A DNA stretch of 63,847 nucleotides, taken from contig JBQCDV010000155.1 in NCBI GenBank assembly GCA_051960855.1, positions 1-63,847 on the forward strand, written 5' to 3'. Within the stretch, counting starts at the first letter, position 1. Every line of letters starts with the position of its first letter. Below, piece by piece: positions 1-63,847 of the stretch. The translations under genes were made by a program, and so were the position numbers. Origin of the DNA: Actinomycetales bacterium. GTDB lineage: Bacteria; Actinomycetota; Actinomycetes; JAJZTN01. The notes under the pieces were generated by a model. The model saw only the letters and a list, made by a program, of their open reading frames with translations. It had not been told where the DNA came from and did not search any database.

Positions 1-1295
1 GTGTCACCGATCGGCTCGGTCGGGAAGTCCGCGAAGCAGATGGAGATGTCCATCGCGGTGATGACCAGCTCGACGACCTTGGCGAAGGTGACGGCGTCGA
101 AGGTGTCGTCGTCCTTGAGGAACTTCAGCAGGTTCAGCGAGGCCAGGTTGCAGCTGGAGTTGTCCAGGGACATGTACTCCGAGCACGGGTTGGACGCGGT
201 GATGCGGCCGGTCTCGGGGTTGGTGTGCCAGTCGTTGATGGTGTCGTCGTACTGGATGCCGGGGTCGGCGCACTCCCACGCGGCGGTGGCGATCTTCTGC
301 CACAGCTCGCGGGCGTCGACGGTCTCGATGACCTCACCGGTCGAGCGGGCACGCAGCCCGAAGGGCTTGCCGTCCTCGACCGCGCGCATGAACTCGTCGC
401 TGACGCGCACCGAGTTGTTGGCGTTCTGGTACTGGACGCTGGTGATGTCCTTGCCACCGAGGTCCATGTCGAAGCCGGCGTCGCGCAGGGCACGGATCTT
501 GTGCTCCTCGCGCTGCTTGGTCTCGATGAACTCCTCGATGTCGGGGTGGTCGACATCGAGCACGACCATCTTCGCCGCGCGACGGGTGGCGCCACCGGAC
601 TTGATGGTCCCGGCGCTGGCGTCGGCACCGCGCATGAAGGAGACCGGGCCGCTGGCGGTGCCGCCGGAGGACAGCAGCTCCTTGCTCGAGCGGATCCGGG
701 AGAGGTTGAGACCGGCACCGGAGCCGCCCTTGAAGATCAGGCCCTCCTCGCGGTACCAGTTCAGGATCGAGTCCATCGTGTCGTCGACGGACAGGATGAA
801 GCAGGCGCTGACCTGCTGCGGGGACTTGGTGCCGACGTTGAACCACACCGGCGAGTTGAACGAGAAGACCTGGTGGAGGAGGGCCCAGGTGAGCTCGTGC
901 TCGAAGATCTCGGCGTCCTCGTCGGTCGCGAAGTAGCCGTGCTCCTTGCCAGCCTTGGCGTAAGTCAGCACGACGCGGTCGATGAGCTGCTTGAGGCTCC
1001 ACTCGCGCTCCGGCGTGCCGACGGCGCCGCGGAAGTACTTGGTGGTGACGATCGTCGTGGCGTTCAGCGACCAGAAGTCGGGGAACTCGACACCGCGCTG
1101 GTCGAAGATGACCTCGCCGGTCTTCCAGTTGTTCTGGACGACGTCGCGGCGCTCCCAGGTCACCTCGTCGTAGGGGTGCACCCCCGGCGTCGTGTAGATG
1201 CGCTCGACCGTGAGGCCGGCGCCGGTGCTGCCCTTGACGGGACGCTTGCGGGCGGCGCCTGCGGTCGCGGCGTCACCGTGTGCGGTGTCGGTCAT
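1..1295 (-). CDS. nrdJ: Vitamin B12-dependent (class II) ribonucleotide reductase, N-terminal part; runs off the window start
   Basis: Minus-strand frame from ATG at 1295 (RBS GGAGGAG) reads MTDTAHGD...ERIYTT.GVHPYDEVTWERRDVV...FNSPVWFNVG...QQVSACFIL...KGGSGAG...GTIKSGGATRRAAKM...ASNPCSEY. There is no stop in the window, so the ORF track omits it. Confidence 0.96.
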   Translation of the reverse strand, partial: MTDTAHGDAATAGAARKRPVKGSTGAGLTVERIYTTPGVHPYDEVTWERRDVVQNNWKTGEVIFDQRGVEFPDFWSLNATTIVTTKYFRGAVGTPEREWSLKQLIDRVVLTYAKAGKEHGYFATDEDAEIFEHELTWALLHQVFSFNSPVWFNVGTKSPQQVSACFILSVDDTMDSILNWYREEGLIFKGGSGAGLNLSRIRSSKELLSSGGTASGPVSFMRGADASAGTIKSGGATRRAAKMVVLDVDHPDIEEFIETKQREEHKIRALRDAGFDMDLGGKDITSVQYQNANNSVRVSDEFMRAVEDGKPFGLRARSTGEVIETVDARELWQKIATAAWECADPGIQYDDTINDWHTNPETGRITASNPCSEYMSLDNSSCNLASLNLLKFLKDDDTFDAVTFAKVVELVITAMDISICFADFPTEPIGD

Positions 1296-1396
1296 GCTGT
1301 CTCCTCCGAGGCCTGAAGGCCCTGTCTGTTCCAACAATCTGGGCGGCGCCGGACATCCCGGCGGTCCTGCTTCGTCTGGTGCTTCTGAGTGCGGGC

Positions 1397-1888
1397 TCAG
1401 GGCCCGGTGGTGACGCGGTCCTCGGGCTCGACGCCGGTGGCCTCGCCCTCGGCTCTCAGCAGCGCGATCTCGGCCTCGAAGTCGGCGAGCGACTCAAAGG
1501 AGCGGTAGACCGAGGCGAACCGCAGGTAGGCGACCTCGTCGAGCTCGCGCAGCGGCGTGAGGATGGCCAGGCCGATCTCGTGCGCCTCGATCTCGGCGGC
1601 TCCGCTGGAGCGCACCGACTCCTCGACGCGCTGGGCCAGCAGGGCGAGGTCGTCCTCGCTCACCGGCCGGCCCTGACAGGCCTTGCGAACGCCGCTGACG
1701 ACCTTCGCCCGGCTGAACGGCTCACCCGCGCCCGAGCGCTTGATCACCGTGAGACTCGCGGTCTCCGTCGTCGTGAACCGCCGCCCACAAGCAGGGCACG
1801 AACGGCGCCTGCGGATCGTGCTCCCGTCGTCGGTGACCCGGCTGTCGACCACTCGGCTATCGGCGTTGCGGCAGTAGGGGCAGAACAC
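1397..1888 (-). CDS. nrdR: Transcriptional repressor NrdR
   Basis: GTG start with AGGAGG RBS; zinc ribbon CPYC...DSR...[20 protein letters not shown]-cone, [13 protein letters not shown]; directly upstream of nrdJ. Confidence 0.97.
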
Positions 1889-2007
1889 CTCGAGCCTCCT
1901 CGAACGACGTCGCGCGCGGGCAGGCCGAGCGCGTGGCTGGGGATGGATCTGGGGACGGACCTGTGCGTGACCAGCGGTTTCCTGCGGATAACCGGCGGGG
2001 GCCCTGA

Positions 2008-2055
2008 GCACAACCTGTGGACGACTTACATCCATGTAACTACTAGATGTAGGGG
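2008..2055. promoter_or_regulatory. Tandem NrdR boxes
   Basis: GCACAACCTGTGGACG (2008-2023) and CTACTAGATGTAGGGG (2040-2055), 32 bp apart, in the AT-richer leader of nrdR-nrdJ; resemble the actinobacterial NrdR-box pattern. Confidence 0.7.
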
Positions 2056-2164
2056 AACCGTAGACCTGCTGCCCCAAGGGCGCAAGCAGTTCTCGAAGAT
2101 GATCGGCGTGTCGCTCGAAGCCCCGCACGGGACGTGCGCGAGGGCCGCAATGGGGAGGGGTCAG

Positions 2165-2608
2165 TCAGCGCGCGAGCGACTGGCGAACGAGGCCGCCGCC
2201 GGCAGCGGACTGCAGCGCGCTGCGGGCCGAGAGCACTTCAGCGAGGCTCGACACGATGCTGAACTGCTGGGGGCCGCACGTCAGGACCAGCGTGGCGACG
2301 TCGGTCGAGCGACCGGTGGAGCGGGACAGCTTGGCCGAGACGACCGTCAGCTCGCGCGGGAGCGTGATGACGGTGGACGTCACGCTGATCTCCCGGTCCT
2401 CGTGAGCCAGGGAGACCTCGCCGACGAGGATTTCCTGCGGGGTGCTGTAGACCGCGACCGTCGGCGGCGTGCGCCCCTTGAGGAGCTCGGCGACCGAGCG
2501 GCCGGCCAGGACGCTGGCGAGCTCGGCGAGGTCGGTGAAGGCGGCTTCGATGGCTTCGTTCTGGCTCGGCGCAGCACTTCGCGCCTCGACTCGCCCAAAC
2601 GGCGCCAT
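2165..2608 (-). CDS. Hypothetical protein (147 aa), possibly beta-rich/PH-like
   Basis: ATG at 2608 after GGGGAGGGG; open to TGA at 2165; alternating beta-type pattern (ILVGEVSL, ISVTSTVITL, VATLVLTC); start uncertain. Confidence 0.55.
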   Translation of the reverse strand: MAPFGRVEARSAAPSQNEAIEAAFTDLAELASVLAGRSVAELLKGRTPPTVAVYSTPQEILVGEVSLAHEDREISVTSTVITLPRELTVVSAKLSRSTGRSTDVATLVLTCGPQQFSIVSSLAEVLSARSALQSAAGGGLVRQSLAR

Positions 2609-2736
2609 TCGAGAATCCCCTCCCCATCCCTCAGCTCGTGGCCCTGCGCCCGCCCCCGCGCCCGCGGCTGCGCCTGCGCCTGCGGCCGGTCGCCTCACCA
2701 TCGGCGGGGCAACCACCGGACCTGAGCGACAACCGC

Positions 2737-3135
2737 TCAGTGCGCGATCGGGACCTGCAGCTCCTGACCAGGCTGGACCATGACGCCATCGAGGTGGTTG
2801 ACCGCGACGATGTCGGCGATGACGTCGCGCGGGTCGCGCTGCGGCGACACCGAGCGCGCGATCTGCCACAGCGACTGACCGGGCTCGACGACCACTGCGC
2901 GGGTCGACACCGTGTCCGAGGCCTGGGCGGAGCCGTGCAGACCGACTGAGAGGCCCACCGCTGCCGTGCCGGCCACGGCAAGCGAGACCAGGAGCCGCCC
3001 GCGGCGCGTGAGCCGCAGGGAGGCTGAGGGTGCGGCAGGTGCCGCCTCCTGCTGGACGCGCGCGGCGCGCGAAGCCACGGGCCGCGTCGGACGCGAAGCC
3101 TTGCTCGACGGCATCGCCACCATCAGAGTGCTCAT
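2737..3135 (-). CDS. LysM-domain membrane protein, ChiZ/YneA-like SOS cell-division inhibitor
   Basis: LRLTRRGR + TM helix + LysM (VVVEPGQSLWQIA...I.AVNHL....VQPGQELQVP); divergent from lexA across SOS boxes. Confidence 0.85.
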   Translation of the reverse strand: MSTLMVAMPSSKASRPTRPVASRAARVQQEAAPAAPSASLRLTRRGRLLVSLAVAGTAAVGLSVGLHGSAQASDTVSTRAVVVEPGQSLWQIARSVSPQRDPRDVIADIVAVNHLDGVMVQPGQELQVPIAH

Positions 3136-3146
3136 GCTGACTCTCC

Positions 3147-3231
3147 TCGTACGAGTGTTCGAACCGAACGTCTGTACGAGTTGTACTCCCCGGGTCTGAC
3201 AGGGTCAAGACACGATCGAACACATGTTTGA
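3147..3231. promoter_or_regulatory. Three LexA (SOS) boxes
   Basis: TCGTAC-GAGT-GTTCGA (3147-3162), CCGAAC-GTCT-GTACGA (3164-3179), TCGAAC-ACAT-GTTTGA (3216-3231) vs actinobacterial consensus TCGAAC-N4-GTTCGA. Confidence 0.88.
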
Positions 3232-3312
3232 ATCCGGGTGCTCGCGTGGCTAGCCTGATCGTCGTGATCAGGGGAGATGTCGTCCCTGTCCTGCGGCGTC
3301 GAGGGAGTGCGG

Positions 3313-4002
3313 ATGAGCGACAAGTCGGTGCGCGAGTTGCCGGATGGACCAGCCGACTCGAGCGGCCTGACGGCGCGGCAGCGGCGGGTGCTCGAGGTCA
3401 TCCGCGACTCCGTCGAGCGCCGCGGCTATCCCCCGAGCATGCGCGAGATCGGCGAGGCCGTCGGCCTCACCTCACCTTCGTCGGTCGCCCACCAGCTCGC
3501 GATGCTCGAGCGCAAGGGCTACCTGCGCCGCGACCCCAACCGGCCGCGCGCCATCGAGGTCCGCTCCCCCGAGCAGCCTGAGGCCGAGACCACCTACGAC
3601 GAGACGGGAAGCGGAGACGAGCGCCCCACTCCGTCGTTCGTGCCGGTTGTCGGCCGGATCGCCGCCGGCGGACCCATCCTCGCCGAGCAGGTGGTGGAGG
3701 ACGTCTTCCCGCTGCCGCGCCAGATCGTCGGTGAGGGGCAGCTCTTCCTGCTCAAGGTCGTCGGCGACTCGATGATCGACGCCGCCATCTGCGACGGCGA
3801 CTGGGTGGTCGTGCGGCAGCAGCCCACCGCCGACAACGGCGACATCGTCGCGGCGATGATCGAGGGCGAGGCGACCGTCAAGACGCTGTCGCGCAAGGAC
3901 GGCCACGTGTGGCTGCTGCCGCACAACGAGAACTACGCGCCGATCCCCGGTGACGAGGCGACGGTGCTGGGTCGTGTGACGGCGGTGCTACGGCGGGTCT
4001 GA
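3313..4002 (+). CDS. lexA: SOS repressor LexA
   Basis: LTARQRRVL...[10 protein letters not shown]...GRIAAGGP (Ala-Gly cleavage site), VGDSM (Ser), TVK (Lys); ATG after GAGGGAG. Confidence 0.97.
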
Positions 4003-4043
4003 TGCCGCAAGCCCCGACCCTTCGGTTCCCGGGACCCTTGGCG

Positions 4044-4073
4044 TTGTACGCCTGTGCAGCGGACGTCTAACAT
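4044..4073 (+). promoter_or_regulatory. Candidate housekeeping-sigma promoter for a leaderless TA transcript
   Basis: TTGTAC-N18-TAACAT ending 6 nt before the GTG start at 4080; no RBS visible. Confidence 0.55.
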
Positions 4074-4079
4074 CAAGGC

Positions 4080-4280
4080 GTGAGCAGGACGATCGGCTTC
4101 CGCCCCACCGAGGATGACGAGCGCATCATCCGGGAGGCCTTGCGCGACGACGAGCGGACCGTCGATGTGATTCGGCGGGCGTTGCGGCTGTTGGATCGTG
4201 AGGCGTGGTTGGCACGCGCTCGCGCTGACGCCGCAGGGTTGGCAGACGAAGACCTGTCGAGCGAGGCGGACGCCTGGTGA
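4080..4280 (+). CDS. Putative antitoxin (RHH-like)
   Basis: 66 aa; RTIGFR beta-strand then helices (DVIRRAL); acidic tail; 4-nt overlap with the downstream toxin. Confidence 0.75.
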
Positions 4281-4594
4281 TCCGTGGGGCCGTTTATCGA
4301 GTCGATCTCGGCACCAACCGTCGCGGGCATGAGCAGCAGGGGCGCCGGTACGGACTTGTTCTGAGCCCCAGTGACATGGCCTGGAGCGTCGCGACGATCG
4401 TTCCGACGTCGACGGCTGCGGCCGCTGCGGTCTTCCGACCCGAGATCGAGCTCGGTGGAGTGCCGACTCGGTTCCTCGTGGACCAGCTCCGCAGCGTCGA
4501 CGTGGGCTTTATCGCCGACGAGCCCTCGTACTTCCTCACGCGAGACGAGCTCGAAGAAGTTGAAAACGCCGTCTCCCGCTACCTCGGCCTCTGA
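4277..4594 (+). CDS. mazF: MazF/PemK family endoribonuclease toxin
   Basis: RGAVYRVDL...[14 protein letters not shown]...IVPTST...LVDQLRSVD; 105 aa. Confidence 0.9.
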
Positions 4595-4633
4595 GCAGCG
4601 GCGGCGCGGGAGGCTCCAGCGCCGTTCGGGACG

Positions 4634-5554
4634 TCAGGACTGCAGCTGCGCGCCCCAGCGAGTCGTCACCGACTGCTCGGGGGCGAGCCGGATGACGTCG
4701 CTGCCGGACTGGAAGGCGTTCGGCGGGGCGGTCATCGGCTCGGAGCCGAGGCCGGCGCGCTGGCGGTCGCCGCTGAGGGTGTCGCTCGTGTAGATCTCGA
4801 GGTAGGGGTAGTGCTCGTCGGCCCACAGTGACGCGCGCCGGTTGTCGGCGCGGTCGAGGTGGATCCAGGCGCGGCCATCGGCGTCTCGGGTGAGGTCGGT
4901 GAAGGCGTAGTCGACTTCCAGCCCCTTGAGGCTGCGGCCCTGGCGGAAGTCGTACTCGGTGCCCTCGACGGGGACGACATCTGTGGGCAGTTGGCGCTTG
5001 TCGGTGGCGACGCGCTTGTTGGCCTCGAGCGTGAGCGTGCAGTCGTCGACCTTGGCCCCCTTGTCCCCCGGCGAGAGATACGGGTGCTGGCCGTGGGCGT
5101 AGGGCAGGTCCTGGGTGCCGAGGTTGGTGGCCGTCGTCGTGCACACGAGGCCGGAGTCGGTGAGCTCGTACTCGACGTTGACGTGCAGGGTGAAGGGGTA
5201 GCCCTTGCGCGGGAAGATCTGCGTCTCCACGACGACCCGGGAGTCGGCCTGCTCGACCAGCGCCCAGGGCTGCCAGCGGAGGAAGCCGTGGATGGCGTTG
5301 TCCTTCTCGGGCTCCGTGAGCGGCACCTGGTAGTTGCGACCGTCCCACTCGTACCGGCCGTCGCCGAGACGGTTGGGCCACGGGATCAGTGGGCAACCGT
5401 GGGCGCCGTCGCACATCTGGTCGATGTCGTAGGGGTGCAGCACGGGCACGTCGCCGTCGTAGTACTCCCGGACTCCCCCGCCGACCTCGACGATCGTGGC
5501 GCGGGCCTTGCCCAGCCGGATCTCCCACTGCTGACCGGACGGCCACACCGCCAT
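4634..5554 (-). CDS. Aldose 1-epimerase family protein (YihR-like subfamily)
   Basis: LIPWPNRL.DG.Y, NAIHG, GYPF, HPY, EPMTAPPNAF motifs. Confidence 0.88.
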   Translation of the reverse strand: MAVWPSGQQWEIRLGKARATIVEVGGGVREYYDGDVPVLHPYDIDQMCDGAHGCPLIPWPNRLGDGRYEWDGRNYQVPLTEPEKDNAIHGFLRWQPWALVEQADSRVVVETQIFPRKGYPFTLHVNVEYELTDSGLVCTTTATNLGTQDLPYAHGQHPYLSPGDKGAKVDDCTLTLEANKRVATDKRQLPTDVVPVEGTEYDFRQGRSLKGLEVDYAFTDLTRDADGRAWIHLDRADNRRASLWADEHYPYLEIYTSDTLSGDRQRAGLGSEPMTAPPNAFQSGSDVIRLAPEQSVTTRWGAQLQS

Positions 5555-5686
5555 GACGCACTCCTCTGGGTCGCGGATGTCTTCGGATCATCCTTGCCCG
5601 AGGGCAGGCGATCCAACTCCTGCGAGGCAAGACTCGGCTTAGATGAGGCCACGCGGTCGACTACCGGGAGCGATCAAGGGGGAGCC

Positions 5687-6208
5687 ATGAGCTACGCGAC
5701 GAATCCCACATGGCGACGCTGCCAGCGCGTACTCGCCTCAGTAGTCGAGTTGCACAAGCGCGGCTACCAGCGACTCCGGATCTCGCCGGGCATCGCGCCC
5801 ACCGGGCTCGCCTGGCGATGCATCCTGGCCCCAGCAAGCCGTTTCGAGACGGGCGGGCTCCTCTTGGGCCCACGCGCTTCGTGGGACGACGGATCGATGG
5901 TTGTGTACAGCAGCGCTCAAGAGGCGGAGTACTTCGGCTGGCCGGACGTGACGACAGCGTCCGCTCGTGAGTTGGCTGACGCTGTCGAAGCTCGGTGCCC
6001 GCGCCTGATCAACGAGAGCAGAGGGCAGGACTGGCCGTACAGCGGCTGGTTGATCGAAATCCTCGGGTACGCGGAGCGCCGCATTCTCCCGAGTGCGTAT
6101 GACGACAGCTGGCCAAAGCCCGACTGGTACCCCCAAGGCATCGTTGTCGAAGGAGCCCAGGACTCTCCGCTCCGTCTACCGGCCCCTCCAGCACCTCCGG
6201 ACGCCTAG
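5687..6208 (+). CDS. Hypothetical protein (173 aa)
   Basis: ATG after GGGGGAG; globular composition, Trp/Tyr-rich (ELHKRGYQRLRI, YSS.Q..YFGW.D, G.DW.Y.GW). Confidence 0.7.
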   Translation: MSYATNPTWRRCQRVLASVVELHKRGYQRLRISPGIAPTGLAWRCILAPASRFETGGLLLGPRASWDDGSMVVYSSAQEAEYFGWPDVTTASARELADAVEARCPRLINESRGQDWPYSGWLIEILGYAERRILPSAYDDSWPKPDWYPQGIVVEGAQDSPLRLPAPPAPPDA

Positions 6209-6221
6209 CTCGTCCGCGACT

Positions 6222-6809
6222 TCAGCTGGCGGCGGCGGTCGCCTTCGCTGCCGCCTTGGCCGCAGCCTTCTTCTGCTGCTTGTACTCCCGCACCTTGAGC
6301 AGGGTGTCCGGCCCGGTGACGTCCGCGACCGACCGGTAGCCCTTCAGGGCGTAGTCACCGGCCGCGGCCTTCCAGCCGGTCGGCTGGACGTCCAGCTGCT
6401 TGCCGAGCAGCGCGATGAGGATCTTGGCCGTCTGCTCGCCGTAGCCCGGCAGCTCCCGGATCCGCTTGAAGAGCTCGGCGCCAGTCTTGGCCTCCGACCA
6501 CAGCCGGGTCACGTCGCCGTCGTACTTCGCCTCGACGATGCGGGCCAGCTCCTGCACCTGCGCAGCCTTGGCCCCAGGGAAGCGGTGGATCGCCGGCGGC
6601 TGCGTGCAGAGCGCCTTGAACTCCTCCGGGTCGGCAGCGGCGATGGCCGCGGTGTCGAGCGAGCCGAAGCGGCTCAGGATCTTCCAGCCGCCACGGAACG
6701 CGTGCTCGATCGGGTACTGCTGGTCGAGCTGCATTCCGATGACCAGCGCCAGCGGGTGCTCGTCGAGGACAGCGTCAGCATCCGGCTCGTTCGTGATGTG
6801 GAAGGCCAT
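6222..6809 (-). CDS. HhH-GPD-type base-excision repair family protein
   Basis: PLALVIGMQLDQQ.P.E.AF, PPAIHRFPG, LPGYGEQTAKI (HhH), YRSVADV; basic tail. Confidence 0.88.
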   Translation of the reverse strand: MAFHITNEPDADAVLDEHPLALVIGMQLDQQYPIEHAFRGGWKILSRFGSLDTAAIAAADPEEFKALCTQPPAIHRFPGAKAAQVQELARIVEAKYDGDVTRLWSEAKTGAELFKRIRELPGYGEQTAKILIALLGKQLDVQPTGWKAAAGDYALKGYRSVADVTGPDTLLKVREYKQQKKAAAKAAAKATAAAS

Positions 6810-6856
6810 GCCGCTGATTGTCCGGCTGGCATCGCCGGAGCGGAAGTCGGAACCGA

Positions 6857-7321
6857 TCACCGACTTGCCCGCTTCCGCGGAGCCTTCAGCACGGCGACCG
6901 GCGCCAGTCCCCAAAGCAGCGCGGCAATCCAGAGCACGCGAGCCCCCAGGTGAGCGTGGCTCGGATCGGGGGCGGCCAGAGCCGTCATCGCGACGGCCAG
7001 CCACGCCCCTGCCAGGACCCCGCCCAGACTCGTGACGAGCGCGACAGTGACGGCTGCCGCTTGCTCCTCCAGTCGCCCGGAACGCGCGAAGGTCGCGAGG
7101 ACCGCGACGACCGCGAGGACGACCGCGCAGCCAACGCCGATCCACCACACCGAGGCCGTCGGGCTGCTGAAGCCGTCCGGCGGGCCGTCCAGGCTGCCGC
7201 TCCAGTGGCTGGCCATCGGATCGGGCAGCCGGTCCCTCCACGCCAGCCAGCTCACTCCGACAACGACAACTGGCGCCGCTGCCAAGGCAGTCGCCGCGCC
7301 CCATCGAGCGTCCCCCGACAT
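6857..7321 (-). CDS. DUF1648-type membrane protein
   Basis: LPDPMASHW...G.PDGF motif after an N-terminal TM helix; further hydrophobic helices. Confidence 0.72.
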   Translation of the reverse strand: MSGDARWGAATALAAAPVVVVGVSWLAWRDRLPDPMASHWSGSLDGPPDGFSSPTASVWWIGVGCAVVLAVVAVLATFARSGRLEEQAAAVTVALVTSLGGVLAGAWLAVAMTALAAPDPSHAHLGARVLWIAALLWGLAPVAVLKAPRKRASR

Positions 7322-7396
7322 GCCATCACTGTAGAAGTCGGAGCGTCTACTGCCTGACCGACCGCGACCCGCTCACCGGCCGCGTCCGCCGCTAGC

Positions 7397-7849
7397 TCAG
7401 GGCTTCGCGATCGCGGTGACGACGAACGACATCGTCACCAGGTCGTCAGCTGTCGCTGCGCCATCCGGCAGCGGCATACCTGGAGGCAACAGGTCGCCGA
7501 GCCGCTGCACGGGTGCGTCGATTCGGCACTCGACCGTCTGCTGCTGGTTGTGTGCGGCTCCGTGCGACAGGAGCTCGTCGCTGAGCACCTTGCCTGTGGT
7601 GTTGTCCGTGGCCAGGTACTCGAACGACACCGGCACGAAGTGGCCGCCGCCCACGATCTGGGCCGCGCTCCAGCTGTCGTGGACGGTCGGCGGCGGGGTC
7701 ACGATCATCATCGTCTGGCCGTCACACGTGAAGGTCTGGGCCTGACGGCTCGGCGGGACCGGCCCTGCGGCTAGCGCAGCGGTGGGGACAGCGGCGGTCG
7801 CGGCTCCGACGAGCGCGAGCGAGACGGCGATTCGGGAGGGAAGGCGCAC
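7397..7849 (-). CDS. Secreted hypothetical protein
   Basis: Signal peptide (RLPSRIAVSLALVGAATAAVPTAALA); two Cys in the mature part. Confidence 0.65.
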   Translation of the reverse strand: MRLPSRIAVSLALVGAATAAVPTAALAAGPVPPSRQAQTFTCDGQTMMIVTPPPTVHDSWSAAQIVGGGHFVPVSFEYLATDNTTGKVLSDELLSHGAAHNQQQTVECRIDAPVQRLGDLLPPGMPLPDGAATADDLVTMSFVVTAIAKP

Positions 7850-8031
7850 GAGGATCTCCTTGGTTCACACCGACCGGCGACTCCGGCCAGGCGCCAAGCA
7901 ACCTACGAACGACGCTGTCCCTCGTCCTCAGGCTCGCGGTGCTGCCGTCTCCACCCGAGGTCGCGAATTCGTGGCGTCAATTCCTCCTGGGAGTGGAGGA
8001 ATTCGAGAGTCACTGCCCCTACGGTGGCCGC

Positions 8032-8712
8032 GTGAGCATCTCGGTGGTGGTCGCCGACGACCAGGCGATGGTGCGTGCCGGCTTCCGCCGACTCCTCGAG
8101 AGCGAAGACGGTCTCGACGTCGTCGGTGAGGCCGCCAACGGAGCCGAGGCTGTCCAAGCCGCGCAACGACTGCGACCGCAGGTGATGCTGCTCGACATCC
8201 GCATGCCAGTCATGGACGGCATCGAGGCCACCCGACGAATCGTCACTGCGACGCAAACCCGGGTCGTCATCCTCACGACCTTCGATCTCGACGAGTACGT
8301 CTACGACGCGCTGCGCGCCGGGGCAGCAGGCTTCCTGCTCAAGGACGCTCCGCCCGACCAGATGGTCGCGGCCATTCATGCCGTCGCTGCCGGGGATGCC
8401 CTGATCGCACCGGCTGTCACCAAGCGACTGCTCGCGGAGTTCGTCAAGCGGCCCCAGCCGCACGATGCCGAGTCCCGGCTGGAGCGGCTGACGGGCCGCG
8501 AACGCGACGTCCTGATGCGGGTCGGGCGCGGGCTGTCCAACTCCGAGATCGCCGCCGAGCTCTACCTCGGTGAAGCGACCGTCAAGACCCACGTCGGCAA
8601 CGTGCTGAGCAAGCTGCAGCTGCGGGACCGGGTGCAAGCGGTCGTCTTCGCCTACGAGCACGGTCTGGTCACTCCCGGCGAGCAGCAGAGTCAGCCGGAA
8701 CGACGTCTCTGA
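8032..8712 (+). CDS. NarL/LuxR family response regulator
   Basis: VVVADDQ, LLDIRMP (phospho-Asp), GFLLKD, LTGRERDVL...GLSNSEIA...TVKTHV. Confidence 0.95.
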   Translation: MSISVVVADDQAMVRAGFRRLLESEDGLDVVGEAANGAEAVQAAQRLRPQVMLLDIRMPVMDGIEATRRIVTATQTRVVILTTFDLDEYVYDALRAGAAGFLLKDAPPDQMVAAIHAVAAGDALIAPAVTKRLLAEFVKRPQPHDAESRLERLTGRERDVLMRVGRGLSNSEIAAELYLGEATVKTHVGNVLSKLQLRDRVQAVVFAYEHGLVTPGEQQSQPERRL

Positions 8713-9323
8713 CTCCTGCCCAGCCAGCTAGACAACGGGATGTGCACCCGCGCAACGTCGCGGAAGCCAAGCCGGCGGTACCAGCCAAGCGGCCAGTCGT
8801 CTTCGTCCGCGCCGATGACCAACCTGCGGACGCCTTCGGCAACCAGCAGCCGACGCGCGCCTTCCAGGAGGGCGGCACCGTAACCCTGGCCGCGATAGCC
8901 GGGGAAGACGTCCCCTTCCTGGAGTCGAGCTACTAGACCGATCGGCCCCGGGTGTCGGAAGGCCGCGATGCCGCCCACTGCGTCGCCGTCGCCGTGGTCG
9001 CCCCGCTCGTCGAACGCCCGCCACAGCCGCATGCCGAGCAGAGCGCCTCGAATGCGCACGGACTGGACCAAGGCCCGTGCCGAAGCCTCATCCAGGCCGA
9101 AGGCCACCTCCACCGGGATCCGCTCCTCCACGTAGCGTGACCACTGCTCGTCCGAGTCGCACAGCACAAGGGACAGCGCACGTGCGGCAAAGGGGTCGCT
9201 TGCGTCTCGCACCAGAAGCACCTTGCCGGGCGCATCACCCGCTGCGTCACCGTCGAGCACACCAGGTCGCAGGGCTTGCTCGGTCTCAAGCGCCAGCCGT
9301 GCAAGGTCCCCGTGCTCGTCCAC
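8691..9323 (-). CDS. GNAT family N-acetyltransferase
   Basis: VFPGYRGQGYGAALL acetyl-CoA motif; WYRRLGF; start uncertain. Confidence 0.75.
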   Translation of the reverse strand: MDEHGDLARLALETEQALRPGVLDGDAAGDAPGKVLLVRDASDPFAARALSLVLCDSDEQWSRYVEERIPVEVAFGLDEASARALVQSVRIRGALLGMRLWRAFDERGDHGDGDAVGGIAAFRHPGPIGLVARLQEGDVFPGYRGQGYGAALLEGARRLLVAEGVRRLVIGADEDDWPLGWYRRLGFRDVARVHIPLSSWLGRSQRRRSG

Positions 9324-9386
9324 GTCCCAGACGCTATGGCCTCGGCCGCACGGGACCCTGGTGATTCCCCTGCTGCCGCCCGGCGG

Positions 9387-10559
9387 TCAGGCCGCCAGTG
9401 GCAGCCGGGCCTTGACCCGGAAGCCGCCGTCCTGCCCGACTCCCGCCTCGAGCGTCCCGCCGAAGAGGCTGACCCGCTCCTGCATCCCGACGAGCCCATG
9501 CCCCCCACCGCGCGGCAGCGGGACGCCGACGGCGGGACGAGCTCCGTCGTTCGTCACGTCGATCTCGAGGCTGTCTGCGCCCCAGCTGACGCGCGCCGTC
9601 ACGGGTGAGCCGGTGGCGTGCTTCGCGGCGTTGGTGAGGGACTCCTGGACGATGCGGTAGGCGGCGATGTCGAGGCCGGGTGGGATGGTGGCCGGCTCGC
9701 CCTCGACGACGAGCTCGACCGGCACGCCGGCGGCCCGAGCTTCCTCCACGAGCTGCGGCAGCTGCGCGATCCCGGGCTGCGGCTGGAGCGGGGACTCCTC
9801 GGTGTGGCGCAGCACGCCGAGCATGCGGCGCAGCTCAGCGAGGGCTTCTCGTCCCGTTGACTCAATGGTCGCCAGCGTCTGGGTGGTGGCGTCGTCCTCG
9901 GGGCGCACGCGGCGCTCGACCGAGGCCGCCAGCACCATCATCGAGACGTCGTGGGAGATGACGTCGTGCAGTTCGCGGGCAATGCGGGCGCGTTCCTCGG
10001 CGGCGGCACGCTCGACGGCCTCGAGTCGCTCGCGCTCGGCACGGGCCGCCTGCTCCTCCAGCGACTCCGCATGCCGGCGTATCCGGGCAAAGGCCAGGCC
10101 GATCCCGAAGGCGATCAGGACCATGAGGTTCGGCCCCGCGACATTGCCGATCGGCTTGCCCAGCAGCAGGGTCGGCAGGTCGCTGAGGATCCCGACGGCG
10201 ACGACGAGCACCGCGGCGCGCGCTGCACGCCCGTCGCAGTAGGCCGCCGCGGCGTAGACGATGAGGAGCAGCTCGATATACGGCACCAGGGGCGGCTGCA
10301 TGTCCATGGGGAACAGCAGGAAGATCCAAGCCGTCTGGGCGATCGCGAAGGCGACCAGCGCGGTCAGCGGTCGGCTGCGACGGAACGCCAGCGGCACCGA
10401 CGACGCGATGAGGAACGGCAGGTGCAGCCAGCGCGAGTGCGGATAGGTGCCCTGCAGCAGCCCGGTGGTGAGGTCGAGGAGGCCGAGCACCAGCAGGACC
10501 GCCGCGAGGACGGCGTCGACGACGTCGCGCCGCTGCATGCTCCGGAGGGCTGCCTTCAC
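9387..10559 (-). CDS. Membrane sensor histidine kinase (HisKA_3 type)
   Basis: Several TM helices; ERARIARELHDVISH (H box), YRIVQESLTNAAKHA (N box), GHGLVGMQERV (G box). Confidence 0.93.
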   Translation of the reverse strand: MKAALRSMQRRDVVDAVLAAVLLVLGLLDLTTGLLQGTYPHSRWLHLPFLIASSVPLAFRRSRPLTALVAFAIAQTAWIFLLFPMDMQPPLVPYIELLLIVYAAAAYCDGRAARAAVLVVAVGILSDLPTLLLGKPIGNVAGPNLMVLIAFGIGLAFARIRRHAESLEEQAARAERERLEAVERAAAEERARIARELHDVISHDVSMMVLAASVERRVRPEDDATTQTLATIESTGREALAELRRMLGVLRHTEESPLQPQPGIAQLPQLVEEARAAGVPVELVVEGEPATIPPGLDIAAYRIVQESLTNAAKHATGSPVTARVSWGADSLEIDVTNDGARPAVGVPLPRGGGHGLVGMQERVSLFGGTLEAGVGQDGGFRVKARLPLAA

Positions 10560-10739
10560 ACCAGCGACGGTAGGCCGGATCGCCCCGGCGCACCTCCACT
10601 TTGCGACGCGAATTTCCGCTCGGATCTCCCCCTCCGGGTGGAGATGCGGACTCCCGTCGGCTGAGGCGCTCGGTGGGTCGCCGCTCCTAGCGTCCCGGTC
10701 ACGACGCCGACACCCGTCGGCCGACCGAGAGGAACCGTC

Positions 10740-11168
10740 ATGTCCGCAGCTGTCGACACCACCACCGCCCCCACCTCCAGCCGGCTCGCCCGCCTCGCCC
10801 TGCTCGGTGCCGCCGGAGCAGCGGTCGTCATCGCGGCGGGCAACTACAACGTCCCCAAGGGCGAGAACGGTGGACTCGACGAGGCCATCCAGACCGCCAT
10901 CCTCTGCGCGATCGTGGCTGCCGGCGTCTTCGGGCTGGTGCTGCCGCGGGTGCACACCGGCCACCGGACGGCCGTGGTGCTCGGGGTCCTGACCATCCTC
11001 AGCGTGGCGGTCTTCTGGTCGGGCCTCACTCCGATCCTCGCCGCCGCAACCTGGGGCGCGAACGACGCACACCCTGCCGGCCGCGGCGTCGTCGTCCTCC
11101 GGTGGGTGGCGGCCGGGCTCGCAGCTCTCACCGTGATCTGGAGTGTCGCGACCAGCCACGTCTTCTGA
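10740..11168 (+). CDS. Small integral membrane protein
   Basis: ATG after GAGAGGA; about four hydrophobic helices in 142 aa; divergent from the kinase. Confidence 0.75.
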   Translation: MSAAVDTTTAPTSSRLARLALLGAAGAAVVIAAGNYNVPKGENGGLDEAIQTAILCAIVAAGVFGLVLPRVHTGHRTAVVLGVLTILSVAVFWSGLTPILAAATWGANDAHPAGRGVVVLRWVAAGLAALTVIWSVATSHVF

Positions 11169-11252
11169 GGGGTCTCGGGCCTCCCCAGCCCGGCTGCCCT
11201 CCCCAGACGGGCCGCCCTCCCCACCGCCGGCCGGTCCGCCGCGCGGACGGAA

Positions 11253-11305
11253 ATGGGTCACGTTCCGCAGTCTTCTGACAGCCAGAGGTGCGGAACGTGA
11301 CCCAT
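11253..11305. repeat. REP-like palindrome, copy 1
   Basis: ATGGGTCACGTTCCGCA-N19-TGCGGAACGTGACCCAT, perfect 17-bp arms, between convergent genes. Confidence 0.8.
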
Positions 11306-11324
11306 GTCCGCGCGCCCGGCCCCC

Positions 11325-12239
11325 TCAGACCCCGGGGCGCAGCTCGAAGTCCCAGGCGATGACGGCCGGCTGACCCGCCTTTGCGGCGTTGGCGGCCTCT
11401 CCGATCCACGGGTGCAGCGACCAGATGTCCGGCGGCTCGTCGGTCGGCAGGGCAGCCTCGTCGCCAGGGAGCACCGTCTGGGCGTCTCGGTAGGTCTCCT
11501 CACACGCGCGAACGACGAAGCCGTGCGGCAGCGCCGCGCGCAGGTAGTCGCCGGGCCGGTGGGAGTAGCCGGCGATGTGACCGATGCGGCCGTCGGACGC
11601 TTCCTTGATGAGGGGGTACCGGGTCGACCCGGTGAAGTGGCCCTGCGTATCCAGGACGACGAGGTGGCCACCGGGCCGCATGACACGGGCGGCCTCGGCG
11701 AAGAACGGGCGCAGGTCCGGCACGTGCGTGAGTGCGAGGCTGCAGACCACGTGGTCGACGTCGCCGTCGCCGACGGGCAGCGCCGTGAGGTCACCGACGA
11801 GGAACGTCGCCTCCGGCACGGCGCGGCGCGCCCGGGCCAGCATGGCCTCCGAGATGTCGACGCCGACGACGTCATGCCCTCGGTCGACCAGCTGCTGAGC
11901 CACTGCACCGGTGCCGCACGCGGCGTCGAGGGCGCGACCGGGAGGAAGCCAGTCGAGCATCGGCGTGAGCACCGAGTCCCGCATCGGGAAGCAGCCGTTG
12001 TCTTCGCCGTCGTAGGTCAGCGCCCAGCCGTCGTAGCCCTCGCTCACCGCCAGCGGCGGGACGTCCACCCCCGTGCCGAAGTCCTCCGCGCGGTCAAGCA
12101 GCTCCCGGATCTCGCGGATCCGCGCCCGGGTGAACTCGCGGTCATGCTCCCCCGCGAAGGCGCGCATCAGCGCGACGCCCTCGAGGCCCAGGAGATAGCC
12201 CAGCGGGTGCTGGTGGATCACACCACCCTCATCGCTCAC
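11325..12239 (-). CDS. Class I SAM-dependent methyltransferase
   Basis: ALDAACGTG motif I, VVGVDIS..ML, LVGDLTALP, RVMRPGG; start approximate. Confidence 0.9.
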   Translation of the reverse strand: MSDEGGVIHQHPLGYLLGLEGVALMRAFAGEHDREFTRARIREIRELLDRAEDFGTGVDVPPLAVSEGYDGWALTYDGEDNGCFPMRDSVLTPMLDWLPPGRALDAACGTGAVAQQLVDRGHDVVGVDISEAMLARARRAVPEATFLVGDLTALPVGDGDVDHVVCSLALTHVPDLRPFFAEAARVMRPGGHLVVLDTQGHFTGSTRYPLIKEASDGRIGHIAGYSHRPGDYLRAALPHGFVVRACEETYRDAQTVLPGDEAALPTDEPPDIWSLHPWIGEAANAAKAGQPAVIAWDFELRPGV

Positions 12240-12357
12240 AGGCCTGCACGTCCTTCCTTCTCGAGCGCACGCACGTGTGGCGCTCCTCACGCACGCAATT
12301 CAAGAGTTTCCGCCCGCGGGGCCAAACCGTGCCGTCGGCCGCCGCGAAGCCCTAGAC

Positions 12358-13971
12358 GTGACCGACGGACGCTCCCGCCACAGCCAGCGCTGGGGGCTTG
12401 TGGCCTCCGCTGCCGCAGGCATCCTGGCAGCCGGCGTCGGTCTCGGCGTCGCCGAGCTCGTGGCCGGACTCGTCGGACCACGCACCTCTCCGGTGCTCGC
12501 GGTCGGCGATGTCGCCATCACCCTCACGCCGGAGTGGCTCAAAGAGCTGGCCATCAGCCACTTCGGGACTCATGACAAGACCGCCCTGCTCGTCGGGATC
12601 GGCGTCGTCATCACCCTGTACGCCGCAGCAGTCGGGCTGCTCAGCCGCGTCCGTCTGGCCCTGGGCGTCGCCGGGGTGCTTCTCTTCGGCGGCCTGGGCG
12701 TGGCTGCCGCGATCTCCCGCCCCGAGGCCCCTTCGCTCGCCTGGCTGCCGGCGTCGGTCGCCGCCCTCGTCGCGGTCGCCGCTCTCGTGATCCTCAGCCG
12801 GCCGCTGCGTCAGCACGCGGGAGGCGCCGTCCGAGAATCAGACTCGGCCGCTGGTGAGCACGCGCAGGTCGACCGCCCCCAGCTCGACCGAGCTGAGCTC
12901 GACCGCCGAGGCTTCCTCACCGCGGCCGCCGCGACCGCGGGCGTGGCGGTCGTCAGCGCGGTCGGAGGCCGGCTGCTGCAGTCGCGAGCCGACGTCGCCA
13001 GCGCCCGCAAGGCCCTGGTGCTGCCGGAGCCGGCGTCACCTGCCATGCCGATTCCGCCGGCGGCCGACGTCTCCGAGCGGATCCCCGGGATCACACCGCT
13101 GGTCACCCCCAACTCGAACTTCTACCGCGTGGACACGGCACTCTCCCTGCCGCAGGTCGCGCCGGAGGACTACGAACTCACGTTGCGCGGCCGCTTCGCC
13201 AAGCCGCGCAGCTATCGACTCGAGGACCTGCTCGGGCGCGACGACCTCATCGAGCGCGTCATCACCCTGACCTGCGTCTCGAACGTCGTTGGCGGGGACC
13301 TCGCCGGCACCGCCACGTGGCTCGGGGTGCCACTGGCCGCCCTGCTCCGTGAGAACGGCATCGACGAGTCGTCGACCCAGCTGGTGTGCCGCTCCGTGGA
13401 CGGGATGACCATCGGCGCCTCGACCCGCGCTGCCCTCACGACGCCGGACGCCATGCTCGCCGTCGGCATGAACGGCAAGCCCCTGCCCGTGGCGCACGGC
13501 TTCCCGGTGCGCATGATTATCCCCGGCATCTACGGCTACGCCTCGGCCTGCAAATGGCTGACCAGCATCGAGGCGACGACGTTCGACGCCTACGACGCCT
13601 ACTGGGTGAAGCGGGGCTACAAGGCCGTCGCGCCCATCAAGGTGTCGTCGCGCATCGACACACCCGCGCCACTGCGCACCTTCCGCGCCGGTCCCAAGCC
13701 GATCGCCGGTGTCGCGTGGGCGCAGACCCATGGCATCAGGCGAGTCGAGGTGCAGATCGACGACGGCCCGTGGCAGGAGGCCGAACTCGCGCCGCAGGTC
13801 TCGGTCGATGTGTGGCGCCAGTGGTACCTCAGCCACGACTTCGAGCCCGGCCAGCACCAGATCACGGTCCGCGCGACCGACGGTGACGGCCACCGGCAGA
13901 CCCAGGAGCGCACCGGCGTCTACCCGGACGGCGCCACCGGCTGGCACTCCATTCGCGTCATCGCGACATGA
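12358..13971 (+). CDS. Membrane-anchored molybdopterin oxidoreductase (sulfite oxidase/MsrP-like)
   Basis: N-terminal TM bundle, internal RRGFL, TPNSNFYRVD, TLTCVSN (Mo-Cys), HGFPVRMIIPG.YG, KWL. Confidence 0.9.
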   Translation: MTDGRSRHSQRWGLVASAAAGILAAGVGLGVAELVAGLVGPRTSPVLAVGDVAITLTPEWLKELAISHFGTHDKTALLVGIGVVITLYAAAVGLLSRVRLALGVAGVLLFGGLGVAAAISRPEAPSLAWLPASVAALVAVAALVILSRPLRQHAGGAVRESDSAAGEHAQVDRPQLDRAELDRRGFLTAAAATAGVAVVSAVGGRLLQSRADVASARKALVLPEPASPAMPIPPAADVSERIPGITPLVTPNSNFYRVDTALSLPQVAPEDYELTLRGRFAKPRSYRLEDLLGRDDLIERVITLTCVSNVVGGDLAGTATWLGVPLAALLRENGIDESSTQLVCRSVDGMTIGASTRAALTTPDAMLAVGMNGKPLPVAHGFPVRMIIPGIYGYASACKWLTSIEATTFDAYDAYWVKRGYKAVAPIKVSSRIDTPAPLRTFRAGPKPIAGVAWAQTHGIRRVEVQIDDGPWQEAELAPQVSVDVWRQWYLSHDFEPGQHQITVRATDGDGHRQTQERTGVYPDGATGWHSIRVIAT

Positions 13972-14045
13972 ATCGTCCGGCTCCGGCCGGCGCACGACCC
14001 AACAGATCCGCCTCGTGTGAGGCACAACCGAAGGAGTAGTCCGAC

Positions 14046-14765
14046 ATGAAGCAGTCCATCGCGCGTCGCTCTGCCGTGCTCGCCATCGGCGGCGCACTGG
14101 CCCTCAGCCTCACCGCGTGCAGCAGCTCGTCGACCTCAGGCGACAGCAGCACCGGCACGGCCTCGTCCGCGCCGAGTGCGGCCGCGAGCAGCATGAGCAG
14201 CGCCCCCAGCACCATGAGCTCCGACAGCGCCTCTGCGAGCGCCAGCGCTTCCGGCGACGCCATGGCCGCGTCGGCGCCGTTCGGGCCTGGTTGCTCGGCA
14301 GTGCCCACCAGCGGTCCCGGCAGCTTCGAGGGGATGAGCACCGCACCGGTCGCGACCGCCGCGAGCAACAACCCGGTCCTGTCCACGCTGGTCACCGCTG
14401 TCAAGAAGGCGAACCTCGTCGACACCCTCAACTCCGCGAAGGACATCACCGTCATCGCGCCGGCCGACCCGGCCTTCAAGGCGATCCCGGACAGCGACTT
14501 GCAGGCCGTCCTCGCCGACAACAAGAAGCTGACGTCCATCCTCACGGCGCACGTGATCTCCGGGCGCCTCAGCCCCGACCAGCTGGCCGGCTCGCACCAG
14601 ACGCTCGGTGGCGGCACCGTGACCATCGACGGGTCGGGTCAGGACTTCACGATCGCGGGCAGCGAGACCATCACCGGCCAGCCCGCCCACGTGATCTGCG
14701 GCAACGTCCAGACCGCCAACGCCACGGTCTACATCGTCGACCAGGTGCTCAAGCCCAGCGCGTGA
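14046..14765 (+). CDS. Fasciclin-domain lipoprotein (MPB70/MPB83-like)
   Basis: Lipobox LSLTAC, Ser-rich linker, FGPGCS, LSTLVTAV, TVIAP.D.AF, CGNVQTANATVYIVDQVL. Confidence 0.92.
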   Translation: MKQSIARRSAVLAIGGALALSLTACSSSSTSGDSSTGTASSAPSAAASSMSSAPSTMSSDSASASASASGDAMAASAPFGPGCSAVPTSGPGSFEGMSTAPVATAASNNPVLSTLVTAVKKANLVDTLNSAKDITVIAPADPAFKAIPDSDLQAVLADNKKLTSILTAHVISGRLSPDQLAGSHQTLGGGTVTIDGSGQDFTIAGSETITGQPAHVICGNVQTANATVYIVDQVLKPSA

Positions 14766-14790
14766 CGATCGCTGGATGAGCTGACACGAC

Positions 14791-14823
14791 GTGAGGGGCG
14801 CCGCCGGTGGTGGTGCCCCTCAC
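14791..14823. terminator. GC-rich hairpin after the fasciclin gene
   Basis: GTGAGGGGCGCCGCC / GGTGGTGCCCCTCAC 15-bp stem (two G-U pairs). Confidence 0.6.
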
Positions 14824-14907
14824 GTGGTGCTTGGCGGTTTGGGCCGGCGGGGCGGACGGGCGGGTGAACGCGTGTTCCACTCGAGCTGTTGGTGCTCGGA
14901 AGGCCAT

Positions 14908-15016
14908 CTGTTGGATTTCCTGCACGCCAGGGCGTGTACCAGTTCCAACAGCTGCCGTCGGCAACGTGCACCAGCTCCAACAGCTGCCGTCAGCAACGTG
15001 CACGAGCTCCAACAGC
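14908..15016. repeat. 32-bp tandem repeat (about 2.6 copies) preceded by an inverted partial copy
   Basis: CCAACAGC at 14945, 14977 and 15009 (period 32); inverted CTGTTGGA at 14908. Confidence 0.8.
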
Positions 15017-15022
15017 CCCGAG

Positions 15023-16687
15023 TCAGCGGGTCCGGTGCGCCCGCAGGACGACGTCCTCGACGTGGTGGCTGGAGGCGGCGCCGGCAGGCCGCGCCCGCTT
15101 CTCGTGGACGTCGATGACCCAGCCCGGGTTGTCCTGAACTGCCGCGGCGAAGTCGTCGAGGTGGACGTACGCGTCGGGGTCAAACGCCATGTCGTGACCT
15201 CGGTGAGCGCGCATCGCCTCGGTGTCGTGACTGAGCACGACCAGGCTGCCACCGGGGGCAACCGCGTCGAGGATCGTCCGCACGCTGCGCAGGTCAGGTG
15301 TCCGCGGGATCGAGGCGTAGCAAGCGGAAACGAGGTCGAACGCCGCCTCGCCGAAGGGTTCGCGGCCGTTGGCATCGGCGGCCATACACGTGATGTCGAG
15401 ACCCCGCCTCGAGGCTTCCGCGCGCACCCGGTCCAGCGCACGCTCTGAGATGTCGCTCGCGGTGACCGTCCACCCTTGCTCGGCTAGCCACACCGCATCG
15501 CCACCCTCGCCGGCACCGACGTCGAGCGCACACGCCGGCGGTAGTACCGCGACCTCGACGACCAGTGAGCCGTTGGGATTGCCGCTCCACATCCGCTCAC
15601 CGGAGTAGCGCTCGTCCCAGTCGAGCTCGCCGTTCGAGGGCCGGGCCGCCTCCCGCGTGTCCTCCTCCGCGAGGCTGAAGGCGACGGCCCCGCCGACCTG
15701 GCTGCCCTGCGCGGCAGCGGGCAGCAGCTGCAGGCTCGGTTCGGTGACGTTGCCGGCGGCGTAGACGCCCTCGACGGAGGTGGCGCCGGTGGCGTCGGCC
15801 ACGAGGACCGAGCCGAGGCCGGTGCGATGGGGTTCGGACTGCAGGCCCAGTGCCGCGAAGGGCTCGAGCCGGGGCCGGAAACGAGGGCTCACCACGACCG
15901 CGTCGGCGGCCAGCGAGGAGCCGTCCGCCAGCTCCAGCGCGGCCAGCCGCCCGTCCTCATCCGTCACGACGCGGTGCACCGCGACAGTCCGGACGTCGAC
16001 GCCCGCGCCGGTGAGCCGGCCGAGCTCGTCCTGGTCGACCTCGACTCCCGGCTGCACGAGGACCGTCAGCCGTTCGGTGAGCTGACGGAACAGCGGCGCG
16101 GTGTGCAGCGCCAGTGGGTGCGTCACGAGCTGCACGATTCGCTGGTCGCGGACTTCATACCCGTGGCAGAACGGGCAGTGGATGACCTCGCGACCCCAGT
16201 GGTCGGCCAGCCCCGTGATGTCGGGCAGCTCGTCGGCGATTCCTGTCGCCACGATGACGCGGCGCGCGGAAACGGTGTGGCCGGCGGCGAGCTCGAGGAC
16301 GAACCGCTCGCCCCGCTGCGTCGTTCGTGCCCGTGGCAGCGCTGCCTGTGTCAGGTCTGCATGTGCCGGCTCTGCCCGTGTCACCGCCACCACCCGCCCC
16401 GCGACGACCTCAACGCCGTAGCCGCGTACTTCGGCGCGCGCGGCCTCAAGGAGTTGGGCCGGCGGCTGCCCGTCGCGGGTCAGGAAGCTGTGGAGATGCT
16501 CAGCAGCGGCGTTGCGAGGCTCGCCGCTGTCGATCACGATCACCGAACGGCGCTGCCGGGCGAGCTGCAGCGCGGCGGCCAGACCCCCGGCGGATCCTCC
16601 GACAACCGCAACGTCGCAGTGGCGGGTCACGGTGGGAGCAGGTGCGTGGGTCGTGCCGGCGGCAGTGGGAGCAGGTGTGTCGGTCAT
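15023..16687 (-). CDS. Fusion: thioredoxin-reductase-like FAD oxidoreductase + class I SAM methyltransferase
   Basis: VVGGSAGGL FAD motif, IVATG, HCPFCHGYE (CxxC), VYAAGN; C-terminal WDERY...ALDVGAGEGGDA. Confidence 0.9.
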   Translation of the reverse strand: MTDTPAPTAAGTTHAPAPTVTRHCDVAVVGGSAGGLAAALQLARQRRSVIVIDSGEPRNAAAEHLHSFLTRDGQPPAQLLEAARAEVRGYGVEVVAGRVVAVTRAEPAHADLTQAALPRARTTQRGERFVLELAAGHTVSARRVIVATGIADELPDITGLADHWGREVIHCPFCHGYEVRDQRIVQLVTHPLALHTAPLFRQLTERLTVLVQPGVEVDQDELGRLTGAGVDVRTVAVHRVVTDEDGRLAALELADGSSLAADAVVVSPRFRPRLEPFAALGLQSEPHRTGLGSVLVADATGATSVEGVYAAGNVTEPSLQLLPAAAQGSQVGGAVAFSLAEEDTREAARPSNGELDWDERYSGERMWSGNPNGSLVVEVAVLPPACALDVGAGEGGDAVWLAEQGWTVTASDISERALDRVRAEASRRGLDITCMAADANGREPFGEAAFDLVSACYASIPRTPDLRSVRTILDAVAPGGSLVVLSHDTEAMRAHRGHDMAFDPDAYVHLDDFAAAVQDNPGWVIDVHEKRARPAGAASSHHVEDVVLRAHRTR

Positions 16688-16754
16688 GTCAGCGACGGTA
16701 GGACGGATCAGGCTGGATGTGCCAGGCTCCTTGCAGGATTAGCAAGGAGGCGTC

Positions 16755-17318
16755 ATGACCGAGCTGGGCGACATCGAGCACGTCGTTCGCACCCGCCTGC
16801 GCAGCCTGCGCACGACACTCGGGCTCTCCCTTGACGAGCTAGCGGCGCGGACCAACCTCAGCCCGTCGACCATCAGCCGCATCGAGACCGGCAAGCGCAG
16901 CATCAGCCTGGATGTGTTGCTGCCCTTGGCTTCCGGACTACAGGTCGGCCTCGACGCCCTGCTTGACATGAGCGCCGACGAGGACGTCGTCATCCGCCCC
17001 ACTCCCGACCGCGGCGAAGGTCGCACGACCTGGTTGCTCAGCCGCCCGGGCGGCGGCACGGTCGCCCTCAAGATGCGGCTCGAACCGACGCGCTCCCCCG
17101 TCACTCCACGCGTGCATCCGGGGCACGATTGGCTGTTCGTGCTGTCGGGTCGAATCCGGTTGACTCTGGGCGGCCGCGAGATCATCGTCGCCGCCGGGGA
17201 GGCCGCGGAGTTCGCGACGATGACGCCGCACGCCTTCGCCGCGGTGGGGCGCCCGGCCGAGGTGCTCATGGTCTTTGACCGCGACGGCCAGCACGCTCAC
17301 GCACGCACCGGCGACTGA
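16755..17318 (+). CDS. XRE-family regulator with cupin sensor
   Basis: LRSLR...LSLDELA....S.STISRIETG HTH; HPGHDWLFVLSG...TPH cupin; divergent from the oxidoreductase fusion. Confidence 0.92.
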   Translation: MTELGDIEHVVRTRLRSLRTTLGLSLDELAARTNLSPSTISRIETGKRSISLDVLLPLASGLQVGLDALLDMSADEDVVIRPTPDRGEGRTTWLLSRPGGGTVALKMRLEPTRSPVTPRVHPGHDWLFVLSGRIRLTLGGREIIVAAGEAAEFATMTPHAFAAVGRPAEVLMVFDRDGQHAHARTGD

Positions 17319-17412
17319 CACCACCTCGAGGCACCACCACTACTGCTCCATTCGGGGAGCGGCGGCGGCGAAAGCCCGCGACAGATCGTGTCCGATCGGT
17401 ACCTTTCGCTCC

Positions 17413-18447
17413 ATGTGGCCCGACGCGCGTCTGCGATTCCCGGCCTTCCTGATCGGCATCGTCGCCGCCGTCCTCGCGATGACCGTGACGATGACGACCG
17501 CCCTTCCGGGTGCGACAGTGCCCGCGCGGGCGGCGACTTCGCCGGTCGTCTTCGGTCTCAATGACCACTGGTACTCCGACCTCACCGCGGACGACGCCCA
17601 GATCGGGCACGGCTACCGCTCCGGGGTCGTCGGGACGTTCCTGCCGTGGACGACGAAGCCGTCGTCGGTTCTCAACTACGCCACCTGGGCGCGCTCTCGC
17701 GGCGCCGTTCCGATGTTGGACCTCTATCCCCCGACCACGGTCACGCTCGCGCAGATCGCGTCGGGCTCCCAGGACGCCTACCTCCGACCGCTGGCGGCGT
17801 CGCTGAAGAGCTGGGGACACCCCTTCCTGTTCCGGCTGTTCCCGGAGATGAACGGGCTCTGGGAGAGCTACTCCCCCGGCGTCAACGGCCAGACGAGCGC
17901 CCAGTTCGTCGCGGCGTGGCGGCATGTCGTCGGCGTCTTCCACGCCGCCGGCGCCACCCAGGTGAAGTTCGTGTGGAACCCCGACCGACTGCAGACCAAG
18001 CAGCGCTACACCTTCGCGCAGCTGTGGCCGGGCGCGAGCTACGTCGACTGGGTGGGTCTGGACCTCTATGCCTGGCAGGACGCCACCCACGGGACGGTCG
18101 GGCCGTACTCGGTGGCGAAGGCCTCGGTCGACGCCGTCCGCGCCGTCGCTCCCACCAAGCCGCTCATGGTCCCCGAGGTCGGCGTCGCCCCCTACTGGAA
18201 CAAGCCCAGCTGGTTGGCCGACCATGTCAGCCTGCTCCGCTCCCTCGGCGTGAAGATCGTCGTCTACTTCAACGAGACCAAGGAGCGCAACTGGCGGGTC
18301 GACTCGGGCCCCAGCTCGTCGGCGAACCTCACCGGGCTGCGGAAGGCGCTCGCGCCCACCTCCGTGCTCTACGCCGGTCGCACCTGGCCGGGCTACTCCT
18401 CCTCGATGGCGGCCCTCGACCATCTGGTCGCTCACGGCTGGCTCTAG
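17413..18447 (+). CDS. Secreted glycoside hydrolase family 26 (beta-mannanase-like)
   Basis: Signal peptide; LFRLFPEMNG.W (acid/base), FVAAWRHVV, WNP, YPG-like WPGASYVDWVGLD.Y, PLMVPEVG (nucleophile). Confidence 0.85.
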   Translation: MWPDARLRFPAFLIGIVAAVLAMTVTMTTALPGATVPARAATSPVVFGLNDHWYSDLTADDAQIGHGYRSGVVGTFLPWTTKPSSVLNYATWARSRGAVPMLDLYPPTTVTLAQIASGSQDAYLRPLAASLKSWGHPFLFRLFPEMNGLWESYSPGVNGQTSAQFVAAWRHVVGVFHAAGATQVKFVWNPDRLQTKQRYTFAQLWPGASYVDWVGLDLYAWQDATHGTVGPYSVAKASVDAVRAVAPTKPLMVPEVGVAPYWNKPSWLADHVSLLRSLGVKIVVYFNETKERNWRVDSGPSSSANLTGLRKALAPTSVLYAGRTWPGYSSSMAALDHLVAHGWL

Positions 18448-18477
18448 GGCGGCGCAACCGCGTCCCCCCGGATGCCG

Positions 18478-18530
18478 ATGGGTCACGTGCCGCACCAACG
18501 TCGCGCCGGAAGCTACGGAACGTGACCCAT
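18478..18530. repeat. REP-like palindrome, copy 2
   Basis: ATGGGTCACGTGCCGCA-N19-TACGGAACGTGACCCAT; same arms and geometry as 11253-11305. Confidence 0.8.
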
Positions 18531-18542
18531 AAGCCGTTGCCG

Positions 18543-19202
18543 CTACCCGAACCTGCGCCACTGCCCTTCGGAGACGACCTCGACGTCCCCGTCGACGACT
18601 CTGATAGCCGTCTGCTCATCGATGGCGTAGGCCGGCCCGCCGAGGTCGGCAGCCCACCGCTCAGCGTCCGCCATCGTGTTCTCAGGGAAGGCGTCGAGGT
18701 GCGGGAAGATCGAGAAGTCGACGATGCCCAGCGTTCGGTCGTCCGAGGCCCCTGACCAGTGGACGAAGTCCTGTCCGACGCGCGGCGTCATCACCATGCT
18801 GCCGGCGCTGACTCCCACCCAGACCGTGTCCGACAGCGACGGCAGCAGCTCCGCCAGGCCGGACTCCCGCACCCAGTGGCACAAGTAGGTCGCGTCGCCG
18901 CCGTCGACGAGGAGCACGTCAGCCTCCCGGACCCACGGCACCCACCGGTCCGCGCCGATCGTGGGCAGCGCCGTGAGCTCGAGGACGCCGAGGGAGCCCC
19001 ATCCCAGTCCCGAGAAGCTGCTCCAGGCGGAGCCGGCCGCGATCAGGCCTCGCACCGACGCCGGCCCACACATCGCGTGACCCCACTGCGCCGTCGGGAC
19101 AATCAGGGCACTGCTGTCCTCGACCGGCTTGCCGAGGAGTTCGACGAGCGCAGCACGGATGCTGGCGTTGGTCACGCCACCCGAGGTGAGCAAGAGCTTC
19201 AC
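18543..19202 (-). CDS. Peptidase S51/peptidase E-like (class I GATase-like fold)
   Basis: KLLLTSGG, LLVDGGD..YL, WVGVSAGS (Ser nucleophile), FPHL; GTG after GGAGGA. Confidence 0.88.
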   Translation of the reverse strand: MKLLLTSGGVTNASIRAALVELLGKPVEDSSALIVPTAQWGHAMCGPASVRGLIAAGSAWSSFSGLGWGSLGVLELTALPTIGADRWVPWVREADVLLVDGGDATYLCHWVRESGLAELLPSLSDTVWVGVSAGSMVMTPRVGQDFVHWSGASDDRTLGIVDFSIFPHLDAFPENTMADAERWAADLGGPAYAIDEQTAIRVVDGDVEVVSEGQWRRFG

Positions 19203-19325
19203 GACTTCCTCCAACATGCCGACCGACGAACGACGGAGCGAGTGCCCGCGGACGCGGGTGGGTGGGCGCAGTAGCCTACGGACCGTCCTGGCGGTCACGT
19301 GACGCCAGCAGCGAGGGAGCGCCAG

Positions 19326-20246
19326 GTGACCGAGTATCCCGAGATCGTCGTCGTCGGCAGCGCCAACGTCGACCTCGTCGCAAGCGTTGTCTCTCTCCCC
19401 CGCCCGGGTGAGACCGTCCTGGCCCAGTCCTATGCGGAGTATCCCGGCGGCAAGGGTGCCAACCAGGCAATCGCCGCAGCCCGGCTGGGACGCCGCGTCG
19501 CCTTCATCGGCCGCGTGGGCGAGGACGCAGCAGCCGACCTAGTGCGTGACGCGCTAGCGCAGGAGGGCGTCGACGTAGCCAGGCTGTCGCCGACGAGCGG
19601 CGCGGCGACGGGGCGTGCGCTGATCGCGGTCGACGCAGCCGCAGAAAACTCGATCGTCGTCGTTCCAGGTGCTAACGCCGCGCTCACAGCCGAGGACGTC
19701 GCGTCGCAGGAGCACCTGCTGGCTGGAGCGGCGGTTGTCGTCGCCCAGCTCGAGGTCCCTCTCGAGACGGTGCACCGGGCGGCATCTCTGGCACAGGGTC
19801 GATTCCTCCTCAACCCCGCCCCGGCCACTCGCCTCGACCCTGAGCTGCTCGACCTGGTCGACGTGCTGGTCGTCAACGAGGGCGAGTTCGGCGTCGTGAC
19901 CGGAGTGGCCGTGCCCGACGCCCTGCAGACATTGGGCGACGTCCTCTCGGATGTGGCCCTGCCCTGTGCGGTGGTCATCACCCTCGGCGGACGAGGCGCT
20001 GCCGTGTGGCAGCACGGTGACGTGGCGATTGTCCCCGCGCCACCGGTCGACGTCGTCGACACGACTGGCGCGGGCGACACCTTCGTTGGCGCACTCGCCG
20101 ACGGTCTCGTCCGGGGCTTGCCGCTCGCGGAAGCGGCCCGGTGGGCGGTCGCCGCCGCGTCCCTCTCCACGCTGGCGCTCGGAGCAACCAGCGGCATGCC
20201 AGCGGCCGACCGCGTGCACGAGCTGCTCGCACAGCAGCAGGGATGA
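19326..20246 (+). CDS. rbsK: Ribokinase (PfkB family)
   Basis: VVGSANVDL, PGGKGANQAIAAARLG, NPAPA, VNEGE, DTTGAGDTF. Confidence 0.88.
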   Translation: MTEYPEIVVVGSANVDLVASVVSLPRPGETVLAQSYAEYPGGKGANQAIAAARLGRRVAFIGRVGEDAAADLVRDALAQEGVDVARLSPTSGAATGRALIAVDAAAENSIVVVPGANAALTAEDVASQEHLLAGAAVVVAQLEVPLETVHRAASLAQGRFLLNPAPATRLDPELLDLVDVLVVNEGEFGVVTGVAVPDALQTLGDVLSDVALPCAVVITLGGRGAAVWQHGDVAIVPAPPVDVVDTTGAGDTFVGALADGLVRGLPLAEAARWAVAAASLSTLALGATSGMPAADRVHELLAQQQG

Positions 20247-20257
20247 GCAGTCCGAGC

Positions 20258-20296
20258 AGCTGAGGCGACAGCCGGACGCAGGCTGTCGCCTCAGCT
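20258..20296. terminator. Bidirectional terminator hairpin
   Basis: AGCTGAGGCGACAGCC-N7-GGCTGTCGCCTCAGCT, perfect 16-bp stem between convergent rbsK and dhaL. Confidence 0.8.
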
Positions 20297-20303
20297 TCGG
20301 ACG

Positions 20304-20923
20304 TCAGCTCAGCGCATTCTGCAGGCTCTTGAGAAACAGCACGTAGGCGGTGGCGCCGGGGTCGGGGTGACCGGAGCCACGCTCTCCGACCCAGGCTGCC
20401 CGGCCTCGCCGACCTGCCTGATCGCGCGTCTCCTCGACGCCCTTCTCGGCGGCGGCGACCATCGCTGTCAGTGCGTCGTTCTTGTTGTCGCGCAAGGCGT
20501 CGAGGCTCGGCGCGAGCGCGTCCAGCACCGTCTTGTCACCGAGCTCTGCCTTCCCCCGCTCGGCGATGCGAGCCATGGCAGCCCGGCCCACTCGCTCGGC
20601 GAGCGCGTCATCCCATTCCGAGGCATCCCCCACCTCCTTCGAAGCGGCGAGGAGCCCGGCCCCCACGAGCGCCGCCATCGTCGAGGGGTTGGCCTTCGCG
20701 AAAGCGGCGCCGGCGCTGCGCAGCAGAGCCCCGACGGTCTCGGGCGGGTTCTCCTTCAGCGCCTGCCGGATCGCCTCCGAGCCCTTGTCCACGGTGATCC
20801 CCAGGTCACCGTCTCCCACGGCCGCATCGAGGTCCCGCAGGGTCTCCCGATGGCTCGATAGGTTCTGTAGTGCCGAGTCGAGCACGGCCACGACCTCGTC
20901 CACTCGCATGGCTCGACCTGCGC

Positions 20924-20927
<4 letters not shown>
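20304..20927 (-). CDS. dhaL: Dihydroxyacetone-kinase-family L subunit (DAK2 domain)
   Basis: LDAAVGDGDLG, GKAELGDKTVLDAL, GRAAWVGER..GHPDPGA. Confidence 0.92.
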
Positions 20928-21921
<994 letters not shown>

Positions 21922-21922
<1 letters not shown>

Positions 21923-23058
21923 CAGGCAGCGTCCTCTGTGGTGGCACGACTCCAAAGGTCGTGCAATGAGCGAACGGGTGGGCCGAGCAGGAGCGAGCGA
22001 GCGGCCGCGATGCACCGCTGCTGAGCGCGCAGGCGAGGCACGTCGGGTAGCGAGTCGATGTCGATGACGTGCGCCAGCCCGACGATGCGCCGGACCAGCT
22101 CTGTCGCGGCGTACCTCGCGGTGTCAGCAAGCAGGTTGCTGAGGAAGATCTCGTCCCAGGGATGGTCCTTGGGCCAGATTTGGCGGACTTCGTCGCTCAG
22201 CGCCGCCCAGAAGTCCGTGAGGTACTCGTCAACGTGCGGAGCGAAGCCGTCGCCGAGCTCCTGGTGAGCGACCGCAGAGAACGCGAGGTTAGCGACGACG
22301 TTCCCCGTGTCGTAGCCCATGGGGCCGATGAAGGCGAACTCCGGGTCGATGACACGCGCATCGCCGTCAGCCACCATGATCGAGCCCGTGTGCAGGTCGC
22401 CGTGGATCAGCGCCTCATGCCTGGTGCGGAACTCCCACAGCAGCTGCGAGGCGGCCCGCCGCATTGCGGCGTCGCCCTGCAGCGAGGCGGCGAGCTCAGC
22501 CGCAGCCTCGTCGTACCGGTTGGACTCCGCGTCCGTGTAGGGCGCGGTGAAGACGAGCTCCTCGCTGATGGCGCAGAGGTCCGGATTGACGAAGCGCGTG
22601 GCCAGGCGTTTGCGGCTGGCGGGGTCCATGAGCAGGTCGCTGGTGCCCAGCAGGGTGCGGGCGCAGTAGCGGCCGATCTGCTCGGCCACGCCGGTCACGT
22701 GGATCCCGGCCGTCAGCTGCGTGCGCCACACCTCGTGTCCGCGAAGGTCTTCCAGGACCATCGCGGCGTGGTCGAGGTCGACTGCCAGCAGTGCGGGGAC
22801 CCGGTGCGGGGCGAGCTCCCCGTGCAACGCGAGGGCCTCGGCCTCGATACGCACGCGGTCCTGCGACAGCGGCCAAGCGTCGCCGACCACCTTGAGGTAT
22901 GGGGGCGCGTGCTTGACGATGACCGACTTGTCACCGCCGCGGACGCGGTAGACGACGTTGAGGTTGCCGTCGCCGATCTCCTCCGCGGTGGCCGGTCCAT
23001 CGCCGAGGTGGGGGGCAGCGAGGCTCAGAGCCAGGGAGTCGTCGAGTGTCTCTCCCAT
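21922..23058 (-). CDS. mtnK: 5-methylthioribose/5-deoxyribose kinase
   Basis: EIGDGNLN.V, VIVKHA.PY...G..WPL...R, LIHGDLHTGS, VIDPEFAF.GPMG.D.G. Confidence 0.93.
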
Positions 23059-23063
23059 CGGCC

Positions 23064-24113
23064 TCACCCCGCCGCGGAGAGCCGGCGCTGGTTGAGCGCG
23101 TCGAGCAGGACCGCCACGAAGATGACGACGCCCTGGATGAACTGCGTCCAGAACGGGTTGACGTTGAGCAGCGTGAGGCCGTTGTTGATGACTCCGATCA
23201 GCAGCGCGCCGATGAAGGTTCCCAGCAAGCTGCCGCGCCCGCCGAAGAGCGAGGTGCCGCCGATGACGACGGCTGCGATGACCTGCAGCTCGAGTCCGGT
23301 GGCGGAGGACGACAGCGCGGAGTTCAGACGCCCCGCCAGCACGATGCCAGCGAGCCCTGCACAGAGACCGGCGATGACGTAGACGCTGAAGATGACGCGC
23401 TTGACGGGGATGCCGGCGAGCCGGGCCGCCTCCACGTTGCCGCCGACCGCGTAGACCTGCTGGCCGAAGCTCGTGCGGGTGAGGACGAACCACCCGGCGG
23501 CGAAGACGAGGATCGTGATGATGACGGGTGCCTGGATACCGGCGATCTTGCCGTTGCCCAGGAACGTGAAGTCGGCGGGGAAGCCGAAGATGGTCTGACC
23601 CTGCGAGACCTGCTGGGTGAGTCCGCGGCCCATGGCGAGCACGGCCAGCGTCGCGATGAACGGCGTCAGCCGCAGCGCGGTGATGGAGCCGCCGTTGAAG
23701 GCCCCGACGGCGGCACCAACAAGCAGTGCCACGACCAGACCGGCGATGCCACCGACGTGGGCCTGCTTCATCGCCCAGGCGGCCACCATTCCTGACAGGG
23801 CGACGTTGGAGCCGACGCTGAGGTCGATGCCGCTGGTGATGATGACGAACGTGCCCCCGACGGCAGCGATGCCCACGACGGAGATCTGGACGACGACGTT
23901 CAGGAGGTTGGATGTCGTCAGGAAGCTGTTGGTCGTGACCGCGAGGATGGCGCACAGCACGAGCAGCGCCGCAAGCAAGGGGCCGACTCCGCTGAGAAGG
24001 GACTCCACCCAGGCGCGCTGGTGCGTCGTGCGGCCGGCGAGGTCCTCGCGCCCGGTCCGCTGCGCTTCGACCTCCGGGTGCAACGCCGCAGGAGCCGAGG
24101 GATTGTCGCTCAT
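23064..24113 (-). CDS. Sugar ABC transporter permease (RbsC-like)
   Basis: GIDLSVGS, PFIATL, TSFGQQVYAVGGN.EAARLAGI, ELQVIAAVVIGGTSLFGGRG. Confidence 0.93.
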   Translation of the reverse strand: MSDNPSAPAALHPEVEAQRTGREDLAGRTTHQRAWVESLLSGVGPLLAALLVLCAILAVTTNSFLTTSNLLNVVVQISVVGIAAVGGTFVIITSGIDLSVGSNVALSGMVAAWAMKQAHVGGIAGLVVALLVGAAVGAFNGGSITALRLTPFIATLAVLAMGRGLTQQVSQGQTIFGFPADFTFLGNGKIAGIQAPVIITILVFAAGWFVLTRTSFGQQVYAVGGNVEAARLAGIPVKRVIFSVYVIAGLCAGLAGIVLAGRLNSALSSSATGLELQVIAAVVIGGTSLFGGRGSLLGTFIGALLIGVINNGLTLLNVNPFWTQFIQGVVIFVAVLLDALNQRRLSAAG

Positions 24114-24123
24114 TGGATTTCTC

Positions 24124-25611
24124 TCACTTCCCGGAAGTAGCCCAGCGCATGACGGTCTCTTGATCTGCTTCCTCGCGTGCGAGGGTCGTGACGACGCGCC
24201 CCTGGCGCATCACAACGACGCGGTCGGACATCCCGAGCAGCTCGGGGAGCTCGGAGCTCACGAGAATGACCGCGGCGCCCTGCTCGGCGAGGTGAAGGAC
24301 GTGGCCGTAGATCTCGGCCTTCGCTGCGACGTCGATACCCCGAGTCGGTTCGTCGAGCAGGATCACGCGCGGCCCGGTCCCCGTGACGCGCCCGAGGATC
24401 ACCTTCTGCTGGTTGCCGCCTGAGAGCTTGCCGACGTGCTGGCGGACACTCGAGGCGCGAACGCCGAAGCGTTTGACGACCTCGTCGGCGAACCGCCGGC
24501 GCGCGGCGAAGTTGACGACGCCGCCCCGGCTCACCGAACCGAGGCTCGACAGGACGGCGTTGTTCTCGATGCTCGCCTCGAGCAGCAGTCCCTCGGCCTT
24601 CCGGTCTTCGGGCGCATAGACGATGCCTGAGCGCAGCCCCTGCCTCGTAGAGCGCAGCGGGACCGCCTTGCCCTTGACCCGCACCTGGCCCGATGACGGC
24701 GGCAGTGCCCCGGAGATGGCTTTGAGCAGCTCGGTGCGGCCGGCACCGGCAATGCCGGCCACACCGACGATCTCCCCGGCGCGCACAGTCAGGGAAGCGC
24801 CGTTGAGGCGGGGCGCGCGGTGCAGCCCCTCGACCTCGAGAACGACGTCGCCGACCGGGCGCGGCCGCCAGGGGTACATCTGGTCGAGGTCACGCGCCAC
24901 CATCGCGCGCACCAGCGAAGGCTCGGTCCACTCCGAGATGGGTCGCGTCTCGACCGCCAGGCCGTCGCGCATCACCATCGCCGAGTCGCACACCTCGAAG
25001 ATCTCCTCGAGGTGGTGACTGATGTAGATGATGCCGATCCCCTGGGCCTTCAGGTCCCGCACCACTGTGAACAGCGTGGCGATGTCGTCATGCTGCAGGG
25101 CGGCTGTTGGCTCGTCCATCACGAGGATGCGCGCGTGCCGAGCCAGCGCCTTGGCGATCTCGACGAGCTGCCGGACGTTGAGCGGGAGGCTCGAGATGCG
25201 CCGGTCGGGGTCCAGCCCGTCGAGGCCCACCTGGCTCAGGACCTCGCGCGCTCGGGCTTTGGCGTTGGAGCGGTCGAGCACCCCGGCGCGTGCCGGCATG
25301 CGCCCGAGAAAGAGGTTCTCGGTCACCGTCATGTCGGGAACGAGGCTGAGCTCCTGGTAGATGACCGCCACGCCCGCGTCGATGGCGGCCGCTGGCCCAG
25401 GTGGCAGCACGTGCCCGTCGACGACGACCTGGCCGGAGTCTGCGGTGTAGGCGCCGGCGAGGATCTTCATGAGCGTCGACTTGCCGGCGCCGTTCTCCCC
25501 GACCAGTCCGAGGACGTGCGAGGCAGGCACCTGCAGGCTCACGCCCTTGAGCGCACGAACGCCCGGAAATGACTTGCTGACTTCGCGCATCTCCAGCAGC
25601 GCAGACGTCAC
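24124..25611 (-). CDS. Sugar ABC transporter ATPase (RbsA-like, tandem NBD)
   Basis: GENGAGKSTL, MDEPTA, LSGGNQQKV, LDEPTRGID. Confidence 0.95.
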   Translation of the reverse strand: MTSALLEMREVSKSFPGVRALKGVSLQVPASHVLGLVGENGAGKSTLMKILAGAYTADSGQVVVDGHVLPPGPAAAIDAGVAVIYQELSLVPDMTVTENLFLGRMPARAGVLDRSNAKARAREVLSQVGLDGLDPDRRISSLPLNVRQLVEIAKALARHARILVMDEPTAALQHDDIATLFTVVRDLKAQGIGIIYISHHLEEIFEVCDSAMVMRDGLAVETRPISEWTEPSLVRAMVARDLDQMYPWRPRPVGDVVLEVEGLHRAPRLNGASLTVRAGEIVGVAGIAGAGRTELLKAISGALPPSSGQVRVKGKAVPLRSTRQGLRSGIVYAPEDRKAEGLLLEASIENNAVLSSLGSVSRGGVVNFAARRRFADEVVKRFGVRASSVRQHVGKLSGGNQQKVILGRVTGTGPRVILLDEPTRGIDVAAKAEIYGHVLHLAEQGAAVILVSSELPELLGMSDRVVVMRQGRVVTTLAREEADQETVMRWATSGK

Positions 25612-25652
25612 TCGAGGCCCCAATCGTCAAAGCTGTGGTCCGGCAGGGCGCC

Positions 25653-25683
25653 TTCCGGGGCGTGCGTGTCGCACACCCCGGAA
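25653..25683. promoter_or_regulatory. Intercistronic stem-loop after the binding-protein gene
   Basis: TTCCGGGGCGTGCG-TGT-CGCACACCCCGGAA; typical position for stabilising SBP mRNA. Confidence 0.6.
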
Positions 25684-25692
25684 AGCGTGGAA

Positions 25693-26805
25693 TCACTGGA
25701 CCTCGGCCGACCAGATGCCGTAGTCCTTGACCTCCTGCGAGTCGATGTTGGCCTTCGTGATGAGCTGGCTCGGCCAGTAGTCATGCGCCGGCACGCTCTT
25801 GCCATCGACGACGAGGTCCTTGATGTAGCTCATCGACTTCTCAGCCATCTTGATCGGGTTCTGGCTGATCGTGGCGTCCTGCTTGCCATCGCGGATGGCC
25901 TGCAGAGCCTGAGCGGTGCCGTCGAGACCGATGATCAGGATGTGGTCCTTGCTGCTCGGCGGCGCGTAGCGGTTCGCCGAGTCGATGGCGCGAAGGGCAC
26001 CGACGGTGTTGTCATCGTTGGCACCGAAGACGGCGTCGATCTTCGGCTGCGCCTGCAGGATGTTCGTCATCACGTTGAGGGACTTCTCCTGGTCGAAGCC
26101 GCCTTCCTGCTTGGCGACGACCTTGAGACCCGGGTACTTCGCGAGACCGGCCTGGAAGCCCTCCTCACGGCTCGCAGCCGCGGTTGTGCCCACGAGCCCG
26201 ACGAGGTCGACGACGTTGCCCTTGGCCTCGCCGTAGCGGTCCTTCAGCTGCGCCGCGATCCAGTCAGCGGCCTCCTCACCGGCCTTCTTGTTGTTGGTCT
26301 CCACGAAGCAGGTGATCTTGCCGCCGCTCGCACCGCGGTCGAGGGTGAAGACGGGGACGTTCTTCGCGTTCGCCGCCTGCACGACCGGGGTGATGCCGTT
26401 GGAGTCGATGGGCGTCAGCACCAGGACGTTGACGCCCTGGTTGAGCAGGTTCATCGCGTCGTTGAACTGCTGCTGGGCGTCACCGTTGGCGTTGGTCTCC
26501 TTGAGCTGGAAACCCTCCTTGGCGGTGCCGTCCTTGACGCCCTTCTCCAGGCCGACGAAGAAGGCGTTGGTCAGGGTGGGGCCGGCGTAGCCGACGACGA
26601 CGTCGGAGGCCTTCATCGTCTTGCCGCCCGCAGCGGCGCCGCCACTCGCTCCGCCCGAGGCCCCGCCGCTGGCGCTGTCGCCGCCGGCACTCGCGCCACC
26701 GGTGGTCGTGGCGCCCGAGTTGGTGTCCTGCGAGCAAGCAGCCATGCCCGTGCTGGCGACGAGCAGCAGCGCGGCGATCGCGGCGTGCCGGGAAAATCGA
26801 CTCAC
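25693..26805 (-). CDS. Sugar ABC substrate-binding lipoprotein (RbsB-like)
   Basis: Lipobox MAAC, Gly/Ser linker, NAFF, VFTLDR, NDDNTVGA, IGLDG, ATISQNP. Confidence 0.93.
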   Translation of the reverse strand: MSRFSRHAAIAALLLVASTGMAACSQDTNSGATTTGGASAGGDSASGGASGGASGGAAAGGKTMKASDVVVGYAGPTLTNAFFVGLEKGVKDGTAKEGFQLKETNANGDAQQQFNDAMNLLNQGVNVLVLTPIDSNGITPVVQAANAKNVPVFTLDRGASGGKITCFVETNNKKAGEEAADWIAAQLKDRYGEAKGNVVDLVGLVGTTAAASREEGFQAGLAKYPGLKVVAKQEGGFDQEKSLNVMTNILQAQPKIDAVFGANDDNTVGALRAIDSANRYAPPSSKDHILIIGLDGTAQALQAIRDGKQDATISQNPIKMAEKSMSYIKDLVVDGKSVPAHDYWPSQLITKANIDSQEVKDYGIWSAEVQ

Positions 26806-27845
26806 GTTGTACTCCTTGGGGTGAGAGGTGCAGCCTCCGGAGCAGCGGCGCCGGGAGGAGTGGTGGAGAGCTCGGTCAAGGACCGCCGCTCGGTGACGAT
26901 CGCCGAGATGAGATCGGCGGGAGTGACGTCGAAGGCCGGGTTGAGGCCACGACTGCCGGGAGCGGCAAGACGGCGTCCCTGGTGCTCCAGCACCTCGGAC
27001 TCGTCGCGCAGCTCGATGGGAATGTCGGCGCCGGTCTCCGCAGCCGCATCGATCGTCGCTTCGGGTGCGGCGACGACGAAGGGGATGCCGGCCCGATGCG
27101 CGGCAAGGGCATGACCGACGGTGCCGACCTTGTTGGCGACGTCGCCATTCGCGGCGATGCGGTCAGCGCCCACGACTACCGCGCCTACCTCGCCCCGAAG
27201 CACTAGCCCAGCAGCGGCGGAGTCGACGATGACACGGTGCGGGATGCCTGCGCGCTGCAGCTCCCACGCTGTCAGTCGGCTGCCCTGCAGCAGGGGTCGC
27301 GTCTCGCAGACGTAGACCATCTCGAGGGGCGACCTGGCGTGCAACGCGTTGATGACCGCCAGCGCCGTTCCCTCCTCCACGCCGGCGAGCGCGCCGGCAT
27401 TGCAGTGGGTGAGGATGGTCCGCGCGCCGTCAAGGAGGGCCGCGCCCGCCTGTCCGATAGCGCGGTTCGCCTCGATGTCGGCGTCTCTCACCCTCAGCGC
27501 GGCGGCGAGGACGTCGTCCACCGATTGGGTCTGGCGCCACACCTGCAGGACAGTCTCAACCCCCACGCCGAGGTTCACCGCGGTTGGGCGAGCGTGGGCA
27601 AGCTTGGCCGCGGCCGCCTCAACCGCCTCGCCGACCTCGGCGCCGGAGTCGTGCGCGCCGACGGCAGCGAGTGCCACGCCGAGCGCCCCAGCCACGCCGA
27701 GGGCCATCGCCCCGCGGATGGCCAGAGACTGGATCAACGAGACCAGGTCGTCAACGTCGGTGATGTCGAGGACGACCTCGTCATGTGGCAGGCGGGTCTG
27801 GTCGATGGCGACCACATGGCCGTCCGCCCAGTCGATGGTTCGCAC
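26802..27845 (-). CDS. mtnA: 5-methylthioribose/5-deoxyribose-1-phosphate isomerase
   Basis: IDQTRLP, IRGAMALG, ARPTAVNL, ILTHCNAG.LA, ETRPLLQGSRLTAWEL, GADRIAANGDVANKVGT, NPAFDVTP. Confidence 0.95.
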   Translation of the reverse strand: MRTIDWADGHVVAIDQTRLPHDEVVLDITDVDDLVSLIQSLAIRGAMALGVAGALGVALAAVGAHDSGAEVGEAVEAAAAKLAHARPTAVNLGVGVETVLQVWRQTQSVDDVLAAALRVRDADIEANRAIGQAGAALLDGARTILTHCNAGALAGVEEGTALAVINALHARSPLEMVYVCETRPLLQGSRLTAWELQRAGIPHRVIVDSAAAGLVLRGEVGAVVVGADRIAANGDVANKVGTVGHALAAHRAGIPFVVAAPEATIDAAAETGADIPIELRDESEVLEHQGRRLAAPGSRGLNPAFDVTPADLISAIVTERRSLTELSTTPPGAAAPEAAPLTPRSTT

Positions 27846-27908
27846 AAGGCGTGATAGTTGTCTGACGACTGACGTCTGTCAAGCGATCATCGGTATAGTG
27901 ACCAAGCC
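27846..27908. promoter_or_regulatory. Divergent mtnA/gntR promoter-operator region
   Basis: 63-bp gap; TTGACA on the minus strand (27877-27882), TATAGT on the plus strand (27894-27899), palindrome TGAC-GTCT-GTCA (27870-27881). Confidence 0.55.
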
Positions 27909-28667
27909 GTGATCATGGATCTTGGACGGGAGACTCAGCAGGTGGTCGCTCTCGGTGTGCAGGCGTCGCTCCCGCAGCAGGTCGCGGAGTCCCTGCGCGA
28001 GCGGATTCGCAACAAGGAGTGGGCCCCGGGCGACCGGCTGCCGACTGAGGCGGAGCTGGTTGCCTCATACGGCGTGTCGCGAGCGACCGTGAGGCAGTCC
28101 ATCAAGGATCTGGAAAACGAAGGGCTGGTTGTCGTCCGCCACGGACGCGGCACGTTCCTAGCCGAGCGTCAGGGCATCCACGCCGGGATGCAGGAGCTGG
28201 CGTCCATCTCCTCGACCATCGCCGAGATGGGCTTCCGCCCCTCGATGAAGTACCGGCGCCGTCGACTGAGACAGGCGACGAGTGACGAGCTTGCGGAGTT
28301 CGGGCTCGAGCCCCACAGTGAGGTCCTCGACATCCAGCGCAAGATTCTCGCCGACGACCAGACGGTCGCCTTCTCCTATGACGTCCTACCGCGGTGGGCG
28401 TTCCCCGAGGACTTCAAGCCCTCGCAGCTCACTGGATCGGTCTTCGGCTTCCTCGCCGAGCGTGCCGGACCACGCCCGACCCGCGCAGTAGCCGAGGTTC
28501 ACGCCGTGCGGTCGGACGACATCGGCTGGGACGACGAGGCAGGACCCGACCAGCTGTACGTCCTGCTGGACCAGATGCAGTTCGACCAGTTCGGCCGGCC
28601 CTTCATGCACTCGAAGAGCTTCTTCCTCGAGGGCCGGTTCAACTTCACCGTCATGCGTTCTCACTGA
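27909..28667 (+). CDS. GntR-family (HutC/UTRA) regulator
   Basis: GDRLPTE.EL...YGVSRATVRQ....L..EG wHTH plus UTRA-type C-terminus. Confidence 0.92.
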   Translation: MIMDLGRETQQVVALGVQASLPQQVAESLRERIRNKEWAPGDRLPTEAELVASYGVSRATVRQSIKDLENEGLVVVRHGRGTFLAERQGIHAGMQELASISSTIAEMGFRPSMKYRRRRLRQATSDELAEFGLEPHSEVLDIQRKILADDQTVAFSYDVLPRWAFPEDFKPSQLTGSVFGFLAERAGPRPTRAVAEVHAVRSDDIGWDDEAGPDQLYVLLDQMQFDQFGRPFMHSKSFFLEGRFNFTVMRSH

Positions 28668-28726
28668 CTCGATCGCTCGTCCGCCCAGCGGATCCCCTGC
28701 ACATCACTTCTTCTGGAGTTGCCCTC

Positions 28727-29728
28727 ATGAAGGCTGTCGTTCTCGAATCCCTTCGACCGATCGAAGAGAATCCCCTGTCCTACAAGGAGGTCGAGCGTCC
28801 GACCGCCGGTCCGGGAGAGCTGCTCATCCAGGTCGCCGCGTGCGGCGTGTGCCGGTCCAACCTGCACATGATCGAGGGTGACTGGGCACCGGCGACTCCG
28901 TCCTTCACTCCGATCATCCCCGGCCACGAGGTGGTCGGGACTGTCGCCGAGGTCGGCGCAGGGGTGGACACGTTCGTCCCGGGAGACCGCGTCGGGGTGC
29001 AGCCGCTGTTCTCCACCTGCGGTCACTGCCGCTACTGCCTGTCCGGGCTGGATCACCTGTGCCAGTCCAAGGAGATCACCGGCGAGTCCGTGAACGGCGG
29101 CTACGCCGAGTTCATGGTGTCCAAGGCCGCTCACACCTACCCGCTGCCCGACAACCTCGACTTCGCCGAGGCCGCTCCCCTCTTCTGCCCCGGCATCACC
29201 GCCTACGGCAGCGTGGCGAAGGCCGAGCTCGCGCCGGGCAAGTCCGTCGCCATCTTCGGCATGGGCGGGGTCGGGCACATGGTTCTGCAGATGGCGGCAC
29301 TGTTCGGCGCCGACGTCTTCGCCGTCAGCCGTGGCCGCAACCACCTCGAGCTCGCCGAAGAGCTGGGCGCGACCGGTGTGGCCGCCGAGGAGGCCGATGA
29401 GGTCCTGGGAGCGCGCGGTGGCGTGGACGCATCGATTGTCTTCGCCCCCTCCGACGCCGTCGTCCAGCAGGCGCTGCGGCTGACGCGACCGGGCGGCACC
29501 GTCGTCGTGGGTGTCAACGGCAATGTGGGCCCGCTGCCCTTCGCCACCGAGAAGACGGTCGTCGGCTCCCTCCTCGGCACTCGCCAGCAGATGCTCGACG
29601 TCCTCGCGCTCGCAGCTGCCGGCAAGATCAGGGCCAACTGCGAGACGTTCCCCCTCGAAAACGCCGCCGACGCCCTACAGAAGCTGAAGGCCGGCGAGGT
29701 CCGCGCGCGCGCCGTTCTCGTCGTCTGA
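28727..29728 (+). CDS. Zinc-dependent alcohol dehydrogenase (AdhP-like)
   Basis: CGVCRSNLH, PGHEVVG, CGHCRYCLSG..HLC structural Zn, GMGGVG. Confidence 0.92.
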   Translation: MKAVVLESLRPIEENPLSYKEVERPTAGPGELLIQVAACGVCRSNLHMIEGDWAPATPSFTPIIPGHEVVGTVAEVGAGVDTFVPGDRVGVQPLFSTCGHCRYCLSGLDHLCQSKEITGESVNGGYAEFMVSKAAHTYPLPDNLDFAEAAPLFCPGITAYGSVAKAELAPGKSVAIFGMGGVGHMVLQMAALFGADVFAVSRGRNHLELAEELGATGVAAEEADEVLGARGGVDASIVFAPSDAVVQQALRLTRPGGTVVVGVNGNVGPLPFATEKTVVGSLLGTRQQMLDVLALAAAGKIRANCETFPLENAADALQKLKAGEVRARAVLVV

Positions 29729-29776
29729 GCCAGCTCCTGCGCCTCACCTCGACCACTTCAACCCAAGGGACCCGAC

Positions 29777-30445
29777 GTGCTCCTCGCACAGCTTCGCGCC
29801 GACGTCGCCAACGCCGGGCGCGCACTCGTCACCGCCGGACTTGTGCGAGGCACGTCGGGAAACGTCTCCGCCCGCGACTCCGACAGCGGCCTCATCGCCG
29901 TGACGCCCACCGGTGCCCCCTACGAATCGCTCGCGCCAGAGGACATCGTGGTCACGGATCTCGAGGGCGCCGTCGTGGAGGGGGTCTGGGAGCCGACCTC
30001 CGAGCTCGGGCTGCACGCGGCTGTCTACCGCGCGCGCCCGGAGGTCGGGGCCGTCGTGCACACACACTCGCCCTACGCAACGACGTTCGCCGTCCTGGGT
30101 GAGGCCCTGCCGCCTGTCCACTACATCCTCGCGAAAGCCGGGACGACCGTGGAGGTGGCGCCCTACGCGCGCTACGGCACCGCGGAGCTCGCGTCCAACT
30201 GCGTGACCACGATGGGTGCGAGCAACGGCGTCCTGCTCGCGAACCACGGGGTCGTGGCCGTCGGCGCCCGACTCTCGGCCGCGATGGCGGTGGCAGAGGC
30301 GATCGAGACGACCGCCGAGCTCGCCTGGCGTGCCCGCGTGATCGGCACGCCGCAGGTCCTCAACGAGGAGCAGATGGAGGCCGTTGCCAGGGACTTCGCC
30401 TCCTATGGTCAATCCAAGCGTCGAGCCACGGAGCAGTCATGTTGA
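29777..30445 (+). CDS. Class II aldolase, FucA/DrdA/Ald2-like
   Basis: GTSGNVS.R, TPTG, PTSE..LH, VVHTHS, LLANHG (Zn His triad plus catalytic Glu). Confidence 0.9.
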   Translation: MLLAQLRADVANAGRALVTAGLVRGTSGNVSARDSDSGLIAVTPTGAPYESLAPEDIVVTDLEGAVVEGVWEPTSELGLHAAVYRARPEVGAVVHTHSPYATTFAVLGEALPPVHYILAKAGTTVEVAPYARYGTAELASNCVTTMGASNGVLLANHGVVAVGARLSAAMAVAEAIETTAELAWRARVIGTPQVLNEEQMEAVARDFASYGQSKRRATEQSC

Positions 30446-30864
30446 AGGGAATCGACCCACTCGTCACGCCCGAGCTGCTCCACGGCCTGGCGGCCATGGG
30501 ACACGGTGACGTCCTCGCACTGGTCGACCGAAACTACCCGTCGGCGTCCAGTGACCGACCGGTCATCCGACTGGCGGGTGCGGACCTGATGGGCGCGGCA
30601 GCTGCGATCTCGAGCCTGCTGCCGATCGACACCTTCGTCGACCGCCCCGTCGCCGTCATGCAACCGGTCGACGGTTCCCCCGAGCTGCCGGCCGTGCAGC
30701 GCGATGTCCTCGAGATCCTCGAGGAGGCCGAGGGTCGGCCACTGGGAGTGGAACAGGTGGAGCGGCTGTCGTTCTACGAGCGCGTCCGCCACGCACGCTT
30801 CGTCGTGGAGACGTCGGAGAGCCGACCCTACGGCTGCCTGCTCATCACTAAGGGCGTCATCTGA
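30439..30864 (+). CDS. RbsD/FucU family mutarotase
   Basis: MLKGI.PL..PELL..LA.MGHGD...L.D.NYP, FYER, TSE.RPYGC. Confidence 0.9.
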   Translation: MLKGIDPLVTPELLHGLAAMGHGDVLALVDRNYPSASSDRPVIRLAGADLMGAAAAISSLLPIDTFVDRPVAVMQPVDGSPELPAVQRDVLEILEEAEGRPLGVEQVERLSFYERVRHARFVVETSESRPYGCLLITKGVI

Positions 30865-30884
30865 GGCTGCGCCGGTGGGAGCCC

Positions 30885-31904
30885 TCAGGCCCGAGGCGCC
30901 CGCCGGTAGTAGCGCTGCGCAATGACCAGCAGCACGGCGGCCGCGCACAGCAGGCCGAGCGGGACGCCCACGGTGCCTCCCGCGACGCCGGTGATGAGGA
31001 CCGGCAGCGCGATCAGCAGCCCGATGGCACCGACGGCGAGGAGCTCCGTGCGACCGAAGGCCGCGCCGGCGACGATGAGCGCGGCGGCCACCAGGTTGGC
31101 GAACAGCTGGCCGGCGACCCCGGTCTCGATGCACAGCAGCAGCGCGCCCACGAGCGCGAAGACGGCCCCGAGCGCGGTGCCGACCTCCGTGGACGGGATG
31201 GGAGTCCAGCCGATCGTCAGCCAGATCGCGCCCAGTCCCACGAAGGCCACCCCGCAGCTGGTTGCGTCGAACTGACGCGTTAGCTGCACGAATCCCAGGG
31301 TGGTGAAGGCGGTCGCCATCACGAGTGCAGTCAGCTGCAGCGGGTGCCGATGCAGCCACCACATCGCGAAGCCGGTCCCCGTCGCGACCAGCCCTGCTGT
31401 CAGGAGGGCCCCGTCGCTGCCGATGCCGGACACTGCTTCGGCGAGCTTGCCCCCAAGGCCCGTGATGGCGACGAGCCCACCGAGCCACAGCACGCTGCCC
31501 ATCGTGCTGGCACTGCGATCAGCCAGCCGGAGCAGCCATAACCCCGCCCCCACCAGCAGCGCCGAGACGCCGGCGAGGAGCAGCAGCTGCCCGACGGTGC
31601 CGAGCGACTCCCACAGCGGGCCGATGACCAGCAGCGCGGCGACGGTGGCGAGGATCCCGCCGAGGTAGGCGAGCACCTCTGCCACGACGGGAATGCGCCG
31701 CTGCGAGACGACGGCCACGGGCGGGCTTACGAACGGCGCAGCGGCGGGCTCGGCGGTCGCCGTCGGCTGTCCGGGGTAGGCGGCGTTGCCGTGCTCGAAG
31801 TGCCAGATGGCCTCGGCCTGCTCGGCCGTGACCAGGCCGCGTCGCACCCACGTGGCCAGCCGCTGGTCGAGCCCCCGAGTCGGGTTGCCGTCCTCGCTCT
31901 GCAT
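30885..31904 (-). CDS. DUF2157-type multi-pass membrane protein
   Basis: LATWVRRGLVTAEQAEAI N-terminus followed by about 9 TM helices. Confidence 0.72.
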   Translation of the reverse strand: MQSEDGNPTRGLDQRLATWVRRGLVTAEQAEAIWHFEHGNAAYPGQPTATAEPAAAPFVSPPVAVVSQRRIPVVAEVLAYLGGILATVAALLVIGPLWESLGTVGQLLLLAGVSALLVGAGLWLLRLADRSASTMGSVLWLGGLVAITGLGGKLAEAVSGIGSDGALLTAGLVATGTGFAMWWLHRHPLQLTALVMATAFTTLGFVQLTRQFDATSCGVAFVGLGAIWLTIGWTPIPSTEVGTALGAVFALVGALLLCIETGVAGQLFANLVAAALIVAGAAFGRTELLAVGAIGLLIALPVLITGVAGGTVGVPLGLLCAAAVLLVIAQRYYRRAPRA

Positions 31905-31963
31905 GGCGCCACTCTGCCCTGGCAGTGATCACCAGGAGTGGACTTCCCGAATCCGGAGCGTGT

Positions 31964-32692
31964 CTACAACGCCAGCAGGCCCTTGACGACGGTCAGCGTC
32001 GCTCCGACGACGGCAACGACCGTGGTGGCGAGGCGGGCGCGGTCGGAGGGGACGCGGTCGTGCAGCCACTGCCCGACGAGCGTCCCGACAGCGAGAGCCA
32101 CCAGCGCGACCACGAGCACGCTGCCGGGGACGTGCGGCAGGCCCCCTTTGGCAATCAGGCTGGCGGCGTTGAGGACGCCGAAGAAGATCTGCATCGTCGC
32201 CACGAAGCGGCGGTGTTCCCACTCAGAGGACAGGGCGTAGAGAGCGACTGCGGGACCGGCGATGCCGGCGGTGACGTTGAGGAAGCCGGCTGCGGCACCG
32301 GCGGCCACGGCACCGACGGTTCCCCGCACGACACGCGCGCGCCGGACGAACGTCACCACCAGCAGGGCCAGCACCACGATCGTCCCGACGAAGACCGACA
32401 GCACGGGCGCAGGCAGGTGGCGGGCGACCCACGCCCCCGGCACCAAGGCAAGTAGGGCCGGCACGCCCAGCAGCGCTGCTCGCCGCCACTCGGTCTCCCG
32501 CCAGGTCTGCAACGCGACAACGGCATTGACGACGAGGTTGAGCAGGTTGGCGAGCAGCACGCCCTCGAACGGCCCCAGCAGCAGCACGAGGAACGGTGAG
32601 GAGACCAGGGCGAAGCCCATGCCGGTGACACGCTGCGCGCCGCCCCCGGCGAGGACGGCGCCTGCGACCACCGCGAGCGCGGCGACGGGCAC
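31964..32692 (-). CDS. TauE/SafE family sulfonate/sulfite exporter
   Basis: QRVTGMGFALV and AGIAGP repeats; about 8 TM helices; last gene of the SQ operon. Confidence 0.88.
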   Translation of the reverse strand: MPVAALAVVAGAVLAGGGAQRVTGMGFALVSSPFLVLLLGPFEGVLLANLLNLVVNAVVALQTWRETEWRRAALLGVPALLALVPGAWVARHLPAPVLSVFVGTIVVLALLVVTFVRRARVVRGTVGAVAAGAAAGFLNVTAGIAGPAVALYALSSEWEHRRFVATMQIFFGVLNAASLIAKGGLPHVPGSVLVVALVALAVGTLVGQWLHDRVPSDRARLATTVVAVVGATLTVVKGLLAL

Positions 32693-32698
32693 GGCCGG

Positions 32699-34174
32699 TC
32701 AGACCCCCAGGGCCAGGTGGCGGACGTCGGTGAACTCCTCCAGGCCGAGGCTCGCGCCCTCCCGGCCGAGTCCGGACTGCTTCACGCCCCCCATCGGTGC
32801 GAAGGCGACCGAGGGCAATGCGTCATTGACGCCGACGATGCCCACCTCCAGTCGCTCAGCGAACCGCCACGCGCGCCCGACATCCCGCGACCACACGTAG
32901 CCGGCGAGGCCCATCTCGGTCGCGTTTGCACGGCGCAGCGCCTCGTCCTCGTCCTGGATGCGGAAGACACCGGCGACGGGCCCGAACACCTCCGCGCACG
33001 CCAGCGGGGTTCCATCCGGGACGTCGGCGAGCAGCGCGGGAGCGACCCAGGAGCCCTTGTCCGGCAACGACCTGCGCTGCGTCAGGAGTCGCGCGCCCCC
33101 CTGCAGCGCATGCTCGACGACAGCGTTCACGGCGTCGACCCGCTTATCGTCGATGACCGGTCCGAGGTCGGGGACAGGGTCGGCCAGCCCGTTGCCGATG
33201 AACATGGCATCCACTCGCGCGACCAGCTTGCCGACGAACTCGTCGTAGACGGCCTCATGGACCACCAACCGGTTGGCGGCGATGCAGGACTGACCGGTGT
33301 TGCGGAACTTCGCGATGAGTGCGCCTTCGACAGCCGCGTCGATATCGGCATCATCGAGGACGACAAAGGCAGCGTCCCCGCCGAGCTCCAGCAGCGGACG
33401 GACGATGCGCGGAGCGGACTGCTGCAGGATGAGACGACCGACCTCCGTGGAGCCGGTGAAGGTGACCACGCGAACGGCCGGGTTTCCGAGCAGCGCCGCG
33501 GTCAGCTCCGGAGCTGGGCCGTGCACGAGGTTCACCACGCCGTCGGGGACACCGGCGTCGACCAGGCACCGAACCAGCTCGGTGACAGCCAAGGGCGCCT
33601 TCTCCGACACCCGAGCGACAACCGTGCAGCCGGCAGCGAGCGCGGGAGCGAGCTTGCGGGCCTGGATGGAGCACGGGAAGTTCCAGGGGGTCAGGCTCGC
33701 GACCACTCCGGCAGGCCGCCGCAGCGTCAGGTGCCGCTTGCCCGGGGTCTCGTGCGCAAGGACCTCCCCCACCGGCCGCCGCGCCTGCTCGGCGAACCAT
33801 CGGAAGTACTCCGCTGAGAACGCCACCTCCCCCTGCGCCTCCGGCAGCCGCTTCCCAGCCTCGCGCGCCAGCAGGTGAGCGATCGAGCCGGAGCGCTCCG
33901 CGATGAGGTCGGCTGCGGCAAGCAGGATGTCCGCCCGCTTGCGGGCGGGCAGGGCTCCCCACGGTGTCAGCGCGCGGGCGGCGGCGTCAGCGGCCCGAAC
34001 GGCGTCCGCGTCGCTACCCCACGCCGAACGCCCCACGAGCGAGCCGTCGGCGGGGTCGATGACGTCGAAGGCCTCGTCCCCGTCCCGCCAGTGGCCATCG
34101 ATAAGCATCGGCGCGTAGCCGATCGGGGCGGCTCCGTCTGCGCCGGGTGTCGGAATGGTGGTCGCGCTGGTCAC
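32699..34174 (-). CDS. NAD(P)-dependent aldehyde dehydrogenase (GabD/SlaB-like; probable sulfolactaldehyde dehydrogenase)
   Basis: TPWNFP, FTGSTEVG, LELGG (Glu), GQSCIA (Cys), EVFGPV, PMGGVKQSGLGREG; substrate inferred from context. Confidence 0.88.
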   Translation of the reverse strand: MTSATTIPTPGADGAAPIGYAPMLIDGHWRDGDEAFDVIDPADGSLVGRSAWGSDADAVRAADAAARALTPWGALPARKRADILLAAADLIAERSGSIAHLLAREAGKRLPEAQGEVAFSAEYFRWFAEQARRPVGEVLAHETPGKRHLTLRRPAGVVASLTPWNFPCSIQARKLAPALAAGCTVVARVSEKAPLAVTELVRCLVDAGVPDGVVNLVHGPAPELTAALLGNPAVRVVTFTGSTEVGRLILQQSAPRIVRPLLELGGDAAFVVLDDADIDAAVEGALIAKFRNTGQSCIAANRLVVHEAVYDEFVGKLVARVDAMFIGNGLADPVPDLGPVIDDKRVDAVNAVVEHALQGGARLLTQRRSLPDKGSWVAPALLADVPDGTPLACAEVFGPVAGVFRIQDEDEALRRANATEMGLAGYVWSRDVGRAWRFAERLEVGIVGVNDALPSVAFAPMGGVKQSGLGREGASLGLEEFTDVRHLALGV

Positions 34175-34214
34175 GATCTGCTCCTTGGGGAATTGCACCG
34201 TCAGAGGACAGCGA

Positions 34215-35360
34215 TCACGGAACGAGGATGTCGGGGCGGGTGCGGCCACCGACGACGACTATCGGCCAGGTGCCGTCGTGCACGAGCGGGTCGACGCCGC
34301 GACGCGTGACGAGGCAGGTGTCCTCGACCTTCCAGCCGTCACCGCTGGGGTTCCAGGCCGCGACCGCGTGCTCCGGAACGACGACACCGCTGCCCGGCGT
34401 GGCGAGGCCATCACGGGGCACGAAGCCCGACAAGCCACCCTGATGGTGCCGGTGCCACTCCTGCGGGTCGAAACCGCGGGCCGCGTACGCCGCGGTACCG
34501 GCGGCGAGGATGTCACCGAGGGTCGTACCGGCCCGGGTGGCGTCGAGGAAGGCCGCCTCCACCTGCAGCAGGGCGAAGAAGCGGTCGTACTCCCGCGCCG
34601 GCACCGGCCCGAACGACACGATTCTCGTCACGCTCGCGACCACGCCGTGGCGCCGGGCGCAGGCGACGACCATCGCGCGGCGCCCGAGGCGAGCAGCCGT
34701 CGGCAGCGGGTGACGGTGCGGGCCGATCCGCTCGTCCCCTGCTGCGAAGAGGCAGATGACGTCGCAACCGCGCTCCAGCAGCCCCTCGGCCATCCGCGCG
34801 GCGAGGTCCCACTCGGAGCTGCGCGGACTCACCTGCTGGCAGGCGACGGTGGCGGCAGCCGCAGCGTCAGCACTCACCTCGCGCAGCCGGTCGCGCTGCA
34901 GGGATGTCAACGAGCGGCGGGCGGCGGCGAGCGGGCCCGCGACGTCCACGGCGCCGGGCCACGCTCGGTCAGCGCCAACACGAACCACGGACGCGTCGGG
35001 GAACCCGTCGCTGCGCGCCTCCCACCACGGCACGACCGTCCACTCGACCGGCAGTCCGGCCAGCTCCGTGTCGGCGAGGCGGGGTGCCTCGATCGCGTTC
35101 GCGACGATGCGCAGCGACGGCGCGGTCGAAGCCGTGTCGACGACGACGTCGAAGCACGCAGCGTCGAGCGTCTGCGGCACGTGCCAGCGCGCACCCGTCA
35201 GCCAGCCGATCGTCGCGGGCTCTCGGATCAGCAGGCTGTCGACGTCAGCGGCGCAGGCAATCCCCTGCAGGGCCTCGAGCTTCTCGGGCAGGTCTCCCGC
35301 GCCGGACCGCTCCCCGACGTCGGACCGCAAGCCGGGCTGCGGCGTTCGCAGATCAACCAT
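34215..35360 (-). CDS. M24/creatinase-fold hydrolase, atypical active site
   Basis: WLTG N-domain; RHPLPT, ASVTR, HHQGG, WNPS, KVEDT; overlaps the GH31 stop codon. Confidence 0.82.
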   Translation of the reverse strand: MVDLRTPQPGLRSDVGERSGAGDLPEKLEALQGIACAADVDSLLIREPATIGWLTGARWHVPQTLDAACFDVVVDTASTAPSLRIVANAIEAPRLADTELAGLPVEWTVVPWWEARSDGFPDASVVRVGADRAWPGAVDVAGPLAAARRSLTSLQRDRLREVSADAAAAATVACQQVSPRSSEWDLAARMAEGLLERGCDVICLFAAGDERIGPHRHPLPTAARLGRRAMVVACARRHGVVASVTRIVSFGPVPAREYDRFFALLQVEAAFLDATRAGTTLGDILAAGTAAYAARGFDPQEWHRHHQGGLSGFVPRDGLATPGSGVVVPEHAVAAWNPSGDGWKVEDTCLVTRRGVDPLVHDGTWPIVVVGGRTRPDILVP

Positions 35361-37668
35361 GACGAACGACGCCCGCGATCCGGAGGCCGCCCGGCTGCGG
35401 CCCGTCGACGGTGGCGCTCTCCCCCGTCACAGTGACGCGAACGGGCAGGCCGTCGAAGCCGACGAGGTCGACGGTTGCAGGAGCTTCGCCGTAGGTGTGC
35501 AACTCCCAGGGCGCATCCAGCAGATCGTCGGTGTTGCGCGTCTGGGGTGTCACCGTGACGCGGGGCAGGACGGCACCGTCGCGCACGAGCAGCGGCAGGC
35601 GCTCGAGCGGGACGCTCTCCTGCACCCAGGCTGGTCCCTCGTAGCGCTGGCCCGTGACGAGGTCCGTCCAGCCACCAGGCGGCACGCGGAACCGAACGGG
35701 CGCCTCGCCCACTGAGTCATCGAAGACCGGAGCCACGGCAAGGTCGGAGCCGAGCAGGAACTGGCCGTCAATTCCAGCCGCTGACGGGTCCTCGTCGACC
35801 ATCGACAGCGGCCGCATCACCGGCCAGCCGTGAGCCGCGGACTCGTGGGCAACCTGCCAGAGGTAGGGCAGCAACGAGTAGCGCAGCCGCACCCAGTCCC
35901 GCGCGATGCCGAGGGCGCGGTCACCGAAGGCCCACGGCTCCCGGGGCCGCAGCCCGTGAGCGCGCATCAGCGGCGACAGCGCACCGAGCTGGGTCCACCG
36001 GACGTACAGGGCCGGAGTGAGCTCCGGGCCGAAGAAGCCGCCGATGTCATGGCTCCAGAAGCCCGGAGCCGAGACCGCGTAGGACAGGCCGCCCCGCACG
36101 GTCGCCCGCATGCCGGCGACGCTCGACTCGGCGTCTCCACCCCACTGACCCGGGTACCGCTGCGAGCCGGCCCAGCCGCTGCGGCCCCACACGAGGGGCG
36201 AGCGGCCGGTGAAGTGTGCGATGGCCTCGCTGACCGCAGCGTTGTAGTACAGCGGGTAGAGGTTGTGCGCCTGCTGCGGTGGCGTCCCGTCCGCCAGCGC
36301 AACGTCGTCGGGTAGCGCCTCGCCGAAGTCGGTCTTGAACACGGCGACGCCATCGGCGAGGAACTCCTCGTGCAGGCCCTGCCACCAAGCCTTGGCCTCG
36401 GGGTTGGTGAAGTCGATGAGGGCGCGGGGTCGACCATCGGGGGTCGGCGTCTTGCGGATCGAGGCGATCCCGCCGTCGACGGTCCGGACGAGGTACCCCT
36501 TCGCCTCCGCCTCCGAATAGCGAGGTGACGTCGGGTCGAGGTAGGGCAACTCCCACAGCGAGAGCCGGATCCCGCGCTTCGCAAGCTCATCGAGGAACTG
36601 CTTGCGGTCGCCGAAACGGTCCCTGTTCCAGAGGAAGTCGCAGTTGAGCCGGTCGACGATGAGCCAGTCCGGATCGAGGTGCAGCACGTCGCAGGGCACC
36701 TCGTGCTCGCGCATGCTGTCGGCGACGTCGAGCATCTCGGTGTTGGAGTGGTAGCGGCAGCGGCCCATCCAGTAGCCGAATGCCCACACCGGAGGCACCG
36801 GCGGACGCCCCGTCAGGGCCGTGTAGCCCTCGAGCCGCTCGGCCAAGGTCGGGGCGGCGACGACGTAGAGGTCCAGGACGTCGTCGCCCACCGTGAGACC
36901 AAGGGCCGAAGGCCGGGTGTGGCCGACGTCGGCGGTGACGACCGCACCGGTGTTGAGGAAGCCGGCGTAGCCGCTGCTGGAGTGCCAGACGGGCACCGGC
37001 TTGTAGGCCTGGCCGGTGCCGGTGCCGAGCGCGTCCTCGCTGCGCAGCAGCAGCCGCTGACCGTTCTTGACCAGCCGTGAGAACTGCTCGCCGAAGCCGG
37101 TGATGTCCTCGTCGCTACCCAGCTCGAGATGCAGCGTCGTCCCCTGCTCGTCCAGCAGCACAGGCGGTGCCATCGGCAAGCCGGCCGCCTGCCGCAGCCG
37201 CTGCGCGGTGCGGAGCAGCACCGAGCCGGTCTGCGGGTCCTCGACGGTCACGGTGAAGGGACGGCGACCGATCCGCACGCGCACGCGCGGTGCGGCGACG
37301 ACCACCTCGTCGTCCGACTCCTCAACCGACGGTGCCACAGGCTCCGGCTGGGCATCGACGACGATCCCCGCACCGGTGCCGTCGTCGGCCAGAGCCCGAT
37401 GGCCCCCGGGAGCGAGCACGAGGCGCACTGTCCGGGTGGCCGCCACCGTCACGCGCAGCACCATCGGTGTGGCGTCGGCGGCGGGCAACGACAGGTCGGG
37501 CAGGTTGGGCAGGGTGGTCTCGATGCCCTGCTCGGCCAGCGGCTCTCCCGTCAGCCAGCCGGGCATCAGCCCCACGCGGACAGCCGGCAACGCGACGAGA
37601 GCGAGCTCGACGCCGTTCGGCAGGGTCCGGACGGACTCGACACGACGGACGATGCGCTGGTCGGACAC
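35353..37668 (-). CDS. Glycoside hydrolase family 31 (YicI alpha-xylosidase-like; candidate sulfoquinovosidase)
   Basis: GFGEQF...NGQ, QAYK.VP, PPVWAFG.W, FKTDFGE (nucleophile), WGGD, WSHDIGGF (acid/base), LMRAHG, REPW; GTG after GAAGGGA. Confidence 0.9.
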   Translation of the reverse strand: MSDQRIVRRVESVRTLPNGVELALVALPAVRVGLMPGWLTGEPLAEQGIETTLPNLPDLSLPAADATPMVLRVTVAATRTVRLVLAPGGHRALADDGTGAGIVVDAQPEPVAPSVEESDDEVVVAAPRVRVRIGRRPFTVTVEDPQTGSVLLRTAQRLRQAAGLPMAPPVLLDEQGTTLHLELGSDEDITGFGEQFSRLVKNGQRLLLRSEDALGTGTGQAYKPVPVWHSSSGYAGFLNTGAVVTADVGHTRPSALGLTVGDDVLDLYVVAAPTLAERLEGYTALTGRPPVPPVWAFGYWMGRCRYHSNTEMLDVADSMREHEVPCDVLHLDPDWLIVDRLNCDFLWNRDRFGDRKQFLDELAKRGIRLSLWELPYLDPTSPRYSEAEAKGYLVRTVDGGIASIRKTPTPDGRPRALIDFTNPEAKAWWQGLHEEFLADGVAVFKTDFGEALPDDVALADGTPPQQAHNLYPLYYNAAVSEAIAHFTGRSPLVWGRSGWAGSQRYPGQWGGDAESSVAGMRATVRGGLSYAVSAPGFWSHDIGGFFGPELTPALYVRWTQLGALSPLMRAHGLRPREPWAFGDRALGIARDWVRLRYSLLPYLWQVAHESAAHGWPVMRPLSMVDEDPSAAGIDGQFLLGSDLAVAPVFDDSVGEAPVRFRVPPGGWTDLVTGQRYEGPAWVQESVPLERLPLLVRDGAVLPRVTVTPQTRNTDDLLDAPWELHTYGEAPATVDLVGFDGLPVRVTVTGESATVDGPQPGGLRIAGVVRHG

Positions 37669-37670
37669 TG

Positions 37671-38486
37671 CTATCCCTTCACGGAGCCGGCGGTCAGGCC
37701 GGCGACGAAGTAGCGCTGCAGGAAGACGTAGGCGACGACGACGGGCGCAGAGGCGACGATGACGCCGGTGAACAGCAGCGGGTAGTTGGTGAGGAACTCG
37801 CCCTGGAAGTCCAGCAGAGCCAGGGGAAGCGTCTTCTTGCTCGGGTCGTGGATGAACAGCAGCGGGTACAGCAGGTCGTTCCACTGGATGACGAACAGGA
37901 AGATCGCGGTCGCGGCCAGCGACGGCAGGGCCACCGGGATGATGATCGAGCGGAAGGTCTGCCAAGGATTCGCGCCGTCGATGGAACTGGCCTCGTAGAG
38001 CTCACCCGGCAGGGTGCGCATGAAGCCGGTGAGGATGAACACCGCGACGGGCAGGGCCACGACGATCTCGATGAGGATGAGACCGACCAAGCTGTCGAGC
38101 AGGTGCAGCCGCTGGAAGAGGACGTACTGCGGAATCATGTTCGCCTGCGCCGGCACGGCCATCCCGATGACGAGGAAGCCGAAGATCAGCCAGCCGCGCC
38201 AGCCGGGAATGCGGGCGATGCCGTAGGAGGCGAAGCTGCCGATCGCAAGCGTCAGGACGACGGCGCAGCCGGTGACGATGACGCTGTTGAGGAAGGCTCG
38301 GCCCATGTCCGCATCGCCGAGGACGGTGCCGTAGTTGTGCGGAGACAGCGAGCTCGGCAAGCCGAAGGGGCTGGCGAACAACTGCTTCGTCGTCTTGAAC
38401 GATCCCGTCAATACGACGATAAGCGGGATGGCGACGAGCAGTGCGTAGATGGCGAGGATGACTCGTCGCCCGAGGTTGTGGGTCAT
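37671..38486 (-). CDS. Carbohydrate ABC permease (CUT1)
   Basis: ELYEASSIDGA EAA loop, IQWNDLLYP; 6 TM helices. Confidence 0.93.
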   Translation of the reverse strand: MTHNLGRRVILAIYALLVAIPLIVVLTGSFKTTKQLFASPFGLPSSLSPHNYGTVLGDADMGRAFLNSVIVTGCAVVLTLAIGSFASYGIARIPGWRGWLIFGFLVIGMAVPAQANMIPQYVLFQRLHLLDSLVGLILIEIVVALPVAVFILTGFMRTLPGELYEASSIDGANPWQTFRSIIIPVALPSLAATAIFLFVIQWNDLLYPLLFIHDPSKKTLPLALLDFQGEFLTNYPLLFTGVIVASAPVVVAYVFLQRYFVAGLTAGSVKG

Positions 38487-38505
38487 GGGGGTCAGTCCTT
38501 CCTCG

Positions 38506-39507
38506 TCAGGTGGACGGCTGCGTCAGCCGCACCGCACGCCGCTGCACGAAGCTGACGACGGCGATGATGAGCATGAACACGATCGACTCGGCGGCGGCGT
38601 AGCCGAACTGCGAGTTGGTGAACGTCGTGTAGATGCGCGTGGACAGGATGTCCATCGAGTTCTTCGGCGGGTTGCCACCGAGACCGAGGATGAGGTCGAA
38701 GGCCTTGAACGACTGGACGGTCGTGTAGGCAATGACGATCGCGGTCGCCGGTGCCACCATCGGCCAGGTGACGTAGCGGAAGCGCTGCCAGCGGCCGGCC
38801 CCGTCGAGGTCGGCCGACTCGTAGAGCTCGGCCGGGATCTGCTGCAGCCCCGCGATGAAGATGACCATCAGCTGGCCCGTGTGCGCCCACACCTGGCACA
38901 GCGCCACCCAGTAGATCGCCTGCCGCGGATTCCCGAGGAAGGCGCTCTGCATCCCGTCGAGCCCGACAGCTCCGAGGGTCTGGTTAATCAGCCCGAAGTT
39001 CGGGTCGTACATGAACTTCCAGACAAAGGCCACCGACACCGACGACAAGATCGTGGGCAGGAAGTAGAGCGACCGCAGCGCCGTGGACGACCGGGAGTTG
39101 CGCTGCAGCAGGAGCGCGAGCAGCAGAGACAGGCCGGTCTGCAGGATCACCACGACCAGCAGGAACTTCACGTTGTTGAACACCGCGTTGCGGAACAGGT
39201 CATCGTTGGTCGCGATGTTGGTGAAGTTGCCGAGCCCCACGGACTTGAAGGCGGCACTGAAGCCGTCCCAGTTGGTCACCGAGTACTCGAAGGCCTGCAG
39301 GGTCGGCAGCGCGAAGAACACGACGTACAGCGCGACGGCCGGCAACGGGAAGAGCCACATCGCTGGGTGGACCCGGGTGGGCCCCCGGCCCCGGAAGCGC
39401 ACACCACCACGGGGACGCGGAGTCTCCGGGTAGGTGGCCGCCGGGGCGGGGACGCCGCCCTTGGGATCAGGAGCTGAGGTCGCCCTCTTCGGCACGGAAA
39501 CTGGCAT
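38506..39507 (-). CDS. Carbohydrate ABC permease (CUT1)
   Basis: AGLQQIPAELYESADLDGA EAA loop, FKAFD. Confidence 0.93.
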   Translation of the reverse strand: MPVSVPKRATSAPDPKGGVPAPAATYPETPRPRGGVRFRGRGPTRVHPAMWLFPLPAVALYVVFFALPTLQAFEYSVTNWDGFSAAFKSVGLGNFTNIATNDDLFRNAVFNNVKFLLVVVILQTGLSLLLALLLQRNSRSSTALRSLYFLPTILSSVSVAFVWKFMYDPNFGLINQTLGAVGLDGMQSAFLGNPRQAIYWVALCQVWAHTGQLMVIFIAGLQQIPAELYESADLDGAGRWQRFRYVTWPMVAPATAIVIAYTTVQSFKAFDLILGLGGNPPKNSMDILSTRIYTTFTNSQFGYAAAESIVFMLIIAVVSFVQRRAVRLTQPST

Positions 39508-39516
39508 GAGGAGCCC

Positions 39517-40833
39517 CTACTGGCTGCGCTTCTGGTCGACGATCTTCTGGGCGTCAGCGGCGGCCTGCTGGGGGCTCTTGCCACCGACGACCGCGATGCA
39601 CGAGCCCTCGACGGCGTTGCGGATGTCGAGGTTGTTGAACTGGAACCGCGGTGCGAGCAGCGTCTTCTTCTGCAGCCACGGACTGATCGCCTTGAGGTCC
39701 GGGTTGGTGTAGTCGACGTCCTTCACGCTGACGTTCTGGCTGGTGCCGTTGGCGTACACGCCGGCGACCTCGGGCTGCGACAGGTACTGGAGCCAGGCGA
39801 GCGCCGCACCCTGGTTCTTCGACGCACTGTTGACGCCGAGCACGAAGGTCGCGTTGTAGATGCCCTCGTACTTCGCCTTGTCAGCGCTCGTCGTGATCGG
39901 CGAGAGCAGGTTCATCGGGAACTTTGCACCGAGTCCGCGCACGGCGGCGATGTGGTACGACCCAGTGGCGAGCATGCCAGCCTTGCCGGTGGCGAAGATC
40001 TGCTGGCAGGGCTCGACGGCGGTGCCCGTGCTGTTGGGCTGGAAGTACGGCCGCAGCTGCGCGTACTGCTGCAGCGTCTTGAGGAACCAGTCATCGGTGC
40101 ACTTGTACTCGCCCGACTCGATCTTGGCGCACATATCGTCGGAGGGAGCGTTGTTCATGACCATGGAGTTGAACAGCTGACCAGCGTTGCCGGCGTCGCC
40201 GCCGGGCCACGCGATCGGGACCAGGCCCTGGGACTTCAGCTTGTCGCACAGGGCGAGGAAGCTGTCCCAGTCCTTCGGTGGCGTGCCGCCGTCGGCCTTG
40301 CTGATGATGTCCTCGTTGGTCACCGGCATGTTGAAGACGACCTGGTAGGGGAAACCGAGCTGCTTGCCGTCGACTTTGCCTGAGGAGATGAGAGACGCCT
40401 CGTAGTTGGAGACGAACGGCTGGCTCGACAGGTCCGTGTAGATGCCCGCCTTGACCATGTCGACGAACTGGGCACCGCGGAAGGCTGTGAAGACGTCGCC
40501 GACCGCGCCTCCGCGGATCCGCTGGAGGGCCGAGGACTGGTAGTCATTCGAGGGCGAGATGTCCTGCGTGACCGTGACGCCGGGGTTCTTCTTCTGGAAG
40601 TCAGCGATCATCTTGTCGAAGACGGCCTTGTCCTCCGCCCGCCAGTGGGCGAAGGAGACCTTGCCTGACGCCTTTGCACCGGACGCCGGCGCGGACGGCT
40701 TGGCCGCCCCTGTTGCGCCACCGCTGCTGCTCCCACCGGGGCCAGCGCACGCCGCCAGCGCGAGTCCCGCGCCGGTGGCGCCGAAGAGCTTCAGCAGCTG
40801 GCGTCGCGACAGGGCGTTTTCGTCGTTGCTCAT
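39517..40833 (-). CDS. CUT1 ABC substrate-binding lipoprotein (Tat-type signal)
   Basis: LSRRQLLK + LAAC lipobox; extracellular solute-binding family features. Confidence 0.92.
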   Translation of the reverse strand: MSNDENALSRRQLLKLFGATGAGLALAACAGPGGSSSGGATGAAKPSAPASGAKASGKVSFAHWRAEDKAVFDKMIADFQKKNPGVTVTQDISPSNDYQSSALQRIRGGAVGDVFTAFRGAQFVDMVKAGIYTDLSSQPFVSNYEASLISSGKVDGKQLGFPYQVVFNMPVTNEDIISKADGGTPPKDWDSFLALCDKLKSQGLVPIAWPGGDAGNAGQLFNSMVMNNAPSDDMCAKIESGEYKCTDDWFLKTLQQYAQLRPYFQPNSTGTAVEPCQQIFATGKAGMLATGSYHIAAVRGLGAKFPMNLLSPITTSADKAKYEGIYNATFVLGVNSASKNQGAALAWLQYLSQPEVAGVYANGTSQNVSVKDVDYTNPDLKAISPWLQKKTLLAPRFQFNNLDIRNAVEGSCIAVVGGKSPQQAAADAQKIVDQKRSQ

Positions 40834-40891
40834 CGATCTGTCTCCTCGTGCGGTTGACCTACCTGGATGGGCCGTGGTGTGACGAGGCGTC

Positions 40892-42391
40892 TCACCACTC
40901 GATGACGCGAATGCCGCAAAGGTCGGCGGCTTGGCGCAGCGCGGGCCGGACGTCCGTCCAGGCCAGCACGGTGTGGTGCGGGAAGCCGCCGGTCACCAGG
41001 CCGGCAACGAACTCCGCTGCCGGAGCCGACAACCGGACGGCCGCGGTGTTGCCCTGGAACCGGTTGGGCTCCGGGATCGACTCTCCTGACGCGATCAGCA
41101 GGCGCAGCCCGGTGGCGCTGTCCGGGTCTGGATCCTCGGTAATCCGAGCCATCACCACAGGGCCGGTCTTGAGCGGGAAGTTGCCCGCGACGCCGATCTT
41201 TCGGTTGCAGTGCACGGACTGGGTCGCCGCCTCAGGGTCGGCGGCGAGCGACGTCGCCGCCGAGCCGCAGTGCCAGACGCGGACGACATTGGCGTCGGCA
41301 TCGAGGTCGACGGTGTCGACGAGATAGGTCGTGCCGCTGCCCAGCGCCTCCAGCAACAGCATGGTCACGGTGCCGTAGACATCGCGCTCGCACGCCGTGG
41401 GGACGCCCTCGTCAGCCAAGCGCGACAGCGCGGAGCAGGGGCAGACACCTAGCTGGGTAGGAAACTCCGGCCAGCAGCGCACCGCGATCCCAGACAGGAC
41501 GTCTGCTGCGCTCCAGCCACGCAGCGCGCTAGTGACTGCGGCGAAACGCCGCACCTGCTCGGGGTCGAGGTCAGCGAGACTCGGCCGGGCCGCCAGCGAG
41601 GCGCTCTGCTCGGCGTCGACGCCGGCGTCCGGCACCGCGCGCGCCAGGTCGAAGGCGTCCTCGACGCCGATCTCGTCCACCTGGAGGCCGAAGACGTCGG
41701 AGAGGACGGCGGCGTCGTACTGGCTGGGGGTGAAGCCGGGAGGGGCGTCCCCGACCAGGCCGATCCGCTTGCCGCGCAGCGAGTCCAAGGCCGGGCGCAC
41801 GGACTCGGAGTCCGCACGCTCGCGCTGCTCCGTCGGAAGGGCCGGCGCCTCGGGAAGCTGGCCGCGCAGCGCAGCCTGCAGCGCCGCCCGCACGTGCGGC
41901 TCGCCCGGGTCGCCGTAGAGTAAGCGCACGGCGCCTCCCGCGCGCACGAGGGCGTGGCCGAAGAGGTTCGCCCCACACAGGGAGTTCAACCAGAGCCGGT
42001 CCCCCACCGGACCGGGCTCGCGGAAGGACCAGAGCAGGACGGGCCGGTCGAGGTCGGAGTAGAGCCGTAGTGCGGGAGTCGCGTCGGAGAAGGACGCGCA
42101 CACGTTGAGGTAGAGCTCGGCATCCGCGCCGACGAACGACGCCGCGGCCTCGACATCCTCCGGCGTCATGACGAGCTCGGTCGGTCCGCTCACCTGCGCG
42201 CCCAAGTCGGTCAGCAGCTGCCGGGCGGCCTCGGCGCGCTCACGTGCGGTCTCAACGGCGAAGGTGGGACGGGCGGTGGCCACCATGACGACGCGGGGAC
42301 CGTCGCCGGCGGCGTTCGGGGAGTGGGTGAGCGACGACGGCGCGCTCGGCACGGTCGCAGCGGCCTCGGCGGGAGTCGTGGGGGCGGTCAT
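40892..42391 (-). CDS. L-fucose/L-arabinose-isomerase-fold sugar isomerase (SqvD/SftI-like; probable sulfoquinovose isomerase)
   Basis: NSLCG, AVRCWPE, ACERDVYG, WHCG, FPHH; ATGA overlap with the aldolase; substrate inferred from context. Confidence 0.8.
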   Translation of the reverse strand: MTAPTTPAEAAATVPSAPSSLTHSPNAAGDGPRVVMVATARPTFAVETARERAEAARQLLTDLGAQVSGPTELVMTPEDVEAAASFVGADAELYLNVCASFSDATPALRLYSDLDRPVLLWSFREPGPVGDRLWLNSLCGANLFGHALVRAGGAVRLLYGDPGEPHVRAALQAALRGQLPEAPALPTEQRERADSESVRPALDSLRGKRIGLVGDAPPGFTPSQYDAAVLSDVFGLQVDEIGVEDAFDLARAVPDAGVDAEQSASLAARPSLADLDPEQVRRFAAVTSALRGWSAADVLSGIAVRCWPEFPTQLGVCPCSALSRLADEGVPTACERDVYGTVTMLLLEALGSGTTYLVDTVDLDADANVVRVWHCGSAATSLAADPEAATQSVHCNRKIGVAGNFPLKTGPVVMARITEDPDPDSATGLRLLIASGESIPEPNRFQGNTAAVRLSAPAAEFVAGLVTGGFPHHTVLAWTDVRPALRQAADLCGIRVIEW

Positions 42392-43320
42392 CGCGCGGAC
42401 ACTGCCTCGTCCACGACCTGGCCGAGCCGCTGCAGCCGCGCGACGGCGTCCTGCTCGAGGGAGGCCCGCACGTCGGGGGCAGCGATGCACGCGCGCCAGA
42501 CCGCACGCCCCGCCAGGAAGCCGGAGGCGCCCGCTTGGATTGCAAGCTGGACGGCTCGGGGGAAGACGTCGTCCTTAACGCCGGAGGAGAGCACGACCCA
42601 GGGTGAGGCGACCGCCTCGGTGATCTGGGCGCACTGGCGCGACACCTCGGCCTCGTCACCCTCACCGTGCAGTGGTACCTCGGCCTTGTACAGGTCCACC
42701 CCGAGGTCGCCGAGCTCACGGGCCGCGGCAAGGATGCCGTCGCCCCAGTCCCAGGCGCGGCCGTCCAGCGGCGGGCGGGAGACGGGCTCGATGATGCTGA
42801 CGAGCCCGGCTGTCTGGCAGCGAGCACGGAAGTCCTCGACCATCGCCGTGCGCTGCTCGGGGTCACCGTCTGGTCGCCAGATGACCAGGAGCTTCGCGGC
42901 GACCGCGCCCTGGGCCGCGTAGTGCTCGAGGTCCACCGCGTCGTCGATGACCGCGTCGCCGACGACCTCCTGCGGTCCGGGGATGAAGTGGTCGGCCGCG
43001 ACGATGAGGCCGCACCCGGGGGCGACGACGCTCTGCTCGAGGGCCTGGTCAAGCACGAACTGCTTGTCGAGCAGGACGGCTGAGGCGTAAGGCGTGAGGA
43101 TGCGGGCGGCCTCGAGCTTGAAGGCAGTGACATCAGCGTCGGGGATGTCGCGCTGCTGCTGCTCGGCGAGCATGCCGCGCAAGGCCTCGCGCTGGTCGAC
43201 GGCCAGCATCGCGAAGGCGCCAGAAGGGCGACGCAGGTCGTCCAGTGAGGCCCGAGAGGTCCGGTCGTGCGCGGGTGCCACGTCGGTCGAGCTGGGGGAA
43301 GCGGTCAGAGGGTCGGGCAC
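42388..43320 (-). CDS. yihT: Sulfofructose-1-phosphate aldolase (class I)
   Basis: SGAFAMLAVDQREA, FK..AA..L.PYASA.L.D.QF, LIVAAD.FIPG, KLLV.WR.D, GLVSIIEPV.RPP, DLYK.E.PL.G.G, PWV.LSSGV...FPRAV..A..AGASGFLAGRAVW; matches the E. coli YihT pattern as I recall it. Confidence 0.88.
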   Translation of the reverse strand: MPDPLTASPSSTDVAPAHDRTSRASLDDLRRPSGAFAMLAVDQREALRGMLAEQQQRDIPDADVTAFKLEAARILTPYASAVLLDKQFVLDQALEQSVVAPGCGLIVAADHFIPGPQEVVGDAVIDDAVDLEHYAAQGAVAAKLLVIWRPDGDPEQRTAMVEDFRARCQTAGLVSIIEPVSRPPLDGRAWDWGDGILAAARELGDLGVDLYKAEVPLHGEGDEAEVSRQCAQITEAVASPWVVLSSGVKDDVFPRAVQLAIQAGASGFLAGRAVWRACIAAPDVRASLEQDAVARLQRLGQVVDEAVSAR

Positions 43321-44237
43321 GGTGAGCTCTCCTCGAGGGTCGCGGCCAGGGCAGCCGCCTCGTCGTGAGTGGGGATCCGGGATCGGCCGTCGAGACCGCG
43401 GCAGGACAGGGCGGCGACGGCGTTGGCATAAGCCAGCGCGCGGGGCAACGGCTCGCTCCGCGTCGCGGCTGCGACGAGCGCACCGTGGAAGACGTCGCCC
43501 GCACCGAGGGTGGAGACGATCTCGAGGGAGGCGCCTGGCACCTCGGCCCGCTCACCGGCGGCACTTCGTCCGACCGAGCCGCGGCCCCCGCGAGTGGCGA
43601 CGACGAGTTGGGCGCCGTCATCCAGGCTGCGCGCCAGGGCACTGTCGAGCTCGTCCACTCCGTAGCGCGCCAGCAGCGACTCCTCGGTCGGGACGTCCAG
43701 GGCGACGCCGCGCGGCTGGTACCCGGGGATGGTGTTGCCGCAGTCGACGCTGACCTGAGCGTCGGTGGACACCGCGTGACGCAGTGAGGTGAGAGCCGGC
43801 CAGCCCAGGTGGTCGACGTGGACCCAGCCTGCCGCGGCGAGCAGCTCGGCGACCGGGCCGGTTGCCTCGAGGGCCAGCGGCGGCTGCGGCCGCGTGCAGA
43901 TCGCCCGGGTCCCTCGGCCGCGGTCCACGATGACGACACTGACGCCGGTCTGGGCGCCCTTTCGGCGGGTGACCGCGCTCACCCCGACGCCCTCAGCGAC
44001 GAGGTCGGCGACGAGCCGCTCCCCGATCTCGTCGTCCCCGACCACTCCCACGAAGTGAACGTCGCGGATGCCCAGGCGCGCAGCGGCAACTGCGGCCGTT
44101 GCTGCCGGACCTCCGCCTGCGACGACGATGTCGTCGGCCACGAGCCGCTCGTCGGGAGCGGGGGTGTGGTCCGTCAGGGCGATGGTGTCGAGGGTCGAGA
44201 CCCCGAGGAACACGACCGGGCCCACTGTCACTGTCAC
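43305..44237 (-). CDS. yihV: PfkB sugar kinase, YihV-like sulfofructose kinase
   Basis: GGGPAATAAVAAARLG, GVVGDD, STLGAGDVFHGA; adjacent to yihT. Confidence 0.78.
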   Translation of the reverse strand: MTVTVGPVVFLGVSTLDTIALTDHTPAPDERLVADDIVVAGGGPAATAAVAAARLGIRDVHFVGVVGDDEIGERLVADLVAEGVGVSAVTRRKGAQTGVSVVIVDRGRGTRAICTRPQPPLALEATGPVAELLAAAGWVHVDHLGWPALTSLRHAVSTDAQVSVDCGNTIPGYQPRGVALDVPTEESLLARYGVDELDSALARSLDDGAQLVVATRGGRGSVGRSAAGERAEVPGASLEIVSTLGAGDVFHGALVAAATRSEPLPRALAYANAVAALSCRGLDGRSRIPTHDEAAALAATLEESSPCPTL

Positions 44238-44261
44238 CGTCCTTCTGCCGAGCGAATGATG

Positions 44262-44293
44262 AGACAGTAACAACGAATGTTGGAAAGTCAACA
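44262..44293. promoter_or_regulatory. SQ-operon promoter with overlapping palindromic operator candidates
   Basis: Minus strand TTGACT-N16-TACTGT; overlapping CAAC-GAAT-GTTG (44271-44282) and TGTTG-GAAAGT-CAACA (44278-44293). Confidence 0.6.
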
Positions 44294-44397
44294 CTCTCGC
44301 TACGATGAACTTCGGGGTTCACGGCGCAGGCGCGTTGGCACCTCTCGGGAGCGGGCAGCGTGCCACGCTGTCGCGAGAAGGTAGGAGGTCGCGTGCG

Positions 44398-45225
44398 ATG
44401 AGCACCGAGGTGTGGCCCGAGCAGGCCGTGGCCGGCGGCTCGATGCGGTACGACCGCGCGCCCGACCGCCGTGCCCGCATCCTCGAGACGGTGGCGGCGC
44501 ACGGCTTTGTGTCCGTCACTGCCCTGGCCGCAGATCTGGGCGTCTCGGACATGACCATCCGGCGCGACCTTCGACGCCTGTCCGCCGCCGGCGAAGTCCG
44601 CGTCTTCCACGGCGGGGTCAGCCTCCCCCACGCCACCCTGCGAACCTCGGAGTTCGTCTCACGGGCGGAGTCGAATGCCGAGGCCAAGAGCCGCGTCTCG
44701 GAACGGGCAGCACAGCTGGTGCGCGAGGACGACGTCGTAGCTATCGACGCGGGGACGACCGCCTTCGGAGTCGTCACTGCTCTGCCACCGAGCTTCCGCG
44801 GGACTGTCGTCACGCACTCTGTGCCGGCGATCCAGCACCTCCTGCATCGCCCGGACGCCCGGCTGGTGGGGCTCGGCGGCGAGCTGTACCCGCCGAGCCA
44901 GGCCTTTGTCGGCCAAGCGGCCGTCGACCAGGCGCAGCACGTCCGGGTGCGCGTATTGATCCTCGGCGCCGCAGCGGTCGACGCACGCGGCGTCTATGCA
45001 GAGGCCGATGTCGAGCGCAGCGTCAAGCTCGCCCTCATCGACGCCGCCGACGACGTGGTGCTCGTCGTCGACTCGACGAAGTTCACCGCGAGGGCGTCCG
45101 TGCGGCTGTGCGGACTCGAACGCCTCACACACCTCGTCACCGACGCTCCGCCTCCCCCGGCGCTGCGGCGCCAACTGCGTCAGGACGCCGTCGAGGTCAT
45201 CCTCGCGGCGCCCGCCACCGCCTGA
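44398..45225 (+). CDS. DeoR/GlpR family regulator (CsqR-like position)
   Basis: RRARIL..V...G.VSV..LA..LGVSDMTIRRDL, IDAGTT, DSTKF. Confidence 0.93.
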   Translation: MSTEVWPEQAVAGGSMRYDRAPDRRARILETVAAHGFVSVTALAADLGVSDMTIRRDLRRLSAAGEVRVFHGGVSLPHATLRTSEFVSRAESNAEAKSRVSERAAQLVREDDVVAIDAGTTAFGVVTALPPSFRGTVVTHSVPAIQHLLHRPDARLVGLGGELYPPSQAFVGQAAVDQAQHVRVRVLILGAAAVDARGVYAEADVERSVKLALIDAADDVVLVVDSTKFTARASVRLCGLERLTHLVTDAPPPPALRRQLRQDAVEVILAAPATA

Positions 45226-45229
45226 CGCG

Positions 45230-45667
45230 CTACCGCAGGGCGTCGAGCACCTTGTCGATCCGCCGCTGCCTCGTCGCCTCGGACTTGGCCTCAGCGACCT
45301 GTCTCGCGAACTCCTTGCGCTGGCTGTACGAGCGCTGCTCGAAGCCCTCAGTGAGCCCCGCCTCCTGCAGTGCAACGGCGAGCTCCTGCGGGACGTGCAC
45401 CTCGCGCGGCCCTTCCTCGAGGGCAAGCGTCACGGTGACGCGATCACCGGCGGCGAGTCCGGCCGCCTCCCTGTGGGCCTTGGCGAGCGGCAGGAGGACC
45501 CTGCCACCCATCACTCCCGGCGTGCTCTGGTAGCGGTAGCCGTTGACGTCCACCACGACCGGCGGCCGCTTGCCACCGCCGAGCTCGGCAAGGTTGGCCT
45601 CCGGCACCTCGATCCCGGTGTTGTTGCCCAGCCCCAGGACCACGGTCTCGAACGTCGTTGTCGACAT
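45230..45667 (-). CDS. DUF1905 + YdeI/OmpD-associated domain protein
   Basis: TGIEVP, RPPVVV.VNGY.Y.ST, VPQELA.AL, YSQRKE...V.EAK..ATR.RRI. Confidence 0.85.
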   Translation of the reverse strand: MSTTTFETVVLGLGNNTGIEVPEANLAELGGGKRPPVVVDVNGYRYQSTPGVMGGRVLLPLAKAHREAAGLAAGDRVTVTLALEEGPREVHVPQELAVALQEAGLTEGFEQRSYSQRKEFARQVAEAKSEATRQRRIDKVLDALR

Positions 45668-45785
45668 GCTCGCCTCCGTTATCGGCGGGGTGATCCGCTA
45701 CCGCTGGCGACCGATGCTGCCACGTCCTGGGTCGCCCCTGGGCAATCTGTCATCGTGTGCCTAGCACCACGGGAGGGGCGAGGGC

Positions 45786-46508
45786 ATGGCGTTGTCAGCG
45801 GAGGCGATCACCGGGACCTTCCGGGCGATCGACCTCGCGGGCGTCTTCGCCAACGCCGTTCTGGGTGGCGTGCTGGCTCGACGTGAGCGCCTCGACCCCG
45901 TGGGCTTCGCAGCGCTCGCCATCCTCTCGGGGCTCGGGGGCGGACTGCTGCGCGACACCCTGCTGCAGCACGGCACGCCGATCGCGCTGACCGACTACGC
46001 CTACATCCTCACCGCGCTCGCAGGCGCGGTTGTAGCGTTCGCGATGGACCTCGAGGGACGGCTGTGGGACCGGGGCTTCCCCTGGGTCGACGCACTGGCG
46101 CTCGGTTGCTGGGCCTCAGCCGGCGCCCAGAAGACCCTGGGCGTCGGGCTTGGGTGGCTCCCGGCTGTGCTGCTCGGCACCATCACCGCGGTCGGCGGTG
46201 GGGCCGTGCGCGATGTCGTGCTGCGCCGGGTGCCGGCGATCTTCGGTGGCGGCACCACGCTGTACGCCACGTCGGCGCTACTCGCCAGCGGTGTGATGGT
46301 CGCCCTCGACTACGCCGGTCTCGTCACTGTCGGCCTCGTCGCCGCCACCGTCACCGGAGCCGGCCTGACCCTCCTCGCGCGCCACCGGGGCTGGCAGCTG
46401 CCGGAGGCGAACCCCTGGCGCCCAAGCACCGTGCTCGTGAGCAGGCGGGGCCGCCGCCCCAGGCGCGAGCTCCGCCGCCGGCGTCGGCCCACGCGCCGAC
46501 GTTCGTGA
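45786..46508 (+). CDS. TRIC/UPF0126 family membrane protein
   Basis: DLAGVFA, GLGGGLLRD.LL, DALALG, TAVGGG.VRDVVL. Confidence 0.88.
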   Translation: MALSAEAITGTFRAIDLAGVFANAVLGGVLARRERLDPVGFAALAILSGLGGGLLRDTLLQHGTPIALTDYAYILTALAGAVVAFAMDLEGRLWDRGFPWVDALALGCWASAGAQKTLGVGLGWLPAVLLGTITAVGGGAVRDVVLRRVPAIFGGGTTLYATSALLASGVMVALDYAGLVTVGLVAATVTGAGLTLLARHRGWQLPEANPWRPSTVLVSRRGRRPRRELRRRRRPTRRRS

Positions 46509-46621
46509 GGAGGTGGTCAAGGCAAGCGGGCCGCCGACGGGACATACCCCTCGTGCCGGACTCCGTCGTCGACTGCCGCGGGCAGACTCAGCCTGACGAC
46601 GCGGAGCCACAAGGAGCTCAG

Positions 46622-47044
46622 ATGACCGAACCCCTCGATCCTGGTCCCTTCTTCCACGGCACGATCGCGGACCTGCAGGTGGGCGACCTGCTGACAGCGG
46701 GGCACCGGTCGAACTACCGGCCTGAGATCGTGATGAACCACGTGTACTTCACGTCCCGGATCGAGGGCGCGGACCTCGCCGCGGAGATCGCCGCTGAGCT
46801 GGCAGGAGGAGCTCGTCTCCCCCGCGTGTACGCGGTCGAACCGACGGGTGACTTCGAGGACGACCCGAACGTCACCGACAAGAAGTTCCCCGGCAACCCG
46901 ACCCGGTCGTTCCGCAGTCAGGCGCCACTGCGCGTCATCGGGGAGGTCACCGACTGGCCGCGGCTGACCCCGGAGGAGCTGCAACTGTGGCGGGAGCGGC
47001 TGCAGGTGCTCCTGTCCAGCGAGGGTGGCGAGATCATCAACTGA
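46622..47044 (+). CDS. arr: NAD+--rifampin ADP-ribosyltransferase
   Basis: PFFHGT.ADL..GDLL..G..SNY, MNHVYFT, VYAVEPTG.FEDDPNVTDKKFPGNPTRS.RS. Confidence 0.95.
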   Translation: MTEPLDPGPFFHGTIADLQVGDLLTAGHRSNYRPEIVMNHVYFTSRIEGADLAAEIAAELAGGARLPRVYAVEPTGDFEDDPNVTDKKFPGNPTRSFRSQAPLRVIGEVTDWPRLTPEELQLWRERLQVLLSSEGGEIIN

Positions 47045-47066
47045 CCACGCGACAAGCCCGCCAAGG

Positions 47067-48257
47067 TCAGATGCAGCAGCAGCACACCGAGTCACCCGTC
47101 ATCGAGCTGCAGCACGAGCTCAGACAGCAGTCGCAGGCGCACAGCTCGCAGCAGCAGCAGGGGCTCGGCCCCACGCTGCGATAACGGCGCCGGTAGCCAT
47201 ACGGCGGCGGGTAGCCGCCGTAGCCGGGGTCGTAGCCAGGCGGGTAGTAGCCACCGCGGCGGCGCCGTCGGGGCGGCTGACCAAACACCCCGAGCAGAGC
47301 CGTCACCAGCACCACGGCGACACTGCCGACTGGCACCCGGGGCCGCGGCACCGAGGCATGCCGACGGTCGTGACCCGCCTCCAGCTGACCGTCGTGCCCG
47401 GCCTCCGCCCGCTGCGGATCCACCGGCTGACGCTGTCGCACCGCAGCCGACAGCACCGGTCCGAGCAGGACGTCCACCAGCGCGGAGTCTCGGAACTCCA
47501 CCCCGTGCAGCGCCTCGACGACCTCCGCCCGCAGCGCCTCGGCCAGCTCCGCAGCGGCGGTGGCCGACGTGCCCGTCGCGACCAACGGGTTGAAGTGCCC
47601 CGACGCCACGTCCTCGACGACGTCGTCGATGGCGTCACAAAGATGGACCAGACGGCCGAAGGCGTCGCCCGCCCGTCGCAGCGCGTCGGCATTCGGCGCC
47701 AAACCGGCGACGACCGCGGTGTGGGCGAAGAGCTCGCCGACGGCCGCACCGGTGGGCGCGAGCAACTCCTCGAGGGTGGCCTCCGTGCGCCGCTCGACCT
47801 CGAGCGCCCCAGCGGCCGCCAGATCCAGAACGTCGTCAGCGAGCGCCACGTCCGCCGCCATGCGGGCGCCGTCCCGCCGGAAGCGATCTCCGGACCGCCC
47901 GGCCACGCCGCGGGCGCCGCGTGGCAGGTCGCCGTCAGCCAACTTGTCGGCCAGCCCCGCGGCCCCCGACAGCAAAGCGCCCGCGGCGGCTAGCTGAGCA
48001 CCAGCCGAGTCGGAGGCGATGACGCTGGCGGGAAGGAAGCCGCGCAGCGGACACGGACCGGCGTCGCTGCGTGGGAGGGGGCCCTGCTGTGCCTCCACGA
48101 GCACGGACAACAGGAGGACGTCGTAGCCGGTCAGGCAGCGCGCCAGCTGGCCGGAGCCGTCCCGCAGCGTCAGGCACAATCCGCACAAGTGCGCTCGCCA
48201 CCGCTCGTGGAGCTCGTCGGTGAACTGGTGGCGGCACGGCCGCAGCAGACCTCGCAT
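47067..48257 (-). CDS. DUF5685-type protein with TM helix and Cys-rich C-terminal tail
   Basis: G.LRPCRH...W.AHLCGLCL.LR..GQLAR...YD.LL.S.L, FGRLVHLCDAIDD; tail CCCCELCACDCCLSSCC...CCCC. Confidence 0.8.
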   Translation of the reverse strand: MRGLLRPCRHQFTDELHERWRAHLCGLCLTLRDGSGQLARCLTGYDVLLLSVLVEAQQGPLPRSDAGPCPLRGFLPASVIASDSAGAQLAAAGALLSGAAGLADKLADGDLPRGARGVAGRSGDRFRRDGARMAADVALADDVLDLAAAGALEVERRTEATLEELLAPTGAAVGELFAHTAVVAGLAPNADALRRAGDAFGRLVHLCDAIDDVVEDVASGHFNPLVATGTSATAAAELAEALRAEVVEALHGVEFRDSALVDVLLGPVLSAAVRQRQPVDPQRAEAGHDGQLEAGHDRRHASVPRPRVPVGSVAVVLVTALLGVFGQPPRRRRRGGYYPPGYDPGYGGYPPPYGYRRRYRSVGPSPCCCCELCACDCCLSSCCSSMTGDSVCCCCI

Positions 48258-48309
48258 GGCACGGCCCTGCCCCACGACGCACGACGCAAGCGCACTGCGT
48301 CCGAAAGGC

Positions 48310-48490
48310 GCCGGCCGTGCAGGGTCACGAGGCGGAAGGGTGCGGTCGGAAGCCGCGCGACCGGTCGTGACGAAGAACTCCTTGAGCGCGCCGGGAACCG
48401 CGATGCCGAGCAGCGTGGACGCCTCCGAGTCGACGCGAAAGGTGTGCGGCAGCCCCCGGGGCGCCCAGACGAAGGCGCTGGTCCCCGCGG
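48310..48490 (-). pseudogene. Remnant of a cupin (QueD-like) gene, C-terminal half only
   Basis: Reads AFVWAPRGLPHTFRVDSEASTLLGIAVPGALKEFF; no in-frame ATG/GTG upstream before a TGA near 48575. Confidence 0.6.
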
Positions 48491-48891
48491 CTTCGGCTAC
48501 CGCTTCCGGCTTACTGCCGCTGCTCGCGCGGACATTTGCGGTCGCACGACAGCCAGAAGTGCACCCGCGAGCAGTGCACCCGCCTCAACCGCACCCCATC
48601 AGCACCTGACGAGCCAGACCCAGGAGGGGCAGCAGGAGACCGTCGAGCGGTCCCTCACGCTGGGCGCCTCGCGCCTCGACGTCGGGCAGCGGCGTCAGGC
48701 AGAGACGCCGAGGGGGCCGCAGGCACCGGGCTCCGGTAACTGCGGCCCCTTGGCGGAGGAGCGATCTGTTGCGCTGCAAGCGCTACGCGCGCGGCCCGAA
48801 CGGCGAGGTCCTGGTCGGGCGCCGTTCGTCACTCAGGGTGTCGAGCAGCTCACGCAACCCCCATGACGTTGCCTGCTCGCCACAGAGGGGG

Positions 48892-49473
48892 TTAGGCCTG
48901 GCGGCGGACGGCCTGCACGTCGAGCTCGAGCTTGACCTTCTTGGACACCAGCACGCCGCCGGACTCGAGAGCGACGTTCCAGGTCAGGCCCCACTCCTCG
49001 CGGTCGACCTCGGTGCTGGCGGTGAACCCGACACGCTCGCCGCCCCAGGGGTCGCCACCGACGCCGTCAACCTCGACGGTCAGCTCGACGGGCTTCGTGA
49101 CGTCCTTGATCGTGAGGTCGCCGACGAGGATGAAGTTGCCCTTGCTGACCTCGCGGACCGAGGTCGAGCGGAAGCTGATGGTGGGGTAGTTCTCGACGTC
49201 GAAGAAGTCCGCCGACTTGAGGTGCGCGTCACGGCTGGCGTCGCCGGAGTCGATCGAGGCGACCTGCGCGGTGAACTCCGCGGAACTGGCGAGGGCGTCC
49301 TCGGCGATCGTGATGCTGCCGGTGAAGTCTGTGAAGCGGCCACGGACCTTGGTCACCATGAGGTGGCGGGCGACGAAGCCGACGGTGGTGTGCGACTTGT
49401 CGATGTCGAAGATGCCGGGCGTCGGCACCTCGGCGCCGTTGACCTCGCGGGTGGCAATGGCGGTGTCGGACAT
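48892..49473 (-). CDS. YceI family lipid/polyisoprenoid-binding protein
   Basis: IDKSHTTVGFVARHL, RDAHLKSADFFDV..YP.I.F.ST, GDLTIK..TKPV. Confidence 0.93.
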   Translation of the reverse strand: MSDTAIATREVNGAEVPTPGIFDIDKSHTTVGFVARHLMVTKVRGRFTDFTGSITIAEDALASSAEFTAQVASIDSGDASRDAHLKSADFFDVENYPTISFRSTSVREVSKGNFILVGDLTIKDVTKPVELTVEVDGVGGDPWGGERVGFTASTEVDREEWGLTWNVALESGGVLVSKKVKLELDVQAVRRQA

Positions 49474-49609
49474 GGGTCCTCCTGTGAGAAGAGCGGAGCG
49501 CGGGGCTCCTGGCTGCGAATGACGCGGGCGGCTGCGCCGCTGTCGTTGTCGTGAGCAATGTTGTAGCGGAAAATATTTCGCGCCGCAACCACTGGGGTAG
49601 GATGGCGCT

Positions 49610-50128
49610 ATGCGCTCGGACAGCACGGCACTGGCAGCCCGCCCCCTCCACGACGACGACCGCCTCACCGCGATGGGGCTGCTCGAGGAGACCCGCGCGG
49701 GCGTCTCCGAGCTGCTCGCGCCTCAGCTGGCCGAGCACGGGCTATCGGTGCTCGAGTTCGTCGTTCTCCTGCGGCTGGGCCGCTCCCCCGGCGAGCGGCT
49801 GCGCATGGCCGACCTGGCCACGCAGGTGCTGCTGTCAGCCAGCGGCCTCACGCGCGTCATCGACCGCATCGAGAACCAGGGGCTCGTGGAGCGCACGAGC
49901 TGCCGCGAAGACCGCCGTGGCACCTGGGCTGTGCTGACGCCTGCCGGACGCGAGCGGCTCGACGCGGCCCTGCCCGGTCACGTCGCCGGCATCGACGAGC
50001 ACTTCACCGGGCTGCTCGAGCCCGACGAGCTGGCCGAGCTGATGCGGCTGCTGCGCAAGGTCCGCGACGTGGTGCGGCCAGGGGCGACAGCCGGAGCCGA
50101 GGCGTCGTCCTCCTGCGACGGGAGCTGA
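49610..50128 (+). CDS. MarR family regulator
   Basis: LRMADLA..V.LS.SGLTR.IDR.E..GLV.R...EDRRG...LT..G; divergent from yceI. Confidence 0.92.
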   Translation: MRSDSTALAARPLHDDDRLTAMGLLEETRAGVSELLAPQLAEHGLSVLEFVVLLRLGRSPGERLRMADLATQVLLSASGLTRVIDRIENQGLVERTSCREDRRGTWAVLTPAGRERLDAALPGHVAGIDEHFTGLLEPDELAELMRLLRKVRDVVRPGATAGAEASSSCDGS

Positions 50129-50159
50129 CCTCGCCCGGCTGGGCGAGACCTGCTCGGCG

Positions 50160-50597
50160 TCAGTCGTCGGCGGGCGGCCGGCGCAGCTGTGCGTCGACTT
50201 CCCGCTGGTCGGCCTCGCGGTCGCGCTCGTCCGCCCGGCGGTCACGCTCGTCGGCCTCTCTGTCCCGCGCGTCCGAGGCGCGGTCACGCTCCCTGGCCGC
50301 GTCGTCGGCCGCACACTCCCGGCGGACGTGATGCGCCTCCATCCGGGTCAGTGACTGCTCGCGGTCATCGATGGCGAGTTCGCGGGCATCGGCAAGGGTG
50401 CGGCGCAACTCGCCGTCGATGTCGCGTTGGTCCGACTGTCGGTCGCGCTCGTCGGCCTCGCGGTCACGCTCGTCGGCGAGGCGGTCACGCTCGTCGGCCT
50501 CGCGGTCACGCTCGTCGGCCTCGCGGTCGCGCTCGTCGGCGAGGCGGTCGCGCTCCGCGGGCGTGACGGGATCGCGACGTTGACTGTCCGACGCCAT
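50160..50597 (-). CDS. Charged heptad-repeat (ADERDRE/L) hypothetical protein
   Basis: 21-bp tandem repeats at about 50440-50555 and 50205-50295 give 7-aa repeats; no RBS evident. Confidence 0.55.
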   Translation of the reverse strand: MASDSQRRDPVTPAERDRLADERDREADERDREADERDRLADERDREADERDRQSDQRDIDGELRRTLADARELAIDDREQSLTRMEAHHVRRECAADDAARERDRASDARDREADERDRRADERDREADQREVDAQLRRPPADD

Positions 50598-50688
50598 GCG
50601 TCGAGGATCGCACGTCCAGGTTTGCGTGGCGCTGCCGGTCGGCCAGAATGGCCGGCTACGCCATCGGAAGCAGACCGAGGGAGCCGGA

Positions 50689-51882
50689 GTGCCGGACGGG
50701 CAGAGGGACGCCGACAGCGGCGAAGACGACAACGGTGTGCACCGGCTACGCCGCCGCCTCGAGGTCCTGACGGGCACGCCGTTCACCGAAGGAAACCAGG
50801 TCGACGTCCTGCGCAACGGCGACCGCATCTTCCCGGCCATGCTCGAAGCGATCGGTGCCGCGACCCGCACCGTCGACCTCATGACGTTTGTCTACTGGCG
50901 GGGCGACATCGCTGTCCGCTTCGCGGAGACGATGGCGGAGAGGGCCCGTGCGGGCGTCCGTGTCCGCCTGCTCATCGACGCCCTCGGCGGCCGCCTCATC
51001 GACTCCCAGCTCGTGCGGCTGATGTCCGAGGCTGGCGTCCAGGTCGAGTGGTTCCGCAAGCCGGTGATGGTCTCGCCTTTCAAGAGCAACCACCGGCTGC
51101 ACCGGAAGGTGTGCGTGGTGGACGGCGCCGTGGCCTTCGTCGGTGGCGTGGGGATCGCCGAAGAGTGGTGCGGTGACGCTCGGGACGAGCGGGAGTGGCG
51201 GGACACCCACCTGCGCGTGCGGGGTCCAGCCGTCGACGGACTGCAGGCGGCTTTCACGCAGGACTGGGCCGAGACAGGGCGCGGGCTCTACGACGACGTC
51301 GACCGCTTCCCCGAGCAGCCCCAGCCCGGGCAGACCGTCGTGCAGATCCTCCGCGGCTCGGCGAGTCTCGGGTGGGACGACCTGCAGACCTGCCTGTTCA
51401 CTCTGCTCTGCGAATCCCGGGAGCGCTTGCGGATCGCGAGCGCCTACTTCGCACCCGACCGGGACTTCCTCGACCTGCTTTGCCGAACGGCGCAGCGCGG
51501 GGTGCAGGTCCAGCTGCTGCTGCCGGGTCCGCACGCGGACAAGCGGGTGTGCCAGCTGACGAGCGAGTCGGACTACCAGACGCTGCTCGACGGCGGAGTC
51601 GAGGTCTACCACTTCCAGCCGTCGATGATGCACCAGAAGGTCATCACCCTCGACGGCGTCGCAAGCGTCGTCGGCTCCTCGAACTTCAACCGCCGCTCGA
51701 TGGACCATGACGAGGAGGTCGTCGCCGTGCTGCTCGATGCCGACCTGACCGCGCAGCTCGACACCGACCTCGACGCGGACCTCGAGCGAAGCGTCCGGAT
51801 CTCCTCACGGCGGTGGCAGCAGCGGTCGCTGACGCAGCGGACGCTGGAGAAGGCGACCGTGCCGTTGCGACGGTGGATGTAG
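50689..51882 (+). CDS. Phospholipase D family, cardiolipin-synthase-like
   Basis: Two HKD motifs (LHRKVCVVD...GG.GI; MHQKVITLD...GSSN); GTG after GAGGGAG. Confidence 0.9.
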   Translation: MPDGQRDADSGEDDNGVHRLRRRLEVLTGTPFTEGNQVDVLRNGDRIFPAMLEAIGAATRTVDLMTFVYWRGDIAVRFAETMAERARAGVRVRLLIDALGGRLIDSQLVRLMSEAGVQVEWFRKPVMVSPFKSNHRLHRKVCVVDGAVAFVGGVGIAEEWCGDARDEREWRDTHLRVRGPAVDGLQAAFTQDWAETGRGLYDDVDRFPEQPQPGQTVVQILRGSASLGWDDLQTCLFTLLCESRERLRIASAYFAPDRDFLDLLCRTAQRGVQVQLLLPGPHADKRVCQLTSESDYQTLLDGGVEVYHFQPSMMHQKVITLDGVASVVGSSNFNRRSMDHDEEVVAVLLDADLTAQLDTDLDADLERSVRISSRRWQQRSLTQRTLEKATVPLRRWM

Positions 51883-51892
51883 CGGCGAGCGG

Positions 51893-52813
51893 TCAGTCCG
51901 ACGGGCGGTAGAGCGACCAGGCGGCCGGGCTCACCCGCCACGTCCTCTCACGCCGGTCGCCGAGCAGCTCGCCGTCCTCGTTGACCTCGAAGGGCTCCCC
52001 CGCCACGCGCACCTCGCGACCGCGCATGGTCATGACGTCATCGCGCCCCGGGTGTCGTCCCCCCTTGAGTGCGAGCGCGTAGCCGAGCCGCGCGAGAGCC
52101 GTCTGCGGAAACGACACGACGACGTCGAGCAGGTGATCGTCCGCGGCCGCGCCGGGAGCCAGCGGCGTCCCGCCACCGATGGTGCGACCGTTGCCGATCC
52201 CCACCATCAGGACCGAGCGGTCGAAATCCGTTACGCAGACATCATCTACCGTCACGGCGACGCGAAGTGACCGCGTACCGGCCGCTGCCGCCGCTCCGAG
52301 CACGTAGCCCAACGGCCCGAGAGCTCGCTTCAGCCGTTGGCCTCGTCGCGCGGCCACGGCGCCGACCCCCACGTGGGCAGCGTTGACGACAACCCTGCCG
52401 TCGTCGGCCACAACAGCGTCCATCTCGGCGAGACTGCCCGTCCGAATCGCGTCAGCCGCCGCGGTTGCGGCAGCGATCGGGTCGGACGGCACACCAGCAG
52501 AGCGGGCGAAATCGTTGCCGGTCCCAAGGGGCAGCAAGGCCAGCGGGTGACCGACGCTGAGTCGACGGCGCGTCGCCAGCAGGTTGACGACGACGTTCAG
52601 GCTGCCGTCTCCGCCCGCCACGACCAGCGCCGTTCGTGGATCGAGGGTGTCGAGGGTGGCAGCGAGCTCCTCCGGGCCCTCACTCCACGCCACCCGAGTC
52701 TGGGCGACTGCCGCGAGCAGCTCCTGGCAGCGTCCGAGGACGTCGCGCTCCGCAGAGCCGGCGGAAGCGTTGGCGAGCACCAGGATGCGCTCGGGTGGCG
52801 CCGCGGCGGACAT
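51893..52813 (-). CDS. Diacylglycerol/lipid kinase family protein
   Basis: LANASAG, VAGGDGSL, LPLGTGNDFAR, GNGRTIGGG, NEDGE; 2 nt downstream of the dinG stop. Confidence 0.9.
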   Translation of the reverse strand: MSAAAPPERILVLANASAGSAERDVLGRCQELLAAVAQTRVAWSEGPEELAATLDTLDPRTALVVAGGDGSLNVVVNLLATRRRLSVGHPLALLPLGTGNDFARSAGVPSDPIAAATAAADAIRTGSLAEMDAVVADDGRVVVNAAHVGVGAVAARRGQRLKRALGPLGYVLGAAAAAGTRSLRVAVTVDDVCVTDFDRSVLMVGIGNGRTIGGGTPLAPGAAADDHLLDVVVSFPQTALARLGYALALKGGRHPGRDDVMTMRGREVRVAGEPFEVNEDGELLGDRRERTWRVSPAAWSLYRPSD

Positions 52814-52815
52814 GT

Positions 52816-54939
52816 TCAGCTCGCCGCGGCGAGCCGGGCGTCAGCGGCGGTGGCCAGCGCACGCAACGAGGTCCGCACCTGCTGGGGGTCGTTCGTCGAC
52901 CAGAAGGGTGGCAGCGAGGCCCGCAGGAAGCCGCCATAGCGCGCGGTGGACAGCCGCGGGTCGAGCACCGCCACGACACCCCGGTCCTCCGAGCGCCGGA
53001 TCAACCGCCCCACACCCTGCGCCAGTCGCAGCGCCGCGTAGGACGCCGACACGGTCATGAAGCCGTTGCCCCCGGCCCGCTCGACCGCGCGGGCGCGAGC
53101 CGAGGCCAGCGGGTCGTCCGGCCGCGGGAAGGGGATCCGGTCGATGAGCACCAGCGAGCAGGCCTCGCCGGGCACGTCGACGCCCTGCCACAGAGACAAC
53201 GTGCCGAACAGGCAGGACGTCGCGTCCTCGGCGAACGTCGACACCAGCGCCGAGGTGCGGTCCTCCCCCTGGCACGCCACGGTGATTCCGGCCAGCTCGG
53301 GACGGGTGCGTACGGCCTCGGCAGCCGCCTTCGCCGCCCGCATGGACGAGAACAGGCCGAGGGTGCGACCCCCGGCCGCCGCGATGAGCTCGACGATCTC
53401 CTCGAGGACAGCAGGAGAAGTGCCGTCCCGCCCCGGCGGCGGCAGGTGCTTGGCGACGTAGAGGATCCCCTGCCGCCGGTAGTCGAAGGGCGAACCCACG
53501 TCCAGCCCCCGCCACCGGGCGTCACTGTCCGAACGGCGCCCGCGCGGCTCCTCGCCATTCGCGGGCTCGGCCGACCGAGGTGAGGGGACGGCGGCGTTCG
53601 CGCTCTCGGGGTCAGGGTCCTCCGCCTCTGCATCGTGGGAGAGGGCAGCGGCGACGGCGCTCGCTGGCACCGCGAGCGCGTCGTCCTCACCCGACAGGCC
53701 GACCGAGCGGGCGATGCCGTCGAAGGCGCCGCCGAGCGTGAGGGTCGCCGAGGTCAGCACGACCGTGTGCTTGTCGAACAGCGCCACACGCAGCAGCCCG
53801 TTGACGGCGAGAGGAGCAGCGTGCAGGACGGGACCACGTCGCTCGTCCTGGGTCAGCCACACGACGTCGAAGTCGCCGTGCGCTGCAATGCGCTCGGCGG
53901 CGGAGTGGACCGGCTCGACTCCACTCCGGGCGAAGAGCTTCGCTGCGTCGTCGGAGGAACGCTCGGCCGACAGGGCCTGCATGACCTCGCGTGCGGTCTC
54001 GCGGATCTCCGCCACCGTCTGAGTGAGGTTGTCGGGCAGCCGGTCGATCCGGCCGTCGGGGAGCGCGGCGAGGACGAACTCGAGCTTCTCCCCGGCCCGC
54101 TGCAGCAGCGTGTTGGCCGGATGCTCGCGTCCCAGCACCCGGGCGGCCCGCTTGACGGCGCGGTCGACCAGACCGGCGGACAGCTCGTCGGTGGAGGCGC
54201 CCGTGACCCGGTCGACGAGCTCGTGGCCCTCGTCGATGACGACGACGTCGTGCTCGGGCAGGATCGGATGGCCTTCTAGCGTGGCGATCGCGAGCAGCGC
54301 GTGGTTGGTGACGACGACGTCGGCTTCCTTGGCCTGCTCGCGGGCGGCTTCGACGAAGCACCTGTCGGCGACCGGGCACTTCGACCCCAGACAGTCGCGG
54401 CCGCTGACGGCCACCTGTGACCACGCCCGGTCGGAGACCCCCGGCTGCAGCTCGTCCCGGTCGCCGGTCCGGGAGTCCTGCGCCCACTCCCGGACTCGCA
54501 TCACCTCGCGGCCCAGGACGGAGGTCGCGCTCGCCGCGAACAGCGAGTCCTGCTCGTCGTCGTCGGGCAGTCCGCCTTCGAGGCGGTTGACGCAGACGTA
54601 GTTGTGGCGGCCCTTGACCATCCCGAACGTCGCCCTGCGGGGCAGCAGCGGTGCCAACGCCTCGGTCACCCGGGGCAGGTCGCGCGCGACGATCTGCTGC
54701 TGCAGCGCGATCGTCGCGGTCGCCACCACGACGGGAGTCCCGGTGTCGACCGCGTGCAGGATCGCCGGCACCAGGTAGGCCAGCGACTTGCCCGTGCCAG
54801 TACCTGCCTGGACAAGCAGGTGCTCGCCGGTCTGCATGGCATGGGTGACCGCCTCGGCCATGGCGACCTGCCCCGGTCGCTCGGCACCCCCGACGGCTGC
54901 GACGGCAGCAGTGAGAGCATCGCGGGTCAGGTCGGGCAC
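52816..54939 (-). CDS. dinG: DinG family Fe-S ATP-dependent DNA helicase
   Basis: ERPGQ, QAGTGTGKS, Fe-S Cys (YVC...DCLGSKCP...C), IDEGH, LTSATL, SLWQGVDVPG, QGVGRLIRR; TACCGT 6 nt before GTG suggests a leaderless start. Confidence 0.93.
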   Translation of the reverse strand: MPDLTRDALTAAVAAVGGAERPGQVAMAEAVTHAMQTGEHLLVQAGTGTGKSLAYLVPAILHAVDTGTPVVVATATIALQQQIVARDLPRVTEALAPLLPRRATFGMVKGRHNYVCVNRLEGGLPDDDEQDSLFAASATSVLGREVMRVREWAQDSRTGDRDELQPGVSDRAWSQVAVSGRDCLGSKCPVADRCFVEAAREQAKEADVVVTNHALLAIATLEGHPILPEHDVVVIDEGHELVDRVTGASTDELSAGLVDRAVKRAARVLGREHPANTLLQRAGEKLEFVLAALPDGRIDRLPDNLTQTVAEIRETAREVMQALSAERSSDDAAKLFARSGVEPVHSAAERIAAHGDFDVVWLTQDERRGPVLHAAPLAVNGLLRVALFDKHTVVLTSATLTLGGAFDGIARSVGLSGEDDALAVPASAVAAALSHDAEAEDPDPESANAAVPSPRSAEPANGEEPRGRRSDSDARWRGLDVGSPFDYRRQGILYVAKHLPPPGRDGTSPAVLEEIVELIAAAGGRTLGLFSSMRAAKAAAEAVRTRPELAGITVACQGEDRTSALVSTFAEDATSCLFGTLSLWQGVDVPGEACSLVLIDRIPFPRPDDPLASARARAVERAGGNGFMTVSASYAALRLAQGVGRLIRRSEDRGVVAVLDPRLSTARYGGFLRASLPPFWSTNDPQQVRTSLRALATAADARLAAAS

Positions 54940-55000
54940 TGGTTCACGGTACCTGGGCACGCGAGCGGTTTCAGGCTGCCGCGCTGGCCTGTGGACCGGG

Positions 55001-55339
55001 TCAGTCGGCGGCGAGAATCTCGGCAGGAGGCCCGCCAGGGGTGCCTGCAGGAGTGCCGGCGAGCAGTGCTCCGGCGAACGGCCCGCGCGTCGGTGCGAAC
55101 TCGATGACCTCATAGCGGGCGAGCCCCTGCTGGGCGAACGGGTCCTCCGACACCAGCTCCTCCACGCGCTTCCGGCTCTCACCCCGCGCCAGGATCACCC
55201 CACCGACCCGGGGCTGCCGAGGCCCGGAGGCGAGGAACTCCCCGGAGGCGAAGTGCCGGTCCAGGTAGAGCCGGTGATCGGCCAGCGCGGCGTCGATCGC
55301 CTCCAGCGGCGCCACGTAGGTGAGGACCAGGACGAACAT
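55001..55339 (-). CDS. YciI family protein
   Basis: H..YL......G..LASGP...R.GG.IL, DPF...G. Confidence 0.85.
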   Translation of the reverse strand: MFVLVLTYVAPLEAIDAALADHRLYLDRHFASGEFLASGPRQPRVGGVILARGESRKRVEELVSEDPFAQQGLARYEVIEFAPTRGPFAGALLAGTPAGTPGGPPAEILAAD

Positions 55340-55525
55340 CGTCTCGACGGGGTCCCCGGACGGGGGCGGGATGGACGGCACGACGGCAAGCATCGCGGGC
55401 TGCGTTCGGGACGGGGGTGTCTCCGGGCGGCGTGTCGCCGCGGATCTGTCTCAGGGGTGCTCTGGGTGTACGGAAACTCGCGCAGTAGCGCAAGTTTCTG
55501 CGCAGTCAGAGCTAGCGTCGGCGAG

Positions 55526-56275
55526 GTGGAAGGGCGAGAGACGGACCCGTCAGGCCAGAACCTGCCTCCCGCGGTGGTCGCACTCGCCCGGCGACTGACA
55601 GAGGTGCCCTGGGTAACGGACCTGTGGGTCGCCGGCTCGCTGGCCACAGGCGACTACGTCCCCGGAGTCAGCGACCTCGATCTGGTGGCCCTCACCGACG
55701 GCCCCGTCGACCCGGGCCGGGTGGCTGTTCTGAGGCGCATGCACCGAGAGCTCGATCGCGGAAGTGCCGCGGGTGCCTGCCTGGGATGCGTCTACGTGGC
55801 ATCCGAGGCACTCGACGACCCAGCCCGGGCGCACCCGACGTGGACGCATGGCCGGCTGGTGCAGCGGATCCTGTCCGGCATCACTCGCGCCGAGCTCGTG
55901 CGAGCCGGAGTGACAGTCCTCGGACGGCTACCGCGCGAGGTGCTGCCCCCGATGTCCGATGACGCCGTCCGGGCGGCGGGACTCGCGGAGGTCTCCGGCT
56001 ACTGGTCCTGGGCGGCACGCCGTCCCTGGCTGTGGCTCGACCCGGCGCTCGCCGACCTCGGTCTCACCTCGATGTCCCGCGCGCGACACACTGCCTCGAC
56101 CGGGCAGCTGCTGTCGAAGACCTCGGCGATCGAGGGCGTCCGTCCGCTCTGGCTGCGGGAGCAGTTGCGGGCCAGACGGCAGGGACGCCAGGTGCAGTCA
56201 CCGCGGCTGCGGATCGCCTGGATCGCCTGGCAGGACGCGCGCGCGACGTGCCGGAGCCTCTGCCAGGAGACGTAA
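55526..56275 (+). CDS. Nucleotidyltransferase-domain protein (DNA pol beta superfamily)
   Basis: GSLATGDY.PG.SDLDLV signature; start approximate. Confidence 0.8.
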   Translation: MEGRETDPSGQNLPPAVVALARRLTEVPWVTDLWVAGSLATGDYVPGVSDLDLVALTDGPVDPGRVAVLRRMHRELDRGSAAGACLGCVYVASEALDDPARAHPTWTHGRLVQRILSGITRAELVRAGVTVLGRLPREVLPPMSDDAVRAAGLAEVSGYWSWAARRPWLWLDPALADLGLTSMSRARHTASTGQLLSKTSAIEGVRPLWLREQLRARRQGRQVQSPRLRIAWIAWQDARATCRSLCQET

Positions 56276-56280
56276 CGGGC

Positions 56281-57048
56281 TCAGGGCAGGGCGGCGGCGA
56301 GGGTGTCGCAGGCCCGGGAGAGGGCGGCGACCGCGCGCTGGTCGAAGTCACCCGTCATCCGCTGCTCGGGGCCGGAGACCGAGATGGCGATGCGGGCGGT
56401 GTCGGTAGGGACGGCCATCGCGAGGCAGCGGACACCGATCTCCTGCTCACCGTCGTCGATCGCGTAGCCGCGGTCCCGGGTCGCCGCGAGCTCGGCGAGC
56501 AGGGCGTCGACCTCGGTCACGGTCCGCTCGGTCGAGGCCGGCATGCCGACCCGTTCGAGGATGGCCCGGACCTGCTGCTCGGGCAGCCGGGCGAGCAGGG
56601 CCTTGCCGACACCGGTGCAGTGCGGATGCACCCGTCGCCCGACCTCGGTGAACATGCGCATCGACCGGGGCGAGGGCACCTGCCCGATGTAGGCGACGAG
56701 GTCCCCGTCCAGCACGGCGAGATTGGCTGACTCCCCCAGCTCGGCGACCAGGCCGGCGAGCACCGGGCGGGTGGCCGGTCCCAGGAGTGACTCGGCGGCC
56801 TCCCCCAGCGGCACCAGCCGGAAGCCCAGGGCGTAGCGGCGGTCGGGCAGCTGCCGCATGTAGCCGAGGGAGACCAGAGTGCCGAGCAGCCGGTGAATCG
56901 TGCCGGGCGCGAGTCCGGTAGCCGTGGCCAAGTCACTCAGCGTCGCACGGCCACCGGCGGCAGCGGCGGCCTCCAGGAGGTCGAAGGCGCGCTGAATGGA
57001 CTGCACCGCCCCGGAGCCGGCGGGCTCGGCCACGACGTCTTTCCGCAC
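56281..57048 (-). CDS. IclR family regulator
   Basis: [19 protein letters not shown]...[29 protein letters not shown]. Confidence 0.95.
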
Positions 57049-57154
57049 AGCAGAAACGGTAGCCCAAGAGGCGGAAGGCTACCCGTTGACCGACGTGTCC
57101 GGACGTCCTACGGTTCCCTTCCAACACAAGGAAGAGCAGTTCCGCTATCCGGAA
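57041..57154. promoter_or_regulatory. Two related palindromic IclR-type operator candidates
   Basis: TTCCGCACAGCAGAA (57041-57055, overlapping the iclR start) and TTCCGCTATCCGGAA (57140-57154, just before aceB). Confidence 0.6.
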
Positions 57155-57165
57155 AGGCAGCGCCG

Positions 57166-58761
57166 ATGTCGACCCCTTCGTCCCTTCCCACCCCTGACGG
57201 CGTCGAGGTCACCGGTCCGCTCGGGCCTCGCTACGACGAGATCCTCACGACCGAGGCGCTCGAGCTGCTGGCCGACCTGCACCGTCGCTTCGACGTTCGG
57301 CGTCGCGAGCTCCTGCAAGCTCGCGCCGACCGCTACGACGAGCTGGCCCGGGGCGGGACGCTGCAGTTCCTCGAGGAGACCAAGGACATCCGCGAGGGCG
57401 ACTGGCAGGTGGCGCCCCCGGCACCGGGCATCGTCGACCGCCGCGTCGAGATCACCGGCCCGACCGACCGCAAGATGACGATCAACGCGCTCAACTCCGG
57501 CGCGAAGGTGTGGCTGGCGGACTTCGAGGACGCCTCGACCCCCACGTGGCAGAACGTCATCGAGGGTCAGCTCAACCTGCGTGACGCCCTCGACCGTCAG
57601 ATCGACTTCACCTCACCGGAGGGCAAGACCTACGCCCTCGGCGAGGAGACCGCGACGATGGTCGTGCGGCCGCGCGGCTGGCACCTGACGGAGAAGCACA
57701 TCCTCGTCGACGGCGAGCCGATGGCGGGGGCGCTGGTGGACTTCGGGCTCTACCTCTTCCACTGCGGCCAGCGGCAGCTCGACTCCGGCCGGGGTCCCTA
57801 CTTCTACCTGCCGAAGATGGAGAGCCACCTCGAGGCCCGGCTCTGGAACGACGTCTTCATCCGAGCGCAGGAGATCGTCGGTATCCCCCGTGGCACGATC
57901 CGCGCGACCTGCCTCATCGAGACCTACCCGGCAGCCTTCGAGATGGAGGAGATCCTCTACGAGCTGCGCGAGCACTCAGCGGGTCTCAACGCCGGCCGCT
58001 GGGACTACATCTTCAGCGCCATCAAGAAGTTCCGCACGCGCGGCAAGGACTTCATGCTCCCCGACCGCGCACAGGTCACGATGACCGTGCCGTTCATGCG
58101 GGCCTACACCGAGCTGCTGGTGCACACCTGCCACAAGCGCGGGGCGCACGCGATCGGTGGCATGGCGGCCTTCATCCCCTCGCGCAAGGACCCGGAGGTC
58201 AACGAGACCGCCCTGGCCAAGGTGCGCGAGGACAAGACGCGAGAGGCCAACGACGGCTTCGACGGCTCCTGGGTCGCTCATCCGGACCTGGTGCCGATCT
58301 GCAAGGAGGTCTTCGACTCGGTGTTGGGCGACAAGCCCAACCAGATTGACCGCAAGCGCGACGACGTGTCGGTGACGGCCGAGCAGCTGCTGGACGTCGC
58401 GTCGACGCCTGGCAACGTCACGGAAGCGGGGCTGCGCAACAACATCAGCGTCGGGATCCAGTACCTCGCCGCATGGCTCAAGGGCTCCGGAGCGGTCGGC
58501 ATCTTCAACCTGATGGAGGACGCTGCGACCGCCGAGATCTCCCGGTCGCAGGTGTGGCAGTGGCTGCACAACGACATCCAGCTCGACAACGGCCAGACGG
58601 TCACGCGTGAGCTGGTCGAGCGAATCGCCGACGAGGAGATCGCCAAGCTGCCCGGCAGCCCCGAGGACTACGCCGAGGCACGCCGCACCTTCATGGAGGT
58701 CGCTGTGGCTGACGACTTCGCGGAGTTCCTGACACTGCCGGCCTACGAGCGCATGCCATGA
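57166..58761 (+). CDS. aceB: Malate synthase A
   Basis: [71 protein letters not shown]. Confidence 0.97.
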
Positions 58762-60287
58762 CCATCACGGCGCCTCGGCCGGCGGCTGATGATGGGGCGG
58801 GAGACCGGGGGGCCGGCCGGAGCGGTCGACCAGACTTCGTCGCGCTCGCGGTGCGCCTCCGGGCCGCCCTGGGCCACGACGCGGTGATCGACGACCATCT
58901 GCGGCTGCGTACCTACGAGTGCGACGGGCTGGCCCACTACAAGGTGACTCCGGCGCTGGTGGTCCTTCCCCGAACGCCGTCCGAGGTGGCGACCGCCGTC
59001 CGCGAGTGCGCGTCCGCGCGGGTGCCCTTCGTCGCGCGGGGCTCGGGGACCGGTCTCTCCGGAGGCGCGCTGCCTCACGCCGACGGCGTCCTCATCGTCA
59101 CCTCGCAGATGCGGACGATCCATGAGATCGACGTCGCCAACCAGCGCGCGGTCGTCGACCCCGGCGTCATCAACTTGCACGTGACGAGGGCAGCGACTCC
59201 CGATGGCTACTACTACGCGCCCGACCCGTCGAGCCAGCAGGTGTGCTCCATCGGTGGCAACGTCGCCGAGAACTCCGGCGGCGCCCACTGCCTGAAGTAC
59301 GGCTTCACCACCAACCACGTCACCGGCGTCCAGCTCGTCACGCCCGGTGGTGAGCTGCTCCGGATCGGCGGCAAGGCGCCGGACCCCACGGGCTACGACC
59401 TCCTCGGGGTCCTGGTCGGCAGCGAGGGGACCCTCGGTGTGGTCACCGAGGTCACCATCCGCCTGGTCCGGGTCGCCGAGAACGTCCGCACGCTGCTCGC
59501 AGCCTTCGCGACAACCGACGAAGCCGGCGCCGCGGTCAGCGACATCATCGCCGCCGGTGTCGTCCCGGCCGCCATCGAGATGATGGACGCCCTCGCCATC
59601 GAGGCAGCCGAGGCCGCGGTCCACTGCAACTACCCGAACGGCGCCGGAGCCGTGCTGATCGTCGAGCTCGACGGGCCCGCCGTCGAGGTGGCAGCACAGT
59701 TCGAGGACGTGACGCGGATGTGCCGCGACAACGGCGCCTTCGAGATCCGCATCGCCGCCGACGACGTGGAGCGGGCGCTGTTCTGGAAGGGCCGGAAGTC
59801 CGCGTTCGCGGCGGTGGGCCGCATCTCACCGGACTACATCGTGCAGGACGGCGTCATCCCGCGGACCAACCTGCCGGAGGTGCTGCGTGCGATCGCCGAG
59901 CTCTCAGCCGAGAGCGGCGTGCGGGTGGCCAACGTCTTCCACGCGGGCGACGGCAACCTGCATCCGCTCGTGCTCTTCGACGACACGGTGCCGGGTCAGG
60001 CGGAGCGAGCCGAGGAGGTGTCCGGGGCCATCATCGACCTCTGCATCTCGCACGGCGGTTCGATCACCGGCGAGCACGGCGTGGGATCGGACAAGGCGAA
60101 GTTCATGCCGCGGATGTTCGGCGCGGACGACCTCGACACCATGCAGCTCGTCCGGTGCGCCTTCGACCCGGATGGCATCTCCAACCCGGGCAAGGTCTTT
60201 CCGACGCCGCGGCTGTGCGGTGAGGTGCCCGGCAAGCGCACGGGCGTGCATCCGCTCCAGGAAGCAGGCCTGGCGGAGGCCTTCTGA
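58758..60287 (+). CDS. glcD: Glycolate oxidase FAD subunit
   Basis: [53 protein letters not shown]. Confidence 0.93.
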
Positions 60288-61642
60288 TGACCGACACCCT
60301 CACGGACCGGCTCGTCGCCGCCGTCGACGCCCTCGGAGTGGGTGCGACGCCGGCGGCCGAGGACGACGCTGTCCTCGGGGTGCGGCCCGCCTTGGTCGCC
60401 CGACCCGAGTCGACGGAGCAGACAGCGGCGCTCATGCGCGTCGCTGCGGAGCACGGTGCCCGAGTGGTTCCGCGTGGCAGTGGTAGTCGGCTGCACTGGG
60501 GGGATGCCCCGGAGGCGGTCGACATCGTCGTCGATCTTTCGCGTCAATCTGACGTGATCGAGCACGCCGCCGACGACCTCGTCGTGCAGGCACAGGCTGG
60601 CCTCCCGCTGGAGCGGTTGCAGGAGCGGCTGGCGGAGGCTCGCCAGCAGCTCGCCCTCGACCCCTACCTGCCGCACCCGGGTGGCGTTGCGGACGGCAGG
60701 GCCGGGTCCGCTGGCACGCTCGGCGGCATCGTGTCGACCGGTGCCGCCGGACCATTGCGCCTCAGCCACGGCGCCGTGCGAGACCTGCTCATCGGCGTGA
60801 CGCTCGTGCGCGCTGACGGCGTCGTCGCCAAGGCCGGCGGCAAGGTCGTCAAGAACGTCGCCGGCTACGACCTCGGGAAGCTCGTCGCCGGCTCCTTCGG
60901 GACGCTCGCGATCATCACCGAGACGGTCTTCCGCCTGCACCCGCTGCCGCAGACGACCTGCTGGATCACCGTTCCTGCGACCGGTCCCGACGGCATCCAC
61001 GACCGGGTGCAGCGGCTCATCCACAGTCAGACCGTCCCGACCGCGATCGAGCTGGACCTGCCGTCGGCCGCCAGAAGCGCAGGGTCAGGCCCGAGCGGAG
61101 ATGGCCGGCTGGGAGGCGGGGTGGCTGGCTCGCTGTCCGTCCTCATGGCCGGCATCCCGGCCGGTGTCGAGGCGAGGGCCACCGCCGCACGCCAGCTGCT
61201 CGGTCCCGACGCCGAGGTCACCGACACGGCGCCCGCGTGGTGGCAGCGGCTGCCGTGGCGTCCGGGAGACCTCGGTCTGCGGATGACCAGCGAGATCGCC
61301 GGCATCGGACGCCTCGTGCAGACCCTGGACCGGGTCGCCGCCGAGCACGGAGTCTCCCCCGCACTGCGCGGCTCCCCGGCGGTCGGTGTCCTGCACGCCG
61401 CCGTTCCGGGCGAGGAGCTGGCAGACCTGCCGCCCACCGCGGTCGCCAGCCTGCTCGCCGACCTGCGGAAGGCGGCAACGGCGTTCGGCGGTCAGGTGGT
61501 CGTGCTCCAGTCGCCGCCGCAGCTCGTCGGCGAGCTCGACGTGTGGGGACACGTGCAGGGGCTCGACCTGATGCGCGCCATCAAACACCGCTTCGACCCC
61601 GAGCGTCTGCTCTCCCCCGGGCGCTTCGTAGGAGGGATCTGA
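60287..61642 (+). CDS. glcE: Glycolate oxidase FAD-binding subunit
   Basis: GTLGG, GGKVVKNVAGYDL.KL..GSFGTL, FDP..LL.PGR. Confidence 0.92.
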   Translation: MTDTLTDRLVAAVDALGVGATPAAEDDAVLGVRPALVARPESTEQTAALMRVAAEHGARVVPRGSGSRLHWGDAPEAVDIVVDLSRQSDVIEHAADDLVVQAQAGLPLERLQERLAEARQQLALDPYLPHPGGVADGRAGSAGTLGGIVSTGAAGPLRLSHGAVRDLLIGVTLVRADGVVAKAGGKVVKNVAGYDLGKLVAGSFGTLAIITETVFRLHPLPQTTCWITVPATGPDGIHDRVQRLIHSQTVPTAIELDLPSAARSAGSGPSGDGRLGGGVAGSLSVLMAGIPAGVEARATAARQLLGPDAEVTDTAPAWWQRLPWRPGDLGLRMTSEIAGIGRLVQTLDRVAAEHGVSPALRGSPAVGVLHAAVPGEELADLPPTAVASLLADLRKAATAFGGQVVVLQSPPQLVGELDVWGHVQGLDLMRAIKHRFDPERLLSPGRFVGGI

Positions 61643-61643
61643 C

Positions 61644-63065
61644 GTGACCTCGTCCGACGCAGTGTCCCGGCTCTCGGGCGCGTCCGGCACGACGAACGGC
61701 ACCGACCCCGGGCCGCTCGGCGACACAGTCAACGCCGCGTCACCCACGTTGCTGCCGGGACCGCCGGCCTTCGACGACCATCACCCGCCATCAGCCGCGC
61801 TCGTGGCCGACTGCGTCCACTGTGGCTTCTGCCTGCCGACGTGCCCCACCTACGTGCTGTGGGGCGAGGAGATGGACTCGCCTCGCGGGCGCATCTACCT
61901 GATGAACCAGGGCCTCCAGGGCGAGCCGATGACGCCGACAATGGTGCAGCACTTCGACGCCTGTCTTGGGTGTATGGCGTGTGTGACCGCCTGCCCTTCC
62001 GGTGTGCAGTACGACCGACTCATCGAGGCAGCGCGCGCGCAAGTCGAGCGCCGCTACGACCGGCCGTCCCGCGACCGCGCCCTGCGACGCCTGATCTTCT
62101 CGGTGTTCCCCTACCCGCGTCGGCTGCGGATGCTGCGGGGACCACTGCGGGCCTACCAGCGCACCGGCCTGCCGGCGGTGCTGCGACGGTCCCGGCTGTT
62201 GGATCGCGTCAGTCCGACGCTTGCCGCCATGGAGAGCCTCGCCCCGCCGCTCGAGTCGCCGGTCCGCGTCCCCGAGCACACTCCCGCCCAGGGCGAACGG
62301 CGCGGTGTCGTCGGCATGCTGCTCGGGTGCGTGCAACGGGAGTTCTTCCCCGGTGTCAACGCCGCGACCGTCCGGGTGCTGTCAGCCGAGGGTTTCGACG
62401 TTGTCGCTCCGCGCGGCCAAGGGTGCTGTGGCGCGCTGTCGGTGCACAACGGCCGGGACGAGGAGGGCCGCCGTTTCGCCCGCGCTCTCATCGACGCCTT
62501 CGACGCGGCCGGAGTCGAGTGGGTCGTCGTCAATGCGGCCGGATGCGGTTCGACGATGAAGGAGTACGGCGACCTGCTGACTGACGACGCGCACTACTCC
62601 GAACGAGCCCACCACTTCGCGTCACGGGTACGCGATGTCTCCGAGTTCCTTGTCGAGCAGGGCACCCGTGCCACTCGTCACGCCCTGCCTGTCACCGTCG
62701 CCTACCACGACGCCTGCCACCTCGCGCACGCCCAGAATGTCCGGAGCCAGCCGCGCCAGCTGCTCCGTGACATCCCTGGCCTCGAGCTGCGCGAGATCCC
62801 CGAAGCCGAAATCTGCTGCGGCTCCGCCGGCATCTACAACCTCCTCCACCCCGAGGCGGCACGTGAGCTCGGGGACCGCAAGGCTTCGAACGTCGCCCGC
62901 ACCGGCGCGCGCCTGCTGGTCACCGCCAACCCCGGGTGCCTCATGCAGGTGGCCTCGTCACTGCAGCGCACCGGGGCCAGCATCGCCATGGCCCACACGA
63001 TCGACGTGCTCGACGCCTCTATCCGCGGACTGCCCGTGGAGTCGCTGCTATCCGAGAACCCGTAG
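61644..63065 (+). CDS. glcF: Glycolate oxidase Fe-S subunit
   Basis: CVHCGFCLPTCP, SPRGRI, CLGCMACVTACPSGV.Y, two CCG domains, YHDACHL.H.Q. Confidence 0.93.
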   Translation: MTSSDAVSRLSGASGTTNGTDPGPLGDTVNAASPTLLPGPPAFDDHHPPSAALVADCVHCGFCLPTCPTYVLWGEEMDSPRGRIYLMNQGLQGEPMTPTMVQHFDACLGCMACVTACPSGVQYDRLIEAARAQVERRYDRPSRDRALRRLIFSVFPYPRRLRMLRGPLRAYQRTGLPAVLRRSRLLDRVSPTLAAMESLAPPLESPVRVPEHTPAQGERRGVVGMLLGCVQREFFPGVNAATVRVLSAEGFDVVAPRGQGCCGALSVHNGRDEEGRRFARALIDAFDAAGVEWVVVNAAGCGSTMKEYGDLLTDDAHYSERAHHFASRVRDVSEFLVEQGTRATRHALPVTVAYHDACHLAHAQNVRSQPRQLLRDIPGLELREIPEAEICCGSAGIYNLLHPEAARELGDRKASNVARTGARLLVTANPGCLMQVASSLQRTGASIAMAHTIDVLDASIRGLPVESLLSENP

Positions 63066-63086
63066 CACGGAAGGACATCACCGCCG

Positions 63087-63847
63087 ATGTACCAGCAGGT
63101 GCTCGACCCGATCGCGCATTCCCTTGCGCTCACCGCGATCTTTGCAGCCCTACCTCTGATCACGCTGTTCGTGCTGCTCGGCATCCTCCGGATGACGGCG
63201 TGGCAGGCCGCGATCATCTCCCTGATCGTGTCGATCCTCGTCGCGGTCTTCGTCTACCCGATGCCGATCGGGCAGGCGCTGCTCGCCACGACCGAGGGTG
63301 CGGCCTTCGGCTTCTTCCCGATCCTGTGGATCGTCATCAACGCGATCTGGGTCTACAACATGACGGTCGAGACCGGGCACTTCGACGTGCTGCGCCGGTC
63401 GTTCGCGCGAGTCAGTGACGACCAGCGCATCCAGGCGGTCATCATCGCCTTCTGCTTTGGCGCCCTGCTGGAGGCGCTCGCCGGCTTCGGCACCCCGGTC
63501 GCCATCACCAGCGTCATGCTCATCGCCCTCGGCTTCCGGCCGCTCAAGGCTGCGACCGTGGCCCTCGTCGCCAACACCGCTCCCGTCGCCTTCGGCGCAC
63601 TCGCGGTCCCGATCACGACGCTCGCCACAGTGACCGGTCTGCCCGAGCACGACCTCGCCTCGATGGTCGGCCGTCAGACCCCACTGCTCGGCGTCTTCGT
63701 CCCCATGGCCCTGGTCTACATCGTCGACAAGGGTCGCGGTGTCCGCGAGACCCTGCCGGCCGCGCTCACCTGCGGCATCGTCTTCGCTCTCGCCCAGTAC
63801 GTCACCTCGAACTTCATCTCCACGCAGCTGACCGACATCGTCGCCTC
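63087..63847 (+). CDS. L-lactate/glycolate permease (LctP/GlcA family), partial
   Basis: ATG at 63087; DQRIQAVIIAF.FGALLE..AGFGTP, ANTAPVAFG; open to the window end. Confidence 0.9.
   Translation, partial: MYQQVLDPIAHSLALTAIFAALPLITLFVLLGILRMTAWQAAIISLIVSILVAVFVYPMPIGQALLATTEGAAFGFFPILWIVINAIWVYNMTVETGHFDVLRRSFARVSDDQRIQAVIIAFCFGALLEALAGFGTPVAITSVMLIALGFRPLKAATVALVANTAPVAFGALAVPITTLATVTGLPEHDLASMVGRQTPLLGVFVPMALVYIVDKGRGVRETLPAALTCGIVFALAQYVTSNFISTQLTDIVA

What the first reader, a model, noticed from the sequence alone, without database searches (positions are those of the whole stretch)
31964..45225. Complete mosaic sulfoquinovose (sulfoglycolysis) operon
Seen: deoR divergent from kinase-aldolase-isomerase-SBP-2 permeases-GH31-M24-ALDH-TauE, mostly overlapping or closely spaced. 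The aldolase carries YihT-type motifs throughout. Established: sulfo-EMP converts SQ to SF, SFP, then DHAP + sulfolactaldehyde; variants in Bacilli and Arthrobacter use a fucose-isomerase-fold SqvD and oxidise sulfolactaldehyde to sulfolactate. Inference: enterobacterial-type YihV/YihT combined with a Firmicute-type isomerase, ABC uptake (ATPase presumably the shared MsiK) and two non-standard gateway hydrolases. Automated annotation would probably miss it as generic sugar genes.
Basis: partly seen in the sequence, partly recalled or inferred. Interest (0 to 1): 0.8.

Follow-up and report, generated by a model that had tools for sequence, protein, structure and literature searches.

The report
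Actinobacterial hybrid sulfoquinovose catabolism operon
A soil actinobacterium carries an 11-gene, repressor-controlled operon that most likely imports the plant sulfosugar sulfoquinovose, splits it into a glycolytic triose and exports sulfolactate; this mixed-origin gene set is common in actinobacteria and already noted in print, but its glycosidase and a metal-less peptidase-like partner are uncharacterised.

Summary
Window 31964-45225 carries ten tightly packed minus-strand genes and a divergent DeoR regulator, in the stated order.

The sulfoglycolysis reading is well supported in silico:
- The aldolase is a true YihT relative. It scores 292 bits against YihT and about 63 against tagatose aldolases, and all published catalytic and sulfonate residues are kept.
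- The isomerase matches only NCBI's sulfoquinovose isomerase model and has an arabinose/fucose-isomerase fold.
- The kinase is nearest YihV, though it lacks YihV's exact sulfonate triad.
- A GabD-like aldehyde dehydrogenase and a TauE exporter finish the route to sulfolactate.

The same cluster appears in 12 of 12 sampled actinobacterial genomes. A conserved palindrome, TGTTGA-N5-CAACA, sits in the divergent promoter.

It is not new as a kind. Hybrid sulfo-EMP1/2 clusters in Actinobacteria are published, including sqvD replacing yihS in Streptomyces sp. WMMB 322.

The fresher parts are two:
- The GH31 belongs to a distinct YicI-branch clade in which three pocket residues are invariantly changed (F277R, F308D, W380T).
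- Its translationally coupled M24-fold partner has lost three of five metal ligands.

Neither was found described in the papers searched. All functions are inferred, not assayed.

The parts
44443..45225 (+). DeoR-family (CsqR-like) repressor; the ORF opens at 44305 and the likely start is ATG 44443
   Evidence: Pfam HTH_DeoR and DeoRC. 30% identity to E. coli CsqR over 247 aa. The HTH begins at residue 55 of the long ORF, and ortholog alignments begin at residues 14-55.
44278..44293 (-). Candidate operator TGTTGACTTTCCAACA (palindrome TGTTGA-N5-CAACA), 47 nt upstream of the kinase start. It overlaps a TTGACT -35-like hexamer and is followed by a GTTGTTA half-site.
   Evidence: It is the only site in the 63.8-kb window (the 2 matches are its two strands; 0.09 expected by chance). 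An exact copy lies in the divergent promoter region of L001-L004, L009, L018, L022 and L024. Variants precede both sub-operons of the split cluster in L007.
43305..44231 (-). YihV-like PfkB sugar kinase (predicted sulfofructose kinase); likely start GTG 44231
   Evidence: Pfam PfkB. Best solved relative is YihV 7ag6 at 117 bits, against 88 for ribokinase. 36% identity to EcYihV. D13, S95 and the GAGD catalytic Asp are kept; the KRN triad is not. RBS AAGGA lies upstream.
42388..43320 (-). YihT-type class I sulfofructose-1-phosphate aldolase
   Evidence: 7ag7 (SFP aldolase) E 5.5e-86, 292 bits; best tagatose-bisphosphate aldolase 63 bits. 47% identity to EcYihT. A26, K193, S226, S227 and R253 are all conserved.
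40892..42391 (-). SqvD/SftI-type sulfoquinovose isomerase; ATG 42391 forms ATGA with the aldolase stop
   Evidence: The only NCBIfam hit is NF048012 sulfoquinovose isomerase, E 9e-82, 275 bits, below the 700 cutoff. In the AF2 model, the 41 best PDB fold matches are all L-arabinose, L-fucose or D-arabinose isomerases. Remote homologues sit in sulfoquinovose-type clusters in Chloroflexota and Zymomonas.
39517..40833 (-). CUT1-type solute-binding lipoprotein (twin-arginine-like SRRQLL motif and LAAC lipobox)
   Evidence: Pfam SBP_bac_1 and SBP_bac_8. N-terminus shown. No close solved relative (best 69 bits).
38506..39507 (-). ABC permease 1 (MalF/UgpA type)
   Evidence: Pfam BPD_transp_1; NCBIfam UgpA-like, 124 bits.
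37671..38486 (-). ABC permease 2 (MalG/UgpE type)
   Evidence: Pfam BPD_transp_1; NCBIfam GlcU/UgpE-like.
35353..37668 (-). Cytoplasmic GH31 glycosidase of a distinct YicI-branch clade; candidate sulfoquinovosidase; start GTG 37668, 2 nt after the permease stop
   Evidence: Three GH31 Pfam domains. YicI 344 bits, 5f7c 380 bits, YihQ 136 bits. Catalytic D447 and D512 are kept. YicI F277->R305, C307->P333, F308->D334 and W380->T407 are invariant in 18 of 18 clade members. The clade has 100/100 support.
34215..35360 (-). M24 (pita-bread) fold protein without a dinuclear metal site; function unknown; start overlaps the GH31 stop by 8 nt
   Evidence: Pfam Peptidase_M24, 36 bits. AF2 pLDDT 90; prolidase, creatinase and DoeA folds match at TM 0.65-0.75 with 13-20% identity. 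PepP ligands: D260->V232, D271->S243, E383 not Glu; H354->H305 and E406->E346 kept. Invariant basic motifs are listed.
32699..34174 (-). GabD/SSADH-like aldehyde dehydrogenase; predicted sulfolactaldehyde dehydrogenase; likely start GTG 34174 after AAGGAG
   Evidence: Pfam Aldedh, 500 bits. EcGabD 3jz4 420 bits; SLA dehydrogenase RlGabD 8c54 366 bits. Motifs WNFPCSIQAR, RNTGQSC and LELGG are present in the window protein and six orthologues.
31964..32692 (-). TauE/SafE (TSUP) membrane protein; predicted sulfolactate exporter
   Evidence: Pfam TauE, 89 bits. It is conserved as the last gene of the operon or sub-operon in 11 of 12 clusters.

Best explanation
The locus is a DeoR/CsqR-type-regulated hybrid sulfo-EMP operon for sulfoquinovose (SQ), probably taken up as sulfoquinovosyl glycerol. 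The proposed steps, all inferred from sequence and context, are as follows. (1) A lipoprotein SBP and two CUT1 permeases import the sugar; the ATPase is encoded elsewhere. (2) The cytoplasmic retaining GH31 (nucleophile D447, acid/base D512) releases SQ and glycerol. (3) The SqvD/SftI-type isomerase makes sulfofructose. (4) The YihV-like PfkB kinase makes sulfofructose-1-phosphate. (5) The YihT-type class I aldolase, acting through a Schiff base on K212, yields DHAP and sulfolactaldehyde. (6) The GabD-like dehydrogenase oxidises sulfolactaldehyde to sulfolactate. (7) TauE exports the sulfolactate. The repressor binds the TGTTGA-N5-CAACA palindrome over the operon promoter and is presumably released by SQ or a derivative. 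The M24-fold protein is an accessory, non-peptidase partner of the GH31 whose reaction is unknown.
For: Aldolase: 292 bits to solved SFP aldolase against about 63 to LacD, and all five published YihT residues are kept (residues from PMC8006165). Isomerase: sulfoquinovose isomerase is the sole NCBIfam match, the fold is AraA/FucI, and homologues sit in sulfoquinovose-type clusters of two other phyla. Kinase: the nearest solved relative is YihV. ALDH: GabD-like, with the Arg pair proposed for RlGabD (PMC10599462). TauE. Regulator: 30% identical to CsqR, with a conserved operator. The cluster recurs in 12 of 12 sampled genomes across at least eight actinobacterial families. In Micromonospora sp. 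MS34 the operon continues into FGGY-kinase and GlpD-like genes, as expected if glycerol is released. A 48%-identical GH31 with the same R/P/D/T signature sits in a sulfo-ED-like cluster with a sulfolactate-dehydrogenase-like gene. The window comes from rhizosphere and soil metagenomes. Arthrobacter strains with a related cluster grow on SQ and excrete sulfolactate (PMC8873060).
Against: There is no experimental datum for this cluster type. The kinase lacks the exact K27-N109-R138 triad of YihV: it has R50, T134 next to a conserved R135, and no alignable Arg. The isomerase scores well below NCBI's curated cutoff (275 against 700). The ALDH is no closer to a proven SLA dehydrogenase than to E. 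coli GabD. The GH31 lacks the Q/E-RWY motif of YihQ sulfoquinovosidases and is nearest to alpha-xylosidases and alpha-glucosidases; E. coli YicI itself is inactive on PNP-SQ (PMC12780224). A GH13 enzyme in another sulfoquinovose cluster turned out to be a plain alpha-glucosidase (bioRxiv 10.1101/2023.03.31.535182). No ATPase or mutarotase is in the cluster, and I could not search the rest of the genome.
Confidence: 0.85

Rival explanations
1. The core genes do catabolise SQ, but the GH31 and M24 pair does not cleave SQ glycosides. It is an ordinary alpha-glucosidase or alpha-xylosidase module, or it acts on another imported glycoconjugate. Free SQ is the transported substrate, or another enzyme is the sulfoquinovosidase.
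For: The GH31 is closest to alpha-xylosidases and alpha-glucosidases and lacks the YihQ Q/E-RWY motif. F308->D is the change I recall as pushing YicI towards glucosidase activity (Okuyama 2006; from memory, not checked here). A GH13 in another sulfoquinovose cluster proved to be a plain alpha-glucosidase (bioRxiv 10.1101/2023.03.31.535182). Micromonospora sp. MS34 also carries a Gfo/Idh/MocA gene in the cluster, which could be an NAD-dependent sulfoquinovosidase (the match is not specific).
Against: The clade with invariant R305/D334/T407 was found only in sulfoquinovose-type clusters: 12 of 12 sulfo-EMP hybrids plus one sulfo-ED-like cluster. Ordinary actinobacterial YicI homologues keep F/C/F/W. 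In the split S. armeniacus cluster the GH31 sub-operon carries a related palindrome. A YicI-like GH31 sulfoquinovosidase, SqgH, has been proven in Alteromonas (PMC12780224).
Confidence: 0.15
2. The cluster is a generic hexose or tagatose-type pathway for a non-sulfonated sugar such as an alpha-xyloside or alpha-glucoside: a PfkB ketose kinase, a LacD-type aldolase and a FucI-like isomerase. The TauE and ALDH genes are incidental.
For: Pfam and NCBIfam give only generic names. The aldolase also hits the PRK12858 'tagatose 1,6-diphosphate aldolase' subfamily at 162 bits, below its cutoff.
Against: The aldolase scores 292 bits to YihT and about 63 to LacD structures, and all sulfonate and phosphate pocket residues are kept. 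The isomerase matches only the sulfoquinovose isomerase model. TauE and ALDH are conserved cluster members in 11 of 12 genomes. DHAP plus a non-phosphorylated C3 aldehyde that must be oxidised and exported is the logic of sulfoglycolysis, not of tagatose catabolism.
Confidence: 0.04
3. The pathway acts on SQ released from a source other than plant sulfolipid, such as a sulfoquinovosylated bacterial or archaeal envelope glycan or glycopeptide. The M24-fold protein would then process a non-glycerol aglycone or linkage.
For: The M24-fold partner is translationally coupled to the GH31 in 11 of 12 clusters and has a conserved basic pocket. Earlier notes of this scan propose SQ-decorated envelopes in soil actinobacteria (unchecked leads only).
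Against: Three of five metal ligands are lost, so peptidase chemistry is unlikely. Glycerol-catabolic genes extend the operon in Micromonospora. The M24 gene is absent from one otherwise intact cluster (L017) and from the sulfo-ED-like cluster. A 46% homologue in Actinotalea lies among TRAP, KduI and epimerase sugar-acid genes, with nothing peptide-related nearby.
Confidence: 0.08

Closest known systems
[quoted passage not shown] 2023, PMC10665668) and the csqR neighbourhood of Streptomyces sp. WMMB 322 (PMC10991401)
   Same: A DeoR/CsqR-like regulator, a YihV-type kinase, a YihT class I aldolase, SqvD in place of YihS, and an SLA dehydrogenase. The WMMB 322 GH31 is 74% identical to this one, so it is the same cluster type.
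   Different: Those papers list the mosaics bioinformatically. In the text I could read, they do not describe the YicI-branch GH31, the M24-fold partner or the operator. No member has been tested biochemically.
Modified sulfo-EMP pathway of Arthrobacter sp. AK01/AK04 (Kaur et al. 2022, PMC8873060)
   Same: An actinobacterial cluster with an ABC importer, YihV and YihT homologues, a GabD-type SLA dehydrogenase and TauE (in AK04). Sulfolactate is the excreted end product, and there is no mutarotase.
   Different: Arthrobacter uses the YihS isomerase and has no GH31. Its sulfoquinovosidase is the NAD-dependent SqgA of family GH188 (PMC10755693). It has no M24-fold gene.
E. coli yihOPQRSTUV-csqR sulfo-EMP pathway
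   Same: The same chemistry from SQ to DHAP plus sulfolactaldehyde. The aldolase is 47%, the kinase 36% and the regulator 30% identical.
   Different: E. coli has MFS transporters, a GH31_13 YihQ (28% identity), a YihR mutarotase, a YihS isomerase, and reduces sulfolactaldehyde to DHPS with YihU.
Sulfo-EMP2 of Bacillus (Alkalicoccus) urumqiensis (Liu et al. 2021, cited in PMC9594981 and PMC12890257)
   Same: An SqvD-type isomerase and an SLA dehydrogenase that produces sulfolactate.
   Different: It uses a PfkA-family kinase (SqiK) and a class II metal aldolase (SqiA). Here the kinase is PfkB-family and the aldolase is class I.
SqgH, the YicI-like GH31 sulfoquinovosidase of Alteromonas macleodii (PMC12780224)
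   Same: A GH31 of the YicI (GH31_3) neighbourhood that lacks the Q/E-RWY motif and is encoded in a sulfoquinovose cluster. The K and F equivalents (K445, F545) are kept, and a Thr sits where YicI has W380.
   Different: SqgH is known from marine gammaproteobacteria with the sulfo-SDO pathway. Its Arg (R302) appears, by spacing, to lie in a TRCDF motif where this protein has LNCDF. This clade instead has an invariant Arg at the YicI F277 position. In a quick tree it does not group with the SqgH-like representatives. I could not obtain the AmSqgH sequence itself.

Membership tests
YihT class I sulfofructose-1-phosphate aldolase | DeoC/LacD-family fold, and closer to YihT than to tagatose-bisphosphate aldolases | tested here: met
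   Pfam DeoC, 124 bits. 7ag7/1to3/7ag1 score 277-292 bits against 53-63 bits for LacD structures. 47% identity to EcYihT.
YihT class I sulfofructose-1-phosphate aldolase | Schiff-base Lys193 and pocket residues Ser226, Ser227, Arg253 and Ala26 (PMC8006165) | tested here: met
   K212, S245, S246, R272 and A46 align to them.
YihT class I sulfofructose-1-phosphate aldolase | Cleaves SFP but not fructose bisphosphate | not testable with these tools
   Needs an enzyme assay.
YihV sulfofructose kinase | PfkB fold with the GXGD catalytic Asp244, plus Asp13 and Ser95 | tested here: met
   Pfam PfkB. D36, S119 and GAGD with D267 are conserved in the window protein and six orthologues. YihV is the best PDB hit.
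YihV sulfofructose kinase | K27-N109-R138 sulfonate recognition triad (PMC8006165) | tested here: not met
   K27->R50, N109->T134 (next to a conserved R135), and R138 has no alignable Arg; the region reads WVHVDHLGW. I therefore call it YihV-like, not a strict YihV member.
SqvD/SftI sulfoquinovose isomerase | Matches the curated family model NF048012 | tested here: inconclusive
   It is the only NCBIfam hit (E 9e-82), but at 275 bits it falls below the 700-bit equivalog cutoff.
SqvD/SftI sulfoquinovose isomerase | L-arabinose/L-fucose isomerase superfamily fold | tested here: met
   AF2 model, pLDDT 79. The 41 best Foldseek PDB hits are all AraA, FucI or D-arabinose isomerases, E 1e-21 to 1e-11. 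The Pfam Fucose_iso_C hit is weak.
SqvD/SftI sulfoquinovose isomerase | Encoded with other sulfoquinovose-catabolic genes | tested here: met
   True for this cluster, and for 30-35% homologues beside SSADH-like, Gfo/Idh/MocA, class II aldolase or PPi-PFK-like and sulfite reductase genes in Zymomonas and Chlorohelix plasmids. Also true for L025.
GH31_13 sulfoquinovosidase (YihQ / AtSQase) | Q/E-RWY sulfonate-binding motif (Q288, R301, W304, Y508) | tested here: not met
   28% identity to YihQ. The motif regions align to YicI-like sequence instead. The catalytic Asp pair is conserved.
SqgH-type GH31 sulfoquinovosidase | R302, T377, K412 and F513 of AmSqgH (PMC12780224) | tested here: inconclusive
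   The AmSqgH sequence was not obtainable. K445 and F545 are conserved and T407 is plausible, but the Arg seems to sit elsewhere (R305). The representatives whose residue spacing fits AmSqgH form another clade.
SLA dehydrogenase (SlaB / GabD type) | ALDH fold with the Cys/Glu dyad and the Arg171/Arg289 pair proposed for sulfonate binding (PMC10599462) | tested here: met
   WNFPCSIQAR, RNTGQSC and LELGG are present. 366 bits to RlGabD 8c54. These features are shared with true succinate-semialdehyde dehydrogenases, so they do not discriminate.
M24 metallopeptidase (prolidase / aminopeptidase P) | Pita-bread fold | tested here: met
   Foldseek finds prolidases, creatinase and DoeA at E 1e-17, TM 0.65-0.75.
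M24 metallopeptidase (prolidase / aminopeptidase P) | Five dinuclear-metal ligands (PepP D260, D271, H354, E383, E406) | tested here: not met
   D260->V232, D271->S243 and E383 is not Glu; only H305 and E346 are kept, invariantly across 24 family members. It is not a metallopeptidase.
CsqR-type DeoR regulator | HTH_DeoR and DeoRC domains, divergent from the genes it controls, with a conserved operator | tested here: met
   The effector is not testable here. CsqR residues R75, T106, T107, E193, D212 and K215 are kept; R150 is not.
Sulfo-EMP pathway (as a system) | Isomerase, kinase, aldolase, SLA-processing enzyme, importer and sulfonate exporter in one regulon | tested here: met
   All are present. 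The mutarotase and the ABC ATPase are absent from the cluster and from the window.

The most novel reading that the evidence does not exclude
The GH31 belongs to a soil-actinobacterial lineage of sulfoquinovosidases that arose independently of YihQ (GH31_13), and probably also of marine SqgH. It would recognise the sulfonate through an Arg placed at the YicI F277 position, with F308->D and W380->T opening the C6 pocket. Its translationally coupled M24-fold partner, which has no metal site and a conserved His/Arg-rich pocket, would catalyse a step of SQ-glycoside processing not yet described, such as anomer or aglycone handling.
Probability: 0.35. Interest if true: 0.65.

Novelty: new member of a known kind. 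Interest (0 to 1): 0.4.

Why it matters
[quoted passage not shown] This locus shows that one hybrid sulfo-EMP cluster is widespread in rhizosphere and soil Actinomycetes, where it is annotated as generic sugar genes, so surveys based on YihQ, YihS or SqgA markers will miss it. The practical gains are markers and testable targets. The first is the YihT-type aldolase together with the SqvD-type isomerase. The second is a GH31 clade with an R/P/D/T signature, which also appears in a sulfo-ED-like cluster and would widen the set of known sulfoquinovosidases if confirmed. The third is a conserved operator. The fourth is an M24-fold protein of unknown chemistry tied to sulfosugar catabolism.

Tried and rejected
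1. I could not obtain the AmSqgH sequence (WP_014951134.1). No supplement is held for the paper, the plasmid and phage tblastn searches did not contain it, and no top-150 representative has its exact numbering. The relation to SqgH therefore rests on residue spacing only.
2. Whole-genome search for an MsiK-type ATPase, a mutarotase or sulfolactate catabolism was impossible, because the genome search and the fetch from genomes were shut. The only ATPase in the window belongs to a neighbouring CUT2 system.
3. No supplement is held for PMC10665668, so I could not check whether this exact architecture appears in its Figure 5 or its accession list.
4. The Gfo/Idh/MocA protein in the Micromonospora cluster scores 57-59 bits to SqgA structures, no better than to other family members. 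That is inconclusive.
5. No RNA-seq run holds the aldolase gene, so there is no expression evidence.
6. There is no Rfam family in 30000-47000, and the sigma-70 and terminator scans were at background level.
7. The long N-terminal extensions of the ORFs for GH31, isomerase, ALDH, kinase and DeoR were rejected as alternative-frame or upstream read-through, on RBS and ortholog evidence.
8. The tagatose-pathway reading was rejected on the aldolase scores and residues.

Full report
**Observation.** The window is about 70% G+C, so I filtered ORFs by third-position GC and annotated them with Pfam and NCBIfam. Between 31964 and 45225 lie ten co-directional minus-strand genes:
- PfkB kinase
- DeoC/LacD-family aldolase
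- Fucose_iso_C-type isomerase
- SBP_bac_1 binding protein
- two BPD_transp_1 permeases
- a three-domain GH31
- a Peptidase_M24-fold protein
- an aldehyde dehydrogenase
- TauE

A DeoR-family regulator is divergent from them. After choosing starts by RBS and ortholog alignment, the junctions are as follows. Kinase and aldolase overlap by 16 nt. Aldolase and isomerase share ATGA. GH31 and M24 overlap by 8 nt. The remaining gaps are 2-58 nt.

**More than chance.** A genome-collection scan with the M24-fold protein returned four loci. They are a Motilibacteraceae MAG, an Actinomycetes MAG, a Dermatophilaceae MAG and Pseudonocardia nigra DSM 104088. Each carries all eleven genes in the same order at 51-89% protein identity.

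Look-ups of GH31 homologues gave the same cluster in these genomes:
- Nostocoides sp. Soil756
- Kribbella sp. VKM Ac-2527
- Actinomadura sp. K4S16
- an unnamed 934-kb contig
- Streptomyces armeniacus, where the cluster is split into two divergent operons
- Micromonospora sp. MS34, where it is rearranged
- a Nocardioidaceae strain (L017), where it lacks M24, ALDH and TauE

That is 12 of 12 genomes with the core and 11 of 12 with the GH31-M24 pair. The flanking genes of the window are not conserved beside the cluster, so the boundaries are right. The window itself is held by rhizosphere and soil metagenomes.

**The core enzymes.**
- **Aldolase.** It matches solved sulfofructose-phosphate aldolases at 277-292 bits, against 53-63 bits for tagatose-bisphosphate aldolases. 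It is 47% identical to E. coli YihT. It keeps the Schiff-base lysine and every pocket residue defined crystallographically: A26, K193, S226, S227 and R253 align to A46, K212, S245, S246 and R272 (PMC8006165).
- **Isomerase.** It has one NCBIfam match, the SftI sulfoquinovose isomerase model, at E 9e-82 but below the curated cutoff. It has no sequence match in the PDB. Its AF2 model finds only L-arabinose, L-fucose or D-arabinose isomerases among the 41 significant fold matches. Homologues at 30-35% identity lie in sulfoquinovose-type clusters on a Chlorohelix plasmid and on Zymomonas pZZM402.
- **Kinase.** It is nearest to YihV among solved structures, at 117 bits against 88 for ribokinase, and is 36% identical to it. 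It keeps D13, S95 and the GAGD catalytic Asp. It does not keep the K27-N109-R138 sulfonate triad: it has R50, T134 next to a conserved R135, and no alignable third Arg. I call it YihV-like.
- **ALDH.** It belongs to the GabD/SSADH group, as all known sulfolactaldehyde dehydrogenases do, and has the Arg pair proposed for RlGabD (PMC10599462). These features do not separate it from true succinate-semialdehyde dehydrogenases, so its role rests on context.
- **Uptake and location.** TauE fits sulfolactate export. The SBP has a twin-arginine-like lipoprotein signal, while GH31 and M24 have none. Any glycoside is therefore cleaved in the cytoplasm.

**Regulation.** The roughly 210-bp divergent region holds one perfect palindrome, TGTTGACTTTCCAACA, at 44278-44293. 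It is the only site in the window (the 2 matches are its two strands; 0.09 expected). It is followed by a GTTGTTA half-site and overlaps a TTGACT hexamer. The exact motif lies in the divergent promoter region of eight other loci. Related palindromes precede both sub-operons of the split S. armeniacus cluster. This ties the isomerase-transport-GH31-M24 unit to the kinase-aldolase-ALDH-TauE unit. The regulator is 30% identical to CsqR.

**The GH31.** It is not a YihQ-type enzyme: identity is 28% and the Q/E-RWY motif is absent. Its nearest solved relatives are YicI and a Bacteroides alpha-glucosidase. Mapped onto YicI, the catalytic D416 and D482 are kept, as are K414, R466, W479, F515 and H540.

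Three residues I recall as lining the sugar-binding pocket in YicI (recalled from memory, not checked here) are changed in all 18 clade members examined. F277 becomes R305, F308 becomes D334 and W380 becomes T407; C307 also becomes P333. Ordinary actinobacterial, E. coli and haloarchaeal YicI homologues keep F/C/F/W or other non-basic residues. The clade has 100/100 support on a long stem.

A search of 1.84 billion representatives found the full R/P/D/T signature only in the nearest clusters. One of these, at 48% identity, sits in a different sulfosugar context. That cluster has an enolase-type acid-sugar dehydratase, a lactonase-family protein, an SSADH-like ALDH, a DHDPS-family protein and an L-sulfolactate-dehydrogenase-like gene. 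This is a sulfo-ED-like layout without an M24 gene. Association of one glycosidase clade with two different sulfoquinovose pathways is what a gateway sulfoquinovosidase would show. In Micromonospora the operon continues into glycerol-kinase-like and GlpD-like genes, which points to SQ-glycerol as the substrate.

A YicI-like sulfoquinovosidase, SqgH, was proven in Alteromonas in 2025 (PMC12780224). I could not get its sequence. Representatives whose R/T/K/F spacing fits the published residues form another clade, one member of which is also in a YihV/SftI-type cluster. The actinobacterial clade has its Arg at a different position. This suggests, but does not show, a separate origin.

**The M24-fold protein.** The model is confident (pLDDT 90) and matches prolidases, creatinase and ectoine hydrolase at 13-20% identity. 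Against E. coli PepP, three of five metal ligands are lost across the family (D260->V, D271->S, E383 not Glu), while H305 and E346 remain. Invariant motifs are rich in His and Arg: HRHPLPT, RR, EWHRHHQGG, PR and RPD. A 46% homologue in Actinotalea lies among LacI, TRAP-SBP, KduI/IolB and pentose-5-phosphate 3-epimerase-family genes. It is therefore a non-peptidase enzyme of anionic-sugar metabolism with unknown chemistry. Its absence from L017 and from the sulfo-ED-like cluster shows it is accessory.

**What is known.** Sharma et al. 2023 reported hybrid sulfo-EMP1/2 clusters in Actinobacteria and Proteobacteria (PMC10665668). A 2024 CsqR study states that sqvD substitutes for yihS in Streptomyces sp. 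WMMB 322 (PMC10991401), whose GH31 is 74% identical to this one. Arthrobacter strains with a YihS-containing relative of this cluster grow on SQ and excrete sulfolactate (PMC8873060). The operon is thus a new member of a known kind. I found no description of its GH31 clade, the M24 partner or the operator in the papers searched.

**Verdict.** SQ catabolism by a hybrid sulfo-EMP route ending in sulfolactate: confidence 0.85. GH31 as sulfoquinovosidase: about 0.7. M24 function: open. Everything is inferred from sequence, predicted structure and gene context; nothing has been assayed.

Noticed in passing
L018:15640-18859 and L018:688-2492 (Micromonospora sp. MS34): In this rearranged version the TauE gene is followed by FGGY-kinase and DAO/DAO_C (GlpD-like) genes. 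The permease genes are followed by Gfo/Idh/MocA and Amidohydro_2 genes. The first pair suggests use of the glycerol released from SQ-glycerol. The second could be a second, NAD-dependent glycosidase system, but its match to SqgA structures is not specific.
   Followed up: partly
L027:2-14823 (metagenome contig): A 48%-identical GH31 with the same R/P/D/T pocket signature sits in a sulfo-ED-like cluster. The cluster has an enolase-superfamily dehydratase, an SSADH-like ALDH, an ABC system with its own MalK-type ATPase, an SGL lactonase-family protein, an L-sulfolactate-dehydrogenase-like Ldh_2 and a DHDPS-family protein. There is no M24 gene.
   Followed up: partly
L025:2-5263 (70% GC metagenome contig): This is another hybrid cluster. 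Its kinase is 54% identical to EcYihV over the part seen. Its aldolase is LacD/PRK12858-type rather than YihT-type. It has an SftI-type isomerase (285 bits) and a GH31 of a different clade, whose residue spacing fits published SqgH.
   Followed up: partly
L005:6640-11615 (Actinotalea sp. K2): A 46% homologue of the metal-less M24-fold protein lies between a TRAP DctP binding protein and KduI/IolB-family and ribulose-phosphate-3-epimerase-family genes, next to a LacI regulator. This places the family in acidic-sugar metabolism outside sulfoquinovose clusters.
   Followed up: partly
L020 (Ca. Chlorohelix allophototropha plasmid) and L021 (Zymomonas mobilis pZZM402): Both plasmids carry sulfoquinovose-type clusters built around an SqvD-like isomerase. 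Chlorohelix pairs it with a PPi-PFK-like kinase, an SSADH-like ALDH, a Gfo/Idh/MocA protein and a sulfite reductase with siroheme genes. Zymomonas pairs it with a class II aldolase, an aldose epimerase, a Gfo/Idh/MocA protein and an SSADH-like ALDH.
   Followed up: no
proteins P0127-P0238: Many members of the M24-fold family are labelled 'antitoxin VapB' by JGI and UniRef. This looks like a propagated misannotation.
   Followed up: no
window 23064-30445: Upstream of the operon are a CUT2-type sugar ABC system (Peripla_BP_4 binding protein, double ABC ATPase, BPD_transp_2 permease), a GntR/UTRA regulator and a class II aldolase. It is not part of the sulfoquinovose cluster.
   Followed up: no
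window 56281-63065: An IclR regulator is divergent from malate synthase and from a GlcD/GlcE/GlcF-like glycolate oxidase set (two FAD_binding_4 proteins and a CCG/4Fe-4S protein). This is a glycolate or glyoxylate utilisation locus.
   Followed up: no
phage records MG065691.1 and MG065686.1: Two 'Campylobacter phage' records contain a yicI-like gene whose match to the query (36.3% identity, residues 181-701, E 4e-90) equals that of some E. coli records (for example H31). This may reflect foreign or host DNA in the records.
   Followed up: no

What the first reader, a model, noticed from the sequence alone, without database searches (positions are those of the whole stretch)
34215..35360. M24-fold protein lacking most metal ligands, embedded in the SQ operon
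Seen: where aminopeptidase P has D...D (D.G...Y.SD.TR) this reads VVACARRHGVVASVTR, and where it has EPG this reads WNPS; only HHQGG and KVEDT remain. It overlaps the GH31 stop by 8 nt. Established: metal-free members of this fold (creatinase; ectoine hydrolase is related) hydrolyse amidines/amides, and no M24 protein is part of the SQ pathways I know. Inference: a new gateway hydrolase unmasking an N-linked or acylated sulfosugar (or deacylating sulfolipid-derived material), meaning the operon's real substrate may be an undescribed SQ conjugate. This is the best candidate for novel enzymology here.
Basis: partly seen in the sequence, partly recalled or inferred. Interest (0 to 1): 0.74.

Follow-up and report, generated by a model that had tools for sequence, protein, structure and literature searches.

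The report
Metal-free M24-fold protein in sulfoquinovose operons
A peptidase-shaped protein that has lost its metal-binding site is a fixed, so far undiscussed member of the gene cassette that actinobacteria use to break down the plant sulfosugar sulfoquinovose, so it probably does an unassigned job on the sugar itself rather than cutting peptides.

Summary
ORF 34215-35360 (-) encodes a 381-aa two-domain prolidase/creatinase-fold protein (AF2 pLDDT 89.9; Foldseek TM 0.66-0.75). The M24 metal ligands read V232, S243, G309, N337; only E346 survives, so probably 4 of 5 are lost, not 3.

It is not a decaying gene. About 25 residues are near-invariant across roughly 700 clusters at 50% identity.

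Linkage to sulfoglycolysis is very strong. 62 of 80 genomic loci carry SQ genes beside it, and 34 carry the full collinear 11-gene cassette.

The gene persists whichever partners vary: sulfoquinovosidase (GH31 or SqgA), isomerase (SqvD or YihS), sulfolactaldehyde enzyme (SlaB or YihU) or importer (ABC or MFS). It also lies in the Arthrobacter U41 and Cryobacterium TMT2-4 clusters that hold the characterised SqgA. No paper I could search mentions it.

More distant paralogues sit in uronate/aldarate-type clusters. That argues for an acidic-sugar substrate, not peptides and not a special SQ conjugate.

The cassettes lack YihR and leave no room for an SqvB gene. My best guess, at moderate confidence, is a sulfoquinovose anomerase or ring-opening enzyme. 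The function is unproven.

The parts
34215..35360 (-). M24-fold (creatinase/prolidase-like) protein, 381 aa, metal ligands lost. N-domain is about residues 23-150, pita-bread domain about 153-381.
   Evidence: PF00557, E 6e-9. (ligand mapping). (AF2 pLDDT 89.9, pTM 0.88). (Foldseek: prolidases, creatinase and DoeA, E 1e-13 to 1e-17).
34623..34670 (-). VVACARRHGVVASVTR (residues 231-246). Positions of the two Asp ligands are now V232 and S243. C234, R236, G239, T245 and R246 are conserved.
34434..34448 (-). HHQGG (305-309), near-invariant in the whole family. G309 occupies the position of the ligand His of prolidases.
34317..34355 (-). WNPS...KVEDT (336-348). N337 replaces the Glu ligand. K344, E346 and D347 are retained; E346 is the only surviving ligand position.
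34701..34718 (-). HRHPLP (215-220). H217 aligns with the conserved 'PH' histidine of prolidases. R216 and H217 are near-invariant.
35353..37670 (-). GH31 glycosidase directly upstream, its stop overlapping the M24 start by 8 nt. It is a distinct actinobacterial clade lacking the YihQ sulfonate motif. The true start is uncertain; the ORF runs to 37965 but would then overlap the permease gene.
37671..40833 (-). ABC importer: substrate-binding protein (39517-40833) and two permeases (38506-39507, 37671-38486).
40892..42490 (-). SqvD/SftI-type (FucI-like) sulfoquinovose isomerase.
   Evidence: NF048012, E 9e-82, 275 bits, below the cutoff of 700. (Fucose_iso_C).
42388..43320 (-). YihT-type class I sulfofructose-1-phosphate aldolase.
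   Evidence: DeoC/LacD. (48% identity to E. coli YihT, E 9e-78).
43305..44294 (-). PfkB-family sugar kinase (YihV-type sulfofructose kinase).
44305..45225 (+). Divergent DeoR-family regulator (CsqR-like).
32699..34249 (-). Aldehyde dehydrogenase (GabD/SlaB-type, presumed sulfolactaldehyde dehydrogenase) directly downstream.
31964..32692 (-). TauE/SafE sulfonate exporter (presumed sulfolactate export).

Best explanation
**What it is.** The gene encodes a metal-independent, repurposed member of the creatinase/prolidase (M24, pita-bread) superfamily. It is an integral component of the actinobacterial sulfo-EMP sulfoquinovose (SQ) cassette.

**Shown here.**
- The fold.
- Loss of the dinuclear metal site.
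- Strong purifying selection on a new set of His/Arg/Lys/Glu/Gln residues at the old active site and in the N-domain.
- Near-obligate genomic linkage to the SF kinase and class I SFP aldolase together with an SQ isomerase (SqvD or YihS).
- Independence from the type of sulfoquinovosidase, isomerase, SLA enzyme or importer.

**Inferred.**
- The substrate is the free anionic sugar (SQ, possibly sulfofructose), bound by the conserved Arg/His pocket.
- The residues specific to the SQ clade (R116, S243, T64/C69/D71, P315) tune the pocket for the sulfonate.
- The reaction is acid/base chemistry at the anomeric centre, that is anomerisation or ring-opening of the alpha-SQ released by the glycosidase, to feed the isomerase.
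- It would thus fill the slot that YihR (E. coli) or the enigmatic SqvB/SftX (Firmicutes) occupies in other SQ clusters.
For: **Linkage**
- 62 of 80 loci from GTDB species genomes have SQ genes within 10 kb. Every homologue at 50% identity or more does.
- 34 loci carry the complete 11-gene cassette. 33 are collinear, with no internal gap over 450 bp, so there is no room for a YihR or SqvB gene.
- No YihR homologue occurs in any of the 80 loci.

**Independence from variable partners**
- With GH31 in the window and many other loci.
- With SqgA in Arthrobacter H5 and U41, Cryobacterium TMT2-4, Pseudarthrobacter and Nanopelagicales.
- With YihS instead of SqvD in L041, L046 and L073.
- With YihU-like SLA reductase instead of ALDH, and with MFS instead of ABC import.

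**Position**
- In the E. coli-like Actinomycetaceae cluster (YihS 61% identical to E. coli's) the order is yihV-T-S-MFS-GH31-M24-TauE-YihU-DeoR. M24 sits directly after the glycosidase, where yihR sits in E. coli.
- In Nanopelagicales it directly precedes SqvD.

**Literature**
- The actinobacterial clusters 'lack identifiable SQ mutarotase' (PMC8873060).
- SqvD-type clusters normally carry SqvB or YihR, and uncatalysed SQ mutarotation is slow (PMC9594981).

**Sequence**
- Core residues are near-invariant in 142 representative clusters: E91, R94, W112, R216, H217, R246, H305-H306-Q307-G308-G309, R316, N337-P338, K344, E346, D347.
- Residues specific to the SQ clade include R116 and S243, which sits at a former ligand position.

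**Paralogue context**
- Non-SQ paralogues lie in acidic-sugar clusters: KdgD, a talarate/galactarate-dehydratase-like enzyme, glycerate kinase, TRAP plus KduI/IolB, GFO/IDH/MocA dehydrogenases and LacI regulators.
- No peptide transporter or peptidase context was seen.
Against: - There is no biochemical evidence of any kind.
- The mutarotase assignment rests on 'one orphan protein, one orphan function' logic. The same logic was applied to DUF4867 SftX/SqvB, and no mutarotase activity was detected there (PMC11968277).
- A mutarotase is not strictly essential.
- The window's own genome has a YihR-like aldose 1-epimerase 29 kb away (4634-5554, 33% identity to E. coli YihR).
- A 380-aa two-domain protein with so many invariant charged residues is elaborate for an anomerase.
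- The superfamily's ancestry is hydrolytic, which fits a hydrolase or lactonase better.
- In the family tree one non-SQ sequence (L060) branches next to the main SQ clade, so SQ linkage is not a perfectly clean clade.
- I could not inspect model coordinates. Pocket geometry and the role of R116 are untested.
Confidence: 0.38

Rival explanations
1. It is a metal-free hydrolase (creatinase/ectoine-hydrolase style, His-activated water). It removes an N- or O-linked group from an imported SQ conjugate (acylated SQGro, N-linked sulfosugar) before or after the glycosidase acts.
For: - The superfamily's known metal-free members are hydrolases (creatinase and DoeA are among the Foldseek hits).
- H217 aligns with the conserved 'PH' histidine.
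- The gene is translationally coupled to GH31.
- This GH31 lacks the canonical YihQ sulfonate-recognition residues, so its substrate may be unusual.
Against: - The gene persists where GH31 is replaced by SqgA, whose orthologues cleave plain SQGro/PNP-SQ.
- It persists in streamlined Nanopelagicales clusters.
- The matching cluster type comes from strains isolated on free SQ (the match is inferred).
- Paralogues lie in uronate/aldarate clusters with no amide or acyl step.
- No sequence-level hit to creatinase. DoeA matches only 33 N-terminal residues at E 0.2.
Confidence: 0.18
2. It is a sugar-acid lactonase or lactone isomerase family. The non-SQ members open aldono/aldaro-lactones made by neighbouring dehydrogenases. 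The SQ clade acts on a sulfonated lactone or related cyclic intermediate not yet recognised in these bacteria.
For: - It recurs next to GFO/IDH/MocA or SDR dehydrogenases and sugar-acid dehydratases or KdgD in the non-SQ loci.
- Hydrolytic ancestry of the fold.
Against: - The SQ cassettes are sulfo-EMP. They contain no SQ 1-dehydrogenase, sulfogluconate dehydratase or KDSG aldolase, so no lactone is expected.
- The window cassette has no sugar dehydrogenase at all.
Confidence: 0.12
3. It is a non-catalytic pseudoenzyme. It would be a sulfosugar-binding partner, scaffold or regulator (as Ebp1 and Spt16-N are non-catalytic pita-bread proteins) that modulates the glycosidase, isomerase or transporter.
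For: - Loss of the catalytic metal site.
- Spt16-N domains appear among the fold matches.
- No chemical step is missing from the pathway (PMC11968277 reasoning).
Against: - Near-invariance of a dense His/Arg/Lys/Glu/Gln constellation at the former active site across about 700 clusters is typical of catalysis or tight ligand binding.
- Its partners vary between lineages, so no constant protein partner other than the kinase and aldolase exists.
Confidence: 0.1
4. It is an ordinary metal-dependent Xaa-Pro peptidase that happens to be in the operon.
For: Database names ('M24 family metallopeptidase', 'Xaa-Pro dipeptidase') and the weak PF00557 hit.
Against: - Four (at least three) of five metal ligands are replaced, in every family member.
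- No NCBIfam peptidase model hits.
- Linkage is to sugar genes only.
Confidence: 0.02

Closest known systems
Bacterial/archaeal prolidases and Xaa-Pro aminopeptidases (M24B; e.g. Deinococcus radiodurans 5cdl/5giu, Pyrococcus 1pv9, M. ulcerans PepE 4ege)
   Same: - Same two-domain architecture (Creatinase_N-like N-domain plus pita-bread C-domain) and similar length.
- They are the best sequence hits (profile E 2.7e-11) and the best structure hits (TM 0.66-0.75).
- Retained positions include the conserved 'PH' His, the TR of SDxTR, the first His of HxxGH and the final ED.
   Different: - Identity is only 13-20%.
- The dinuclear metal ligands are replaced by V232, S243, G309 and N337.
- A new invariant set (R216, H306, Q307, R316, K344, and N-domain E91/R94/W112) is absent from prolidases.
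- The genomic context is sugar catabolism, not peptide catabolism.
Creatinase (creatine amidinohydrolase; 1chm, 1kp0, 7yto) and ectoine hydrolase DoeA/EutD (6twk)
   Same: - Same fold (Foldseek E 1e-13 to 1e-16).
- They are precedents for members of this fold acting on small non-peptide molecules. Creatinase does so without metals (established knowledge).
- This family's N-domain is strongly conserved, as would be expected if it contributes to the active site as in creatinase (the creatinase point is from my own knowledge).
   Different: - No sequence-level relationship was detectable to creatinase. DoeA matches only a 33-residue N-terminal stretch at E 0.2.
- No amidine or guanidine substrate is expected in the pathway.
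- Equivalence of catalytic residues was not testable without coordinates.
SQ mutarotase YihR (aldose 1-epimerase, PF01263)
   Same: - Proposed functional slot: an accessory gene next to the sulfoquinovosidase in sulfo-EMP clusters.
- It is absent from all 80 loci that carry the M24-like gene.
   Different: - Unrelated fold.
- The activity of the M24-like protein is untested.
SqvB/SftX (DUF4867 cupin metalloprotein) of Firmicutes sulfo-SFT/TK/EMP2 clusters
   Same: - A conserved accessory protein of SQ clusters with no assigned step, proposed to be a mutarotase or ring isomerase.
- The wider family also sits in other aldose/ketose clusters (PMC11968277).
- Same kind of puzzle.
   Different: - Unrelated fold, and metal-dependent.
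- Found in Firmicutes rather than Actinomycetota.
- SftX showed no detectable mutarotase activity, a warning for the analogous guess here.

Membership tests
Peptidase family M24 (Pfam PF00557; Xaa-Pro peptidase/prolidase, M24B) | Pita-bread catalytic domain recognisable by sequence and structure | tested here: met
   PF00557 at E 6e-9, 36.4 bits against a cutoff of 23. AF2 model pLDDT 89.9. Foldseek top hits are prolidases at E 1e-17, TM 0.66-0.75.
Peptidase family M24 (Pfam PF00557; Xaa-Pro peptidase/prolidase, M24B) | Five conserved ligands (Asp, Asp, His, Glu, Glu) of the dinuclear metal centre | tested here: not met
   V232, S243, G309 and N337 replace four of them. Only E346 is kept. The same holds in 142 family representatives.
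Peptidase family M24 (Pfam PF00557; Xaa-Pro peptidase/prolidase, M24B) | Xaa-Pro peptide bond hydrolysis | not testable with these tools
   Needs an enzyme assay. No NCBIfam peptidase model matches.
Creatinase / creatine amidinohydrolase | Two-domain creatinase/prolidase fold without a metal centre | tested here: met
   Foldseek hits 1kp0, 1chm and 7yto at E 1e-13 to 6e-16. Ligands are lost. A Creatinase_N hit was seen in the Nanopelagicales orthologue.
Creatinase / creatine amidinohydrolase | Sequence membership and creatinase active-site residues | tested here: not met
   No creatinase chain reaches E <= 1 in the sequence or profile search of the PDB. Catalytic-residue equivalence could not be checked without coordinates.
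Ectoine hydrolase DoeA/EutD | Full-length sequence similarity | tested here: not met
   Only profile positions 13-45 match 6twk/6twj, at E 0.2. The structural similarity is generic to the fold.
Sulfo-EMP sulfoquinovose catabolic gene cluster (as an accessory component) | Conserved co-location with SQ isomerase, SF kinase and SFP aldolase across genomes | tested here: met
   39 of 51 loci with full flanks have all three genes. 34 have the complete 11-gene cassette. The gene is also present in clusters holding the characterised SqgA.
Sulfo-EMP sulfoquinovose catabolic gene cluster (as an accessory component) | Induction by SQ, or a requirement for growth on SQ | not tested
   No RNA runs were examined, and only DNA metagenome runs hold the stretch. 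The published AK01 proteomics tables were not retrievable by protein.
SQ mutarotase (function; YihR-type PF01263 or SqvB-type PF16161) | Homology to a known mutarotase family | tested here: not met
   Different fold. Only PF00557 hits. The claim is functional analogy only.
SQ mutarotase (function; YihR-type PF01263 or SqvB-type PF16161) | Catalysis of SQ anomer interconversion | not testable with these tools
   Needs NMR exchange spectroscopy or a coupled assay.

The most novel reading that the evidence does not exclude
This protein founds an uncharacterised, roughly 700-cluster family of metal-free pita-bread enzymes devoted to acidic sugars. Its SQ clade performs a so far unassigned step of actinobacterial sulfoglycolysis. 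That step is either a new, convergently evolved fold for a sulfoquinovose anomerase or ring-opening enzyme, or a genuinely new reaction on a sulfosugar intermediate or conjugate.
Probability: 0.6. Interest if true: 0.75.

Novelty: new variant of a known kind. Interest (0 to 1): 0.62.

Why it matters
**Scale of the pathway.** Sulfoquinovose is made on a scale of about 10 billion tonnes a year. Its breakdown pathways are treated as fully assigned.

**An unaddressed gene.** Every actinobacterial sulfo-EMP cassette examined here carries one conserved gene with no assigned role. These include the clusters of strains whose sulfoquinovosidase has been crystallised. The searchable literature does not mention this gene.

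**What assigning it would do.**
- It would either explain how these bacteria manage without the known mutarotases, or add a new step or substrate to sulfoglycolysis.
- It would give function to a wider family of about 700 sequence clusters currently mislabelled 'M24 metallopeptidase', 'Xaa-Pro dipeptidase' or even 'antitoxin VapB'.
- It would be another example of a peptidase scaffold recruited to carbohydrate chemistry.
- It would be a useful marker gene for actinobacterial, including freshwater acI, SQ degraders.

Tried and rejected
- The genome search and the fetch from genomes were shut. I could not test whole-genome presence or absence of YihR/SqvB, or survey SqvD clusters that lack the M24 gene. 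The complementary-distribution test is therefore one-sided.
- Model coordinates are not exposed. I did no pocket, dimer-interface or docking analysis.

**Literature**
- Searches for sulfoquinovose with M24, peptidase, creatinase or aminopeptidase found nothing relevant.
- The Arthrobacter papers and their supplements do not name the gene, so published proteomics could not be used.
- The aquatic SQ papers mention neither Nanopelagicales nor the gene.

**Hypotheses rejected or weakened**
- I considered that the protein replaces the sulfoquinovosidase in clusters lacking GH31. I rejected this because those clusters carry SqgA.
- I considered strict coupling to the FucI-like isomerase SqvD. I rejected this because three loci have YihS instead.

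**Uninformative or not independent**
- A prephenate-dehydratase-M24 fusion (P0157) is probably a gene-calling or unrelated fusion and told me nothing.
- The FastTree phylogeny did not give a clean single SQ clade.
- Earlier scan notes were first-reader notes only and added no independent evidence.
Full report
**Observation**

The minus-strand ORF 34215-35360 encodes a 381-aa protein. Its codon-position GC (0.76/0.56/0.88) is typical of a real gene in this 70% GC window.

- VVACARRHGVVASVTR at residues 231-246
- HHQGG at 305-309
- WNPS at 336-339
- KVEDT at 344-348

The start codon overlaps the GH31 stop in the sequence ATGGTTGA, an 8-nt overlap at 35360-35353. Pfam gives only a weak Peptidase_M24 hit (E 6e-9, 36 bits). 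No NCBIfam model matches.

**Metal ligands**

Two independent HMMER alignments to the Deinococcus radiodurans prolidase 5cdl agree (single sequence; 24-sequence profile, E 2.7e-11):

| M24 ligand | Residue here |
|---|---|
| first Asp | V232 |
| second Asp | S243 |
| His (second His of H-x-x-G-H) | G309 |
| first Glu | N337 |
| last Glu | E346 (kept) |

H305 aligns with the non-ligand first His of that motif. The site has therefore most likely lost four of five ligands. A dinuclear metal centre is not possible.

**Fold**

An AlphaFold2 model built from the family alignment is confident (mean pLDDT 89.9, pTM 0.88). Foldseek against the PDB returns small two-domain prolidases and Xaa-Pro peptidases first (E about 1e-17, TM 0.66-0.75, 13-20% identity). 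Creatinases (1kp0, 1chm, 7yto) and ectoine hydrolase DoeA (6twk) follow closely at E 1e-13 to 1e-16. No solved structure is a close relative.

**Not a decaying gene**

Among 24 homologues at 53-74% identity, more than 80 columns are invariant.

A profile search of 1.84 billion cluster representatives finds 703 clusters at E <= 1e-30. In 142 full-length representatives the following residues are near-invariant:
- E91, R94 and W112 in the N-domain
- R216-H217 and R246
- H305-H306-Q307-G308-G309
- R316, N337-P338, K344, E346 and D347

The former ligand positions read V/S/A/I, S/N/A, G and N throughout. The whole family is a metal-ligand-free offshoot of M24 with a new, strongly constrained His/Arg/Lys/Glu/Gln constellation. 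Unusually for prolidases, its N-domain is also conserved.

**The operon**

A DeoR regulator (44305-45225, +) is transcribed divergently from the following minus-strand genes:
- PfkB kinase (43305-44294)
- YihT-type class I aldolase (42388-43320; 48% identical to E. coli YihT)
- SqvD/SftI-type FucI-like SQ isomerase (40892-42490)
- ABC substrate-binding protein and two permeases (37671-40833)
- GH31 (35353 to about 37670)
- the M24-like gene
- GabD/SlaB-type aldehyde dehydrogenase (32699-34249)
- TauE (31964-32692)

This is the hybrid sulfo-EMP cassette described for Actinobacteria, which yields sulfolactate (PMC8873060, PMC9594981).

**Linkage across genomes**

A scan of one genome per GTDB species returned 156 relatives, of which 80 loci were kept. 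I ran tblastn with the window's operon proteins against them.
- 62 of 80 loci have SQ genes within 10 kb.
- Every homologue at 50% identity or more does.
- 39 of 51 loci with full flanks have the kinase, aldolase and isomerase.
- 34 have the complete 11-gene cassette. 33 are collinear, with no internal gap over 450 bp.

The taxa span Motilibacteraceae, Intrasporangiaceae/Dermatophilaceae, Pseudonocardia, Micromonospora, Actinomadura, Streptomyces, Kribbella, Georgenia, Micrococcaceae, Actinomycetaceae and freshwater Nanopelagicales.

**Which partners vary**

The M24-like gene stays while its neighbours change.
- *SqgA in place of GH31.* This holds in Arthrobacter sp. H5, Arthrobacter sp. U41, Cryobacterium sp. 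TMT2-4, Pseudarthrobacter and Nanopelagicales. Each has a Gfo/Idh/MocA SqgA-type NAD-dependent sulfoquinovosidase. The Cryobacterium gene matches the CrSqgA sequence printed in the supplement of Kaur et al. 2023. That paper biochemically tested ArSqgA of strain U41 and CrSqgA, and crystallised ArSqgA.
- *YihS in place of SqvD.* Three loci have a YihS-type isomerase, 61% identical to E. coli YihS.
- *Reductase and MFS import.* Some loci have a YihU-like reductase and an MFS importer instead of ALDH and ABC.
- *Gene order.* In the E. coli-like Actinomycetaceae cluster the order is yihV-yihT-yihS-MFS-GH31-M24-TauE-yihU-deoR. M24 sits directly after the glycosidase, where yihR sits in E. coli. In Nanopelagicales the gene opens the operon directly upstream of SqvD.

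So it is not a substitute sulfoquinovosidase. It is not tied to one isomerase type. It is kept even in streamlined genomes.

**Missing function**

No YihR homologue occurs in any of the 80 loci. The compact cassettes leave no room for a DUF4867/SqvB gene.

Published work notes that these actinobacterial clusters lack an identifiable SQ mutarotase (PMC8873060). It also notes that SqvD clusters elsewhere usually carry SqvB or YihR, and that uncatalysed SQ mutarotation is slow (PMC9594981).

The M24-like protein is therefore the only cassette protein without a role, and anomerisation or ring-opening is the only known accessory step without a protein.

**Paralogues**

The 38-45% identical relatives without SQ neighbours sit in other carbohydrate clusters, mostly for acidic sugars:
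- Agromyces: a bona fide KdgD (390 bits), an aldehyde dehydrogenase, an SDR and LacI.
- Kocuria: a Gfo/Idh/MocA-DUF6807 fusion, a talarate/galactarate-dehydratase-like enolase, glycerate kinase and ABC sugar permeases.
- L060: LacI, a TRAP binding protein and KduI/IolB.
- Microlunatus: Gfo/Idh/MocA, ThuA and LacI.

None is near peptide transporters or peptidases.

These paralogues keep the core residues but differ at a few positions that are fixed in SQ-linked members:

| SQ-linked members | Most non-SQ paralogues |
|---|---|
| P62, T64, C69, D71 | S, A, V, A |
| R116 | L, V or I |
| S243 | N |
| P315 | G |

R116 and S243 (a former ligand position) are candidate sulfonate-recognition residues. 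This is inference. I could not access model coordinates.

**Interpretation**

*Shown.* This is a metal-free M24-fold protein under strong constraint. It is an integral member of actinobacterial sulfo-EMP cassettes, and its wider family is associated with sugars, mostly acidic ones.

*Inferred.* It binds the free anionic sugar and performs acid/base chemistry at the anomeric centre (anomerase or ring opening), feeding the isomerase with the alpha-SQ released by the glycosidase.

I give this specific mechanism about 0.38. The main caveats are these:
- The same orphan-protein logic was applied to DUF4867 SftX/SqvB, and no mutarotase activity was found there (PMC11968277).
- A YihR-like aldose 1-epimerase exists 29 kb away in this window.
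- The superfamily's ancestry is hydrolytic.

The rivals are:
- a lactonase-type activity (0.12)
- a non-catalytic binding protein (0.10)
- a true Xaa-Pro peptidase (0.02, effectively excluded by sequence)

**Comparison with known families**

By fold and weak sequence similarity it belongs to the creatinase/prolidase superfamily. It fails the defining ligand test for M24 metallopeptidases. It has no sequence-level membership in creatinase or DoeA. It is unrelated to YihR or SqvB, so any equivalence to those is functional only.

No paper in the searchable library mentions an M24 protein in SQ clusters. Public annotations call the family 'M24 family metallopeptidase', 'Xaa-Pro dipeptidase' or, oddly, 'antitoxin VapB'.

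**Verdict**

The peptidase reading is excluded.

The conjugate-hydrolase inference is not supported but not excluded. The function remains open, with anomerase or ring opening the best current guess.

Novelty: a new variant of a known kind, namely a new functionally unassigned subfamily of a known fold in a well-studied pathway. Interest: 0.62.

The window stretch is held in rhizosphere and soil metagenome runs.

Noticed in passing
window 35353-37670 (-), and GH31 genes of L002-L046: The cassette's GH31 keeps the catalytic Asp pair (KTDFGE, WGGDAE). It lacks the canonical YihQ 'QQRWY' sulfonate-recognition residues; Q262/Q288/R301/W304/Y508 read H/D/R/T-or-C/F. Its best NCBIfam hit is alpha-xylosidase YicI (463 bits, below the cutoff of 606). 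It looks like a distinct actinobacterial GH31 clade fixed in SQ cassettes, either a divergent sulfoquinovosidase or a glycosidase with another specificity.
   Followed up: partly
window 4634-5554 (-): Stand-alone aldose 1-epimerase (PF01263, E 2e-49), 33% identical to E. coli YihR. It lies beside LexA and a HhH-GPD repair gene, 29 kb from the SQ operon. It could supply mutarotase activity in trans.
   Followed up: partly
L073 10780-10810 (Pseudarthrobacter sp. HLT1-5): The M24-like gene is split by a frameshift in this genome, which uses YihS instead of SqvD. Both halves are well conserved, so this is a sequencing error or a very recent inactivation.
   Followed up: partly
window 46064-47044 (+): A 326-aa ORF whose C-terminal 130 residues are a rifampin ADP-ribosyltransferase (Arr) domain (NF033144, 136 bits against a cutoff of 130). 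An N-terminal extension of about 190 aa has no family hit.
   Followed up: no
L051 13367-15871 (+) (Arthrobacter sp. H5): A TOTE conflict-system primase (AEP-TOTE) fused to a ResIII/DEAD helicase lies directly downstream of the SQ cassette.
   Followed up: no
protein P0157 (666 aa, from the representative search): Apparent fusion of a prephenate-dehydratase-like N-terminal half to an M24-like domain of this family. It may be a gene-calling artefact.
   Followed up: no
L070 214-3329 (Kocuria) and relatives L069, L074, L075, L079: A non-SQ paralogue is translationally coupled to a Gfo/Idh/MocA-DUF6807 fusion protein. The cluster also holds an enolase-superfamily dehydratase, glycerate kinase, DUF993 and further Gfo/Idh/MocA genes. 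This is an uncharacterised acid-sugar pathway that could reveal the family's general chemistry.
   Followed up: partly
window 30885-31904 (-): A DUF2157 membrane protein lies just downstream of TauE on the same strand. It has no counterpart in the related loci, so it is probably not part of the cassette.
   Followed up: partly
family-wide annotation: Many JGI records and one NCBI/UniRef record name this family 'antitoxin VapB'. This is evidently a propagated mis-annotation.
   Followed up: no

What the first reader, a model, noticed from the sequence alone, without database searches (positions are those of the whole stretch)
35353..37668. Candidate non-canonical sulfoquinovosidase from the YicI branch of GH31
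Seen: nucleophile context FKTDFGE and HLDPDW...CDFLW resemble the alpha-xylosidase YicI; I do not see the WMADFGE context or the R..W segment of YihQ-type SQases. It is nonetheless the only glycosidase in the SQ operon. Inference: independent evolution of SQase activity, or a different glycoside (e.g. an SQ-containing oligosaccharide) is the imported substrate.
Basis: partly seen in the sequence, partly recalled or inferred. Interest (0 to 1): 0.62.

Follow-up and report, generated by a model that had tools for sequence, protein, structure and literature searches.

The report
Non-YihQ GH31 sulfoquinovosidase candidate, actinobacterial clade
This gene most likely encodes a cytoplasmic enzyme that cuts the plant sulfosugar sulfoquinovose off its glycerol carrier. 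It belongs to an uncharacterised actinobacterial branch of glycosidase family 31 that lacks the signature of the classical enzyme (YihQ) and also differs from the second type (SqgH) published in 2025.

Summary
Window 35353-37668 (minus strand) encodes an intact 771-aa GH31 with FKTDFGE (nucleophile D447), acid/base D512 and HLDPDW...CDFLW. It is far closer to the alpha-xylosidase YicI (E 1e-101; model TM 0.81) than to the sulfoquinovosidase YihQ (E 1e-38).

It sits in a tight operon: YihV-like kinase, YihT-like aldolase (47% identical), SftI-like isomerase, ABC importer, GH31, M24-like protein, GabD-type aldehyde dehydrogenase and TauE exporter. The genome has no YihQ-type GH31.

Orthologues (55-84% identical) occur in 66 loci from at least 25 actinobacterial genera. 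45 of 46 long loci also carry the aldolase.

The idea of a sulfoquinovosidase that arose independently of YihQ is supported, but only by computation. It also has a precedent: SqgH of Alteromonas (Ma et al. 2025), which CAZy's method places in GH31_3. The window's clade is not SqgH: 32% identical to a stand-in, Asn where SqgH has Arg302, a different pathway and phylum.

Deep GH31 phylogeny is unresolved, so shared ancestry with SqgH is neither shown nor excluded. No activity data exist.

Verdict: a new variant of a known kind, moderately interesting.

The parts
35353..37668 (-). GH31 glycosidase, 771 aa, no signal peptide; candidate sulfoquinovosidase
   Evidence: Pfam PF13802, PF01055 and PF21365. 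AlphaFold2 model with pLDDT 92.3 and pTM 0.93. Best structural match is YicI.
36628..36681 (-). Loop after barrel strand 1, HLDPDWLIVDRLNCDFLW (residues 330-347). It holds D332, D334 and R340 (aligned with YihQ R301), N342 (aligned with the Arg of the SqgH-type clade) and C343 (aligned with YihQ W304).
   Evidence: In 120 clade representatives D334 is kept in 120/120, R340 in 116/120 and N342 in 118/120; position 343 is C in 61 and T in 59.
36424..36450 (-). Clade-specific loop TPTPDGRPR (residues 407-415). It is longer than the matching YicI loop. T407, D411, R413 and R415 are invariant; they are further candidate sulfonate or aglycone contacts.
   Evidence: BLASTP aligns T407 with T377 of the SqgH-type protein P0497; MAFFT does not.
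36319..36339 (-). FKTDFGE, containing the catalytic nucleophile D447 (codon 36328-36330) and K445
   Evidence: Aligned with YicI D416 and YihQ D405. Invariant in the clade.
36133..36135 (-). Acid/base D512, in QWGGDAES
   Evidence: Aligned with YicI D482 and YihQ D472. Invariant in the clade.
43305..44294 (-). PfkB kinase, YihV-like (sulfofructose kinase). The true start is probably near 44237.
   Evidence: 36% identical to E. coli YihV, E 9e-31. Pfam PfkB. Start inferred from the sequence.
42388..43320 (-). Class I aldolase, YihT orthologue (sulfofructose-1-phosphate aldolase)
   Evidence: 47% identical to E. coli YihT over 291 residues, E 4e-93. Pfam DeoC/LacD.
40892..42490 (-). SftI/SqvD-type sulfoquinovose isomerase candidate. 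The true start is probably later than drawn.
   Evidence: NCBIfam NF048012 at 275 bits, E 9e-82, below the 700-bit cut-off.
39517..40833 (-). Substrate-binding lipoprotein of the ABC importer. It has a twin-arginine-like signal and a lipobox (SRRQLL...LAAC).
   Evidence: Pfam SBP_bac_1. N-terminus read.
37671..39507 (-). Two ABC permease genes (38506-39507 and 37671-38486)
   Evidence: Pfam BPD_transp_1.
34215..35360 (-). M24-fold protein that lacks most metal ligands. It is translationally coupled to the GH31 through an 8-nt overlap (ATGGTTGA).
   Evidence: Pfam PF00557, E 6e-9. Alignment to prolidase 5cdl shows Asp, Asp and His ligands replaced. Overlap shown. It lies directly downstream of the GH31 in 42 of 45 loci that have both genes.
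32699..34249 (-). GabD-type aldehyde dehydrogenase (sulfolactaldehyde dehydrogenase candidate)
   Evidence: Pfam Aldedh at 500 bits. PDB hit 8c54 at 3e-108; that this entry is the RlGabD sulfolactaldehyde dehydrogenase of PMC10599462 is my assumption.
31964..32692 (-). TauE/SafE-family exporter (sulfolactate export candidate)
   Evidence: Pfam PF01925, E 6e-25.
44305..45225 (+). Divergent DeoR-family regulator. The true start is probably the ATG at 44399.
   Evidence: Pfam HTH_DeoR and DeoRC. Sequence read.

Best explanation
The GH31 is a cytoplasmic, retaining alpha-sulfoquinovosidase and the first enzyme of a hybrid sulfo-EMP pathway. A secreted lipoprotein binds an alpha-sulfoquinovoside, most likely sulfoquinovosyl glycerol released from plant sulfolipid, and the ABC permeases import it. 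The GH31 then hydrolyses it, with D447 as nucleophile and D512 as acid/base, to give free sulfoquinovose. Sulfoquinovose is isomerised (SftI-like enzyme), phosphorylated (YihV-like), and split into DHAP and sulfolactaldehyde (YihT-like). The aldehyde is oxidised to sulfolactate (GabD-like), which is exported (TauE). What is shown: the fold, the intact catalytic residues, homology of the neighbouring genes and the conserved gene order. What is inferred: the substrate, and how the sulfonate is recognised. I propose that the 6-sulfonate pocket is formed by D334 in place of YicI F308, loss of YicI W315 (N342 here), and a cationic group from R340. R413, R415 and T407 on the clade-specific loop may also contribute. 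The enzyme belongs to neither the YihQ subfamily (GH31_13) nor the published SqgH clade. It represents a distinct clade found only in Actinomycetota.
For: Catalytic residues and fold are intact. The neighbours are homologues of proven sulfoglycolysis enzymes: 47% identical to YihT, 36% to YihV, 275 bits to the SftI model, and GabD-type with a 3e-108 hit to 8c54. Gene order is conserved across 66 loci in at least 25 actinobacterial genera. Of 46 loci of 19 kb or more, 45 have the aldolase, 41 the kinase, 41 the isomerase, 43 the binding protein and 40 TauE. The nearest outlier that keeps DRLNCDF and K445 is P0123 (48% identical). It sits in a different sulfosugar-like cluster with a dehydratase, a lactonase, an aldehyde dehydrogenase and a sulfolactate-dehydrogenase-like gene. 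Two sister proteins that lack R340 and K445 (P0124, P0126) are not in such clusters. No YihQ-type GH31 exists in the 97.5%-complete genome. The GH31 has no signal peptide, whereas the binding protein has a lipoprotein signal. The YicI specificity pair C307/F308 is replaced by P333/D334. Precedent exists: SqgH, formally GH31_3, is a proven sulfoquinovosidase without the RWY motif (PMC12780224). Other YicI-like GH31 clades also sit in sulfo-EMP, sulfo-EMP2-like and sulfo-TAL clusters.
Against: There are no activity, expression or ligand data for any member of this clade. E. coli YicI, a GH31_3 enzyme, shows no activity on PNP-sulfoquinovoside (PMC12780224), so placement near YicI does not by itself predict the activity. 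An Arg at the R340 column also occurs in some YicI-clade proteins that keep the DCFW xylosidase motif, so R340 is not diagnostic. The R340 loop is the least confident part of the model, with pLDDT 65-78 over residues 331-350. Model coordinates could not be read, so no distances to the active site were measured. I did not test whether a GH188 (SqgA-type) sulfoquinovosidase exists elsewhere in the genome.
Confidence: 0.7

Rival explanations
1. The enzyme cleaves a different sulfoquinovose-containing glycoside: one with another aglycone, an acylated sulfoquinovoside, or an oligosaccharide. In this reading the adjacent M24-fold protein processes the aglycone or a modification before or after cleavage.
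For: The binding protein belongs to the CUT1 oligosaccharide type; its best PDB hits are oligosaccharide binders. An M24-like gene without metal ligands is coupled to the GH31 and lies directly downstream in 42 of 45 loci that carry both. The clade-specific loop 407-415 could shape a +1 subsite.
Against: The M24-like gene is absent from 13 of 46 long loci that keep the whole pathway, so it is not essential. Sulfoquinovosyl glycerol is the natural substrate proposed for intracellular sulfoquinovosidases (PMC12780224). CUT1 binders are also common for small glycosides.
Confidence: 0.15
2. It is an ordinary alpha-glucosidase or alpha-xylosidase that travels with the operon without acting on sulfoquinovosides. 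The pathway would then take up free sulfoquinovose, or glycoside cleavage would be done by another enzyme such as a GH188 SqgA.
For: The overall sequence and fold are YicI-like. Arthrobacter sulfo-EMP clusters use SqgA rather than a GH31 (reviewed in PMC12890257). Absence of SqgA from this genome was not tested.
Against: The near-obligate gene order (45/46), over orthologues only 55-84% identical in at least 25 genera, is hard to explain for a passenger gene. The operon holds no xylose or glucoside catabolic genes. The YicI xylosidase pair C307/F308 is missing. The score is below NCBI's YicI equivalog cut-off, 463.8 against 606 bits.
Confidence: 0.1
3. It is simply a divergent member of the published SqgH clade, sharing one origin and one binding mode, and so nothing new.
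For: An AU test does not reject a tree that joins the window's superclade with the SqgH-type clade (p 0.275). The quick ML tree places them in one weakly supported group (SH-aLRT 82). K445 and F545 equal SqgH K412 and F513. BLASTP aligns T407 with T377.
Against: It is only 32% identical to P0497, a member of the SqgH-type clade, whereas Ma et al. use 50% as their SqgH cut-off. SqgH R302 aligns with N342. The same AU test also fails to reject joining the window's clade with the YicI clade (p 0.541), so the tree cannot decide. The phylum and the pathway differ.
Confidence: 0.05

Closest known systems
SqgH (AmSqgH, WP_014951134.1, Alteromonas macleodii ATCC 27126; Ma et al. 2025, Nat Commun, PMC12780224)
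   Same: A GH31 enzyme outside subfamily GH31_13 that CAZy's HMM method would assign to GH31_3. It lacks the Q/E-RWY motif, is cytoplasmic, and is encoded in a sulfoquinovose catabolic cluster next to an importer. The Lys two residues before the nucleophile and the Phe in DIGGF are shared.
   Different: The window's protein is 32% identical to my stand-in for the SqgH clade, P0497, which carries R302, T377, K412 and F513 at exactly those numbers. SqgH R302 aligns with N342 here, and the window's Arg lies two residues earlier. The T377 loop is 6 residues longer in the SqgH type. SqgH is reported only from marine Gammaproteobacteria with the sulfo-SDO pathway and TRAP or TonB transport; this clade is Actinomycetota with sulfo-EMP and an ABC importer. 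I could not obtain the AmSqgH sequence itself.
YihQ / AtSQase (GH31_13 sulfoquinovosidases; PDB 5AED, 5AEE, 5OHS)
   Same: The proposed reaction and position in the pathway are the same. Both are retaining GH31 enzymes with an Asp/Asp pair. An Arg sits at the aligned R301 position (R340).
   Different: PDB phmmer gives only 1e-38. W304 aligns with C or T, Y508 with F, and Q288 with D332. The nucleophile context is FKTDFGE instead of WMADFGE. The protein lacks YihQ's insertions. It scores 224 bits against a 553-bit cut-off on the YihQ NCBIfam model.
YicI alpha-xylosidase (GH31_3; PDB 1WE5, 2F2H, 8T7Z)
   Same: It is the best solved-structure match (TM 0.80-0.82). It shares the domain order, KTDFGE, WGGD and WSHDIGGF.
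   Different: 31% identity. C307/F308 become P333/D334 and W315 becomes N342. The loop before DFTNP is longer. The window's protein lies outside the DCFW clade in both trees, though the AU test does not reject joining them. Its gene context is sulfoglycolysis, not a yicJ-type xyloside transporter. YicI is inactive on PNP-sulfoquinovoside (PMC12780224).
Hybrid sulfo-EMP clusters of Actinobacteria (Li et al. 2023, Chem Sci, PMC10599462; Sharma et al. 2023, PMC10665668)
   Same: The same kind of cluster. In that survey a PF01055 gene next to the sulfolactaldehyde dehydrogenase was already coloured 'Family GH31 SQase'.
   Different: That labelling used Pfam membership only. It does not record that these GH31 proteins are not of the YihQ type.

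Membership tests
Glycoside hydrolase family 31 | GH31 TIM-barrel domain with flanking N- and C-terminal beta domains | tested here: met
   PF01055 at 297.6 bits, plus PF13802 and PF21365. The model matches YicI at TM 0.81.
Glycoside hydrolase family 31 | Catalytic nucleophile Asp and acid/base Asp | tested here: met
   D447 and D512 align with YicI D416/D482 and YihQ D405/D472. Both are invariant in 120 clade members.
GH31_13 YihQ-type sulfoquinovosidase | Sulfonate-binding Arg (YihQ R301) | tested here: met
   R340 aligns with R301 in alignments A1 and A2 and is kept in 116/120 clade members. This rests on alignment only, not on a structural superposition.
GH31_13 YihQ-type sulfoquinovosidase | Trp (W304) and Tyr (Y508) of the RWY motif, and Q/E288 | tested here: not met
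   W304 aligns with C343 (C or T across the clade), Y508 with F545, and Q288 with D332.
GH31_13 YihQ-type sulfoquinovosidase | Passes the curated family model (NCBIfam NF007746) | tested here: not met
   224.4 bits against a cut-off of 553.
YicI alpha-xylosidase (equivalog) | Passes NCBIfam NF007940 | tested here: not met
   463.8 bits against a cut-off of 606.
YicI alpha-xylosidase (equivalog) | Cys307/Phe308 specificity pair. Its role is recalled from Okuyama et al. 2006 and was not re-read here. | tested here: not met
   These positions are P333/D334, invariant in the clade.
SqgH clade (Ma et al. 2025) | Binding residues R302, T377, K412 and F513 | tested here: inconclusive
   K412 and F513 correspond to K445 and F545 (met). 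R302 corresponds to N342 (not met). T377 corresponds to T407 by BLASTP but not by MAFFT. The comparison used the stand-in P0497, not AmSqgH itself.
SqgH clade (Ma et al. 2025) | At least 50% identity to AmSqgH (the authors' cut-off) and membership of the clade in a tree | tested here: not met
   32% identity to P0497. The two are separate clades, but the deep branching is unresolved.
SqgH clade (Ma et al. 2025) | Measured activity on PNP-sulfoquinovoside or sulfoquinovosyl glycerol | not testable with these tools
   Needs an enzyme assay.
Sulfo-EMP operon | YihT-type sulfofructose-phosphate aldolase and YihV-type kinase next to the glycosidase | tested here: met
   47% and 36% identity to the E. 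coli proteins. The pairing is conserved in 45/46 and 41/46 loci.

The most novel reading that the evidence does not exclude
The window's actinobacterial clade, the SqgH-type clade and the P0132-type clade may together form one large, old, second sulfoquinovosidase lineage of GH31 outside GH31_13. That lineage would span at least six phyla, including Actinomycetota, Pseudomonadota (Alpha- and Gammaproteobacteria) and the Limnochorda lineage. It would be linked to sulfo-EMP, sulfo-EMP2, sulfo-TAL, sulfo-ED-like and sulfo-SDO clusters. The cationic sulfonate contact would have moved between neighbouring positions of the same loop: R340 here, and the SqgH R302 position in the other clade. Published surveys search with YihQ, SqgH or SqgA at 40-50% identity. 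They would miss these enzymes and so underestimate sulfoquinovoside use in soil bacteria.
Probability: 0.35. Interest if true: 0.7.

Novelty: new variant of a known kind. Interest (0 to 1): 0.55.

Why it matters
Sulfoquinovose is produced at about 10 Pg per year, and the sulfoquinovosidase is the gateway to its breakdown. Two GH31 solutions (YihQ and SqgH) and one NAD-dependent solution (SqgA, GH188) are known.

If this clade is active, it would be a further active-site solution for recognising the sulfonate in GH31. It would also show that YicI-like sulfoquinovosidases are not confined to marine Gammaproteobacteria with the dioxygenase pathway, as currently described. They would serve classical sulfoglycolysis in soil Actinomycetota, including Streptomyces, Kribbella, Micromonospora and the Intrasporangiaceae.

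It would give annotators a signature (HxDPDWL[IV]VDRLN[CT]DF, TPxPDGRxR, WGGDAES) for proteins that are now labelled alpha-xylosidase.

Tried and rejected
**Getting the AmSqgH sequence.**
- The paper's supplements are not held.
- The genome search does not accept a locus or a W handle as a centre, so Alteromonas genomes could not be reached.
- I therefore used a fingerprint instead: the spacing and exact numbering of R302, T377, K412 and F513. It picked out P0497 and a marine gammaproteobacterial clade. This is a stand-in, not the published protein.

**Active-site geometry.** The AlphaFold2 model is confident, but its coordinates are not exposed to the Python box. I could not measure distances from R340, R413 or R415 to the catalytic centre, and could not superpose the model on the YihQ ligand complex.

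**Deep phylogeny.** AU tests reject neither 'window clade + SqgH-type clade' (p 0.275) nor 'window clade + YicI clade' (p 0.541). I therefore make no claim about the number of origins within the YicI-like region.

**Literature.**
- Abayakoon et al. 2018 (RWY, KERWY and QQRWY motifs) is not held. The role of the motif is cited from Ma et al. 2025.
- The YicI C307/F308 paper was not found. That point rests on memory.

**R340 as a marker.** I rejected R340 as a stand-alone diagnostic, because some proteins of the DCFW YicI clade have an Arg in the same column.

**SqgA (GH188) elsewhere in the genome.** Not tested; no model or sequence was available.


Full report
**What is there**

The finding's coordinates hold one gene on the minus strand, 35353-37668, encoding 771 aa. 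Its GTG start lies 2 nt after the stop of the upstream permease gene. Its last 8 nt (ATGGTTGA) overlap the start of the next gene.

Pfam finds the three GH31 domains; the TIM barrel scores 297.6 bits.

In alignments with E. coli YicI and YihQ, taken from the MG1655 record:
- The nucleophile is D447 and the acid/base is D512.
- YihQ W304, Y508 and Q288 align with C343, F545 and D332.
- YihQ R301 aligns with R340, with no gap between it and the shared W-N anchor.

**Closer to YicI than to YihQ**

| Test | YicI | YihQ |
|---|---|---|
| phmmer against PDB chains | 1e-101 | about 1e-38 |
| NCBIfam model, score / cut-off (bits) | 463.8 / 606 | 224.4 / 553 |
| Foldseek on the model | TM 0.80-0.82, top hits | not in the top 50 |

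The best PDB sequence hit is 5f7c at 1.7e-112. The AlphaFold2 model is confident, with pLDDT 92.3 and pTM 0.93. The protein fails both curated NCBIfam cut-offs, so it is neither a YicI equivalog nor a YihQ equivalog.

**The operon**

All of these genes lie on the minus strand and abut or overlap:

| Gene | Coordinates | Evidence |
|---|---|---|
| PfkB kinase | 43305-44294 | 36% identical to YihV |
| Class I aldolase | 42388-43320 | 47% identical to YihT, E 4e-93 |
| SftI-type isomerase candidate | 40892-42490 | 275 bits, below the cut-off |
| Binding lipoprotein and two permeases | 37671-40833 | |
| GH31 | 35353-37668 | see above |
| M24-fold protein | 34215-35360 | |
| GabD-type aldehyde dehydrogenase | 32699-34249 | 3e-108 to 8c54 |
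| TauE exporter | 31964-32692 | |

A DeoR regulator is divergent. I take 8c54 to be the RlGabD sulfolactaldehyde dehydrogenase, but did not verify this.

This is a hybrid sulfo-EMP cluster of the kind surveyed by Li et al. 2023 (PMC10599462) and Sharma et al. 2023. The GH31 has no signal peptide, so it acts on an imported glycoside.

The genome is 97.5% complete and has only one other GH31. That one is not YihQ-like, at 95 bits against a cut-off of 553.

**Distribution and gene order**

- About 120 clusters of 63-84% identical proteins exist, all Actinomycetota where named. They are annotated 'alpha-xylosidase' or 'TIM-barrel domain-containing protein'.
- A scan of one genome per species returned 66 loci in at least 25 genera. 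The nearest is a Motilibacteraceae MAG at 84%.
- By tblastn with the window's proteins, of 46 loci with at least 19 kb: 45 have the aldolase, 41 the kinase, 41 the isomerase, 43 the binding protein, 38 the aldehyde dehydrogenase, 40 TauE and 45 the DeoR gene.
- The cluster is rare. Only 2 of 400 other evenly sampled Actinomycetota genomes have an orthologue. It is therefore a patchy accessory trait.
- Within the clade, D334, T407, D411, R413, R415, K445, D447, D512 and F545 are invariant in 120/120. R340 is kept in 116/120 and N342 in 118/120.

**Comparison with what is published**

Ma et al. (Nat Commun 2025, PMC12780224) showed the following:
- AmSqgH of Alteromonas macleodii is a true sulfoquinovosidase, with kcat/KM about 9e3 M-1 s-1 on PNP-sulfoquinovoside.
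- It lacks the Q/E-RWY motif and is proposed to use R302, T377, K412 and F513.
- It forms its own clade near GH31_3 and GH31_6, and CAZy's HMM method assigns it formally to GH31_3.
- E. coli YicI is inactive on PNP-sulfoquinovoside.
- The authors report SqgH only from marine Gammaproteobacteria with the sulfo-SDO pathway.

So the concept of a sulfoquinovosidase from the YicI branch is already known.

I could not obtain AmSqgH itself. The spacing R(K-110), T(K-35), F(K+101) is found in a clade with the motif LDGRAW...TR[FC]...VLTPLP. One member, P0497, has R302, T377, K412 and F513 at exactly those numbers. Its clade contains proteins named from Paraglaciecola, Cellvibrionaceae, Halieaceae and Porticoccaceae. 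I take this clade to be the SqgH clade. That is probable, not proven.

Against this stand-in:
- The window's protein is 32% identical to P0497, no closer than it is to YicI.
- SqgH R302 aligns with N342. The window's R340 is two residues earlier in the same segment.
- K445 and F545 correspond to K412 and F513, but YicI shares these too.
- T377 may correspond to T407, since both sit in a TPxP motif. BLASTP aligns them; MAFFT does not.

**Phylogeny**

FastTree and IQ-TREE trees were built from the best 50%-identity representatives plus YicI and YihQ. They give a fully supported superclade made of the window's clade, P0123, P0124, P0126, P0152 and P0127. The SqgH-type clade is separate, and the true YicI (DCFW) clade lies elsewhere.

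The deep branches are weak. AU tests reject neither joining the window's superclade to the SqgH-type clade (p 0.275) nor joining it to the YicI clade (p 0.541). Independence from YihQ is clear. Independence from SqgH cannot be decided.

**Context of the neighbouring clades**

| Protein | Relation to the window's GH31 | Gene context |
|---|---|---|
| P0123 | 48% identical; keeps DRLNCDF and K445 | Enolase-type dehydratase, aldehyde dehydrogenase, ABC importer, lactonase, sulfolactate-dehydrogenase-like gene, DHDPS-type gene |
| P0124, P0126 | Sisters that lack R340 and K445 | Not in such clusters |
| P0172/P0303 | SqgH-type clade; Rhodospirillales MAG | PfkB kinase, DeoC aldolase, FucI-like isomerase, and SuyAB-like and Ldh_2 genes |
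| P0142 | SqgH-type clade; Limnochorda pilosa | Transaldolase, aldehyde dehydrogenase, ABC importer and SuyAB-like genes |
| P0132 | P0132-type clade | PFK-type kinase, aldehyde dehydrogenase, SuyAB-like genes and ABC importer |
| P0134, P0145 | Other clades | No such context |

YicI-like GH31 genes are therefore tied to several sulfoglycolytic routes in several phyla. That is wider than the published description of SqgH.

**Mechanism proposed**

A retaining hydrolysis by D447 and D512 of an imported alpha-sulfoquinovoside, most likely sulfoquinovosyl glycerol. The 6-sulfonate would be accommodated because the YicI residues that close the C5 side are replaced: F308 by D334 and W315 by N342. 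It would be bound by R340, possibly with R413, R415 and T407 on the clade-specific loop.

Only the fold, the catalytic residues and the context are shown. The pocket is inference. The R340 loop is also the least confident part of the model, with pLDDT 65-78.

**Rivals**

- A different sulfoquinovose-containing glycoside, with the M24-like protein as helper (0.15).
- A passenger alpha-glucosidase or alpha-xylosidase (0.10).
- A plain divergent SqgH (0.05).

**Verdict**

This is a new variant of a known kind. It can be tested directly with a simple enzyme assay. Interest is moderate (0.55).

Noticed in passing
window 34215-35360 (-): An M24 (creatinase/prolidase-fold) protein whose Asp, Asp and His metal ligands are replaced. 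It is translationally coupled to the GH31 by an 8-nt overlap. It lies directly downstream of the GH31 in 42 of 45 loci that have both genes, but is absent from 13 of 46 complete loci, for example Streptomyces oryzae. Its role is unknown; it may be a helper for the aglycone or a partner of the GH31.
   Followed up: partly
window 44275-44296: An inverted repeat, GAATGTTGGAAAGTCAACACTC (TGTTG...CAACA), in the roughly 160-bp AT-richer gap between the divergent DeoR gene and the kinase gene. It is a candidate operator. The long ORF starts at 44294 and 44305 are probably too early; likelier starts are near 44237 (GTG) and 44399 (ATG).
   Followed up: no
L010 10001-12214; L011 10001-12613; L081 8476-10827: GH31 proteins of the SqgH-type and related clades sit in sulfo-EMP-hybrid (Rhodospirillales MAG), sulfo-TAL (Limnochorda pilosa) and sulfo-EMP2-like clusters, together with SuyAB-like sulfolactate lyase genes. 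The published account has SqgH restricted to marine Gammaproteobacteria with sulfo-SDO.
   Followed up: partly
L007 2-14823: A 48%-identical GH31 (P0123) sits in a sulfo-ED-like metagenomic cluster. The cluster has an enolase-superfamily dehydratase rather than an IlvD-type one, plus a lactonase, an aldehyde dehydrogenase, an Ldh_2 sulfolactate-dehydrogenase-like gene and a DHDPS-type aldolase. It may be a variant pathway.
   Followed up: partly
G000 contig C140 294-1208 (L006): The genome's second GH31, on a 2.7-kb contig. It is neither YihQ-like nor YicI-like by the NCBIfam cut-offs. Its function was not examined.
   Followed up: partly
L049 7978-10290 (Prauserella rugosa): The only long locus where the GH31 orthologue (60% identical, full signature HADPDWLVVDRLNCDF) stands without any sulfo-EMP gene within the flanks that were held.
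   Followed up: no
L060, L067 (Cryobacterium spp.): The GH31, kinase, aldolase, TauE and DeoR genes are present, but the SftI-like isomerase and this ABC importer are not. These loci probably use a different isomerase and transporter.
   Followed up: no
L079 8001-10382 (Armatimonadota MAG): A GH31 of another YicI-like clade (P0145) sits beside two glycerophosphodiester phosphodiesterase genes, ABC importers and a gene of the YihU-type NAD_binding_2 family. This may be a different glycolipid head-group pathway.
   Followed up: no
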